Shown one piece after another: positions 1-40,266 of a stretch of 40,266 bases of DNA. The stretch comes from a virus (lineage: Duplodnaviria > Caudoviricetes), in IMG/VR virus record IMGVR_UViG_3300048898_000030, positions 1-40,266 of that record, one strand, 5' to 3'. The position numbers were made by a program, and so were the translations under genes. The notes beneath the pieces were generated by a model, which made no database searches, had not been told where the DNA came from, and saw only the letters and a list, made by a program, of their open reading frames with translations. Every line of letters begins with the position of its first letter. Positions within the stretch are counted from its first letter, which is position 1.

Positions 1-157
1 CCGAGCTGGCCTCGGCCGTGGCGTTCCTAAAAATCCCAGGAGGAGGAGCTTGCGCTACTCTTGGCATAATGCCCTGGCTTCCCGTCTCTTTTGTTTATAA
101 CGGAGATCTCGTTCGCGGTACTCGGCTTTATGTGCGATATAATAAGCGCGCACTGTT
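1..157. repeat. Terminal direct repeat, left copy (circular overlap)
   Basis: 1-157 matches 40110-40266 except T127 vs C40236, a synonymous AAA/AAG change in the HNH ORF. Confidence 0.95.
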
Positions 158-570
158 GCAGGGTTCCGTCGGTAGCGTGCCTCCTGTTTAATACGAGTGC
201 ATAAGCGACAAGCTCGCCGGCCACCTATTGTAATATAAGTGTTGTCATGTGAGTATTCGTGCCCTTGCGGACAGTGGGTCTTTTTGGATTGCCCATTGCG
301 CCCCTTGGCAGACATATCCCGATTGTTATCGGCATTCGTGCCAAGGAATAAGTGCTCCGGGTTGCAGCACAACCTTACATCGCACCGATGACATATAGAT
401 AATCCGGCTGGAATGGGACCATTAACCTCTTCCCAGGCCAACCGATGCACGGACTTACCACGAAGCCTGCCATACCCAGATCTGACATAACCCTCCCATA
501 GCCAACACCCAGACCAGGGCACGGGAATTGTGTGATCTCTCCAATGTTCGATGCGCTTACGTTCTGGCAT
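55..570 (-). CDS. Free-standing HNH homing endonuclease
   Basis: SGCWLWEG...GYG...HRLAW...ICHRCDVRLCCNPEHLFLGTNADNNRD; followed by a KTHCPQGHEY...CRLC Zn motif; lower GC. Confidence 0.9.
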   Translation of the reverse strand: MPERKRIEHWRDHTIPVPWSGCWLWEGYVRSGYGRLRGKSVHRLAWEEVNGPIPAGLSICHRCDVRLCCNPEHLFLGTNADNNRDMSAKGRNGQSKKTHCPQGHEYSHDNTYITIGGRRACRLCTRIKQEARYRRNPATVRAYYIAHKAEYRERDLRYKQKRREARALCQE

Positions 571-572
571 TG

Positions 573-1637
573 CTAATGCATACCCCTAGCAGGGGCACTC
601 AACAAGCGTGGCGAACGTGCCGGGGCAAGGATGGCCCGCAACTGTGCCAATTCCTCGCGGATGGCGGTAAGCTCGTCGCGCCCCTCGATGGTCGGCGCGA
701 CCTCGCCCACGGCATGCGTCACCGCCTGCTGACCGGCATAGATGATCTTAGTGATGACGAGAACGGGCTGCATCAGGCTGTACAGCGTGCCGCCGCCGCC
801 GAGGTTGATGGTATGGGTATGGCTGCCGTCGGGATTGATCGTGTGCGTATGATCGCCAACGACCGAGACATTATGCGCGTGGCTGCCGTCAAGCGTGATC
901 TGATGGGCGTGCGAAGCGCTTTCGGTGCCGGTGGTGAAGTTGTGCTGATGCGCGCCATCAGTGCTGGTGACGGTATTGCCGCCTACCGAAAACGGCCCGG
1001 TACCAAGCGCCGCCGACCCTGTGGTGAAAAACCCGCCGACGGTGTGGTTGTGACTGCCCTGCGCATCGGTGACGCCGGAGTGGGTGTGCAGCGCGCTCTC
1101 GGTCAGCGTCGCCCCGCCATGGCTGTGGCTACCCTGCGTGTCCATCGTGTGACCGTGGCTGCCCGCACCCACCGTAGCCCCACCGTGGCTGTGCGTGCCG
1201 GCCGCCGTGACGGTGAGCGCGTAGTTGGGCAGATGTGTTTGCAGGATCTGGTTCGACAGCCAGCCAAGCTGCTGCGCGAAGGTCAGCGACAGCGTGGTGC
1301 CGTTCGGGTCGGTGACGGTGCCAGGACCGACCAGCGCGCGGCCCTGGACCTTGGGCAGAGCGAACGTGGTGGAACCGTCGCCCGCCCCCCAGTAGGTGCC
1401 CAGGACGGCAAACAGCGCGGCGTAGGTCACACGCGAGACCAACCGGCCATCGCAAACAAGATAACCGGGAGGAGGAGTGGGACCAGCGTAGTCGATGATG
1501 CTGCCAATCGGCATTGCCATACTCAGAAGCTGGTCAATCGCGTCCCAATTCGCGTTAGTTTTACTACCCCATGTGTCACGAGAGGCACCAATTTCCGGTT
1601 TCACGAGAGCCAAGTTGGCTGTAAAAGTGTCTGGCAT
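573..1637 (-). CDS. Tail fibre with tail-collar domain and His-x-His needle
   Basis: Collar motif PIGSIIDYAG..PPGYLVCDG...YAALFAVLG..WG.GDGSTTFALP; ten HxH motifs. Confidence 0.88.
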   Translation of the reverse strand: MPDTFTANLALVKPEIGASRDTWGSKTNANWDAIDQLLSMAMPIGSIIDYAGPTPPPGYLVCDGRLVSRVTYAALFAVLGTYWGAGDGSTTFALPKVQGRALVGPGTVTDPNGTTLSLTFAQQLGWLSNQILQTHLPNYALTVTAAGTHSHGGATVGAGSHGHTMDTQGSHSHGGATLTESALHTHSGVTDAQGSHNHTVGGFFTTGSAALGTGPFSVGGNTVTSTDGAHQHNFTTGTESASHAHQITLDGSHAHNVSVVGDHTHTINPDGSHTHTINLGGGGTLYSLMQPVLVITKIIYAGQQAVTHAVGEVAPTIEGRDELTAIREELAQLRAILAPARSPRLLSAPARGMH

Positions 1638-1654
1638 TGTTAGTTCCCGTGCGC

Positions 1655-1745
1655 TAGAAACGGAACGGCAGCGGTGTAACCAGCACCGCTGCCATTCCTA
1701 ACCAACGATCCTGAACGGAGGACCGCATGGCTAATTTCAAGGGTA
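1655..1745 (+). promoter_or_regulatory. Structured leader, copy 1 (hairpin-CTAACC-RBS hairpin)
   Basis: Stem 1662-1676/1684-1698; CTAACC 1698-1703; CGATCCT 1706-1712 pairs with AGGACCG 1719-1725 over the SD; ATG 1727. Confidence 0.65.
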
Positions 1746-2242
1746 ACGCAGAACGCTACCGTCCACAGCAAAATGCTTATAAAAAGCAATGGCTCGCTCG
1801 GCAGCCCCCAACTTCCAGCGTCCGTAGTTACAAATTGAGCGCTGAACAGAGGGCTAAGAAGGCCGAATACCAGCGCAAATGGCGCACAGCAAACAGGGCA
1901 AAAGTTAACGAAGCCCAGCGCAAGGGGTACGCCGCAAAAGGAAAGCACACTTACGCGCACAAGACCCGTAAGGCACTTCTCAAGCATAATCACATCCGTA
2001 ATCTTGAACTGTTGGCTGCCCGGCAAAAACCAGACCGCTGCGATGCCTGCGGTGGCGCCAAAGGCGGGATTGTATTCGATCATTGCCACAGAACGCTCAA
2101 CTTTAGAGGCTGGCTTTGCAATGGCTGCAATCGAGCCCTCGGGTTCGTAAATGACGATGCTCCCCGCCTTAGAATGCTTGCGGCTTACGTGGAGCGGACA
2201 AAGAATGGACAAGGGGCTCAACTTAACATTCCCGGCATTTAA
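1727..2242 (+). CDS. Endonuclease VII-family free-standing endonuclease, antisense to the late operon
   Basis: CDACG...FDHCH...FRGWLCNGCNRALG motif; GGAGG SD. Confidence 0.88.
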   Translation: MANFKGNAERYRPQQNAYKKQWLARQPPTSSVRSYKLSAEQRAKKAEYQRKWRTANRAKVNEAQRKGYAAKGKHTYAHKTRKALLKHNHIRNLELLAARQKPDRCDACGGAKGGIVFDHCHRTLNFRGWLCNGCNRALGFVNDDAPRLRMLAAYVERTKNGQGAQLNIPGI

Positions 2243-2559
2243 CGGACACCAGCCGGCGGGTGGTTGGCATCGTTGGTAACGCCGGTCGGCGTGTCGGAGG
2301 AGTCGTCCGTAACGGTAACGAACCATGTCGCGCTGGGATCGTAGGGTAGGATTATCCGCCACCCGGCAATGCCTTTGGTGCGCGAGTAGCCCATTCGCAT
2401 CACCCAGTCCCGGTACGTGCCGTAGGACGTGCCGGTGTGTGGGCGGTTGGTTTGCGGCGCGACGGGTGCTTGGAAACTATACACGATGCCGCCATTCGCC
2501 GCGCGCCACTGCGGATTCCCAGTTGGCGTGGTCGTCATCTGACCGGCTGTGCTGGCCAT
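2239..2559 (-). CDS. Hypothetical tail-module protein
   Basis: In late operon with a GGAGG SD and GC3-rich codons. Confidence 0.7.
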   Translation of the reverse strand: MASTAGQMTTTPTGNPQWRAANGGIVYSFQAPVAPQTNRPHTGTSYGTYRDWVMRMGYSRTKGIAGWRIILPYDPSATWFVTVTDDSSDTPTGVTNDANHPPAGVR

Positions 2560-2568
2560 TGCGGCCTC

Positions 2569-2766
2569 CTATGGCTCGGGATGGGGATCTGCGCCGTTGG
2601 CCCCGCCGGACACGCGCATCGGCGCGTCGTGCTCCATGCACTGCTGCTGGATGGCGGCGATCAGCGGCGCGGCGATCTTGTATGGCCCCTCGGCGATCAG
2701 GGCCATCAGCGTGTTCCACTCCTGCGCCCGGAGGGTGACGGCAATCGGGGTGCTGTTTTCGATCAT
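2569..2766 (-). CDS. Small protein after the tail spike (possible fibre chaperone)
   Basis: 65 aa, directly downstream of the fibre gene; function inferred from position. Confidence 0.6.
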   Translation of the reverse strand: MIENSTPIAVTLRAQEWNTLMALIAEGPYKIAAPLIAAIQQQCMEHDAPMRVSGGANGADPHPEP

Positions 2767-2769
2767 CGC

Positions 2770-5103
2770 CTACGCTCCGTCCACGCGGGTCCACTCGACC
2801 GTCGCCACCACGCGCCAGATCACCGCGTTGCCGGTGGGCGGCGTGAAGGTCAGGGAATAGCCGCCGTTGGTGGTGTCGGCGGCTTCTGTTACCGCTATGC
2901 CAGCAATCGTGCCGACGCCGCCCGACACAGGCGTGCCGAGGGGGGTGTATGTCGTCGTGCTTGCCGCACCGCTTCTTTTGAGCAGCCCGAGCGTCTGGCA
3001 CCAGGAATAGCTGTTGGCAGAGTTTGTGCTGTCGGTTGCCGACAGCAACACGGTCAGCGCCGAGCACTGATGCTGCGAAGTCGATGGCATATTAACAACA
3101 TTGATCGCGGAGGCTGCCAGCCCGTCGGCGGTTAGCCTCACCGGGGTCGTATTCGCCGCCGAAACACCCTTGAGTATCTGCTTGTTATTTTGCCCCCGGC
3201 GCCCGCTGGAAATGGTCCCGGCCGAATGGGCGACCAGTCCATATAAGTCGGCAACCGCATTCGTACCCATAGCGACACTGCAATATTGGCTCGCCGAGTT
3301 GCCAGCACCGCCGAGCACCGTCGATCCGATCCCTGAAGCGCTGTTGCCCGACCCGCCGATAATGGTGGCGTCCTGCGCTACCGATGTGATGGTGTTATTC
3401 TCGCCACCACTAATAGTGCTTTGCTGGCCAGCAGCCACCTGCGTCGCGGCAGTGCGCAGGAGTTGAAGATCGACGCTCAGGTTGCCGCGCGAATTGCCGC
3501 CCGCGATCGTGGCGTCAGGATATTGCGCGACAAGTGGCTGCACGCCGCCCGTCCAGGTCAGCACCGACTGATTATCGGCCTGGACAAAAGCCGTAGCCCC
3601 CACGCCTAGCGTGGGCAGGACTCCCGCATTCTGACGGTCGAGGAACAGCACGCGGCATCCGATCGCCGCGCTGGTAAAACCACCCGTATTCGTCCCGGCG
3701 TATAGCCCGGCGTCACCGGTATGGTTGAATATATGCCACCTGGCACCGCCGTTGTTCGCATCCAGCGTGCCATTGCAAATCAGCAACCGGCCAGCCCCCG
3801 CCCCGATCTTCTGGCCGATCAGACTGTCGTGGAAGTTGTGGTCGGAGTTGTTGCAGACCACGCCGTGGCCGTTGTTGTAGAGCAGGTCGATGTCATCGAA
3901 CCAGTTAAGGCTGGTGTTGCCGAAATGAGTGCCGCCACTGCCACCCACGACGCCGGACCCGCCGATAAACACCAGCGGCGCTGTCGCAAATGCTGCCCCC
4001 AGCAGGGCAACGCCGGCGAACCGCACGCGAAGGAACTGCGTATCGTTGCTGTCCTGCAGACTGTCCACCACGTCGAAGCGGATGCCCTCGCCGCCGATGG
4101 TCACCGTCTCGGTGGCGCTGGCTATAGCCTGCATCGAAGCATTGAAGTGCGTTGCATCGGTGATAGATGCGACATAGGCACCGCCGGGTAGATTGGTGCT
4201 AACCACGCTCTCACCGAGGCGCAGGCCGGCCGTGGACGATACCGTGACGGTTGTCGATCCGGCTGTCAGCGTCGCGCCGGTATAGGGGATACCGGCTGGC
4301 TCGTACGTGGAGCACTCGATGCGCGCGCGTCGCGTGCTGGCGATCAGCGGCCCGGCGGCCCCCGCAATGCCGCCGCAGTAGAACAGGATGCCACGGACGT
4401 TGGTGCCGGACAGCAGCCGCAGGCCGTCGATCGGCGCGACAGTCAGCATGTTGACCTGGAACTGCCCGGCGGTGCGCGCAGCGCCGGTCCAGGTCAGCCG
4501 CGTTGGCGCCGATGGCGTGGAGCGGGCAACATTGGAGTTCACCAGGAACTCGGCGCCCGCGCTCTCCAGCGACACGTTCTGTTTGCTGATACTAAGCGGC
4601 TGATTAATCCGTCCGTTGCCGTTTGGCAGCATGACCGTGCCGCCATAACTGTAGTTGGTCACTCGCGACTGGCATAGATTGATCGCCGCCTGAACGGCCA
4701 CGCCGTCGATTTCGTCGGTCAGCGCTACGGCGTGCGGATACACCGCCTGCGCGGCGGCGAGGGTAGGATAATACGCCGAGAGCGGGTGCGAGTTGCCGTC
4801 GAACACCGCACCGAAGTCACGGACGTTCACCACGTCGGCGAAGCGGTTGGCAATCGTGCGTGAGGCCATGCTGCCGGTAGCTATGGCGGTTGACGTGCTA
4901 AGTGGCGCGGTCACCGGCCCCGCCACGGTGCCGCCGGTGGCCAGCGGCAGGAAAGGGCCGCCGGACAGCCCATCGCCATGCTGCTTCAGCGTGGCATCAA
5001 GCGTATCAGCATTGATGTTCCAATGATTGCCCCACTGATCGCCATCAGCGTTCACGGTCGGCTTATAGAGGCTGTAATTGGGCGTCAGCGTATAGTCGCT
5101 CAT
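2770..5103 (-). CDS. Tail spike/fibre, probable beta-helix receptor-binding protein
   Basis: Start re-assigned to ATG 5103 (MSDYTLTPNY); VNVRDFGA.FDG...AVQAAIN motif typical of pectate-lyase-like spikes; S.ISGG.NN repeats near the C-terminus. Confidence 0.8.
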   Translation of the reverse strand: MSDYTLTPNYSLYKPTVNADGDQWGNHWNINADTLDATLKQHGDGLSGGPFLPLATGGTVAGPVTAPLSTSTAIATGSMASRTIANRFADVVNVRDFGAVFDGNSHPLSAYYPTLAAAQAVYPHAVALTDEIDGVAVQAAINLCQSRVTNYSYGGTVMLPNGNGRINQPLSISKQNVSLESAGAEFLVNSNVARSTPSAPTRLTWTGAARTAGQFQVNMLTVAPIDGLRLLSGTNVRGILFYCGGIAGAAGPLIASTRRARIECSTYEPAGIPYTGATLTAGSTTVTVSSTAGLRLGESVVSTNLPGGAYVASITDATHFNASMQAIASATETVTIGGEGIRFDVVDSLQDSNDTQFLRVRFAGVALLGAAFATAPLVFIGGSGVVGGSGGTHFGNTSLNWFDDIDLLYNNGHGVVCNNSDHNFHDSLIGQKIGAGAGRLLICNGTLDANNGGARWHIFNHTGDAGLYAGTNTGGFTSAAIGCRVLFLDRQNAGVLPTLGVGATAFVQADNQSVLTWTGGVQPLVAQYPDATIAGGNSRGNLSVDLQLLRTAATQVAAGQQSTISGGENNTITSVAQDATIIGGSGNSASGIGSTVLGGAGNSASQYCSVAMGTNAVADLYGLVAHSAGTISSGRRGQNNKQILKGVSAANTTPVRLTADGLAASAINVVNMPSTSQHQCSALTVLLSATDSTNSANSYSWCQTLGLLKRSGAASTTTYTPLGTPVSGGVGTIAGIAVTEAADTTNGGYSLTFTPPTGNAVIWRVVATVEWTRVDGA

Positions 5104-5324
5104 GCCGCCAACTCCAGTTGGTCGTTGGGTGGCTGCGCTGGCAGCGAGGTCAGCGTCCAAGTGCCGGCGCTGCACATCTGCGTCGGCTGTTGCCAGGTGC
5201 GGATCAGCGTGGCCGCTTCGGCGCCGAACGCGACCTGGGCCAGGCCGCCGATCTCGTAGGTGCGGTATGTGGCATAGACCGACGCGCCATACGGGCCGCG
5301 ACCATAGGGGCGTGGCGTTGCCAT
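5100..5324 (-). CDS. Small tail-module protein
   Basis: ATG 5324 coupled to the upstream stop; PYGRGPYG motif. Confidence 0.65.
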   Translation of the reverse strand: MATPRPYGRGPYGASVYATYRTYEIGGLAQVAFGAEAATLIRTWQQPTQMCSAGTWTLTSLPAQPPNDQLELAA

Positions 5325-7039
5325 CAGGGTGCGACGCTCGGGGTGACGGTGCCGGCGCAGCGCATGTTGCCGGAGGCGTCTACCGACCATTTCGCGACGC
5401 CGGATACGGCAAAGACCAGCTTGCCGCTTGCGTTGTCGTAGGACAGCGTGCGCGTGCCTGCGGTGTCGAATGCGATGTGATGCCCATCGGCCAGCCAGAT
5501 CGCATGCCCACCAGCCTGTTGCACCGCGAACTCGGTGGAGAACGCCGCCTTGAGGAACGGCCCATACGCCGCATAGTTCCGGCGGAAGCTGGTGCCCGGC
5601 AAATCGGCGCTCGGCCCAACCCGCACGCCCCAGCCGATCACCGCATTAGTCCCACCGGCAACAGCCTTCGCGCCGACCACATCAACGACAACGCGCACGC
5701 CCTGATTGCCGGGAACGTCAGCGCTGCCCGCGCCGCCATCGTCGTCGTCGTTGGCGAGGACATCGAACTCGACACCGATCGAGGATATACCGGACAGGCT
5801 CGACTTCAGGCCGGTGTTGTCGGTGGCCGAGATGTTTCCGCCAAACGAAGCATGATTTCGCCCGGTCGGGCTGACGACGGAATACCCTGTGACCGCGACG
5901 AGGTTGCCGCCGGACGGCTTGGTGCTGGTGATGACTGCCGCGACGCCGAGCGTATCCTCCAGTGCCGATGACGTTGGCGTGGCGTTGATTCGCAGCGCCG
6001 TGACGGTGTTATGCGCCACGCCACCGGTATGGTTCACCGTGCTGTCGATGCGGACAACCGGAGCGAGAAACCCGGTCGCGGTATTGCTGCGGGCGAAATA
6101 CTTGGACCCGACAAAGCTCTCTACGATGTCGGTACCCATGCCCACGACAGGCGTGGTACCGGAACTACCGACATAGTTGCCGTCATAGCGCCACAGCACG
6201 GGCGTTGTCGGGCCGCCGGTCGGCGCCGTGTTGACGAACTGGCGCCCGCGCGGAACAACAATAGTGCCGTAGTCGGCAGCCGCAGCGCGTGCCGCCGCCC
6301 AGGCCGCCGTGTCGTTGGTGGTGCCGTTCAGTACGGCGCCGAAGTCCGTGACATTGATCCAGTCGTGCGCGCGGTCCTGCGCCGAGCGCGACGTTGTGCC
6401 GCCGGTTGCGGTGTAGTTGAGCGGCCCCAGCATCGTCCCGCCCGACAGCGGCAGGAAACCCGGCCCACCACCACTGCCGCTATGCGCGTCCACGTAGCCC
6501 TTGGTGGCAGCCTGCAGAGCGTCGGTGGGATCTCCGGCCAAATACACCGGCCCGGTCAGGGTACCGCCCGCAAGCGGCAGATACGCCCCGATACTGGCCG
6601 TGCCGCCTGAGCCTGTGGCCGCCTGAACGCCCAGCGTGCCAGCCGAGAACCGCACGATATCGCCGGCCGACACCGTGATGGTCAGCGGCGTGGTGAAGTC
6701 AGCCGGATCGACCAACTGGCCCCAGTACAGCCGGTTGCCGCCCGCCGCCGCGTCCCACAACTCAAAGAACCCGACCACGCCCCACGAGGACGTAGCCTGC
6801 TGGAACTCGATGGACGTGGTGTTGGCGGCGATGTTGGACGGCCCGGAGATCAGCGCGAAGGTGGCTGGTGTGCGGACATAGCCGCCGCCCGACGCCTCCA
6901 GCCCGCGCACCGTCTCGGACGGCGGTTGCGCGGCCAGGCACAGTGCCACATACACCTGCGTCGGCGAGGCCATCGGCGCGAAGCCCAGGCTGTGGCCGAG
7001 TAGGGCCTGCTCAAGACCGATGCTGGCGCTGCCGTCCAT
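5324..7039 (-). CDS. Tail fibre protein
   Basis: N-terminal EASGGGYVR...WG....LWDAAAGGNRL domain; LPLxGGTxxG repeats; AATKGYVD; INVTDFGA. Confidence 0.8.
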   Translation of the reverse strand: MDGSASIGLEQALLGHSLGFAPMASPTQVYVALCLAAQPPSETVRGLEASGGGYVRTPATFALISGPSNIAANTTSIEFQQATSSWGVVGFFELWDAAAGGNRLYWGQLVDPADFTTPLTITVSAGDIVRFSAGTLGVQAATGSGGTASIGAYLPLAGGTLTGPVYLAGDPTDALQAATKGYVDAHSGSGGGPGFLPLSGGTMLGPLNYTATGGTTSRSAQDRAHDWINVTDFGAVLNGTTNDTAAWAAARAAAADYGTIVVPRGRQFVNTAPTGGPTTPVLWRYDGNYVGSSGTTPVVGMGTDIVESFVGSKYFARSNTATGFLAPVVRIDSTVNHTGGVAHNTVTALRINATPTSSALEDTLGVAAVITSTKPSGGNLVAVTGYSVVSPTGRNHASFGGNISATDNTGLKSSLSGISSIGVEFDVLANDDDDGGAGSADVPGNQGVRVVVDVVGAKAVAGGTNAVIGWGVRVGPSADLPGTSFRRNYAAYGPFLKAAFSTEFAVQQAGGHAIWLADGHHIAFDTAGTRTLSYDNASGKLVFAVSGVAKWSVDASGNMRCAGTVTPSVAP

Positions 7040-7704
7040 CAGAACACCGTTGCCAACTCGCTACGATACGGCGCTCCGCTATAGTCGCTCTGCTGCTTGT
7101 GGAGGTCAGCAGCGGTGACTTCCTCCCGCCATTTCGCATCAGCTTGTTGCGCGCGGTCGTCGTCCAACTCGTACAGCGCGCCTTCCTTTATAACGCCCCA
7201 CAGATAGACGCCATACAACTGCTCAAGGATGACGTTGGTATCGGATGGCAGCAGCAGCGGCTTGGGGCGGGCGTAGTAGCCCATCATCGCCATCTGCGGT
7301 TTCCAGTTTGGGTCTGGCGGATCCGGAATGACGGGATGCGGCAACCACTCGATACAGTCATGCACCAGCCGGTACGCCGTGCATGGCTGGCCGAGGATGC
7401 TGCCCACCGCACCCTGCCACGCACTGGTCTGCGCGCCAGTCCAGTGTCCCGACCATTCGTCTAAGAGAACGAACAGCTCCCCGCTCGTCGCGTCGCGGAT
7501 GCTCTCCATGGTCGCGAAATCCGGCGGCAGCGAGATGTAGGCATTGTCGATCGGCTGGGTGACGGTCACCACCATGCAGCGTGCGCGCAGGTTCTGGGCG
7601 ATCTTGGTTTCGGTCATACGTACCCAGGTCGGCACGCGGTCCACGACATCGCGCCGGTTCAGGTAGCTTACGCAATCGTCCGAAAGCTGCTGCAGGCTGG
7701 CCAC
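7039..7704 (-). CDS. Head-tail adaptor (tail tubular A-like)
   Basis: LNR.D....P.W....E..I...LR, LP.DF, YYA....L..DTN..L..YLWG; position after the capsid gene. Confidence 0.75.
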   Translation of the reverse strand: MASLQQLSDDCVSYLNRRDVVDRVPTWVRMTETKIAQNLRARCMVVTVTQPIDNAYISLPPDFATMESIRDATSGELFVLLDEWSGHWTGAQTSAWQGAVGSILGQPCTAYRLVHDCIEWLPHPVIPDPPDPNWKPQMAMMGYYARPKPLLLPSDTNVILEQLYGVYLWGVIKEGALYELDDDRAQQADAKWREEVTAADLHKQQSDYSGAPYRSELATVF

Positions 7705-7707
7705 CGG

Positions 7708-8034
7708 TTAGTCCCGGCGAGGATGCGGCGTTGGCGTGGGTGTTGGCGTCGGGGTTTCGCCGGCCCCCAGCACCGGCTCCTGCTGCGAGGCAACCAGCGT
7801 CTGGCCGGCCTCGTAGGTGGCATTCCCGGCGGCGAGCGCGCAACTGCGCATGTCACCGGCCGAGGTGGCTTCGGGATAGAGGCGCACCAGCAGGATGGGA
7901 TCGATGTCCTCGATCAGCACCGGCTTTGCCGCCTCGACGGAGCCTGTCACGGGCGCCTTGCCCTGCATGCCGACACCGGGGGACGGACGCTGCCGAGGCG
8001 CGTCAGCGTGGTTCTCATGGGTTGCAAGGGCCAT
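7708..8034 (-). CDS. Hypothetical virion-module protein
   Basis: Translationally coupled ORF in the late operon. Confidence 0.6.
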   Translation of the reverse strand: MALATHENHADAPRQRPSPGVGMQGKAPVTGSVEAAKPVLIEDIDPILLVRLYPEATSAGDMRSCALAAGNATYEAGQTLVASQQEPVLGAGETPTPTPTPTPHPRRD

Positions 8035-8345
8035 CAGAGCGTACTCCTGTCATCGGTTCTGAACACGCAGTTGTCGGGGTCGTTGAGCCAGCGATTCAGC
8101 GCGGCCTCGTCCTTGGTGATCCCCAGGCGTTGCAGGTTCTGCCAGATCACCATCGGAATGCGCGCCACATGCACCGTGTCGCGCCGCACCAGCGGATCGA
8201 AGTTGGACGCAATCCGCTTGGCGCTCTCGACAATCGGCCGGGTGTTCTGCGAGTGGGTAAAGACCAACCCGGCATCGGTGTCGGTATCGACCTCGGTGGC
8301 GCGCAGCGTTACCGGGTCGTAGTTGGAATAAAGCAGATTACTCAT
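8034..8345 (-). CDS. Conserved-type phage protein downstream of capsid
   Basis: HVARIP.VI...WLNDPDN..FRT motif, often seen after podovirus capsid genes. Confidence 0.7.
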   Translation of the reverse strand: MSNLLYSNYDPVTLRATEVDTDTDAGLVFTHSQNTRPIVESAKRIASNFDPLVRRDTVHVARIPMVIWQNLQRLGITKDEAALNRWLNDPDNCVFRTDDRSTL

Positions 8346-8356
8346 TGCACATACCG

Positions 8357-8456
8357 TGCTATAAGCGGGGCACTGTCGGCTCGCGAAAGCCGGCAGGCCC
8401 CTAACCTCGATCCTGAAGGGAAGGACCGAAGGCTATGTCTCACATCGACGATATCA
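8357..8456 (+). promoter_or_regulatory. Structured leader, copy 2
   Basis: Extended -10 TGcTATAAG; stem 8367-8381/8388-8401; CTAACC 8401-8406; CGATCCT pairs with AGGACCG; ATG 8435. Confidence 0.65.
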
Positions 8457-9028
8457 AGATCGCCATCAAGCGCGCGGGTGATAACCAATGGCGTAACGAC
8501 AATCTGGAGGCAAAGCGAGCCTACCAACGCGCCTATTACGCCAAGAATAAAGAGAAGCTGAGGGAGAACAGCAAGCGTGCCTACGCCAATCTCCCACCCG
8601 AGATTAAAGCTGCACGGGTTGCTTATCAGGCGCAGTGGAGAAAAGACCACCCAGAGGCTCGGAAGAAGATCACTAAGCGCTACCGGGAAGGTAACAAGGA
8701 ATATCTCGCCCGAGCCGATCGCGAATACAACGCTAACCCTGAACGTCGGAAGATCCTTCGCGCGCGCCACGCCGCGACACTGGAAAGCCTTGCCGGCCGT
8801 CCTCGCCCCGAGATCTGCGACGCTTGCGGAGGACCGCCTGACGACAAGATCGGAATGCACTTCGATCATTGCCATAAGCGTGGGCACTTCCGGGGATGGA
8901 TATGCCGAGAGTGCAATCTGGCGCTTGGCAACATCCGAGACGACATCGGCAGACTCCGCAAGCTGATCGCCTACCTCAAACGCACCAAGGATGGTCCCGC
9001 TAGCCAATTCAGCCTCCCTGGGGTATAA
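8435..9028 (+). CDS. Endonuclease VII-family free-standing endonuclease, antisense to the late operon
   Basis: CDACGG...FDHCH.RGHFRGWICRECNLALG; paralogue of 1727-2242. Confidence 0.88.
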   Translation: MSHIDDIKIAIKRAGDNQWRNDNLEAKRAYQRAYYAKNKEKLRENSKRAYANLPPEIKAARVAYQAQWRKDHPEARKKITKRYREGNKEYLARADREYNANPERRKILRARHAATLESLAGRPRPEICDACGGPPDDKIGMHFDHCHKRGHFRGWICRECNLALGNIRDDIGRLRKLIAYLKRTKDGPASQFSLPGV

Positions 9029-9057
9029 GCGCCCACCACCGTCGGTTGAACAGGAGG

Positions 9058-10041
9058 CTATTGATTTAGATCGAAGATTGTGGCATGAGCCTTAGGTGCA
9101 GTCGGACGTATACATCCTTCGTAGACAACACCACCCTGGGTATTATCGCCGGTGGTGGCGTACGTTTGGTCGACAAAGGATCTGCCCGATAGTGGCGCCA
9201 TCTCGGCGTAGTCGGTGCTGACCAGGATGATCTGGTGCGCCGGCATAAAGCGGTCGGGGGCGAGTTGGATGGCACCGAAGTTGGTGCGATACACGTCCAC
9301 CGCGCCCTGAATCGTCACCTGCTCGCTCGACGTGACGTTCTGGATGTTCTGCGCCACCACGGCGTTGCCGGTCCCGCCCTGCGACAGCGTGGCAAAGTAG
9401 GCTTTGACGTTGCCCGACATGATGCCCAGTGTGGGCTTGCCGCCGGCCTGCCAGCATTGCTGCATCGCGCTATCGACCATCGCCAGCGTGAGATCGCGCA
9501 GAGTGCCGGCGGTGCCAGCATTGGAGCCGTCGCCGACCGGCATCACACCAGCGCCGGCACCGCGTGAGCCGTTGACCGTGTAGCATGGCAACCCGGACAT
9601 ATGGCGCGGGTCGGTGATGGTGCGCACCAGCGGCGAGGTGATCGCCAGTTCCAGGTCGCGCTTGACCTCCATGCCGCGCAAGATTAACTGCCGGTTGTAC
9701 TCGTCCTCGCCACCTGCCATGTCGGCCGCGCGCAGGGTGTTCGATACGCCGACTGTACGAGCCAAAATTTGACAAACATTATTTAATCTGACTGGCTTCA
9801 CAACGACTTGCATAACCGCAGTAAAGCCCTCGGGCTGCGCGTTATCAGCGGCTTGATTAAGCTCTTGTACTAGGAATTCTGTAAGTACTTGTTGGGCATC
9901 TACTGATGGTAGTGCCGAGTAAAGCGGCGTTTCGTCGGGATCTATTCTTTCGATAATGTCCCGCAAGTCCTCCTTTACACCAATCGCTGCAGTCTCGATA
10001 TAAGTCCCCGCCGGGGCGGCACCTTGGGCTCCTACAGCCAT
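9058..10041 (-). CDS. Major capsid protein (DUF5309/SU10-like)
   Basis: KEDL.DII.RIDPDETP, NVCQI, EVKRDLE, VDVY.TNFG motifs; follows the scaffold gene; start set at ATG 10041 by SD spacing. Confidence 0.9.
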   Translation of the reverse strand: MAVGAQGAAPAGTYIETAAIGVKEDLRDIIERIDPDETPLYSALPSVDAQQVLTEFLVQELNQAADNAQPEGFTAVMQVVVKPVRLNNVCQILARTVGVSNTLRAADMAGGEDEYNRQLILRGMEVKRDLELAITSPLVRTITDPRHMSGLPCYTVNGSRGAGAGVMPVGDGSNAGTAGTLRDLTLAMVDSAMQQCWQAGGKPTLGIMSGNVKAYFATLSQGGTGNAVVAQNIQNVTSSEQVTIQGAVDVYRTNFGAIQLAPDRFMPAHQIILVSTDYAEMAPLSGRSFVDQTYATTGDNTQGGVVYEGCIRPTAPKAHATIFDLNQ

Positions 10042-10236
10042 AGTCATCTCCATTGACGCAGGAGACGCACTTTTGGCGTCTGCTGCTGTTGAAACCGGAT
10101 TGTGGGTTTCGCAATGGAATGACCGGGCTAGTCTGGGTTGGTGCAAGCACTCCCAGAGGACCGCAGATCAGTCTTTAGCGACGGCACTTCCCGTCCAGCC
10201 GGTTGGTGGCCTAAGCCACTCCTTCGGACGACAGGT
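10042..10236 (-). ncRNA. Candidate structured cis-regulatory leader of the capsid mRNA
   Basis: Several hairpins; two GGAGTG-loop-CACCAACC motifs; GTCATTCCATTG pairs with CAATGGAGATGAC across the SD. Confidence 0.55.
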
Positions 10237-10942
10237 TGCTAGTATGTGACAGCAAGCGACGCGTCGTCAATACGGTTTGCCATTCCTCCATTGTCATGGC
10301 GTGCTTAGAAAGATTACAGGAAGGGCAGAGGATCTGGATATTGTCCGGCCAGCTGGTGCCACCACGACTAACTGGCACGATATGATCGCAATGAAACCCG
10401 CCCGATACGTCAGCACGGCAATGCGTGGCGGCACATTGGTAGTTCTGTCCAGCCAAGAGCATCAGGACATCATCCGCGGTAAATCGGCCAACAGCACTCC
10501 GACGAACTGCCTTCGAGGCCCTGTCAAACGCCGATTGCCGCTCGGGGTTATCCTTGGCCCATTGCTTTGAGGTCACCCTTACGCGGGTCTTGTGTGCCGG
10601 ATCGTACTTATACTTCTCGTGGTATCGCTTCCCAGTCCAGAGTCGCTTTCGCTCCTTCTCCTGCTCCGCTCTTGGCTTAGCCCAACGATCGTAGATGGCC
10701 TTACGCCGATCGGGGTTGTCCTTATTCCACTGGATGGACTGTGCGTTGAAGCGCTCCTTGTGAATACGGCTGCGCGCCAAGTTCTGTGCCCGCACGCAAT
10801 CGTAGCACGCTCCAGTCGTAACCCAACGTTCGGCTATATGACCATGTTTGCAGGAAGTGCCTGTGAAATATCGCTTTAAACCGAGAGCTTCCGCCTCATC
10901 CTTGGATACAAGCGTACGCTTAGGTAGTATGGGGTCAGCCAT
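10211..10942 (-). CDS. Free-standing HNH endonuclease
   Basis: N-terminal RYFTG..CKHGHIAER...C.DC; C-terminal DHIVPVSRGG....NIQILCPSCNLSK. Confidence 0.9.
   Translation of the reverse strand: MADPILPKRTLVSKDEAEALGLKRYFTGTSCKHGHIAERWVTTGACYDCVRAQNLARSRIHKERFNAQSIQWNKDNPDRRKAIYDRWAKPRAEQEKERKRLWTGKRYHEKYKYDPAHKTRVRVTSKQWAKDNPERQSAFDRASKAVRRSAVGRFTADDVLMLLAGQNYQCAATHCRADVSGGFHCDHIVPVSRGGTSWPDNIQILCPSCNLSKHAMTMEEWQTVLTTRRLLSHTSNLSSEGVA
10241..10270 (-). promoter_or_regulatory. Putative capsid promoter inside the HNH 3' end
   Basis: TTGACG-N18-CATACT on the minus strand. Confidence 0.45.
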
Positions 10943-11030
10943 ATGCCCTCTCACACCAGGGTCTATTGGTCAGGAGACGGCGGCGCGTTCAGGGCGCTGC
11001 CGTTCTCCGATTCATCTCGGCATACTACCA
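10902..11030 (-). promoter_or_regulatory. Structured leader, copy 3, with an opposing antisense promoter
   Basis: Minus strand GGAGAACGGCAGCG...CGCCGCCGTCTCC-TGACC-hairpin-ATG 10942; plus strand TTGGAT(10902)-N17-TAGTAT(10925) points across the start codon. Confidence 0.65.
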
Positions 11031-12082
11031 TTCGCACGTCGCGCTGCCAACAAAGCCGCTGCGTTCCTGACGTTGGCCTTGGCATCGAACGCCTGTTCGG
11101 CGACCTGAACGCGCTCGGTGGGTGCCGGCGGAGGCGGTGCGCCACGCACGGGCGCCTGTAGCCGTTGGGCCGGTGCTGCGGTCTTGGCGCCTTCCACCCA
11201 GCGATCGAACATCGCCGCTTTCATCATCGTGCGTAAATGGTGAGCGCTGGTCAGGCCGCGCAACTCGTCCTGCGTGAAGCCGCCCTTGGTGGTGGCCCAT
11301 TCCACAATCTGCCGCTGCGCCTGCGCCCGCTCGGTCGGGTCGCTCCAGAAAGGGAACTCCTTGGCCAGTTGCTCATTGGCCGCTGCCACCTGCTGCGCCA
11401 TGGCTCTCTCGTGGGCCTGCTGCTGCAAGGCGGTGAGGTTGCCAAGGCGCCCCTGTTCCTCGCGCGACGCCTCGTATTGTGCGAGTTCGCGCAGATACCG
11501 CTGCGGGTCGGTTTCCAGCAGCGCCGCATCAGGCCGCGCCACGCCCTGCACCGTCTGGGCAAGTCGCTGCAGCTCCGGCTGGATATACGGCAGCACGGTA
11601 GCCAGGGCTTCCTGCTGTGCGGCGAGGGAGCGCCGTTGCTGGGCGATCTCCTGGGTCTTGGCGGTATAGTCCGCCGACTTCAGCACCGCTTCGCGCAGTT
11701 GGGCGGTGGTGTAGCGCTGACCCTCGATCTCGACGGCGGCCGCCATGTCGCTGGTCGTCTGTTCGAGCGGCGCCGTCCCTGGCGGCACGGCCACACCAGG
11801 CACGCCCAGGGCGCGCTCCATGGCACTGAGGCCGGTCTCGGCCTTGGGTGCCGCGTCAGGTGCCTTGGGTGCCTCAGCAGGCTTCTGAGCGCCCGCAATG
11901 GCGTCGTTGGGCGCTGGGCGGCGCTCGGGTGCTGTGGACTCTGGTGCGCCCTGTTGGCGGCGCTGCTGACTGAGTAGCCGGGCAGCCTCGGAGACTGAGA
12001 TGGCGGGCTGCGATGCCGGCGGCGGGGAGCTTTCGCCGCCACCCTCAGCCGGTGCGGCGGGTGCGGATGTGGTTTCGGACAT
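11012..12082 (-). CDS. Capsid scaffolding protein
   Basis: Between portal and capsid; low-complexity N-terminus; EIEG...T..QL......DYTAKTQEIA coiled coil. Confidence 0.8.
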   Translation of the reverse strand: MSETTSAPAAPAEGGGESSPPPASQPAISVSEAARLLSQQRRQQGAPESTAPERRPAPNDAIAGAQKPAEAPKAPDAAPKAETGLSAMERALGVPGVAVPPGTAPLEQTTSDMAAAVEIEGQRYTTAQLREAVLKSADYTAKTQEIAQQRRSLAAQQEALATVLPYIQPELQRLAQTVQGVARPDAALLETDPQRYLRELAQYEASREEQGRLGNLTALQQQAHERAMAQQVAAANEQLAKEFPFWSDPTERAQAQRQIVEWATTKGGFTQDELRGLTSAHHLRTMMKAAMFDRWVEGAKTAAPAQRLQAPVRGAPPPPAPTERVQVAEQAFDAKANVRNAAALLAARRANGSMPR

Positions 12083-12085
12083 GGG

Positions 12086-12697
12086 TCACTCGCGTCCCTG
12101 GTATGGCGTTAGTCGCTGAAATATTTCGCGATTGGGTGAAGCTCCGGAGATCCGATAGCCCGAAATCGTCCTAGCGTCGGGATAATGCTCCTGCAATGCC
12201 CCGAGGAGTTGCTTGATGGCTCCTGGGCCAAAGCTGTTTTTCCCCTCATGCGATTGAATATCTGCAATGTGCAGTTCTCCCATCATTGGGTCCCACTCCG
12301 TATCGAGCATGCCTACGGGCCAGCCCTCAGCATCTTTGATGTGGAAGGTGTGGTTGTTCGGCTGCGCCCATTGCCGCCGCAACTTGACTTGTTCCAGGCT
12401 CAGGCCGCCGGGTGCTCCCGGCTCCGTGGTGCCGAACAACAGCCCTTGAGCGTATTGCTGCGCTGCGTCAGTTACGCCTGCCGCCGTTGGACGACCATCG
12501 GCCCACAAGCCACGATCCGCGCTTATCTGCTGCTGCCGCGCTATCTCGGCGGTGATCGCCTGATAGGTCTGCGCCAGCGCGTCGGCCTGGCTGACAGCAC
12601 CGGGATCAGGCGGTGCGATCTGCGGCCTGCCAATCCCCAGCAACCCCGCCCCAGCGTCGGGCGTCGTCTGGTCAGGATCGAGCAGCGACGGCATCAC
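12086..12697 (-). CDS. Hypothetical head-module protein with possible GNAT-like C-terminal domain
   Basis: Low-complexity N-terminus with GLLG; lower-GC alpha/beta C-terminal domain (ELHIADIQ...FGPGAIKQLL...ISGYRISGA). Confidence 0.55.
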   Translation of the reverse strand: MMPSLLDPDQTTPDAGAGLLGIGRPQIAPPDPGAVSQADALAQTYQAITAEIARQQQISADRGLWADGRPTAAGVTDAAQQYAQGLLFGTTEPGAPGGLSLEQVKLRRQWAQPNNHTFHIKDAEGWPVGMLDTEWDPMMGELHIADIQSHEGKNSFGPGAIKQLLGALQEHYPDARTISGYRISGASPNREIFQRLTPYQGRE

Positions 12698-12954
12698 TCG
12701 AACGCCTTGACGCGCTCGGCCTCGTCGCGCGCCGCATCGACGTAATCCACCGCCGCCTCCAGCGCGCCGCGAAACCGCCCCAGCGCCAGCACCATCTGCC
12801 GGTTGGCCTCGCGCTGCACCGCGTCATCGGCAATGATCGCCTTCGTCGTGGCGTCCTCGATCAGCGTGTTGAGCACGTCGTTGAAGATCTTGTCGGATAA
12901 AAGCCGCTTCGCGCCCTCGGCGGCGATGATCTGGTCAGTTGTGAGTTGCGGCAT
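12694..12954 (-). CDS. Small helical head-module protein
   Basis: GC3-rich, coupled ORF after the portal. Confidence 0.7.
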   Translation of the reverse strand: MPQLTTDQIIAAEGAKRLLSDKIFNDVLNTLIEDATTKAIIADDAVQREANRQMVLALGRFRGALEAAVDYVDAARDEAERVKAFE

Positions 12955-13228
12955 TGGCCCGCTTGCTCAGCACTATCAGTGGCTCAAGGTCGCCATCATT
13001 GAATGCCTGCAGCGCATCCAATACGACATTCATGGGACCAAACGACCAGTCGTTTGTATCCATGCCTGCCTTGTCGGCAGTCGCTTCCAACATCCGTCGC
13101 ATTTGGGTTAAACCCAGCGCCAGCGTGTCCCCGCGAATGGCAATGAGTTCCTTGAGATTGCCGGTTCTGTGGTAGTCGCGAACCGCTTCCCACAAAGCTA
13201 CGGCTGGTCCAAATCTCTCAACCGGCAT
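12935..13228 (-). CDS. Hypothetical protein (lower-GC insert)
   Basis: 97 aa ORF overlapping the portal end and the next gene. Confidence 0.55.
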   Translation of the reverse strand: MPVERFGPAVALWEAVRDYHRTGNLKELIAIRGDTLALGLTQMRRMLEATADKAGMDTNDWSFGPMNVVLDALQAFNDGDLEPLIVLSKRANAATHN

Positions 13229-15935
13229 TGGCGCCCCCTCCCGGCATAGGAAGCGGCGGTCCGCCCGGTCCCATCAGCGGCGACATGGCCGCACGCTGCG
13301 TTAGCAATCCATACGCACCCGGTGGCCCACGCCCGCCGATCAGCGCGCTCTTGATCGCCGCCTGCGTGGCGGGGTCCATCCCACCACCGGGCGGCGGTGA
13401 CGGGCGTGGCTGCGGTGGTGGCGCCATTCCACCGCCCGGCGGCGGCATCATCGGCTGCGGCGGCCTGGGCGGCCCCTGCGGCTGTGGTGGCGACGCTCCC
13501 ACGGCCGGCGGCTGCGGCGACATCGGGCTGGGCGTGCTGGACAGCAGCCCAACGGCCGGCACCTTGCTCTGCATCGCCTGCTTGAACTCGTCATAGCTCG
13601 GCGCTGGCGTGCCAAACTGGGCGGCAGCCACCCAGGTCTTGGACCACGCATCGAGCGCCGCCTTGTCGCGCTCGCGGTCGTCCTCCATGAGCAGCCGCGC
13701 GCGATCGGTCTGTTGCTTCGCGCGGTCGCCTTCAATGTCCGCCGCTGTCTTGGATTGCTGCACCTGCGCCAACAGCATGTCCGTGTTGGGCTGCTGCGGC
13801 GCCGGCGGCGGCTTGAACCCCGGTGGCAGCGCCTTGAAGTACGACGACACGTCGCTGATGCTCACCGTCTCCAGCATGCGCGCGAGCGTATTGCGATACT
13901 CGGGAATGCCGGACAACGGGTTGTCCATCCCGCCCACCTGCATGATCTGCTCCTGCTTCTGAGCAATCGCCTGCAGCATCGCCAGTCGCTCATGCGGCAT
14001 GCCCTTGCCGCCGACGTTGATGGAGGTCTCCCACATCGTGGCCAGCGCCCGCGGATCGATGGAAATCCACTCGCCCCGGATACGCACGACGTTCGGCCGG
14101 TCCTGCTGGCGCGCCATCATGCGCAGAATGCCGGCATAGAGCGGTGCCAGACCGGTCTCAGCCAGGGTGCGCGCTACCATGTCGAGGCGGTCCTGCGCGG
14201 CGCTGCTCTGCTGGCTCACCGCCACCGGCGAGGTGGACTGCAACTCGTCCACCGTGAGGCCCGCTGAGGCACGGGTGATGCCGGTGCGGCTTTCCCTGAT
14301 GGCCTCGAGCACGTCCATGACCGGCAGCGCCTCTTTGCCGGCGAACGGCTTGACCAGTTCCGCCACCGCGCCCTGCTGGGCAACCCGGATGATGCTGCCG
14401 ATCGCCGTCTGGCGTACGTCTGCTAGGTTCGCCTGCCCGATCACCACCGCCGTGCGCGGGAACATCGCCTGCCCGAGGCTATCGAGCACCGCACGCATAA
14501 CGCGGGATTCCACCCGCTGCAGGTCCATGACCATATCGGCCTGGCTGCTGCCGATAATCCGTCCCGGCTCCCGATAGGGCGTGAAGCACGCCAGCGGGAT
14601 CTCGTCGCAGCGCTCCCACTGCACCAGCGTCGAGGCATCACCCAGCATATGCACATGGATCAGCTCGGCGCGGTTGTCGCCGTCGGTGTCGCACCTGATC
14701 CAACCCTCGGCATAGCGCACGATACCCATGGATCTGTCGTTGGGTGGCGCACCCTTGATGTTGTAGCCCTGCGCATAGTCCCGCGCGATGATCTCCTGCC
14801 GCTGCCGGGTTCGCATCATCGAATCGCGGTGCGCCAGCACCTTGTCCTCGGGCAGCCCCATCTCGATCAGATCGCTGGCCGCGACATCCCGCACATGGAA
14901 CACCGCACGCGCGCCCTCGACGGTGGCGGCGTCAGCGACTACCCAGACGCATTCCGCCGCCACCGCCTCGATCACCGGCCACGATTGTTGGGCGCTGCGG
15001 GTGATAGTCGCCGACCAGTATTCCGCCGGGGCGCCCTGGCTCAGATACATCTGCCCGTCCGGCGTCTTGGCCAGCGCCTCCTGCTCGCGCTGCAGCATTG
15101 GCCGGCGCACGATGCGCTGCGCCTCAATGCCAGGTTCGGCAAGCAGCATCTGCAACTGCGGAAGTAGCAGCCCCTCGCACACCTCGGTGCGGATTTGCTG
15201 TCGCTTGCCCCAATACCAGCGCACCCAACCGGCCTTGCGGGTCAGCGCATCGAGCAGCGCGTCATGCAGCACCGTCCACCCCTTATTCGCGGTGAACAGC
15301 GCCCAACGGCAATAGTCCGTCGCCTGCCGCGCCAGCGTTGTGGCAAGCTGGTCGTTGCCGGTGATCTCACTGCTGATCGGCTCGAACGACACCGGATCTT
15401 CCACCGCCGTGAACAGCCGCAGCAGGCTTGGCAGCGTCTGGCGGATGGTGTCCCTGACGACCGTGAGCACAATCTGGCTGCGCCCCGTAGCCTCGTCACC
15501 GAATGGCCGGCCCGCATAGTATTGGCTTGCGGTAATACGCTCGCGGCTTAGGTATTGGTCGTAGTTCTGCGCGATCTTGAAGTAATACCGCGCGACGGAA
15601 GTGATCTCCTCGTCCGTCTTGCCGAGACGTTCAAAGATGATCTCCTGTTGCCAGGATGCACCGTCTGGCTTGGCGGCGGGCCGCAACCCTGCCGCATACT
15701 TGCGAAGCTGTGCCGGCAGTTGGTCGTCAGTGTCTGTCTCCGCCTCGGTGTCCTTGGGCGGCAGCAGATAGGCCAGCACCTGCTCGGCGCCGAGCTGCAT
15801 GCCGGCGGGACGCATGCCCTGCGGCACCAGTCCGGGGATCTGCGGCATCGGCGGTGGTCCGAACGACTGCGCCGACTGGCCAAGCAGACTGCCGGGCGGC
15901 ATTGGCGGCGGTGGTGCTGGCAGCATGCCGCTCAT
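13218..15935 (-). CDS. Portal protein
   Basis: Follows terL; YYAG.PFGDE..GRSQIV...VRDTI....PSLLRLF and ESRTGITR motifs; Pro-rich termini; start set at ATG 15935. Confidence 0.88.
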   Translation of the reverse strand: MSGMLPAPPPPMPPGSLLGQSAQSFGPPPMPQIPGLVPQGMRPAGMQLGAEQVLAYLLPPKDTEAETDTDDQLPAQLRKYAAGLRPAAKPDGASWQQEIIFERLGKTDEEITSVARYYFKIAQNYDQYLSRERITASQYYAGRPFGDEATGRSQIVLTVVRDTIRQTLPSLLRLFTAVEDPVSFEPISSEITGNDQLATTLARQATDYCRWALFTANKGWTVLHDALLDALTRKAGWVRWYWGKRQQIRTEVCEGLLLPQLQMLLAEPGIEAQRIVRRPMLQREQEALAKTPDGQMYLSQGAPAEYWSATITRSAQQSWPVIEAVAAECVWVVADAATVEGARAVFHVRDVAASDLIEMGLPEDKVLAHRDSMMRTRQRQEIIARDYAQGYNIKGAPPNDRSMGIVRYAEGWIRCDTDGDNRAELIHVHMLGDASTLVQWERCDEIPLACFTPYREPGRIIGSSQADMVMDLQRVESRVMRAVLDSLGQAMFPRTAVVIGQANLADVRQTAIGSIIRVAQQGAVAELVKPFAGKEALPVMDVLEAIRESRTGITRASAGLTVDELQSTSPVAVSQQSSAAQDRLDMVARTLAETGLAPLYAGILRMMARQQDRPNVVRIRGEWISIDPRALATMWETSINVGGKGMPHERLAMLQAIAQKQEQIMQVGGMDNPLSGIPEYRNTLARMLETVSISDVSSYFKALPPGFKPPPAPQQPNTDMLLAQVQQSKTAADIEGDRAKQQTDRARLLMEDDRERDKAALDAWSKTWVAAAQFGTPAPSYDEFKQAMQSKVPAVGLLSSTPSPMSPQPPAVGASPPQPQGPPRPPQPMMPPPGGGMAPPPQPRPSPPPGGGMDPATQAAIKSALIGGRGPPGAYGLLTQRAAMSPLMGPGGPPLPMPGGGANAG

Positions 15936-16498
15936 GTTTCCCAATCCCCGAAACATACCTCGCGAACGTATCGCGCCGTCAGGCTCGCGCGCGGATCGCG
16001 GCGATCGCCTCCCGTTATCTGCTGCCATGTCTTGCCGTAGATGACAGCGCTAATCGCACCGATGCTGACGCCAAACCTGTCTGCCAACTGCTGAAGGGTT
16101 GCCGTGCTATCCCAAATCTCGCGCACCGCAGCTTCCGTCAATACGGCAACAGGGCTTTCCTCTCCTCGCTTTGACGGTGAGGTCATGCGACCCCGGTTGT
16201 AACCATCGAGGTTGTTGTCCCGGTATGTGCCCCAATACAGATGGTCAGGGTTCACGCACGACGTCACGTCGCAATGGTGGCACGCCAGCATGCCGGGGCT
16301 CGGCTGCGGCCGACCATGCAACTGCAACGACACATGCGACGCCGTTATATTGCGACCCTCTCGGCCGCCACTACCTATCAGGCCATAGCCGTCTGGCTGG
16401 CATGCGCCATCCCACAACCAGCAGCCACTATTCGGCTCCGGCGACACGAACTTCCAGAACCGCTGCTCCAGAGGAATGCGATGGTATACCCGAGGCAT
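15932..16498 (-). CDS. Free-standing HNH homing endonuclease
   Basis: PEPNSGCWLWDG...GYG...CHHCDVTSCVNPDHLYWGT..DN; C-terminal HTH; TAATG-coupled to terL. Confidence 0.9.
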   Translation of the reverse strand: MPRVYHRIPLEQRFWKFVSPEPNSGCWLWDGACQPDGYGLIGSGGREGRNITASHVSLQLHGRPQPSPGMLACHHCDVTSCVNPDHLYWGTYRDNNLDGYNRGRMTSPSKRGEESPVAVLTEAAVREIWDSTATLQQLADRFGVSIGAISAVIYGKTWQQITGGDRRDPRASLTARYVREVCFGDWET

Positions 16499-17949
16499 TA
16501 AATCTCCATTCCCTTTAAATCCATAGTCATTCCGCGACTATCAAATAACCCGGAACTCATTCCGCTTGCAATTCCTAATCCCGCCTCAGCGAACGTCAGG
16601 CATAGTGCATCTGCGAAGTCGGTACTTGGTAGGCCGCGTGCCCGCATCAGTTGCTTGGACTCCACTTGCAACCGGCCATCACTGAGGAACGCATAACGCG
16701 GCGACGCCAGATCCTCTCGCAGCCTGTCATGCCGTGGCAACCGCACATTGCGGCCTGATAACCATTCTCGTGCGCGCACCCAGAGTTCGTCTCTCAATCG
16801 CGCATAGCGTCCCGTCGTGCTGGGCACCTCGGCCACATTAAGTCCAAGGACAGGCACATTCTGCTCGTGCAAACGATCCACGACCCCGGCACCGATGCCG
16901 ATCACATCCACCACGATCAGTGCTGGCTTGTTGGCTCCAGCGGCATCCCACTCAGCCTTAATAGCTCCGGCCAGCATCATGGTGTCGAACTGATGCCATG
17001 AGCGGGGCATCTCCTCGACTACCAGCCCACGCCGCTTGACCAATGTGCTGGCATCATTCCCGAACCTTGCAACATCACAACCCCAAATAGAGCTTGCGCT
17101 CATGTCGATTGGAATATCGCGTACCATAGCGCTGTCGATCAGGTCGGCGGGGATCAGCGTGTTGTCGTCCGCCGTGGGCCATTCACCCAAGCACCTTATG
17201 CGAAACGCATTGCTGTCACGCCCGTAACGCTCTGCAATCTCCTCGATGAACTTCGGATCAACGCGCGGGCTATCGAGCCCGCTCACCTTCATGCAATGCC
17301 ATCGGTCACGCTCCATGGTCATCACACGCCAAAAATACCCGGTTGCCCTGGTCGGATTACCTATCAGGACGGTTATCGCCCCCGGCGTGCTCATGCTGCC
17401 GCTGGCAGCCTCGTAAACATTCTCCTCGATGCCAGATGCCTCATCACAAACCAGCAACACGTTGGCGCTGTGGACGCCTTGCAACGCCTCCGGCTGATCA
17501 CGCCGACTGGTCCGGGCGCTGATAAAACACTCTGCATCAGCCTTTAAGCGTATGTGGTCCGCCTGCAAGTCCCATAGCTGGCGCCAGCCTGGAGGCAGTG
17601 ATGAAAACCATTTCGTCGTCTCACTCCAGAGACTATCATACAGCTGCGGGGCGCTCGGCGCAGTGCAGACGCACTTGAACGGCGAGCGGGTGTTGCAAAA
17701 CCAAACCATCAGCCAAGCTGCGAGCGCTGTCTTGCCACAACCGTGCGCGCTCCGGATGGCAATGCGCGTGTGGCCACGTGATATTGCCCGCAATGCCTCC
17801 AACTGCCAGGGATCAGGCTCGCAGTGTAAGACTTCGCGAACAAACGCCACGGGCGCTCGGGCGTATCTACCGATCGCTACATCGAACGGGTTGGCCGCCC
17901 TGGCAATGGCCTCGGCCCAGTCCGGCGGCAGGGTTTCAGCGTGGCTCAC
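16498..17949 (-). CDS. terL: Terminase large subunit
   Basis: Walker A SAHGCGKT, Walker B LLVCDEASG, IGNP motif, nuclease motifs GCDVARFGND and STDFADAL. Confidence 0.95.
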   Translation of the reverse strand: MSHAETLPPDWAEAIARAANPFDVAIGRYARAPVAFVREVLHCEPDPWQLEALRAISRGHTRIAIRSAHGCGKTALAAWLMVWFCNTRSPFKCVCTAPSAPQLYDSLWSETTKWFSSLPPGWRQLWDLQADHIRLKADAECFISARTSRRDQPEALQGVHSANVLLVCDEASGIEENVYEAASGSMSTPGAITVLIGNPTRATGYFWRVMTMERDRWHCMKVSGLDSPRVDPKFIEEIAERYGRDSNAFRIRCLGEWPTADDNTLIPADLIDSAMVRDIPIDMSASSIWGCDVARFGNDASTLVKRRGLVVEEMPRSWHQFDTMMLAGAIKAEWDAAGANKPALIVVDVIGIGAGVVDRLHEQNVPVLGLNVAEVPSTTGRYARLRDELWVRAREWLSGRNVRLPRHDRLREDLASPRYAFLSDGRLQVESKQLMRARGLPSTDFADALCLTFAEAGLGIASGMSSGLFDSRGMTMDLKGMEI

Positions 17950-18029
17950 GGACGCGGGATCATCTCCATACGGTCGATTGCGGATGCATCACGACATTGC
18001 ACGATGTTAGTGCCAGAAAATAACTGCAT

Positions 18030-18049
18030 CGCAACGCTATTTTGTCGTT
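18030..18049. repeat. 20-bp direct repeat/operator, copy 1
   Basis: CGCAACGCTATTTTGTCGTT, identical at 18630-18649; AACG..CGTT dyad. Confidence 0.85.
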
Positions 18050-18082
18050 GACTGATCGCTGTCTGGCTTGGTAGATAGCGGA

Positions 18083-18607
18083 ATGATCTATATGGCACGA
18101 GCCGGCGACGATGGTCCCGTCAAGATCGGCACCAGTCGTGATGCACAGAAGCGGCTGAGGTCGCTCAAGGGTGCAACCCATGTTCCGCTGTCCATCATCC
18201 GGCTATTAGATGGCAACCGGAAGGACGAGCGGGAGTTACACCGAGAGTTCCGCCATCTCCACATCCAGGGAGAGTGGTTCCGGTTTGACCCGCGCATGCT
18301 GGACATCGAGCTACGGGACATCATTCCCGTTCCGCCGAAGCATAAGCCGTCTCGGCTGACCAAGGCGGCCAAGGCTGCGATCATCATACCGGAGCATGCA
18401 CCACCACACATCAAGCTGGGTCTGTGTCTGCAAGCCATGGGCTGGTCGCAGCGCGAACTCGTGAGACGGATAAGATGCGACACCAATCTGCCATTACGCT
18501 GGTTACGTGGAGAGACAGCAATCCCTCTTGCTATATCTAAGTGGTTGGAAACCCTAGCGAGGAACATACTAAATAATCCTTCACCAAATAATTGGCGCGA
18601 TACTTAA
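18083..18607 (+). CDS. GIY-YIG/T5orf172-like domain fused to an HTH domain
   Basis: IYMA...PVKIGTS....RL..L...E.ELH..F....GEWF; C-terminus paralogous to 19268-19474. Confidence 0.8.
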   Translation: MIYMARAGDDGPVKIGTSRDAQKRLRSLKGATHVPLSIIRLLDGNRKDERELHREFRHLHIQGEWFRFDPRMLDIELRDIIPVPPKHKPSRLTKAAKAAIIIPEHAPPHIKLGLCLQAMGWSQRELVRRIRCDTNLPLRWLRGETAIPLAISKWLETLARNILNNPSPNNWRDT

Positions 18608-18614
18608 AATCTCC

Positions 18615-18649
18615 TTGCAGTTCTGCCTCCGCAACGCTATTTTGTCGTT
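18615..18649 (+). promoter_or_regulatory. Promoter with overlapping operator, copy 2
   Basis: TTGCAG-N17-TATTTT; the 20-bp repeat overlaps the -10. Confidence 0.55.
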
Positions 18650-18669
18650 ATCGAAACCGGAGACAGACA

Positions 18670-18852
18670 GTGATCATCGAGACCAGCAGCAACCAGCTTT
18701 ATTCAGTCCGCGAGACTGGCGACGCGAACCTCGCCCATGTGTGGATTGGCATTGAAGTGAAGCGTTCCGGCGGAACGTTCGTTCCCAAGGCAAAGGCCCG
18801 CGAGATGCTCGTCCGCAAGGCTGCTTCCCGCATCATCAGCAAGGAGATCTGA
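18670..18852 (+). CDS. Small hypothetical protein
   Basis: GGAG SD, GTG start (MIIETSSNQLYSV...). Confidence 0.65.
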   Translation: MIIETSSNQLYSVRETGDANLAHVWIGIEVKRSGGTFVPKAKAREMLVRKAASRIISKEI

Positions 18853-18855
18853 GCC

Positions 18856-19032
18856 ATGAAAGCCTTCCGCATCTTCCGCAACCACTACCTCTGCGACGCC
18901 TGCCCGAACGAATGGAGCGACGAGGCGATGGTCGTTGCGCCGGCTTATTGCCCGTGCTGCGATGCCAAGACCGAGCCTTACGACAGCACCGCGCTGCTCG
19001 AGGATGTCACTGTGACCGAGGAGATTGAGTGA
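18856..19032 (+). CDS. Small Zn-ribbon protein (58 aa, absent from the ORF track)
   Basis: AGGAG SD; MKAFRIFRNHYLCDACPNEWSDE...YCPCCDAK; two CxxC pairs. Confidence 0.75.
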   Translation: MKAFRIFRNHYLCDACPNEWSDEAMVVAPAYCPCCDAKTEPYDSTALLEDVTVTEEIE

Positions 19033-19271
19033 TGGACGAGGAGATGAAGCGCCATCTGGAAGCGATGGAAGGTCGCCTGATGGCCCGCATCAACGACGTG
19101 CTGTTGCGGCTGGTAGATGTGCGAGCCGATGTGCGCAACCTACGCAGCGAGCACAGCGTAACGCGAGACCTGGTGACAGCTTTGCCGGCAACGGTGCTCG
19201 GCGCGATTGAGAAGCCACTACTACAGCGCATCACGGACATTGAGACCCGCGTCACGAAACTAGAACCATGA
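19032..19271 (+). CDS. Small coiled-coil protein
   Basis: TGATG-coupled; heptad pattern. Confidence 0.65.
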   Translation: MDEEMKRHLEAMEGRLMARINDVLLRLVDVRADVRNLRSEHSVTRDLVTALPATVLGAIEKPLLQRITDIETRVTKLEP

Positions 19272-19474
19272 CCCCTGAGGAGTTCACCGCGGCGCTCGAT
19301 GTGCTGGGCTGGTCAAAGCGAGAGTTGGTCCGGCACATCAAGTGCGACACCAACCTGCCGCTAGCATGGGAACGCGGTGAGGTTGAGATCCCGCCGCGCA
19401 TTGAAGCATGGCTTACGAAGCTGGTGAAGTTTCATCTGAAACATCCGGCGCCGAAGAACTGGCGCCTGTCGTAG
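19268..19474 (+). CDS. XRE-like HTH regulator
   Basis: MTPEEF..AL..LGWSKREL.........WERGE..IP. Confidence 0.8.
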   Translation: MTPEEFTAALDVLGWSKRELVRHIKCDTNLPLAWERGEVEIPPRIEAWLTKLVKFHLKHPAPKNWRLS

Positions 19475-19801
19475 CTATTCCGTTGGCGTCGGCGCATCGA
19501 GCAGATTGGTTTCCTGCTGCGGCGCAGGCTCAACCTGGCCATCGATGAGCTTGCTGGACATCTCGCGAGCGGCGTTTAGGTGCAGCAGCAGCACGCCACC
19601 GACTTCGCCAGTATGCGCAGTCACCGCGAGGTCTGGAATTGTCTTGCGAAGTAACCCGAGCGCAGCCCGGACCTGATCCGATGACATACGCACGGAATCC
19701 GTTGTATCTAAAGCGAATGCGTTCAGACGGTTAACAAGCTGACTTGTCTGGATTTTGGAACGGGTCCGTGCATCGTGTTCTGGACTAAGCCTGACAGCCA
19801 T
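19475..19801 (-). CDS. Putative terminase small subunit
   Basis: First minus-strand gene upstream of terL apart from the inserted cassette; RSKIQTSQLVNRL...QVRAALGLLRKTIPDL. Confidence 0.55.
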   Translation of the reverse strand: MAVRLSPEHDARTRSKIQTSQLVNRLNAFALDTTDSVRMSSDQVRAALGLLRKTIPDLAVTAHTGEVGGVLLLHLNAAREMSSKLIDGQVEPAPQQETNLLDAPTPTE

Positions 19802-20372
19802 CGCGTCGTTCCAGACTAGCAATTGGTATGGTGATTTCCCGCAACTGGCCGAAGAACATACAGCCAATCCGTGCTAGATCGCCGTGGATGCTGATGACGG
19901 CCCCGACCATGCCATTGGCAGCCCCTTTGCTGACCACCACAGCCTCGCCTGTGGCGATTAGCGCATGCTCTGGAGGGGTAGTAGCGCGAACCGCCTCGCC
20001 GGCCTGCAGCATGCCTAAAACAGCCGCGCTGACATACTGTATCCCATTACCACCGAGTAGATTGGCGCGAATGCCTGGGCAGTAGCGGATTGGCCGCCAG
20101 AGATCGGGCGGCGAGTAGGGCACGAAGATGTATCCGGGGAACAGCGGGCGGCGAACGAAATGCCAGAGCGATGGTGTGACGCGATCGCGGCGGCGAGCGG
20201 TGTAGCGCGGGACGAACGGATCATAGCCACGCTGTCGGAGGTTGGTTTCTGCCCATGTCTCGGCCTGGCTGTAGGTTGCGAGGACGGCGGCACGATGGCG
20301 AATGCACCCGGCCTGCTTTGGGCTGTCGGGTTCGAGGTCATCTAACCGGCTATGTGGTGCGCCGTCAAGCAT
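19785..20372 (-). CDS. NusG/RfaH-family transcription antiterminator
   Basis: NGN motif RPLFPGYIFV plus a C-terminal KOW-like GEAV.V.KG...G..G...FFGQ; exact start uncertain. Confidence 0.85.
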   Translation of the reverse strand: MLDGAPHSRLDDLEPDSPKQAGCIRHRAAVLATYSQAETWAETNLRQRGYDPFVPRYTARRRDRVTPSLWHFVRRPLFPGYIFVPYSPPDLWRPIRYCPGIRANLLGGNGIQYVSAAVLGMLQAGEAVRATTPPEHALIATGEAVVVSKGAANGMVGAVISIHGDLARIGCMFFGQLREITIPIASLERRDGCQA

Positions 20373-20533
20373 CAGTGCAGCAGCGGGCCGGCGCGACCGA
20401 ACAGCTCGGCGGCAATCCAGAACGCGATGGCGGCCCAGCCGAGGTGTGGGCGACTGAGCGCCACCGGCCATGCCGATGCGGCCAGGACAGCGCACACGAA
20501 CGCGAACACGAGCAGGATGAGCGAGATCACCAC
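20372..20533 (-). CDS. Small two-TM membrane protein
   Basis: GGAGG SD, GTG start; two hydrophobic segments; stop overlaps the next ATG. Confidence 0.65.
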   Translation of the reverse strand: MVISLILLVFAFVCAVLAASAWPVALSRPHLGWAAIAFWIAAELFGRAGPLLH

Positions 20534-20691
20534 GCACCTCCGCGGAACACGAGGAAGACCAGGATCACGATCAGCACGAGGCCGAGGCCGCCGCCGTAGC
20601 CCCAGCCGGGGCCGTAGGCGCCGTGGAGGTAGTAACCGCCGCCACCGCCGAACAGCAGGAGCAGCACGACCAGGAGCACGATCAGGCCCAT
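20527..20691 (-). CDS. Small Gly-rich membrane protein (DUF3309-like)
   Basis: LIVLLVVLLLLFGGGGGYY...GWGYGGGLGLVLIVILV; AGGAGG SD. Confidence 0.7.
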   Translation of the reverse strand: MGLIVLLVVLLLLFGGGGGYYLHGAYGPGWGYGGGLGLVLIVILVFLVFRGGAW

Positions 20692-20710
20692 CAGGCGGTC
20701 CTCCTGGTTT

Positions 20711-20870
20711 TGCGCCAATGCGCCAATTCATGCGCTAGAAAGCGCGCCAATTCCGGCAGGGACGGTGGCTGCTGCGCCAATTTTACAGGCCCTTTAGGGC
20801 CTGAATTGGCGCAAACCGCCCCTGCATGCGCCAATTCAAGGGGGGTATGAGTGCGAATTGGCGCACTCAT
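20711..20870. repeat. Iteron-like GCGCCAAT(T) array, candidate replication origin
   Basis: Direct copies at 20712, 20720, 20744, 20774, 20828; inverted copies at 20804, 20856; directly after the helicase gene. Confidence 0.7.
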
Positions 20871-22216
20871 GACGGCCTCAGGGTATCATTGACGACGACG
20901 CCTGGCACAACCTTACGGAACTTTGGGTGCCGGTATTCGGTCGTCTGCAGGGTGCCGGATTTGAGCCAGGCGCCAATCATTTTGGCGGCAGCTTTCTCGC
21001 TGGTATCGAACATCTGGCAGAGGACATGCCCGCACCAGCGGTCGGAGGACTGTCCCCGTTTGGTTGCCGTGTAGAGGACGCCTGGCTCGGGGCCGTCGCG
21101 AATCGCGTCGAGGGCAGCATTGAGTTCGGAGTTGGGGGCCTTCTCCAATTCGTCATCTGGGGGCTTCCAGGCCACGATGGCCCCCACGCTATCGCCGTTG
21201 GGATAGGTGGGATTGAAGGTATTGCCGAGCTTCACCGAACTGAGGCGGAACCAGCGGGCCTTGGCGGCGGTGGCCATGTTGCGCTTGGCGTCATCGAGCC
21301 TGACGTAGCTCAGGCGGTCCTCGTCCGAGATACCGAACCCCTCGGCCTCGGCCTCTGACATGGTGGTCATCAGCAGCCCGACACGGGCGCTATCGGTCAG
21401 CGCCTTGGCGCCGCGTGCGGCGTCGATGCCGCTGGTGTCGCCCTTGCGGACGTGATGGACGAGCAGTACGGCGCAGTTGGTAGCCCGTGCGATGCGCCGC
21501 CAGACAGCCGCGGCCTGGATCATCTGCGGGTTGGAGTTCTCCTCCAGCGTGTGGCTTTCGGCGAACGGGTCGCAGATGATGAGGCCGATGTCGTTCTCAC
21601 GGATAAGCTCGGTGAGGGCCAATTCGTCGGGATTGGCGACATAGAACCCGTTGTCGTCACGGGCTGGTGCTGCGAGCGTGAGGCCGTGGCCGTCGCAGTC
21701 CTCGATGAACAAGCGCCCGTCAAGATCCTCGCGACGGATGCGGTGGGCCAGCATGACGGCTGCCACCCGCCGCTCCAACTCGTCCATCGGGTCGTCCAGG
21801 TTGATGACTGCGACGTTGACGGGCGCGAAGATGTGGCTGCCGAGGAAGGCGCGCCGTGAGGCCAGGGATATCCCCACGGCCATGGCGTAGGCTGATTTGC
21901 CGGTGCCGCCGGGGGCTACCAGGACGGTGACGAAGCCCCGGACGAGTTCGGTGCCATAGAGCCACTGGCGAGGCTGGAGGGTTTCTGGGTCGGGCAGCCG
22001 CGCCGGGCGCAGCACCAATTTCCCATTGGGTTTGTGCTCCTGTCGCAGCGGCCGGACGTTATCTGTCGCCAGTGTAGGGCGGAACTTTGCGGTGTGGGCA
22101 TTGACCTCGGCCACCATCTCCAGCGCAGCGTTGAGGTCGAAGTCGGTGGGCTTGGGATCATCGATCCAGCCGTCAACGCCGGGCTTCCGGTAGGCATCAG
22201 GGCGCTCGTCAGCCAT
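20867..22216 (-). CDS. AAA family (RepA-like) replicative helicase
   Basis: Walker A APGGTGKS, Walker B LIICDP, AVLLVHHVRK, ARGAKALTDSAR. Confidence 0.88.
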   Translation of the reverse strand: MADERPDAYRKPGVDGWIDDPKPTDFDLNAALEMVAEVNAHTAKFRPTLATDNVRPLRQEHKPNGKLVLRPARLPDPETLQPRQWLYGTELVRGFVTVLVAPGGTGKSAYAMAVGISLASRRAFLGSHIFAPVNVAVINLDDPMDELERRVAAVMLAHRIRREDLDGRLFIEDCDGHGLTLAAPARDDNGFYVANPDELALTELIRENDIGLIICDPFAESHTLEENSNPQMIQAAAVWRRIARATNCAVLLVHHVRKGDTSGIDAARGAKALTDSARVGLLMTTMSEAEAEGFGISDEDRLSYVRLDDAKRNMATAAKARWFRLSSVKLGNTFNPTYPNGDSVGAIVAWKPPDDELEKAPNSELNAALDAIRDGPEPGVLYTATKRGQSSDRWCGHVLCQMFDTSEKAAAKMIGAWLKSGTLQTTEYRHPKFRKVVPGVVVNDTLRPS

Positions 22217-22625
22217 GACGGCGCCTCTTGAGCCATTCCTGCTGCTCGGCAATGGCGCGTTCCATGGCCTGGCGCCTGATGTGCAGCCCCAGGAGGTGCT
22301 GCTGCATCTCGTAGACTTCGCGCACGTCGTAATCGCCGAGCTGGCCCAGGCGCTTGGCGCGCAGGGTGGTGTCCAGCAGGGCGGCGTGGGCTTTGGTAAG
22401 CGTCAGGTATTCGCAGACGACTGGCCGGGCCAGTTCGGCCGCCAGGGCATAGCAATGGGCCATGGACAAAGCTCCGGTTGACGCGCCCGGAGCATTCTGC
22501 GATGAACAGGGTGTCAGTTCCTGTTTCCGCATGGGCTCCAGGCCCGTGGACAACGCTACAGCGCCCCGGTTCCCGCCGGGGCGTTCTGCGTTTACATGGA
22601 AACGATTGAGTCGGGAAGCGCTCAT
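22209..22625 (-). CDS. Hypothetical protein
   Basis: Coupled ORF in the replication operon. Confidence 0.55.
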   Translation of the reverse strand: MSASRLNRFHVNAERPGGNRGAVALSTGLEPMRKQELTPCSSQNAPGASTGALSMAHCYALAAELARPVVCEYLTLTKAHAALLDTTLRAKRLGQLGDYDVREVYEMQQHLLGLHIRRQAMERAIAEQQEWLKRRRHG

Positions 22626-22858
22626 GCCGCCTCCCCGTCAATCGCCGGCTGGCAGTAGGCCGCGGGCACACCAGGCGCCCGGCCGACCTCCTCGAATACC
22701 GTGACCTCGACACCATCGGCATGCCGGCGAACCTCGACGCCGTAGCGGTAGGCCCACCACGCGAGTTCGCCGAGGTAGCCGCCATCGGGACCGGGCCGCA
22801 GCACGTTGTGCGCGATCACACGCCGCCCAGGTGGCGCAGGGGGCTTGCGCGCAGTCAT
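22622..22858 (-). CDS. Hypothetical protein
   Basis: ATGA overlaps at both ends. Confidence 0.55.
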   Translation of the reverse strand: MTARKPPAPPGRRVIAHNVLRPGPDGGYLGELAWWAYRYGVEVRRHADGVEVTVFEEVGRAPGVPAAYCQPAIDGEAA

Positions 22859-23259
22859 GACAACCGGCCCCGCAAGGGCACGCCAATTTCCAGTAGCGAC
22901 GCCTCTACCTGTTCGACGCTGCGACATAGACACACGTCGGCCCCGGCATAGATCAGCCGGCGCTGCGTTTCCCTCTGTGCAGCGCTGACCACGCCCTTAG
23001 CGCTCTTGAGTTCAATGAAGATCGGCCGGCCAGACGCGATCACACAGAGATCCGGCACACCGGCACGGACTGCTTCACCCTGCGCCCGAGCCCGCGCGAT
23101 CTTCGATCGCATCAGTCCGTTCGGCACAGCGAAATGCACGGCCGACGCCGGCAACGCGGCAGTGAGGAACTGATGCACCGCGCGCTGAAGCTGTGACTCG
23201 TCCTGCCGCCGCCTAACCCCACGCTCCGGCACCAGCGAGGCCGTGACCACGCCGCTCAC
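22855..23259 (-). CDS. VRR-NUC family nuclease (resolvase-like)
   Basis: ESQLQ...FAVPNG...RAGVPDL...FIELKSAKG.VS.AQ. Confidence 0.85.
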   Translation of the reverse strand: MSGVVTASLVPERGVRRRQDESQLQRAVHQFLTAALPASAVHFAVPNGLMRSKIARARAQGEAVRAGVPDLCVIASGRPIFIELKSAKGVVSAAQRETQRRLIYAGADVCLCRSVEQVEASLLEIGVPLRGRLS

Positions 23260-23543
23260 GGCCACAGCCCCGACGGCCAGGACCGCAGCAGCGGCGCCGT
23301 GGCGCGCTCGGCGCGGGCAACGGCCAACTCCCACGCCAACGCCTCACGGGCCTGCTGCGCCGCGTGCGGCATCGGCACCGGTCCTGGCTTCGGACGAGCG
23401 CCGCCGCGCTCCTTGAACAGCTTCGCCCGCACCGCCCGCTCCGTGCGGCCCAGGCCCAGCGCGATGTCCGCGTGCGACATGCCGGCGGCCTCCCGCTTGC
23501 GTGCGCGGATCACCTCGCCGCAGGTCCACGGGCGGGCGGTCAT
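23256..23543 (-). CDS. GcrA-like N-terminal HTH protein
   Basis: WT..E.......GMS...IA..LGRT..AV..K pattern. Confidence 0.6.
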   Translation of the reverse strand: MTARPWTCGEVIRARKREAAGMSHADIALGLGRTERAVRAKLFKERGGARPKPGPVPMPHAAQQAREALAWELAVARAERATAPLLRSWPSGLWP

Positions 23544-23743
23544 GGCTCAGGCGCCCTGCCGGGCTTGGTGCGTTCAAGATGCTCGATCGTCAGCCCAGGC
23601 TTGAGAGCCGCGATGCGATGCCAATATCGCGCCGGGATGCCGCGCTTATACCAAGACTTCACCGTCTCCGGCTTCAGCCCAAGCATGTCCGCCAGGGTTG
23701 ATCGGCCCCCCACCTTGTTGAGTATGGCGCCGTGACGGTTCAT
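23540..23743 (-). CDS. Cro-like repressor
   Basis: GG...LADMLGLKPETVKSWYKRGIPARYW; divergent from the XRE repressor. Confidence 0.8.
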   Translation of the reverse strand: MNRHGAILNKVGGRSTLADMLGLKPETVKSWYKRGIPARYWHRIAALKPGLTIEHLERTKPGRAPEP

Positions 23744-23756
23744 CGCCATATACTGC

Positions 23757-23823
23757 GGGGCACGAAGCCCCATGGTCAAGCCCCAGGCTAATGAGGCATA
23801 GACAACAGGGGACAAAATGCCCC
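23757..23823. promoter_or_regulatory. Operators between cro and repressor (GGGGC-N5-GCCCC)
   Basis: GGGGCacgaaGCCCC 23757-23771; GGGACaaaatGCCCC 23809-23823; minus-strand TTGACC at 23780-23775. Confidence 0.7.
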
Positions 23824-23836
23824 CATATAGGCGCCC

Positions 23837-24232
23837 ATGCTTATCGAACCGCAGGTAGAATCGCAGGCCAGGCTACTCGGAACGCGCCTCAAATGGGCGC
23901 GCGAGTTAGTCGAACCAAACCGTGCCAGGTTTGCGAGGTCGCTTGATCTCGACCATTCAACGATCAGGAATATCGAGAACGGGACACGTAGCCCGTCGGT
24001 AATCCTGCTGATGCAGATCTGCCATTCCCTACGTATATCCGTTGAATATCTGCTGCGTGGAGAACTGCGAGGAGTTGACGGAGAATTGGCAGCGTTGCTG
24101 CTAGCGCATCATCCCGAACTGGCGCCGCCGCCTGAGTTAGCGCGCGGCAGGCCCAGCAAGGTCGGGCAACAGTACAACGTTCAGCCCTCCACGAAACCAG
24201 AATCGGTTTATTCATCGGTCGGGGGCAATTAG
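23837..24232 (+). CDS. CI-like XRE repressor without a peptidase domain
   Basis: LGTRLKWARE...FARSL.LDHSTIRNIENGTRSPS...SVEYLL.G. Confidence 0.85.
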   Translation: MLIEPQVESQARLLGTRLKWARELVEPNRARFARSLDLDHSTIRNIENGTRSPSVILLMQICHSLRISVEYLLRGELRGVDGELAALLLAHHPELAPPPELARGRPSKVGQQYNVQPSTKPESVYSSVGGN

Positions 24233-24274
24233 CCTCATCTATCTCTTGACGTAGGGGGCTATTAGCCCCATTGT
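24222..24274 (+). promoter_or_regulatory. Early promoter with two operators
   Basis: GGGGCaattaGCCTC 24222-24236; GGGGCtattaGCCCC 24255-24269 inside TTGACG-N17-CATTGT. Confidence 0.7.
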
Positions 24275-24299
24275 GTGTGCCGCAGCTACGGTTAGCGAC

Positions 24300-24629
24300 A
24301 TGCACCACACAGACCTCCTTGATGACTTTGCTTTGCCCACGGCCGGCGGCAACCCCGGCCCGGAAAACGGCGCCTGCAGCGCGAGGGGTCACAAGCCTGT
24401 AACGCAAAACTACCTGCGTGCAAGCGAAGAATTGTTGCGCGCACACATACAATCCCAGTCGCAGCGTGAATGCAGCGTGAATGCATCTGCGGAACATTCT
24501 GCCGAGCGGGTGCGTTACTATCTCAGCATTGCCGGGCAACCCAATACCGTTGCTACGGAATGCCGCCCCATCCCCAGACCGCGCTTCCCGGTGGCGTTGC
24601 CGCCCGGATATCTGCCGGGAGTGGTCTAG
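24300..24629 (+). CDS. Hypothetical protein (weak)
   Basis: First ORF after the early promoter; atypical composition. Confidence 0.35.
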   Translation: MHHTDLLDDFALPTAGGNPGPENGACSARGHKPVTQNYLRASEELLRAHIQSQSQRECSVNASAEHSAERVRYYLSIAGQPNTVATECRPIPRPRFPVALPPGYLPGVV

Positions 24630-24646
24630 TGGCGAGTCTTTGCCAA

Positions 24647-24853
24647 ATGTCAAAAAGTATGCGTGACGCACGCATACGAGACATGCTCGCCGCCATAGCG
24701 GAATGGTCCCACGCCACCGGCGCTGACCGCGACTACTGGCGCGGCATCGCGCTCGACCAGATCCGCGAGTTCCGCCGCGCACACCTCATCCCCGAGCGCG
24801 CCGCATTCGAGGCCGCCGTGGAGCGCAACCGCCAACTCAGGAGGGCCGCATGA
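24647..24853 (+). CDS. Hypothetical protein
   Basis: GC3-rich; ATGA-coupled to the next gene; start uncertain. Confidence 0.6.
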   Translation: MSKSMRDARIRDMLAAIAEWSHATGADRDYWRGIALDQIREFRRAHLIPERAAFEAAVERNRQLRRAA

Positions 24854-25083
24854 TCGATGCCGCGAGGATCGTAGCCGAGCTACGCGCGCAGGAGCTGGTG
24901 ACCGCACTCCAGGCCGCCGTGAACGGCGACAGCCACTGGCGCCACCGTGCGAGCGCGCTGCTCCACAGTATCGCCGATCTGGAACTGCCTGAGCAGGTAA
25001 CCGACGCCATGCGCGCGATCGACGCTCGCAAGCGCGCCGCCGAGGTCATGCAAGATGTCATGTGGAGCGACTGCAGTGGCTGA
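24850..25083 (+). CDS. Hypothetical protein
   Basis: GGAGG SD, coupled ORF. Confidence 0.65.
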   Translation: MIDAARIVAELRAQELVTALQAAVNGDSHWRHRASALLHSIADLELPEQVTDAMRAIDARKRAAEVMQDVMWSDCSG

Positions 25084-25549
25084 CATATCCCCGTACAAAC
25101 TCACCGCCGCCATGGCTGCCGTATCGCGCCTCAAGGCGGAACTCGCCGAGCAGGACGCCGACATGATCCTGGCGTCAGTAGAATCCCAGACCGGAGCCCT
25201 TGAGCTTATGGATCTGGTCATCGAGGCCGTCGTTGCGGACGAGGAGTTGGTGGAGCGGGGTACCGCTCGCCTGAAACGAATTACCGCCAGGGCCAATCGG
25301 CATCGGCTGATCCTGAAAGCGATGATGCAGGAAATCGCCGAGCGTGTGGAACGCCCGCTGGCCACTCTGTCCGTCTCGCACCGCACCGAGTTGGCAGAGG
25401 TTCCGACCAACGAGGAACTACCATCGACGTTCCTCCGCTCGGCCCCTGATAAGACGCTGATCACCAAGACGCTGCGCAGCGGCGGCAACGTGCCCGGCTA
25501 CGAACTGCGCGAAAAGCCTGACTTAACCATGACCCTGCGGAGTGCGTGA
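25076..25549 (+). CDS. Gp157-like (Mu Gam-like) protein
   Basis: Coiled coil ending in LP..F....PDK..I...L..G.NVPG.EL; directly upstream of ERF. Confidence 0.75.
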   Translation: MADISPYKLTAAMAAVSRLKAELAEQDADMILASVESQTGALELMDLVIEAVVADEELVERGTARLKRITARANRHRLILKAMMQEIAERVERPLATLSVSHRTELAEVPTNEELPSTFLRSAPDKTLITKTLRSGGNVPGYELREKPDLTMTLRSA

Positions 25550-26430
25550 CTATGAACGAGATCATTCCAGCCAACGGCGCCCTGATGTCGTTCATCGAGC
25601 GTGCTGCGAAAGACGAGACGTTCGACGTGGCAAAGTTCGAGACGCTGCTGCGCGTGCGCCGTGATGAGGCCCACGACCAGTCACGCCGGGCGTTCAATGC
25701 CGCGATGGCGTCATGCCAGAGCGAGATGGAGCCGGTGCTGCGCGATTCCACCAATCCCGGTGTGCGCAGTAAATACGCGAAGCTCGAAGCGATCGACCAG
25801 CAGATGCGGCCGATCTACACACGTCACGGCTTCTCGGTGCGGTTCGGTTCAGCGCCACCGCCGCAGCCCGGCTGGATGCGGATAACCTGCACCGTGGCGC
25901 ATGACGCCGGATATTTCGAGGAAAACTACCTCGACAGCCCCGTGACCACACAAGGTTCGCAAGGCGGCCGCATCGCCATGACGCCGGTGCAGGCGGTCGG
26001 CAGCGTCGTCACCTATCTGCGCCGGTATCTGCTAGGCATGGTGTTCAATATCGTGCTGGCGGATATGGCCGGCGAGGATGACGACGGCGAAGGCTCGCGC
26101 CGCGCTGCTGCCACCGCCACGCCACGCGGTGCCCGTATAGCCGAGCGTGCCCCGACCTACGAGGCGCCCCCGCCGAAGAAGGTGGATCGTTCGCAGTGGA
26201 CCGACGCCCAATGGCAGGCGTGGGTGGAAAAGTTTGGGCCGGCCGTGGCTGTGCTGTACAGCCGCCAGGACGTGGTGGATGTGGCCGAGAAAGATAGCGT
26301 CAAAGACGCCCTGCAATACGGCTCGGAGCGGGTGCGAGAGGAAGTGTCAAAGATCCTCTCCGATGGCTACAAGCGCTTCCCAGAGGACGGCACCGAGGCG
26401 CACGAGCCGGCGACGGAGGGTGTGGCGTGA
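25546..26430 (+). CDS. erf: ERF-family single-strand annealing recombinase
   Basis: AFNAAM...Q.E...V, SKYA.LE.I....RP....HGFS, QAVGSVVTYLRRY, EDDDG. Confidence 0.88.
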   Translation: MTMNEIIPANGALMSFIERAAKDETFDVAKFETLLRVRRDEAHDQSRRAFNAAMASCQSEMEPVLRDSTNPGVRSKYAKLEAIDQQMRPIYTRHGFSVRFGSAPPPQPGWMRITCTVAHDAGYFEENYLDSPVTTQGSQGGRIAMTPVQAVGSVVTYLRRYLLGMVFNIVLADMAGEDDDGEGSRRAAATATPRGARIAERAPTYEAPPPKKVDRSQWTDAQWQAWVEKFGPAVAVLYSRQDVVDVAEKDSVKDALQYGSERVREEVSKILSDGYKRFPEDGTEAHEPATEGVA

Positions 26431-26606
26431 AAGCATCAATCATTGTCGCCAGCACCTTAACCGCCATTCTGGTGCTACCTCAGTTGGTGTTCGGCACACT
26501 CACGGGGGCGGAGGCTATCGTTGCGACGATTCACTCGTTCTGTGCCGCCTTTCTGGTGATGATCTTTGCACCACAACTTGCGCAATTCGTGCCTCATACA
26601 GATTGA
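26427..26606 (+). CDS. Small two-TM membrane protein (59 aa, absent from the ORF track)
   Basis: GGAGG SD; GTG overlaps the erf stop; MKASIIVASTLTAILVLPQLVF...PHTD. Confidence 0.6.
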   Translation: MKASIIVASTLTAILVLPQLVFGTLTGAEAIVATIHSFCAAFLVMIFAPQLAQFVPHTD

Positions 26607-26674
26607 TAAAGTGTGCGTAAACGGACGTTTGCAGAGGTGGCCGAGAAGCCCTGTTCACGATTAGGAACGATACG

Positions 26675-26917
26675 ATGGCCGATGATACGCAATGGGCGAA
26701 CGCCATTCTCGCCCAGGCTAACAATGGCGGCGTGCAGCGTGTCATCACGGCAATCAACCGAGAGCACACCAGCCGGGCCGACGTGATCGTGGCCTGCGCG
26801 CAGGTGCTTGGTCAGTCGATCGTCCCCAGCGGCCCCGTCATCGCTGGCGAGATCCGGCGAGGCATCATGTCGCTCATCGATGGGTATGCCATGCAGTCCG
26901 CAACGAATACAGATTGA
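26675..26917 (+). CDS. Hypothetical protein
   Basis: AGGA SD; flanked by imperfect direct repeats. Confidence 0.65.
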   Translation: MADDTQWANAILAQANNGGVQRVITAINREHTSRADVIVACAQVLGQSIVPSGPVIAGEIRRGIMSLIDGYAMQSATNTD

Positions 26918-27104
26918 TACAATGCACGAAAACGCTGGTATGCAGAAGTCTCGGACATTCGCGGACGGCATGAAAAGCCTCTGGCACAGCGGTATCCGTG
27001 ACGTCGCCGAGGGCGGAACAGGCGCCGGAGCGTGCGCCGAGTTGCTTACCGCGCGTTAATCACACCTGCCACAATCGGCGTAACCCTATGACTAGGAACA
27101 GGAA

Positions 27105-27497
27105 ATGAGCGACTTCAAGCCGACCATCTGCATCGACTTCGATGGCGTGATCCATAGTTATGAGCGGGGCTGGCAGGGCGGCGAAATCTACGGCGAGGTC
27201 GTGCCCTACTTCTTCCCTTGGGCTGAACAAGCGCAAAAGCAGTTCAAGCTGACCATCTATTCGTCACGATCCTCTACAGACGAAGGAAGGCTGGCGATGG
27301 GCAAATGGCTGGCCGAGAAGCTGCGGACGTGGGAAGGCGAACCGATCGAGTTGCACATGACGGCTGAAAAGCCCGCCGCCTGGGTGACGATCGATGACCG
27401 AGCGGTGCAGTTCACCGGAAACTGGATGGCGCCCGAGCTTGCACCGGATACGTTGCGCGCCTTCAAACCGTGGAACGCGAGGCCGACCAATGATTAA
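27105..27497 (+). CDS. HAD-superfamily phosphatase-like protein
   Basis: [10 protein letters not shown] (motif I), YSSR, KP.A...IDDRA. Confidence 0.85.
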
Positions 27498-27738
27498 GGC
27501 GATCGCCAGCGATGGCACCGGCAAGAAGATACTTGTGATCGGCCTCAGCTTCGGGAACCTCGATAAATTCCGAGCCGAGCCGGGCTACACGTTCATCAGG
27601 ATCATCGGTAGAGAGGTCGGCTTGCCGGTGGACGTGATGATATTTTCAGGTGAAACCGAAGCGCATTGCGCAGAGGTCCTGGCGGGCGGAATAGGCCCCA
27701 AGACCAAGGTCCATGTGAGTGATCGCGCCAAAGGATAA
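27490..27738 (+). CDS. Hypothetical protein
   Basis: MIKA...[10 protein letters not shown]...VMIFSGETE; overlaps the previous gene. Confidence 0.7.
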
Positions 27739-27851
27739 TTCGCCAACGCAATCAGAATTTGGCGCCTAACCCTATGACAACGCTAGAAACACCGTTGCGC
27801 GTCCGTTGTCGGAACGACGGATTAGCAAACCCTCGTTTGCAGGGGTGGCCG

Positions 27852-28019
27852 ATGTCAACTCGCTATAACGTCGTGGTTGAACGCGAGGAATACGACGAGG
27901 CCACCGGCAAGGTGACCGGGCGTGCCGAATACCGCATCGACGCTTATGGCCTGCTCCAAGAGGCGTGGGACGCCGTGCAGGAACAGGTCGAAAAGTTAGG
28001 CTGGTTCGATGACAGATGA
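27852..28019 (+). CDS. Small hypothetical protein
   Basis: AGGGGT SD; MSTRYNVVVERE... Confidence 0.6.
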   Translation: MSTRYNVVVEREEYDEATGKVTGRAEYRIDAYGLLQEAWDAVQEQVEKLGWFDDR

Positions 28020-28055
28020 GCTACCTCCACTAATCGACGTTAGCGGAGGAACCTG

Positions 28056-28157
28056 ATGGCGCTTGCTCTCTGCCTCGCCGTCCTCGGTGCTGGCGGTGCC
28101 ATGCTGGCCGCGCTGGTGCTGATCCATCGTGCATTTCGTTTACCACGCCAGAGTTGA
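28056..28157 (+). CDS. 33-aa single-TM peptide
   Basis: GGAGG SD within a hairpin (28024-28049); MALALCLAVLGAGGAMLAALVLIHRAFRLPRQS. Confidence 0.5.
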   Translation: MALALCLAVLGAGGAMLAALVLIHRAFRLPRQS

Positions 28158-28187
28158 GGCTGCCACATTCCCCGGAGGCCCGCAGAA

Positions 28188-28326
28188 ATGGCCGAGCCCA
28201 GACCAGACTCCACTGCCGTAGGCGCGCTGGTCGAGCGCATCCGCCCGATCCTGGCCGGGCACCCGCCGCAGGTTCAGGGCGCGGTGCTGGCCGACCTCGT
28301 GGCCATCTTCATCGCCGGCCATCGCG
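28188..28326 (+). pseudogene. Apparently truncated hypothetical gene
   Basis: Coherent up to ...LADLVAIFIAGHR, then reads through the antisense of the opposing gene. Confidence 0.5.
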
Positions 28327-28465
28327 TCGTCGCAGTGCCGCCGGCGTTCGCAGTCGCCGTGATGGTATTGCCGGCACCGATTTGGCCGAAGGTCAGGATG
28401 ACGGCGCCCTGTGCAGGCAGGGCAAGCAGGGCAGCAGCAGAGGCAGCGAGCAGGGCGCGCAGCAT
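28274..28465 (-). pseudogene. Apparently truncated secreted protein (PEP-CTERM-like N-terminus)
   Basis: Signal peptide MLRALLAASAAALLALPAQG-AVILTFGQ...; runs into the antisense of the opposing gene at about 28325. Confidence 0.5.
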
Positions 28466-28500
28466 GGTGGGCTCTTTCATGTTGGAGGGGCAGGCACGTC

Positions 28501-29130
28501 TCAGTGCGTTGCGAGCAGCTTGGCGACCTCTCGCGCTGCACCGACCGCGACGTTCTCGTTGCTGGCGTCGGTGGCCTTCGGCCAGCTTAGGTAGATGACC
28601 GCGACGAAGCTCTCGGCGGTCGGCGGAATAGGAATGGCGCAGCCACGCCGCATCCCGCGCTCATAGAGACGCCGCGCCACCGGGGTGCCCTCGGGTCCGA
28701 GGTCCACGCAGGTTGGCTTACCGTCGAGTATCTCGACCAGCTTCCGCACGTCCGATGCATGGTCGATGATCGGCAGCCGGCGCGGCGACGGGATCACCGG
28801 GCGCTCGCCATCGTGCCGCCGGGCGGCGAGGAACCGCTGCGAATTACTCGACAGATCGACCGCCCAGACCTGCACCAGGGCGGCATCGGTCGATGTCGCG
28901 AGTTCCGCCAGCGCCTCGGGCACGGCATCGGTGCGCAGTTCCGGCGTGTCCGGCGTCATCCACGCCTCGAATAGCTCATCGCGCTTTTCGTAGATCAGCC
29001 AACCCGCCAGCCCGACGACGAACATGGCAATGATAGCGGCCACCTTCCAAGGGCGATCGACGTACGACAGCACTGCGGAAACATACCCAGCCGCCCCGCT
29101 ATAATCGCGCCGGGGCGGCTCCTCGGTCAC
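28501..29130 (-). CDS. Putative holin (T4 T-like: one TM plus a GAF-like domain)
   Basis: Single N-terminal TM; about 160-aa alpha/beta domain with two Cys ending GCAIPIP...VAVIYLSW; end of the late operon. Confidence 0.5.
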   Translation of the reverse strand: MTEEPPRRDYSGAAGYVSAVLSYVDRPWKVAAIIAMFVVGLAGWLIYEKRDELFEAWMTPDTPELRTDAVPEALAELATSTDAALVQVWAVDLSSNSQRFLAARRHDGERPVIPSPRRLPIIDHASDVRKLVEILDGKPTCVDLGPEGTPVARRLYERGMRRGCAIPIPPTAESFVAVIYLSWPKATDASNENVAVGAAREVAKLLATH

Positions 29131-30849
29131 CTAATAGCTCGTGGGCGCAGCCATTGCCCATTTGCGCCGGCAGTAGCTGTTGCCGTCCGTGTTTCGCTGC
29201 ATCTGCTGCAGCAGCCAGTCGTAGCACGCCTTGGCCTGTGGCACGCCCGCCTGTGATGCCAGCGCCAGCGCGCCGAGCGCATAGGACGGATAGGTCAGGT
29301 CCACCCGCTCAGGCATCACGTCTGGATCGTTGCAATCCACAGCCTCCGGCTGGAAATGCTCGTTGAGATCCCACGCCACGCCCCAGTGGTCGGCGTATGG
29401 CGCGTCAGACGACGCCTTGACCACGAGCGTGTACAGCGTGGGAACTGCCCGCACCCAGCCCGAGGTGCCATTGGTGCGGGACATCACGTCGAGCGACTTC
29501 CACTCCAGGATCGGCCGCCAGTCCTCGTGGCCAAGTTGCACCACATGCGCGAGCACCGAGGTCAGGTAATCCTCCATCCACACGGACACGTAGCTGTCCG
29601 CCGGTATCGGCGGTGCGACCGGCGCTCCCTTGGCATCGGACATCAGGTTCAGATTGCAGAACGGCGGCGCGTCAGATGACACGTAACGGTCCATAAACCA
29701 CTGTCGCTGATCGTCCAGCCGGCTCTTGAACAGACTACGCGGCAACAGCCAGGACGGCGCGGTGTCCGGCGTCACAGTCGCGGCCCGCGCCAGCCCCCGC
29801 AGCGTCCATGCGACGGCCCGCACCGCGTTGCCGAGCGAAAAGTTCTGCCGCGCCCCTGGCGAGAGGCACACCACGTCATAGACGGCGGCGAACTGCATCT
29901 CCTCCAGCGCATACGGATCGCCGGTCAGGAGGAACGGCAGATACGCAAGCGCCGGTTCGTGCGCGGGATCGAGCGTAATCGGGCTGGTCGGATTCTCGAT
30001 CTGCGGATCTCCGCCGGTGGTGCCGTACATCGTGGCATTCGGGTATTGCGTCCAATCGAGCGGCGCGCACGTGGTCTCGTCGCGAAAATGCCAGGGCAAC
30101 GTCCCGCTGGCCTGGAGCTGCGCCATCACCGAGGACCACGCCACATCAGTCCCCTGGCATAGGAACTCTGCCTGCGCCTCGGTGAACAGGCCGATTTCAT
30201 CGCGCTCGCCGGTCGAGGGGATATAGGCCGTGAGGCCAGCAAGGCTCATGGGTCCGTCATATGTGCGCGGATTGGATAGCGGGATGGCCGAGCCGAATAG
30301 CGCTTCGCTGTAGGGCGGCAGCGATGTGGCACAACTCTCTGGCTGGTAGATGATCGGCCGCGGAGCGCTCTGCCAACGCCAACGCGAATGCCAGTAGTGC
30401 TCCGGTGCCTGCACCACGGCGAGCGTGGTCTGACCGCGAAATATGGTGCAGAGGTATGCGTCCATATTGGACGGCTCCACGTCCCACAAGCCGCCCAGTT
30501 CAAACACCACCTCGTCGCGCGCCGGGATACCTCGGTCGCGCCTGAACATGACGCGGAAGCCCAGCAGGTCGGGCAGTGTGCAGAGGACGCAGCGCTGGAC
30601 GAAATGGCCGCCAGGCTCGTGGTAGTCGCCGAGGTCCACGCCCAGCACCTCGTCGTAGATGTAGGACGCGCCGCCGTAGTCGATGCGGACGCACAGCGGC
30701 GCGGTGTCGTCGTCCGGCGGCGGTGTTGGTTCTGGTGGCTCCGGTGCAAGTGGCGTGAGCGTGACGACGGCAGAAACGTCCAGCGGCTCGTAGCCGGGCA
30801 GGTTGGCCGTGACAGTCAGCGTAATCTCGTTGGTGATGGGATCGGGCAC
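29131..30849 (-). CDS. Large hypothetical protein, possible alpha/alpha-barrel glycan lyase
   Basis: Aromatic-rich; GER.EIG, PWHFRD, D.AH.P.LAY.PFLLTGD...LEE.QF, RAVAW.LR motifs. Confidence 0.5.
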   Translation of the reverse strand: MPDPITNEITLTVTANLPGYEPLDVSAVVTLTPLAPEPPEPTPPPDDDTAPLCVRIDYGGASYIYDEVLGVDLGDYHEPGGHFVQRCVLCTLPDLLGFRVMFRRDRGIPARDEVVFELGGLWDVEPSNMDAYLCTIFRGQTTLAVVQAPEHYWHSRWRWQSAPRPIIYQPESCATSLPPYSEALFGSAIPLSNPRTYDGPMSLAGLTAYIPSTGERDEIGLFTEAQAEFLCQGTDVAWSSVMAQLQASGTLPWHFRDETTCAPLDWTQYPNATMYGTTGGDPQIENPTSPITLDPAHEPALAYLPFLLTGDPYALEEMQFAAVYDVVCLSPGARQNFSLGNAVRAVAWTLRGLARAATVTPDTAPSWLLPRSLFKSRLDDQRQWFMDRYVSSDAPPFCNLNLMSDAKGAPVAPPIPADSYVSVWMEDYLTSVLAHVVQLGHEDWRPILEWKSLDVMSRTNGTSGWVRAVPTLYTLVVKASSDAPYADHWGVAWDLNEHFQPEAVDCNDPDVMPERVDLTYPSYALGALALASQAGVPQAKACYDWLLQQMQRNTDGNSYCRRKWAMAAPTSY

Positions 30850-30860
30850 TGCGAATCTCC

Positions 30861-30898
30861 TTGCAATCTCACGCTGGATGTCCTACATGGTCGGACAT
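30861..30898 (+). promoter_or_regulatory. Promoter with inverted-repeat operator for the RHH cassette
   Basis: TTGCAA-N17-TACATG; ATGTCC-N9-GGACAT dyad 30878-30898 overlaps the -10 and the start codon. Confidence 0.55.
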
Positions 30899-31055
30899 GG
30901 AAGCACTCGCTCCGACAATCACCATCCGGCTACCGCCGGAGCTGCGCGTTCAGCTTGAGCATGCGGCGGCTAAGGTAGATCGGCCGCTGTCGTACATTGT
31001 GCGCAAAGCGCTTGCCGAGTGGCTACGACGCCACGGTGCGCCGCGTGACCGATGA
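30897..31055 (+). CDS. Ribbon-helix-helix (CopG/Arc-like) regulator
   Basis: TITIRLPPELRVQLE..A....RPLSYIVRKAL.EWL. Confidence 0.85.
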   Translation: MEALAPTITIRLPPELRVQLEHAAAKVDRPLSYIVRKALAEWLRRHGAPRDR

Positions 31056-31269
31056 TGAGCGACAGGATCTCAAGGACAAGCTGCTGATGGCTGACCTATC
31101 GCTGAAAACCCGACAGAGCTTCTGGGAGACGCCTCGGAATCTCGCATTGATCGTAGCGGCGGCTGCCGGCATTGCTGGCGTCCTGGGGTTCAAGTTGGGT
31201 CAACGTGAGCCGCTGCCGCAGCAACTGGTATTCCCGCCCGGCACTATCATCACGGTGCCAAACCGCTAA
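31045..31269 (+). CDS. Small single-TM protein
   Basis: GTG start overlapping the RHH gene; WETPRNLALIVAAAAGIAGVLGFKLG. Confidence 0.65.
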   Translation: MTDDERQDLKDKLLMADLSLKTRQSFWETPRNLALIVAAAAGIAGVLGFKLGQREPLPQQLVFPPGTIITVPNR

Positions 31270-31271
31270 GC

Positions 31272-31433
31272 GAGGACGACGCCCCAGGGCTGAGGCGCCG
31301 CCCTCTAACCGCCACCGAGAAGGAACCTCGACCGCGGCTGCACCCAGACTAGCAGCCATCCACGAACCAGCGCGACGGCCCGCCCGTCCCCCGCGCTGAC
31401 GACCCCTGGGCACAACCGAGAAGGAACCTCGAC
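31272..31433 (+). promoter_or_regulatory. Structured leader, copy 4, with duplicated RBS hairpin
   Basis: Imperfect stem 31272-31305; CTAACC; ACCGAGAAGGAACCTCGAC at 31314-31332 and 31415-31433. Confidence 0.6.
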
Positions 31434-31571
31434 ATGCTTAAGCTCGCCGCCCTGATTGCCGCCGTGGTGATCGGCTCCCTCGCCGCCGTCAGTATCGCCG
31501 ATGCCACCTCATGCACCACAACGTGCAGCGGCTGGGGTAATTCACGCACCTGCTATACCAACTGCTTCTAA
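31434..31571 (+). CDS. Secreted four-cysteine peptide (45 aa, absent from the ORF track)
   Basis: AAGGA SD; MLKLAALIAAVVIGSLAAVSIADA/TSCTTTCSGWGNSRTCYTNCF. Confidence 0.75.
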   Translation: MLKLAALIAAVVIGSLAAVSIADATSCTTTCSGWGNSRTCYTNCF

Positions 31572-31577
31572 CCCCCA

Positions 31578-31603
31578 GGGGCGCCGGTTCACGCTGGCGC
31601 CCC
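31578..31603 (+). terminator. GC-rich hairpin after the peptide gene
   Basis: GGGGCGCCGG..CTGGCGCCCC; no U-tract, so it may be a stability element. Confidence 0.35.
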
Positions 31604-31618
31604 GCATTGGAGACTGAG

Positions 31619-31741
31619 ATGATCGGCGGACTTCTGATTTCTCTGGTTTTCTTTTATCTGATCGTTTGGTGGCCGGCGTCCTATGGCGTGAAGCTCGATC
31701 GGGAGCGGGCTGAAGCTGAACGGAAGCGCTACGGGTTTTGA
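31619..31741 (+). CDS. 40-aa single-TM peptide
   Basis: ATTGGAGACT RBS; MIGGLLISLVFFYLIVWWPASYGVKLDRERAEAERKRYGF. Confidence 0.6.
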   Translation: MIGGLLISLVFFYLIVWWPASYGVKLDRERAEAERKRYGF

Positions 31742-31768
31742 TTATCCGGTGGAATTGGAGACTACGTT

Positions 31769-31834
31769 ATGATTCACGTCCTGGTCCTGATGTTCGTCTT
31801 TCTGGCCATCGTTAATTGGGTCGAGCGCCTTTAG
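31769..31834 (+). CDS. 21-aa hydrophobic peptide
   Basis: Same ATTGGAGACT RBS; MIHVLVLMFVFLAIVNWVERL. Confidence 0.45.
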   Translation: MIHVLVLMFVFLAIVNWVERL

Positions 31835-33678
31835 CGCAACTGATCGACCACACCGCTACCCAGCAGGTTTGTCGCCCCCGGAACCAGATACTGGTTCGAG
31901 GCCGCCGCCCCACGACTGGCCGGGTTCAACGTGCCCTCGATCATCGAGCGTCCGACAGCAGGGCTGCGTATGCCGGCTTGCAGTCCCCGGTTGAGCAGCA
32001 GTGCGGCAGCAACCTGCGCAGCGATCATCGGATGGGCCACAGCACCTGCCGCACCTCCACCCAGGATGCCACCCATGACGACGTTGCGCGCCGCGGTGCC
32101 GCTGTCCGGAGATGGGCTGAAGAACAGCTTGCCGATGTTGGCCAGGTCGCCGACGTCGCCGCCGCCGGTATAGGCGAAGCCCCCGGTGGACGGGTCGAAT
32201 CGCTTTGACTGCTCAATTACCCGCTGCTGAAAGCCGCTCGGGTTCACGTCGCCTAACGCGCCGCGCTGCTCCACCAGCGGCTGCACGGTTTTCAGCACGC
32301 GATACTGCTTGCGTGCCTCGGTCAAGGCAGCCTGATCCTCAGGAGCCGCCGAGCGCTGGAACGCTCCATCCAGCGCGTTCTTGATCTTCATACCGAACGC
32401 CGCGACTGTCGGATCATCGCTACCAATGACGGTATCGAGTGGGCCGCCGGTCTGTGTCAGGTTCTGGTATGCCTTGCCGCTGATCTGCCCGTTGCCGTCC
32501 TTGAACGCATTGAGCACGTTCTGGAACTGCGCCTTGATCGGCGTCTTTTGCGCTTCGGTTAGCCCATACTGCGGCATCTCCATCGCGATATTCGCCAGAT
32601 CACCCTGCAACGGGGCGCCGCCCTGGATCGTCGTCCGATTGGCAACGTCATCGAACACGCCGCCGATGCGCTTTCCGGCACGTCCCATCACATCATAGGT
32701 GATGCCCTTATCCGTATCCTCGCCGAACAGCCTGGCCACCGCTCCCTGCCATTGCCGCCGCTGCGCGGTTTCATCCACGCCGCTGAACGGCAGCTTGCCG
32801 GTCTGATCGGCGATCAGCTTATAGGTCGGATTGTTCGTCAGTTTGCTGGGGTCAATGTCGATACCGAACGCGGCTTTGGCCTTTTGCGCCCAGTTCGCCA
32901 TGTCGGGATCGACCATATTTGCCACCCGCCCGGCCATCGCGCGGATCGGATAACTGGCCGCACCAATCACCGGGCCGGCCGCCGCGCCCGTAAGCGCGCC
33001 AGTTGCCGCGCCTTCCGCCAACGACTGGTCTGGTGGGGCCGTCAAAGCCCCTGTTACTCCGCCGGCCACGGCTCCCTGTGCCCCAAGCGTACCAAGTGCC
33101 GTAGCAAGACGTGGCACCACGCCAGCACCTTCTGCGGCACGGGCGCCGCCACCCAGGAAAGAGACAGCAGGCGCAATCGCGGGCACTGCTTGCGCGAGCG
33201 CGCGGCCGGCAATGCCGCCGGCCCCCAGCACCGGCGCAGTGGCGATCGTCTGACCGCCGGCTCGCCCTATCGATGCCGCCGGACTATCGCCATACTGCTG
33301 CTCGAACTTCTGGCGTTCCTCCGCAGTGCGCTGGGTCGCGGTATCGCCGACGCCGAACTGTCGCAGCAACCAGGTCGATGGTGTGTCGCCCACGTCATGC
33401 ACACCACGCACCACGCCTTCAGCCAGTTGTTTGCCGACACCAGGCGGCCCGCTCGCAATGAACGGCGTCGGGTTGACGATCTCATTCCACAGCTTCGGCG
33501 CCGCCCCCAGGATGCTTTGCCAGGATGACGACAGGACGCCGGGCTTCGGCGGAGCAGGACCGGGCGTCCGCGTTGAGCCTAACCCTGGATCAACGTCCGG
33601 ATCATAGACCTCGCCTGGCCCCTGGTGATGGCTTCCGCCGCCCCCTGGGTCATTGTCCGGATCATAGATTTCGGCCAT
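31831..33678 (-). CDS. Internal virion / DNA ejection protein
   Basis: Gly/Ala-rich hydrophobic segments; C-terminal PDSGTAAR motif; position after the nozzle. Confidence 0.75.
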   Translation of the reverse strand: MAEIYDPDNDPGGGGSHHQGPGEVYDPDVDPGLGSTRTPGPAPPKPGVLSSSWQSILGAAPKLWNEIVNPTPFIASGPPGVGKQLAEGVVRGVHDVGDTPSTWLLRQFGVGDTATQRTAEERQKFEQQYGDSPAASIGRAGGQTIATAPVLGAGGIAGRALAQAVPAIAPAVSFLGGGARAAEGAGVVPRLATALGTLGAQGAVAGGVTGALTAPPDQSLAEGAATGALTGAAAGPVIGAASYPIRAMAGRVANMVDPDMANWAQKAKAAFGIDIDPSKLTNNPTYKLIADQTGKLPFSGVDETAQRRQWQGAVARLFGEDTDKGITYDVMGRAGKRIGGVFDDVANRTTIQGGAPLQGDLANIAMEMPQYGLTEAQKTPIKAQFQNVLNAFKDGNGQISGKAYQNLTQTGGPLDTVIGSDDPTVAAFGMKIKNALDGAFQRSAAPEDQAALTEARKQYRVLKTVQPLVEQRGALGDVNPSGFQQRVIEQSKRFDPSTGGFAYTGGGDVGDLANIGKLFFSPSPDSGTAARNVVMGGILGGGAAGAVAHPMIAAQVAAALLLNRGLQAGIRSPAVGRSMIEGTLNPASRGAAASNQYLVPGATNLLGSGVVDQLR

Positions 33679-33681
33679 GCG

Positions 33682-35949
33682 CTACTCCGGTCGCGTCGCG
33701 TTGCCAGGATTGAAAATCCGTATATTCCCGCGCTCGTCCTTGTAGAATTGGCCGGGTTCCAGGTTGTCGAAGTTCCATCTCGCCTGATCGTTTTTCTCCA
33801 TCGGAGCGCCGTTGACCACTGGCCGTTGTTTGATGATCGGCCCTAGCTGCTTGTCTGCGGCAGTCTGTGCATCGGCGAGCGACATGCCATCAGCGACGCC
33901 CTGATGCACCAGGCCGGTAAACTTCTGCTTCCGATCGTAGAGGGTCATCAGATAGCCCATCTGGGCGTTGCGCCAGTCCTGCGGATTGACCGACTGCGGC
34001 GTGCCTTTACGCAGAAAGTCCAGATCCTTGTCGGTCAGACGACCAAGCCCGGCGCCCGACGCGGCAGCGAGCGTCAGTTTCTGCGTTGAAGCATCCAGCG
34101 CCTGTTGTGCCGACCATTGACTGGCCTGCTCCGGAGTAGCGATGCCCAGCTTGACCATCCACGAGCGAACATCTGGATAGCCAGCCAACACACCCGGCTG
34201 ACCCGCTGCATCCGACAGTTGCTTGACCATGCGTAGCTGCGAGAGGTTTTCCTGTGCTGCGCCAGCGTCGGTATCGAGTTTGTCGAGCACCTTGGCACGG
34301 CTAGTTAGCCGTGATGTCAAATCGCTCTCGGACGCCTTCTGCGCGCTGGCTAGTTGTGACTGCGCGGCAGTATGGTAAGCGTTGACAGCCGCGTCATAGC
34401 GAGTCTGGACCTGCTTGCCCTGGTCCTCGTTGTATTTCGTCTGCGCCTTTGCTGCTGAAAGTGCCTTCTCCTGGGCTGCGGCTTGCATTTCCGCCTGTAG
34501 GTCAGCGCGCCCCTTGCGTACCTCATCGCTGATCTTTGGTTGCTCGGCAGGTGGGTGCGTTCCCATCCCCGCGTATAGTTCTTCAATGCCTTTGGCTTTC
34601 GCGGCAAAATATGCCTGCTGGGCCGGTGATAGGTTGGGGTTGAAATCCTCGGTCTGCGGCATCGGCACGGACTCGCGGGCTGAAAACTCGGCGAACGTGC
34701 CGGGATGGCGGATCAGCCCATCGCCGGCCTTGATGTCGGGATAGGGCGATGGCGGCGGTGTGGGCGTCGTCTGCGGGGCCGGAGCCACTGCCGAGGCGAC
34801 CGCTGGCGGTTGCGCCTGTGCTGTCTGAACCGGCGTGTTGGCAATGCTCGACGGCGTGGTCACTCCTGCCCCCGGCCCGGTCGGCGGCAGTGGTCGTGGC
34901 CCCGTCAGATCCGTCGTAGGTGCGGGCGGGCTGCCAGTCGGCACACCCGGCCCGGCGGTCTGTACTGTCCCCGGCGCTGCCGTCTTGTGCGGCAACTCGA
35001 AGTGCATCGGATCACGGGTTTTGCCGGTCCAGTCACCGCCCCAGACCAACCCGTGTTTCGCGGCCAGCGAGCGTGCGAGGTCGGGTGGGATATCGGAGAC
35101 GCTGCCACCCTGCGGGTTCTTTGCCGAGTTGATGTCGATGGCGTCGCCATAGGCGTGCTCAGAAGGAACCTGCGTGCCAGCGATAAACCGCTTGTTGTAA
35201 CCACCGGATGTTGATGGATCGATCTTGTACCCTGCTGCCTCCAGATCGCTGACGAGACCCTGGAACTTCTCCGCGGCGGTGGCTGCGACCTGGAACTTCG
35301 CACCACCGGGTGCAGCGACTGTCGTGAGTTCGGGTGGCGAGGGTAAGCCACCCAATAACGGATTTGGCGCCCCAACTCCCTGCGCGGTGACCGGCGCGCC
35401 GATACTGCCGCCCGTCGCGATGCTGGGGGCACTACCAGGCGCGGTGGCGGTCGGAGTCTTACCGCTGGCCAGATCCCGCGCGGCCTGCGCCTGCTGATAC
35501 TGCTGTTGCAGCGACAGCAGCGGCAACGCCTCCTTGATCGCGGCAAGCCGCATCTCCTGCTGCTTCTGCTGATACTCCTGCTGCGCCGCGAGCGAGGACG
35601 CATCAAACTGCTGCGCGCCTAGCGCGCCTCGCTCCGCACCCTCGAACCCTGCCCCAAGCAGCGAGCCGATCGTGCCGCCCTGCATATGGCCGACCGCGCC
35701 CAGCATCCCCAAACCGAAATGCCGCAGTGCCATCAAACCCGACGCCTGCCGCTCGGCCGGCGTCATATTCGGCATCATCACCGGGCCGCCCAACGCCTCG
35801 CCGAGTTTCGACCGCCAGTCCTGCTCTACCGGCGTCATGTCCCGCTGTGGCTGCGCCTGACCCTGCTGCAACAGCGCCAGATACGGCGCGAGTTGCGACA
35901 GCACATCGGGTGATGTCTGCGTCGGTACCTGGGTGGGATCATCCGCCAT
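33682..35949 (-). CDS. Internal virion protein with an M15 peptidase domain
   Basis: GGYN.R.IAG....SEHAYGDAIDIN...GLVWGGDW....DPMHFEL within a Gln/Ala/Pro-rich protein. Confidence 0.8.
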   Translation of the reverse strand: MADDPTQVPTQTSPDVLSQLAPYLALLQQGQAQPQRDMTPVEQDWRSKLGEALGGPVMMPNMTPAERQASGLMALRHFGLGMLGAVGHMQGGTIGSLLGAGFEGAERGALGAQQFDASSLAAQQEYQQKQQEMRLAAIKEALPLLSLQQQYQQAQAARDLASGKTPTATAPGSAPSIATGGSIGAPVTAQGVGAPNPLLGGLPSPPELTTVAAPGGAKFQVAATAAEKFQGLVSDLEAAGYKIDPSTSGGYNKRFIAGTQVPSEHAYGDAIDINSAKNPQGGSVSDIPPDLARSLAAKHGLVWGGDWTGKTRDPMHFELPHKTAAPGTVQTAGPGVPTGSPPAPTTDLTGPRPLPPTGPGAGVTTPSSIANTPVQTAQAQPPAVASAVAPAPQTTPTPPPSPYPDIKAGDGLIRHPGTFAEFSARESVPMPQTEDFNPNLSPAQQAYFAAKAKGIEELYAGMGTHPPAEQPKISDEVRKGRADLQAEMQAAAQEKALSAAKAQTKYNEDQGKQVQTRYDAAVNAYHTAAQSQLASAQKASESDLTSRLTSRAKVLDKLDTDAGAAQENLSQLRMVKQLSDAAGQPGVLAGYPDVRSWMVKLGIATPEQASQWSAQQALDASTQKLTLAAASGAGLGRLTDKDLDFLRKGTPQSVNPQDWRNAQMGYLMTLYDRKQKFTGLVHQGVADGMSLADAQTAADKQLGPIIKQRPVVNGAPMEKNDQARWNFDNLEPGQFYKDERGNIRIFNPGNATRPE

Positions 35950-35952
35950 TGA

Positions 35953-36375
35953 TCAGAACCCCAATAACCCCCGCGTATTGCTCTGCTGCACCGGCTGTGC
36001 GTGGCCGCTCATCGCGCTGGTGAAATACTGATTGCGCCGCTCGGCCAGCATCCGCACCAGCGCATCGAGCGACACCTGCGTCGTGGGGCGTCCCACACCA
36101 CCGGATTGCGACTGCCCCACCACCGCTGGCGCCTGCGCTTGGCCCTGATCCTTCTGCGAGTCCTTCAGACTCTTGCTGAGATCGCCTAGGAAGCCGGAAA
36201 CCTTACCCCAGTCCGTGCCCTGGCCTGGGCTGTATGGCGCCTGACCGATTGGCAGGCTGTCAGGCAGCGTGGCGCCTTGCGGGAGCGAAAGGGCCACAAG
36301 ATTTGGGTCGATATCCTGTAAGGAAGCATGCCCACCAAGATCCACTGGGGTCACTGTGCCACCACCGCCTGCCAT
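35953..36375 (-). CDS. Small internal virion protein (putative)
   Basis: AGGAG SD; low complexity; ends RGLLGF. Confidence 0.6.
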   Translation of the reverse strand: MAGGGGTVTPVDLGGHASLQDIDPNLVALSLPQGATLPDSLPIGQAPYSPGQGTDWGKVSGFLGDLSKSLKDSQKDQGQAQAPAVVGQSQSGGVGRPTTQVSLDALVRMLAERRNQYFTSAMSGHAQPVQQSNTRGLLGF

Positions 36376-36387
36376 CAGATCGTTCTC

Positions 36388-37563
36388 CTATAGCGACGCA
36401 ATCGTCGCGGCGCTGCCGGCAATGGACCCGATGGTATCCAGCAGCCCAGGGTTCTTCTGTGCAACCGAGGTGCCGGACCCTGCGGTGTTGGATGTCGTGC
36501 CGTATGGCACGGCGCCCACCGAGGACAGCAGCAGATCAAGGTTCTGCACCGGCCAGTCTTGCTGTTCGTAAAACCGCCCCATCTGCGCATCCAGCAGCGC
36601 CTGCTGCTGCGTCTGCTGTGCCGCCCCGGATGCCTGCAACGCCCCAGCCTGCTGCTGCGACAGTTGCGCGTTTTGCAGCGCTTGCGAGGGTAGTTGTTGT
36701 GCGGCGGTCAACCCCGCCTGCAGGTTGTTGGCGCCCAACGTACCGGCCTGCTGCTGCGCCGCGTTGTAGCCGCTCTGGCCCATGCCGGCGAGCAACCCAG
36801 CAGCGCCGTAACCTTGCTGCGATGCCTGGTTGGCGAGGTTGTAGCCCGGCGTCAGCGCCTGGCCCCAGCCGCTATTCAGCATATTCCCGACTTGCAGTTG
36901 GGTGCCGAGCGCGGTCTGCGCATCGGCCACGCCCTCCTGCACGCCCATCCTACTGCCGCCGAATGCCCCGACGTTGTTGGCCTGTCCAGCGAGGCCCTGC
37001 TTGGCTAGAGCGAGTTGCTGCTGGCCGGCCTGCAGCATTGGGTCGATGACGTTCTGCGAGTAAGGCGACATCAGCGCGGTGGCGTTGGCGCCCACCTGCT
37101 GGACGGTGGCAGGCGAGGCGTTGCCGAGATAGCCGCTCAACAACCCCTGCGCGGGGTTCATCACGTTCTGCTGGTAGCCGCCATAGAGTTGCCCGGTATC
37201 GGCACCAACCTGACCGGCGGTGACCGGCGCCGCGCTGCCCAGCAGGCCCTGATAGGCATTTGCCGACGCCTGAAATGCCGGATCTTGCATGCCTTGCAGG
37301 TCACGCACGCCCTGATACGCCGCCTGCGTATCCTGCGGCACGTCGGCCACCTGCTGGCCGGTGTATGGCGTGTATGGCCGCTGCGCGAGCTGCTGCGCCG
37401 TGCCGACCGCGTTCTGCCCGGCATCCTGCAACCACTGCGGGATCTGGGTGACGGTCATGCCCTGCTGCGACGTGTTGGTGGTGGTGTTGCCACCTTTGCC
37501 GCCGCTGCCGCGCAGACCAGCGAAGGATAGGTGATCGGGTTGCCCGCCTGGGGTCCACATCAT
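36388..37563 (-). CDS. Internal virion / ejection protein
   Basis: GGKGG.TTT..., IP.W, PY.PY.GQ.VA, M.PY.QNV, GAFGGSR; Gln/Gly/Ala-rich. Confidence 0.75.
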   Translation of the reverse strand: MMWTPGGQPDHLSFAGLRGSGGKGGNTTTNTSQQGMTVTQIPQWLQDAGQNAVGTAQQLAQRPYTPYTGQQVADVPQDTQAAYQGVRDLQGMQDPAFQASANAYQGLLGSAAPVTAGQVGADTGQLYGGYQQNVMNPAQGLLSGYLGNASPATVQQVGANATALMSPYSQNVIDPMLQAGQQQLALAKQGLAGQANNVGAFGGSRMGVQEGVADAQTALGTQLQVGNMLNSGWGQALTPGYNLANQASQQGYGAAGLLAGMGQSGYNAAQQQAGTLGANNLQAGLTAAQQLPSQALQNAQLSQQQAGALQASGAAQQTQQQALLDAQMGRFYEQQDWPVQNLDLLLSSVGAVPYGTTSNTAGSGTSVAQKNPGLLDTIGSIAGSAATIASL

Positions 37564-37567
37564 GGCA

Positions 37568-38047
37568 TCACGTCCCGCGCTTACCGAGGCGCCGCAGCAA
37601 CACGGCACGCGGCGAGGTCACCACGACCCGGCCACCCGGCACGGCAGCAGCCGCCGCCCGTATCGCTGCTGGGGTGCCAACCCGGCTTGCCACGCTCTCA
37701 TGCGCCACCGCGCCAGACGGCGTGCGACCCTGCACCACACGAGGCGCACCAGCCTTCATCGCGGCAGCCTTGGTTTCCGGATAGCCCAACTGCTTTGCCA
37801 CATGCGCGTCAGTCACCTTGCGCGCCTTGGCAAACTTGTTGGCCTGCTGCGCCGAGTTGGTGACCAGCGTGCCTTCGGGGCGCGTCACCTTCACCGTGCC
37901 AGCCGGCGCCGTGCGCGGCACTGGCGTCCCAGGCGCCATGAAAGCGGCAGTCTTGCTGCTCAACGGATTGGCCACCGCACCGACCTGAGCAGCCACGTCG
38001 GATGCCGGTTCCGGCATGATGCCGAGCAGCCCCTGCTTACGTGCCAT
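37568..38047 (-). CDS. Basic hypothetical protein
   Basis: ATG 38047 (MARKQGLLG); GC3-rich. Confidence 0.6.
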   Translation of the reverse strand: MARKQGLLGIMPEPASDVAAQVGAVANPLSSKTAAFMAPGTPVPRTAPAGTVKVTRPEGTLVTNSAQQANKFAKARKVTDAHVAKQLGYPETKAAAMKAGAPRVVQGRTPSGAVAHESVASRVGTPAAIRAAAAAVPGGRVVVTSPRAVLLRRLGKRGT

Positions 38048-38408
38048 GCCCCAGATCCTTGACGAACGTGTACATATGCGGGCGCCAGCCATAGGGCGCG
38101 CCGGCCTTGCCCCAACCCTTGCGCCCGGTCGCCGTCGCGACGCTGCAACCTTCGCGGATGGCCCATTGGCTGATCGGGTCATCAAGCGCGAGACAATCCG
38201 GCAGCGCGCCCGAGATGAGCCAATAGTGCGCGGCTTTCATGCGCGGGAAGGAATGCAGCTCCGTGACGATCAGCCCATCGCCATGGCTCCAGAACTGCGC
38301 CGAGCCTTCGCGCACGCACTTCACCACGTCCTGCACCGTATGGGAGCCCCCGCCGTACGTGAGCGCCTTCTCCAGCCGCCGCAGCTTTTCCTCGCTGCTC
38401 AGGCTCAT
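38037..38408 (-). CDS. Acetyltransferase-like virion morphogenesis protein
   Basis: V..G.AQFW....LIVTE...FPR....WA...GC......GRKGW; usual position before ejection proteins. Confidence 0.65.
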   Translation of the reverse strand: MSLSSEEKLRRLEKALTYGGGSHTVQDVVKCVREGSAQFWSHGDGLIVTELHSFPRMKAAHYWLISGALPDCLALDDPISQWAIREGCSVATATGRKGWGKAGAPYGWRPHMYTFVKDLGHGT

Positions 38409-38626
38409 CGCGGCACCATCTCGGTCACTACAGTGCCGGCGTCATCCACCGACAGCCTCCAGACGGTGCCATTCGGCGACTGGAAGCCTACGAACGGAAA
38501 CGCCGTCGATGTGCCGCCCGCATCCAGCTTACGGTTCAGGGCATCAGCGATTGCTGCCAGCCGCTGTTCGAGGTTGCCGCTGACTGGCGCAGTGAACGGT
38601 GCCGGCGGATGGTAGGGGCGGGCCAT
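38405..38626 (-). CDS. Small tail protein
   Basis: SPNGTVWRLSVDDAG motif; coupled to the nozzle gene. Confidence 0.65.
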   Translation of the reverse strand: MARPYHPPAPFTAPVSGNLEQRLAAIADALNRKLDAGGTSTAFPFVGFQSPNGTVWRLSVDDAGTVVTEMVPR

Positions 38627-40176
38627 CAGCGCCGGCCGCCTGCTCTCATTTCTAGTCTGAGACGCCCGAGCGCAAAGGGACCATCGACTAAAGCTTCGAT
38701 ACGCATACGGGTGGACCTTCCAGACCACCGCACGTCCATTAAACCCCCATGAACCGCCTGGTAAAGTCCGGTATCAAATTCGGAGGCCGCATCGTTCGGT
38801 TGCTCTCGCGGAAAGAACCTGACACCAATCATGTCATCGACGCTCGTGGTGGCATCCATTACGACCTGTTTACAATGGACGCGACGATCTCCCTCCGAAA
38901 TTAAGATATTCCCGCTCTCTGCATAAACTTCGCCGTTTGGTGCGCGCGGCACGCCATTCGAATCCCAGCCAAATTCATGGAGGTATAAGCAGCCACCACC
39001 TGTCGCAGCACCGCCGCCCAAAATCGGATTGTCCATCGTCCCGCTTGGATCAGCGGCCGTTCTCGCCCGAACTCCTATGGTCCAGGGGTGTGCTGGGTCA
39101 GCGAAATTGAACGCTACGTAGCGATTGCACTCTAAGCTGTCCTCATCCGGCCAATCGATCCAAATCTCAGAAAAAGCCGGGTTCGGACTAGCGAACACAC
39201 GACCGGCCATCGTGCGGTTGACTAGGCTGAAAAACCAATCCTGTACGGTACAAGGCAACGGCTGCACTGAGCCTTGATATGTCCAAAAAGTTTGCGTGCC
39301 GGGCCACATGATAAAGGAGCCAACCCCAACGACGGCTCGTGGGGAAATAGGCCCACATCCAGACGCAATTTGGACGATACCGTAGGCATACGGTGCTCCT
39401 ACGTACGTCATTTTATGCAAGTCATTCGCAGTGTAGATCAGCACGCCGTCAGACACCTTGATCGCGGTCATCGTGTAGCTCTGCGTCTGCAGCAGCTTAC
39501 TGCCCGCGAGATTGGTGACATCGGGCAGCCAAACGTCGGGGTTCTCCTGGTCGCTCCATGCGATGTTGCGCGGATCGCCCCCGGCTGCGAGCAGCACAAC
39601 GTGGCGCTGATCCGTCACCACCACGCCACGGCAGTTTATGGGTGCCGCCGTCACCAGCGCCGGCAGCGTGGCGGGCGTCTGCGGCGACCAGCGGTAGAGG
39701 TGCCCATCCTGCGTCGGCACGATCAGCAGATCCTCGCCGAACGTATCCATCGCCCAGCGGTCGCCCATAGTGGCGGCGATGTCCTGCGTGCCGATATCGG
39801 CGGCGTCGCGCGCAGTGCCGTAGGCGTCGGCGCTGTAGTCACCCATGCCGTAGCCGACCAGCGCACCGGGCGGATCGAGCGGCCCGACGCCGGACGGAGT
39901 GATGTCGTAGAGCGTCTGCAGGTCGAAGCGGTAGGCGTACAGCTTGCTATCGGTTCCGAACGCGGCCCAGCGCACGCGGTCATTATCGTGCCAAGTCAGC
40001 AAATCGCGCGGCAGATCGGCAACGGTGGTGCCGGGCTGTGCGATATTGCCGCCGATCGGCTGCAACTGCCCGCCGCGGAAGCGCACGTTATTGGCGTCGT
40101 ACCAATGTCCCGAGCTGGCCTCGGCCGTGGCGTTCCTAAAAATCCCAGGAGGAGGAGCTTGCGCTACTCTTGGCAT
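38626..40176 (-). CDS. Tail nozzle / head-stabilisation protein
   Basis: PPGIFRN.T...W.D.NNVRF, W..DTFGE.L, IAWSDQEN...W, EIW..WP; beta-propeller-like. Confidence 0.8.
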   Translation of the reverse strand: MPRVAQAPPPGIFRNATAEASSGHWYDANNVRFRGGQLQPIGGNIAQPGTTVADLPRDLLTWHDNDRVRWAAFGTDSKLYAYRFDLQTLYDITPSGVGPLDPPGALVGYGMGDYSADAYGTARDAADIGTQDIAATMGDRWAMDTFGEDLLIVPTQDGHLYRWSPQTPATLPALVTAAPINCRGVVVTDQRHVVLLAAGGDPRNIAWSDQENPDVWLPDVTNLAGSKLLQTQSYTMTAIKVSDGVLIYTANDLHKMTYVGAPYAYGIVQIASGCGPISPRAVVGVGSFIMWPGTQTFWTYQGSVQPLPCTVQDWFFSLVNRTMAGRVFASPNPAFSEIWIDWPDEDSLECNRYVAFNFADPAHPWTIGVRARTAADPSGTMDNPILGGGAATGGGCLYLHEFGWDSNGVPRAPNGEVYAESGNILISEGDRRVHCKQVVMDATTSVDDMIGVRFFPREQPNDAASEFDTGLYQAVHGGLMDVRWSGRSTRMRIEALVDGPFALGRLRLEMRAGGRR

Positions 40177-40266
40177 AATGCCCTGGCTTCCCGTCTCTTT
40201 TGTTTATAACGGAGATCTCGTTCGCGGTACTCGGCCTTATGTGCGATATAATAAGCGCGCACTGTT
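40110..40266. repeat. Terminal direct repeat, right copy
   Basis: Matches 1-157 with one mismatch. Confidence 0.95.

Follow-up and report, generated by a model that had tools for sequence, protein, structure and literature searches.

The window, i.e., the whole 40,266-nt stretch of DNA analyzed here, is a complete circular phage genome with a 157-nt terminal repeat, whose gene content includes an SU10-type portal, capsid and adaptor genes, a scaffold, a terminase, a repressor pair, an ERF recombinase, and a NusG-type antiterminator, with the late genes on the minus strand. An alphaproteobacterial host is suggested by the genomes and cultured phages in which the element described here occurs. 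Four copies of this element are present in the genome (Table 1), each comprising a long GC hairpin, the box CT(A/G)ACC, and a second hairpin over the Shine-Dalgarno (SD) sequence. We recovered this layout at all four loci to which an earlier note, made from the sequence alone, had assigned it, together with the strings that copy 1 was said to share with copy 3 and with copy 2, and with the -10-like hexamers on the opposite strand (tgaTATCGT of copy 2 being read at 8453-8448). A genome scan for the layout, with criteria set post hoc after the copies had been seen, returns exactly four sites, which are the four copies, whereas 200 block-wise dinucleotide shuffles give 0.07 sites on average and at most 1; we take the element and its four copies to be real. 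Behind copies 1 and 2 are plus-strand endonuclease VII (EndoVII)-family open reading frames (ORFs), opposed to the late operon, that of copy 1 being an optional insertion whose junction is empty in relatives; copy 3 heads an HNH ORF co-oriented with the late operon, between the scaffold and capsid genes; and copy 4 lies in the accessory region. The earlier note also had a start following the second hairpin in every copy and saw the module as one for toxic nucleases, neither of which extends to copy 4: it has GCGGCT where the family has ATGGCT and heads no nuclease. As the note had it, the two translationally coupled HNH genes (55-570 and 15932-16498) do without the element; they abut the upstream stop codon and give no model match.

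Table 1. Features of the four copies and their setting in the window (promoters and RNAs are predictions)
Feature	Position	Strand	Remarks
Copy 1 sense -10-like hexamer TAGAAA	1655..1660	+	Adjoins long hairpin; same place in relatives; putative function
Copy 1 predicted antisense RNA, 81 nt, two stem-loops	1652..1732	-	Probable ends, from family promoter offset; R2 60.2 bits
Copy 1 RNA parts	1662-1698 (SL-II, the long hairpin)		SL-I over start codon and SD; linker GGUUAG; SL-II; U-containing tail
Copy 1 antisense -10 TACCCT	1740..1745	-	TA offset 17, the family peak; -35 region CTGTGG (weak)
EndoVII-family ORF, 171 aa	1727..2242	+	PF02945, E = 1e-11; antisense to late operon
Copy 2 sense extended -10 TGcTATAAG	8360..8365	+	From sequence
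Copy 2 predicted antisense RNA, about 84 nt	8357..8440	-	R2 46.0 bits
Copy 2 parts	8367-8401; 8401-8406; 8408-8428		Long hairpin; CTAACC; SD hairpin; relic AAGGCT before ATG
Copy 2 antisense extended -10 TGaTATCGT	8448..8456	-	TA offset 17 from displaced ATG; no -35
EndoVII-family ORF, 197 aa	8435..9028	+	PF02945, E = 4e-16; antisense; separates the major capsid gene from the following late gene
Copy 3 sense promoter TTGGCA-N17-TAGTAT, TG extension	11022..11050	-	From promoter scan and sequence
Copy 3 predicted antisense RNA, about 83 nt	10937..11019	+	R1 15.9 bits (E = 4e-4), untrained; R2 24.3 bits
Copy 3 parts	10973-11008; 10968-10973	-	Long hairpin; CTGACC
Copy 3 antisense promoter TTGGAT-N17-TAGTAT	10902..10930	+	TA offset 16; fits family consensus TTG-N20-TAnnnT
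HNH endonuclease ORF, 243 aa from ATG at 10942	10211..10942	-	PF01844, E = 4e-11
NusG-family antiterminator	19785-20537	-	Upstream of late operon
Copy 4 predicted antisense RNA, about 77 nt	31262..31338	-	R1 12.9 bits (E = 6e-3), untrained
Copy 4 parts	31272-31305; 31305-31310; 31334-31339		Long hairpin; CTAACC; relic start GCGGCT
Copy 4 antisense extended -10 TGcTAGTCT	31346..31354	-	TA offset 16 from relic start; no -35
Duplicate of copy 4's 19-nt SD-hairpin segment	31415..31433	+	First copy 31314-31332; abuts ATG at 31434
45-aa ORF	31434..31571	+	Hydrophobic N terminus (signal peptide by eye), four cysteines

A covariance model, which the note had proposed as a check, recovered the copies withheld from it. 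A first pattern, consisting of CCTAACC and the SD hairpin only, gave 8 viral and 55 metagenome loci; 34 of the latter were left out as having no upstream hairpin by eye, and the sequences kept for alignment, 4 of them viral and 13 from metagenomes, were distinct ones chosen by eye for a long hairpin with an adjoining -10. Model R1, built from the resulting 19 rows (these 17 relatives and copies 1 and 2), returns copies 3 and 4 as its best two full-length matches outside copies 1 and 2. The broader model R2 gives copy 4 only 12.4 bits (E = 0.057), less than the 13.6 bits of an unrelated hairpin at 20733-20855. That hairpin was considered as a possible fifth copy and rejected: it has CAAACC instead of CTRACC, a 41-nt insert, and no SD or start.

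A second pattern (CCTRACC, GAGG, and ATGGCTGA), in which neither hairpin nor promoter is specified, matches about 670 stored stretches. A sample of 120 loci from these includes 113 distinct ones, of which 80 have a strong upstream hairpin (about nine doubtful rows, e.g., tape-measure starts, included), 29 clearly have none and served as controls, and 4 of intermediate energy were dropped. At E <= 0.001, R1 matches 59 of 68 candidates but none of the 32 controls. Of 68 downstream proteins, three (L219, L220, and L231) were judged nonmembers and dropped; the other 65, many of which were truncated at 102 aa, comprise 40 nucleases, 3 Bro-N or Rha proteins, and 22 without assignment. Pfam identifies 24 of the nucleases (HNH types, NUMOD4, EndoVII, GIY-YIG, and DUF559) and PHROG 16 more. 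The module is thus not nuclease specific. With 29 candidates scored in each, at least 7 of the 151 genomes belonging to the class of G001 have an R2 match, as do 3 of 5 cultured phage records; cultured carriers include Sulfitobacter phage pCB2047-A, where an HNH gene follows the head gene, and Rhizobium phage RHph_I3_18. In other phages and genomes the module also stands before genes that are co-oriented or isolated. The searches that the note had suggested hence uncovered a large phage family, although all of these counts are of sequences and not of independent events. A pattern scan of bacterial genomes gave seven loci, one of them convincing (L202); a locus search with the copy 2 nuclease protein recovered only one near-identical contig and 12 distant genes that have no such leader; and BLASTN of the leaders against plasmids and cultured phages recovered short or chance pieces only. 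Two model matches, at 35620-35705 of OM868076.1 (L420) and 17425-17510 of HQ332142.2 (L430), fall inside annotated ORFs, suggesting that start codons may have been miscalled in those records.

The fold of the module appears to have been selected on the strand opposite the mRNA. Covariation, whose absence the note had taken as decisive against the element, is present: 11 of 15 long-hairpin pairs change on both sides across the 19 rows. In 46 long hairpins counted by a strand-symmetric rule, sense A.C wobbles (i.e., antisense G.U) outnumber sense G.U wobbles 66 to 8, the 19-row alignment of the copy 1/2 clade has 36 antisense and 6 sense wobbles, and the antisense fold is the more stable in 39 of the 46. 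On the antisense strand, 89.8% of long-hairpin cells are paired, against 39 to 56% in slid controls (for the whole structure). The SD hairpin of alignment A5 is not counted as evidence because it was part of the search pattern, and alignment A7, which was fitted to the model, leans towards the structure of that model. All four window copies form two clean antisense stem-loops with better energies and z-scores than the sense strand: -46.0 (z = -7.3) versus -37.0 kcal/mol in copy 1, -41.9 versus -39.1 in copy 2 (where the long hairpin taken alone is better on the sense strand, -27.0 versus -23.5), -38.8 versus -32.1 in copy 3, and -45.8 versus -27.0 in copy 4. In the antisense fold AGCCAU pairs with U/GGUU of the CT(A/G)ACC box, which would explain why ATGGCT and the box are both conserved; as the fold is selected on this strand, the sense SD hairpin would be mostly a mirror image of the first stem-loop of the small RNA. 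The tails after the second stem-loop (SL-II) are moderately U rich (mean, 4.6 of 10; at least six T's in 14 of 71); being at the same time complementary to the sense -10, they are not independent evidence of termination.

This strand asymmetry bears on a reading in which the module is purely an mRNA leader, with a 5' stabilizer hairpin and an SD-sequestering hairpin acting in cis and no antisense RNA. Such control is established in T4, where I-TevI, I-TevII, I-TevIII, segB, and mobE have RBS-sequestering cis hairpins relieved by a late promoter within the hairpin (PMC2988022, available text); these too are free-standing phage endonucleases held at translation by structure over the RBS, and both hairpins can also form on the phage mRNA (z = -5.9, -3.3, and -2.8 for copies 1 to 3). 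We nevertheless regard this reading as improbable. The wobbles are on the wrong strand for it, the sense fold of copy 4 is no better than shuffles (z = -0.75), the backward promoter at a fixed offset described below is left without explanation, and the sense -10 lies upstream of both hairpins instead of within one. Moreover, the available text of PMC2988022 describes no dedicated antisense RNA for the T4 genes.

The backward sigma-70 promoter motif lies within the ORF. Of the 80 members, 59 have a TA dinucleotide at offset 16-17 after the A of the ATG, as have 2 of the 29 controls, the promoter having been absent from the search pattern. Among these 59, T occurs at -7 in 36 (against 68 of 410 in the background), and 30 have TT at -35, separated by a 17-nt spacer (against 23 of 410). 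Among the genome matches of R2, a model that stops before the promoter region, TA occurs at 16-17 in 14 of the 15 with a readable start; 20 were looked at, and the 5 without a readable start were left out. The family consensus, read backward within codons 5 to 14, is TTG-N20-TAnnnT, and its spacing predicts a transcription start at the A of AGCCAT, opposite ATGGCT, which is where SymR starts. The putative antisense promoters of the note are clear as a motif in copy 3, which has it in full, and at the level of the family; the motif is weak in copies 1, 2, and 4, which have no good -35, with the -10 in register in copies 1 and 4. A strict sigma-70 scan of 8200-11300 (9 of 12 matches) reported only the sense promoter of copy 3 and no antisense promoter for copies 2 or 3. 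Copy 2 belongs to a subclade of 27 members with a displaced start, which have TA at 8 in 12 cases, at 6 in 8, and at 17 in 2, and by eye no -35 in register; the TA at 6-8 may reflect Tyr-Lys codons. With only 2 of these 27 having TA at 17, copy 2 is the least secure of the three nuclease copies.

Elsewhere, the module stands before ORFs that start with MADS(E/D)N(T/S)R (L406, L407, L411, L414, L416, and L419 in G012 and G019), several of them of only 21 to 25 aa and with six repeats in one genome; we read this N terminus as a probable imprint of the backward promoter.

Taken together, we consider it likely that the module makes a 75- to 85-nt cis-antisense RNA of the FinP/RepX/SymR type that blocks translation of the gene behind it. 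Each copy has two facing promoter motifs, with the sense -10 directly before the long hairpin. The RNA from the backward promoter would fold into SL-I, covering the SD and start codon, and the GC-rich, terminator-like SL-II, and would pair with the complementary mRNA leader so as to occlude the ribosome, as has been shown for SymR and proposed for RepX. In copies 1 and 2 the late mRNA would add further antisense. Computed duplexes of the four RNAs with the leaders, which have no accessibility term, range from -98 to -111 kcal/mol for cognate and from -22 to -58 kcal/mol for noncognate pairs. The note's portable unit of promoter, leader, and cis-antisense RNA draws good support from sequence comparison; its comparison with SymR passed over RepX and FinP, which are closer, and over the selection of the fold on the antisense strand.

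Copy 4 would be a variant of this arrangement in which the start codon of its own has decayed and the RNA acts on the duplicated 19-nt RBS, 101 nt downstream of the first segment, that precedes the 45-aa ORF. RNA 4 on this second RBS gives -47 kcal/mol, against -13 to -18 for the other RNAs (again with no accessibility term), and the ORF, which has no Pfam or PHROG match, is a candidate target. The copy 4 segment occurs in nine loci: the start codon is kept in L396 (ATGGCT, heading a lipoprotein-like ORF) and in L392 (GTGGCT), and in L391, L395, and L398 the segment heads long ORFs that are nuclease-like by eye. The two-copy SD-hairpin layout is kept in L393 and L394 and, with changes, in L392. 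The small peptides of the window, L393, and L394 have a hydrophobic leader and are cysteine rich, and that of L392 has a hydrophobic leader; such peptides vary between near-identical phages, and a hairpin (31577-31603) lies 3' of the ORF.

We then consider the genomic junctions, with orientation taken from tblastn and the ORF adjoining the leader. In 60 of 66 capsid-gene relatives, both genes of the copy 2 junction are present, the site being empty in 30 and filled in 30. The filled sites hold an antisense nuclease-like ORF in 22 cases (counting near-duplicates), a co-oriented HNH gene in 6, a remnant with the leader in 1, and neither in 1. R2 matches 20 of the 22 antisense insertions (of the other two, L354 has the module by eye and L332 is without it) and none of the 6 co-oriented ones. 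The note had held that the module lets nucleases sit antisense within the late operon. The correlation at this one junction is in accord with that claim, although related phages could share the arrangement by descent; on the favored mechanism, a free-standing nuclease gene that is supplied by the module with a promoter and a brake could settle in the orientation opposed to the late operon.

The same junctions accommodate a different role for the backward promoter, namely that it and the hairpins serve mainly to restore expression of the late operon where a gene has been inserted antisense, with the late mRNA being processed or stabilized and nuclease repression arising as a by-product of late read-through. 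In keeping with this, 37 of 38 full-length R2 matches in the capsid-gene relatives put the structured strand on the late strand, SL-II of copies 1 and 2 ends 25 to 30 nt before the next late start codon, and the phage encodes a NusG-type antiterminator; the backward promoter is also weak in the copy 2 subclade. We think it unlikely, as a backward transcript from the co-oriented copy 3 would be opposed to the scaffold gene, co-oriented and isolated genes elsewhere have the same module, and SymR and RepX, according to the portions of the literature available, act as free small RNAs. Apart from this, the antiterminator may matter for read-through of the terminator-like hairpins of copies 1 and 2.

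The relatives suggest that the module travels with optional genes and is exchanged among them. L327, with a capsid protein 99% identical, agrees with copy 2 through the hairpin as far as CTAACC, beyond which come another SD hairpin and an HNH-like gene (L327:11571-11649 aligns to window positions 8357-8437), and L352 and L357 have one common leader followed by different nucleases from the start codon on; the module thus looks like a crossover point for cassette exchange. Relatives of the copy 3 HNH gene in L380 and L361 are without the module, which is hence not required. The genes of copies 1 to 3, which combine a nuclease domain with optional insertion between conserved genes, probably represent free-standing homing endonucleases. 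The swaps seen in L327 and between L352 and L357 might instead mark a DNA-level element, a single-strand hairpin or recombination site for cassette mobility, and a DNA strand folded on itself would likewise fit the wobbles of one strand (as G.T). This we hold to be highly improbable: promoter motifs are conserved on both sides, the element is homologous to known RNAs, no recombinase or HUH gene is linked to the copies in the window, and ordinary homologous or microhomologous recombination at common sequence explains the swaps.

Two further observations were made at these insertion sites. Co-oriented HNH insertions without the module follow the capsid gene in L359, L362, L366, L373, L378, and L387 and precede it in L380, and their start codon follows a TG-TATAC/TATAAT-like -10 by a few bases, which suggests leaderless mRNAs and a second regulatory class. 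Flanking the copy 2 insertion, the capsid gene in its last codons and the next gene in its first ones (9058-9080 and 8320-8345) differ from their counterparts in the near-identical empty-site relatives L326, L333, L377, and L384, as expected of co-conversion or target-site escape at a homing insertion.

Among known RNAs, the whole window has no Rfam match at the gathering threshold (GA). Below it, copy 1 matches positions 1-75 of the RepX/R1162 model (RF00043) with 25 bits (GA, 55), and copies 2 and 3 have no match to it at E <= 10 (1550-11150). Full-model matches to R1162, PtaRNA1, symR, or FinP, all below gathering, are found in 15 of 39 family loci, the best scores being 38.6 (GA, 55), 36.3 (GA, 47), 33.6 (GA, 61), and 36.1 (GA, 45) bits, respectively. 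Conversely, R2, built from phage sequences, finds Escherichia coli SymR from base 836, its annotated 5' end, with 27 bits (1.4-kb locus, filters off); R1 did not find it at E <= 1 in a 1-Mb search with filters.

RepX, the RNA of R1162/RSF1010, was compared by way of the Rfam consensus and the description in PMC8136791. The available text of that paper and of a review (PMC9977716) gives it two stem-loops, a GUUA linker, and overlap with the repA RBS and start codon; the predicted phage RNA resembles it in all of these and in its length of about 75 nt, and the RF00043 consensus has the same order of hairpin, CCUAACC, SD hairpin, and AUGGCU. The target of RepX is repA of an IncQ plasmid, whereas those here are PF02945 and PF01844 proteins and a peptide without assignment in a phage genome, which, unlike the plasmid, has several copies of differing sequence. 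SymR (RF01809) has its promoter inside the symE ORF, where silent -10 mutations abolish the RNA (PMC1891008, available text), and shares with the module the TA at 17, a 5' end opposite the start codon, and the order hairpin, CTAATC, SD hairpin, and ATGACT. SymE, however, is a toxin of the AbrB fold whose promoter is SOS inducible, and the phage targets are EndoVII, HNH, GIY-YIG, antirepressor-like, and other genes; the window copies have no symR match at E <= 10, and no SymE-family Pfam match was found among the window proteins or the downstream genes scanned.

FinP of traJ (RF00107; clan CL00016), about 50% identical to RepX according to the available text of PMC8136791, is likewise a two-stem-loop antisense RNA to a leader, and L312 matches its full model with 36.1 bits. 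It differs in depending on FinO, the phage encoding no FinO/ProQ domain (PF04352), and in its U tails, which are shorter in the phage module; there is no FinP match in the window. PtaRNA1 (RF01811) has a full-model match of 36.3 bits on the antisense strand of L305, below its gathering threshold of 47, and its target genes are other ones. As in the FinP/RepX/SymR class, the phage element has two stem-loops of ~75 to 80 nt opposite the target leader and a short G(U/A)(U/C)A linker, with overlap of the SD and start codon in copies 1 to 3 and, in copy 4, of an SD hairpin that has lost its start. We therefore propose that it works like FinP, RepX, and SymR, and it belongs to none of RF00043, RF00107, RF01809, and RF01811 because it falls short of their cutoffs or has other targets.

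In the literature within reach, which excluded subscription papers and most supplements, we found no publication on such a module in phage nuclease genes and nothing uniting the four Rfam families beyond FinP-RepX; the accessible parts of PMC2864571 (with the supplement to its structured-RNA screen) and PMC3300014 added nothing. What is new would thus be a phage-wide variant of a known cis-antisense mechanism. More tentatively, FinP, RepX, SymR, and PtaRNA1 might form one superfamily of plug-in antisense modules with phages as the largest reservoir, serving as a universal head for selfish genes (HNH, EndoVII, GIY-YIG, and PD-(D/E)xK nucleases and antirepressors) that is swapped by recombination at CT(A/G)ACC or the start codon, each copy having diverged to silence only its own gene and permitting insertion against the late operon. 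Cis-antisense RNAs of this shape have so far been described in plasmid conjugation, in plasmid copy number control, and at one toxin-antitoxin locus. Should the reading be correct, the same switch would sit on hundreds of phage homing-endonuclease and antirepressor genes, the four Rfam families would merge, and the frequent MA(D/E)xxxx N termini of these phage proteins would be the imprint of a hidden promoter. It would also be a second answer, beside the T4 hairpins, to keeping free-standing nucleases quiet, here in temperate sigma-70 phages, and would provide a large natural set of sense-antisense pairs, with copies carried by cultured phages.

Three other regions of the genome are recorded here. 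In the leader of the major capsid gene (10030-10215, minus strand), the repeated words CACCAACC, GTGCCGTCGC, and GGGAGTGCTTGCACCAACCC recur in several relatives, with or without a nuclease inserted upstream, marking a candidate conserved structured leader or operator. In the early region, a 43-nt direct repeat (26596-26638 and 26907-26949) is 77% identical between copies 311 nt apart. Directly past the AAA_25 gene, a GCGCCAATT / AATTGGCGC repeat cluster (20700-20870) forms a long imperfect inverted repeat; this gives a weak false match to the RNA models and is a candidate replication origin.

Follow-up and report, generated by a model that had tools for sequence, protein, structure and literature searches.

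Synonymous Recoding at Both Ends of a Phage Capsid Gene and Its Probable Link to Intronless Homing by Neighboring Endonuclease Genes

The major capsid protein gene in the phage DNA analyzed here (a stretch of 40,266 nucleotides, hereafter the window) has been rewritten at synonymous positions at both of its ends, each of which faces a free-standing endonuclease gene. Among relatives, this recoding is stronger where a nuclease gene adjoins. The long 5' tract, judging by its codons and residues, was born within the lineage of the window. The synonymous rewriting likely reflects repeated cutting and patching by the adjoining nucleases, and we consider it reasonably probable that the turnover of the capsid ends is driven by intronless homing of successive free-standing nucleases.

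Results

The capsid gene and its recoded tracts

The window is a 40.3-kb phage genome on one contig (G000) with SU10-type portal, capsid and adaptor genes (Table 1). Its cultured relatives are distant, with a capsid identity of at most 38% among 185 matching records, and near-identical sequence is present in soil and root metagenome runs. A structure prediction is of low confidence (mean pLDDT 49.6).

The first-pass annotation had counted by hand 13 of 40 codons ending in G or C at positions 9960-9841 versus 37 of 40 at 9420-9301, and both counts are exact. Its impression that the last approximately 45 codons are again rich in A/T-ending codons is borne out by a GC3 of 20/44 over codons 284-327, while the 5' patch it described is present but was drawn too short, the tract comprising codons 2-95. 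With Met and Trp codons set aside, GC3 amounts to 38/93 in the 5' tract (10038-9757), 151/178 in the core and 20/44 in the 3' tract (9192-9061). Both tracts deviate from the core (Fisher p 2e-13 and 2e-7, respectively, for boundaries picked after viewing the data), and when synonymous codons were shuffled within the gene, with correction for scanning, a 40-codon stretch with 13 or fewer G/C-ending codons occurred in 0 of 5000 runs. The capsid gene of locus L001 is identical to that of the window, and in four of four sequencing runs, one of which may be the window's own source sample, contigs cover parts of one or both patches with 0-1 differences; an assembly artefact is therefore ruled out.

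Table 1. Positions of the features discussed, numbered along the window.
Feature	Position	Strand	Basis or remark
103-aa gene	8034..8345	-	nuclease-facing 5' end not recoded (0-9%); control
Free-standing Endonuclease VII-motif gene (DHHRN-like), 197 aa	8435..9028	+	PF02945, E 4e-16
Major capsid protein gene, SU10/DUF5309 type, 327 aa	9058..10041	-	PF17236, E 4e-65; phrog_1328
3' recoded tract, codons 284-327	9061..9192	-	GC3 20/44; hypervariable zone across the family
Group I intron position of L109, L110 and L321, in Tyr294	9161..9162	-	inside the 3' patch
Core, codons 96-283	9193..9756	-	GC3 151/178; internal control
Small cluster of synonymous changes, codons 117-123	9673..9693	-	partly common to L004, L081, L082 and L092
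5' recoded tract, codons 2-95	9757..10038	-	comparison with ten close relatives
Group I intron position of L127, codon 54/55	9879..9880	-	inside the 5' patch
Structured 5' leader, two similar hairpins, conserved	10042..10235	-	alignment of loci
Promoter-like site inside the 3' end of the HNH gene	10239..10270	-	TTGAC in 11/11 aligned loci
Free-standing HNH endonuclease gene, 243 aa, upstream of the capsid gene	10211..10942	-	PF01844, E 4e-11; phrog_1035
Scaffold gene	11012..12082	-	nuclease-facing 3' end not recoded (8-16% synonymous difference, nearest scored blocks); control

Synonymous turnover relative to close relatives

For comparison, 155 related capsid loci were fetched, five of which were dropped for having fewer than 200 aligned codons. 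The 150 loci including the window were collapsed to 113 distinct ones, with 36 near-duplicates dropped; L154 (36% identity, low GC) was left out, as were loci whose contigs stop before the junction. The majority of the ten close relatives of the window (95-100% protein identity) served as reference. Relative to this majority, 70 of 93 codons of the 5' tract and 23 of 44 codons of the 3' tract are synonymously different, both with 0 amino-acid changes, and the core differs synonymously in 19 of 177 codons with one amino-acid change. The GC3 of the majority over codons 2-95 is 0.70, against the 38/93 of the window.

Codon identity of the 5' tract to the majority has dropped to the level of random choice (23 identical codons versus 27.2 by shuffle). 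It does not lie below the within-patch shuffle (p=0.13), as selection for non-identity would have it. Between the window and its protein-identical relatives this identity is 0.23-0.35, lower than the 0.36-0.59 that the same relatives share with lineages 13-19 residues away. The substitutions are of all types (18 C>T, 16 G>A, 6 A>G, 4 T>C and many transversions) and show no strand bias; most begin at C or G, and the protein is changed by none of them. The low GC3 is therefore a side effect: synonymous codons have turned over completely and left a consensus that ended in G/C. At 4-fold C/G sites, 4 of 15 are unchanged in the window versus 65.5% between distant lineages (p=0.0025; p=0.06 versus 50%), counts that suggest selection for difference. 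Pooled patches of four clades, with 44 stays versus 28 swaps, look like plain saturation and give no sign of such selection.

Several simple causes were rejected. Deaminase action or methyl-cytosine decay is contradicted by the balance of C>T and G>A, the many transversions and the A/T>G/C changes. A diversity-generating retroelement is at odds with changes that are not adenine-specific and bring no amino-acid diversification; scans of 33 proteins in Pfam and of 17 in PHROGs found no reverse transcriptase. A plain gene-end effect is too small at the ends of other genes.

When the whole genome is compared with G001-G004 in twenty-codon blocks, 233 blocks contain no more than one amino-acid change; 8 of these are recoded by at least 50%, and six of the eight are capsid ends. 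One block, at about 39366, is recoded though it lies 955 nt from any nuclease. The 3' half of a 516-aa structural gene (window about 38626-39400, minus strand) is low in GC3; it is far from G001, G002 and G004 and near G003. In G001, though not in the window, this gene is directly followed by a nuclease-like insertion (3265-3804).

Between close relatives, synonymous difference reaches 0.40-0.50 in the last 50 capsid codons versus 0.18 mid-gene, and is 0.07-0.27 at the ends of the portal, scaffold and three small genes, which have no nuclease slot. The 3' end of the adaptor gene is also high (0.41). The edges can be abrupt: L066 and L067 agree fully as far as codon 270 or so, differ synonymously by 70% from there to the stop and are near-identical again thereafter, so that in this pair, as in L121/L125, a divergent block of roughly 200 nt has near-identical sequence on both flanks. 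The adaptor 3' end (window 7039-7160) is a second hypervariable, low-GC3 gene end in relatives (L002, L003, L047, L028, L044), and an HNH gene stands directly downstream of the adaptor in 5 of 61 loci.

Origin of the 5' tract

Within codons 2-95, the clade has at 15 positions a residue unlike that of most of 41 near outgroup loci. All 15 of these clade-specific residues are retained in the window, 13 of them in recoded form. The 84 other pairs that differ synonymously by at least 70% over these codons each have no fewer than 12 amino-acid changes, and 894 other pairs with a codon identity of at most 0.40 have a minimum of 7 and a median of 31. No donor for the 5' patch was found, the best codon identity being 0.44 among the loci compared over those codons. 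With no amino-acid change and every clade residue retained, the tract thus arose within the lineage and did not come from a low-GC donor. The first-pass annotation had named such a donor, accompanied by an equal rise in amino-acid divergence, as what would speak against its reading; the change found here is synonymous only.

The window has micro-tracts in common with individual relatives, of 47 nt in the case of L083 and 26 nt in that of L081/L092, and 36 of the 70 derived codons of the 5' tract are found in at least one relative; such short shared runs imply that conversion within the clade shuffles micro-alleles. Synonymous versus amino-acid variants number 104:2 in codons 2-95 and 76:9 in the core (p=0.013).

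Free-standing nuclease genes and their slots

The window holds five free-standing nuclease genes, three HNH (55-570, 10211-10942 and 15932-16498) and two Endonuclease VII-type (1727-2242 and 8435-9028). The two beside the capsid gene had been recognized at first reading as an HNH gene upstream and an EndoVII gene downstream, which the profile matches confirm. The HNH gene stands between the scaffold and capsid genes; its Cys/DH/N/CxxCN motif looks intact in a motif scan. The Endonuclease VII gene lies between the capsid and 103-aa genes, convergent with the former on the opposite strand, and its motif, from residue 128 of 197, is C-terminal with D-H-x-H, R and N present. Both proteins are thus predicted to keep their catalytic motif, and the latter would belong to the DHHRN (F-CphI-like) type as defined in the available text of PMC6083498. 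For close homologues of the two, we found just the near-identical L001 record and distant matches. The HNH gene at 55-570 lies between a collar gene and the 516-aa gene, an arrangement that runs across the ends of the window (55-570, 40176-40266); in G002 the collar and 516-aa genes are direct neighbors, so the window must be a circular permutation. The terminase gene (16498-17949) is 69% identical to G001/G002, has low GC3 throughout and an HNH gene directly behind it, and is likely a replaced allele.

Both capsid-flanking nucleases are optional in relatives; in the window and in relatives, free-standing, patchily distributed nuclease genes thus stand between conserved genes, as in intronless homing. 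Of 85 loci, 34 have a nuclease at the junction between the capsid and the next gene; at six other junctions, 0-5 of 39-79 loci do (adaptor and junction counts are based on profiles alone). The downstream slot accommodates Endo VII and HNH types in both orientations; 41 loci have a nuclease there and 46 do not, and its presence changes at least 26 times on the 87-tip tree. Upstream nucleases are less common. Because the profiles miss some families (the G001 insertion is nuclease-like by eye, without a profile match), a short intergenic gap was demanded before a downstream nuclease was scored as absent. The scaffold-capsid slot can also hold other cargo (L022 335-1021, L023 1745-2398, L090 4167-4931, L031 3642-4067 on the minus strand, L121 3709-4449), namely antisense proline/glycine-rich repeat proteins with HPDQGLP units and one protein with a tail resembling the PEP-CTERM type.

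Association between nuclease genes and GC3

In relatives, the GC3 of each capsid end tracks the nuclease gene on its own side, the check that the first-pass annotation had proposed. At the 3' end (codons 281-327), the 41 loci with a downstream nuclease have a GC3 of 0.555 and the 46 loci lacking one a GC3 of 0.667 (p=1e-4), and neither the core (p=0.46) nor the far end (p=0.72) differs between these classes. In independent tree pairs, it is lower with the nuclease in 18 of 26 and the opposite in 8, with a mean of -0.09 (Wilcoxon p=0.019, sign test p=0.076); a binarised test on well-supported branches was not significant (median p=0.55). The phylogenetic signal of the link is therefore moderate.

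At the 5' end, for which 38 loci with other upstream inserts were excluded, GC3 over codons 2-45 is 0.55 with an upstream nuclease (n=6) versus 0.72 without (n=25; p=0.003). Across the four ranges, p is 0.002-0.003 for codons 2-30 and 2-45, 0.06 for codons 2-60 and 0.13 for codons 2-95. In the clade of the window, three genomes have an upstream nuclease. Each has a 5' tract that runs from the start codon, on the side facing the nuclease, to about codon 19 in L083, 43 in L063 and 95 in the window. Three members that lack an upstream nuclease differ from each other by 0.19-0.33 over codons 2-45. The last 40 adaptor codons behave alike, with a GC3 of 0.51 beside an adjacent HNH gene (n=5) versus 0.68 without (n=56; p=0.03).

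Recoded ends without nucleases and nuclease-facing ends without recoding

The association is not a simple one. Endonuclease-free relatives showing the same patches would have told against the first-pass reading, and they do so in part, since their ends are also low in GC3 (0.67 versus 0.83 in the core at the 3' side) and hyperdivergent: in close nuclease-free pairs, 46% of synonymous codons differ at the 3' end versus 16% in the core. Close pairs with none, one or two nucleases have 3' synonymous differences of 0.46, 0.51 and 0.48 (23, 37 and 30 pairs) versus 0.14-0.17 in the core. The nuclease-free recoded ends do not resemble nuclease-bearing ones more than cores do (8/16 ends versus 10/16 cores). 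L121, L122 and L125 carry nucleases that are 98-99% identical, yet differ synonymously by 0.42-0.48 at the 3' end; one enzyme thus does not fix one allele, and a fixed haplotype of nuclease plus immune allele is not supported. As regards co-conversion of flanking sequence with the nuclease gene, bounded tracts and shared micro-tracts are present, but no one fixed tract goes with the near-identical nucleases.

Within the window, the tracts are confined to the capsid side, and the scaffold and 103-aa genes at equal distance from the nucleases are unchanged. Gene ends facing the other three nucleases show no recoding in scorable blocks. Divergence is not clearly related to nuclease distance in this genome (Spearman p=0.066; near versus far gene ends p=0.41). 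As a general rule for this genome, the idea of recoded endonuclease-facing ends is not supported. The proposal that the patches mark target sites survives in part: they are synonymous and lineage-born, GC3 tracks the nucleases, and introns of relatives fall inside both patches. A single site is not what they mark, since 130-280 nt far exceeds a recognition site of 12-40 bp, and each patch therefore delimits a zone. According to the available text of PMC3159444, two LAGLIDADG enzymes cut targets altered at all wobble positions; such tolerance, if valid for HNH and EndoVII families, would weaken synonymous immunity.

Group I introns, leader and promoter-like site

Group I introns at both capsid positions listed in Table 1 are Rfam-confirmed, in four relatives in all, and an Rfam scan found none in the window. 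L109 combines its intron with an Endo VII remnant of 61 aa. In the distant phage C72C1 (L337, OQ984150.1), an unannotated group I intron at 1800-2040 (RF00028, 81.8 bits) splits the capsid gene, which is annotated as two pieces; the synonymous cluster at codons 117-123 of the window is near this intron site (about codon 114/115). In several introns (L109 1225-1529, L110 1393-1690, L321, L239, L314, L320), the 5' end extends the reading frame by a short tail closing in Ala-Ala-stop, which resembles the alphaproteobacterial ssrA tag. Such tails occur in 6 of 123 introns with one core motif, three of these at capsid Tyr294. A looser branch of the pattern also matched one downstream and seven opposite-strand controls, so that only the AND-type tails are persuasive. 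Literature searches turned up no natural case of an ssrA-like intron tail.

The leader of the capsid gene is identical at 135-138 of 189 nt to nuclease-free clade mates and at 158 of 189 to its closest counterpart, L083, which likewise has an upstream nuclease. Its hairpins (GGAGUG...CAC.AACC) show compensatory change among 12 loci in 18 of 33 predicted pairs and have no match in Rfam; the leader is possibly an operator for capsid autoregulation. The putative promoter-like site resembles the sigma-70 type.

Discussion

We propose that free-standing homing endonucleases cycle through the two slots and cut the capsid gene of co-infecting phages. Each nuclease would cut about 50-450 nt from its own gene, and repair would copy the uncut allele of the cutter. 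Spellings that escape a common nuclease would be over-transmitted while amino-acid changes are purged, and different nucleases with different sites would let patches accumulate into a long tract. Recoded ends in nuclease-free genomes could remain after short conversions or once the nuclease has been lost, and the drop in GC3 would follow from a usual spelling that is G/C-ending together with a turnover faster than codon preference. Such homing would account for the one-sidedness, the edges, the tract length and the moderate association.

The main rival, mutagenic repair, predicts much of the same pattern. Here, repeated nicks or breaks near nuclease genes, by self or non-self cutting, would undergo error-prone repair, and purifying selection would leave the synonymous changes without any need for a resistant allele. 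That all types of change occur without strand bias, that codon identity and the pooled stay/swap counts fit saturation, and that genomes with the same nuclease go on diverging is just what it leads one to expect; it has, moreover, been put forward to explain yeast mitochondrial exons that adjoin mobile introns (10.1101/092585, available text). The abrupt edges on the capsid side alone, with the scaffold and 103-aa genes spared at equal distance, are harder to reconcile with it, and the multi-codon micro-tracts shared with L083 and L081/L092 demonstrate conversion. Amino-acid variants, in addition, have not risen along with the synonymous ones (104:2 versus 76:9), which constraint could also explain. 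We regard mutagenic repair as unlikely; nuclease-independent forces and donor import fit worse than either homing or mutagenic repair.

Forces acting at the ends of conserved structural genes irrespective of nucleases, which would merely insert there, might come from translation or the structure of the RNA, from CRISPR and other host defences, or from recombination focused at a hot spot. All classes of relatives do show a certain drop in GC3 at either capsid end, and strong recoding occurs without a nuclease in L066, L113 and L026 and, for the adaptor, in L002, L003 and L047. A GC3 below 0.55 in the last 40 codons is nonetheless confined to 0-7% of loci for five neighbor genes, against 31% (capsid) and 21% (adaptor); a translational optimum predicts one common spelling where near-identical genomes differ instead, and the effect is limited to the nuclease-bearing side, all of which makes this reading quite improbable. 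Simple mosaicism, in which the capsid ends were brought in as one piece from a distant phage of lower GC, draws on the sharp tract edges, the divergent upstream leader and the mosaic nature of the genome elsewhere, as exemplified by its terminase. It would have to deliver 94 codons with no amino-acid change and all clade-specific residues in place, although comparable pairs with codon identity of at most 0.40 all have at least 7 changes and no compared locus exceeds a codon identity of 0.44 to the patch. This very improbable reading is already largely refuted.

Recombination hot spots erode their own motifs, and a homing enzyme might erode its own target in the same way, favoring spellings unlike the local consensus, with successive enzymes lengthening the tract until recoding is complete over a third of the gene. 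We offer only tentatively the idea of such a Red Queen race, which homing endonucleases would drive at the wobble positions of the phage gene under the strongest constraint. If it is true, GC3 dips at gene ends would provide a sequence-only map of present and past nuclease warfare, and recoding and intron insertion would be two alternative shields for the same sites.

If nuclease-driven recoding holds true, the synonymous sites of core phage genes cannot be treated as neutral where a homing endonuclease is near, and dS-based dating, codon-usage inference and capsid-DNA trees would be distorted. The natural allele pairs, which encode the same protein with up to three quarters of codons different, allow a direct test of how HNH and Endo VII-type enzymes tell self from non-self. 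They also bear on the question raised for yeast mitochondria, mutagenic repair versus co-conversion from an outside donor, as here an outside donor can be argued against.

Protein-invariant, synonymous-saturated phage capsid tracts beside free-standing nucleases were not found in literature titles and abstracts, with subscription papers mostly outside this coverage, and population-scale synonymous saturation of a phage capsid gene was not found in print. The closest genomic parallels are the HEG-islands of ICP1 and other phages (PMC10448857) and the polymorphism next to HNH genes of Skunavirus (PMC12724721), where nuclease genes are likewise enriched near the capsid gene and further essential genes and the lower identity of adjacent core genes is attributed to homing. 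The available text of these two reports mentions no protein-invariant recoded tracts or GC3 shift, and the word 'synonymous' is absent from PMC10448857.

The principle of intronless homing is already known from T4. As described in the available text of PMC2988022, PMC13565253 and PMC2790892, the enzyme cuts a conserved neighbor at a distance and spares its own genome by a sequence difference, the nuclease gene being inherited only where resection goes past it. Free-standing enzymes thus separate self from non-self by sequence differences in the neighboring conserved gene (PMC13565253), and in the case of MobE, the nick falls in the 5' region of nrdB, its neighbor (PMC2790892). The window resembles the demonstrated phage cases in its optional nuclease gene between conserved genes, in differences within the neighboring essential gene a few hundred bases off, and in a downstream promoter, putative here, embedded in the nuclease gene. 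Cleavage and inheritance were shown there for single phage pairs, whereas the evidence here is population-genomic; the near-complete synonymous saturation over 44-94 codons with unchanged protein, and the many nuclease types per slot, set the window apart.

Collaborative homing between F-CphI, an Endo VII-motif enzyme of the DHHRN family, and the psbA group I intron of cyanophage S-PM2 (PMC6083498, available text) offers a further model. As with F-CphI, a free-standing gene with a C-terminal Endo VII motif stands beside a conserved gene, and the capsid group I introns of relatives lie within about 100 nt of the nuclease slot. Unlike in that system, the window is without an intron, so that any protection would come from recoding, and the pairing of intron and Endo VII is seen only in relative L109. 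Yeast mitochondrial exons with heightened polymorphism beside mobile introns (Repar and Warnecke, 10.1101/092585, available text) are similar in that diversity rises toward the homing element, and mutagenic repair and co-conversion are the candidate causes there as here. The window differs from them in being a phage with free-standing enzymes and saturated divergence, and in having clade residues that argue against an outside donor.
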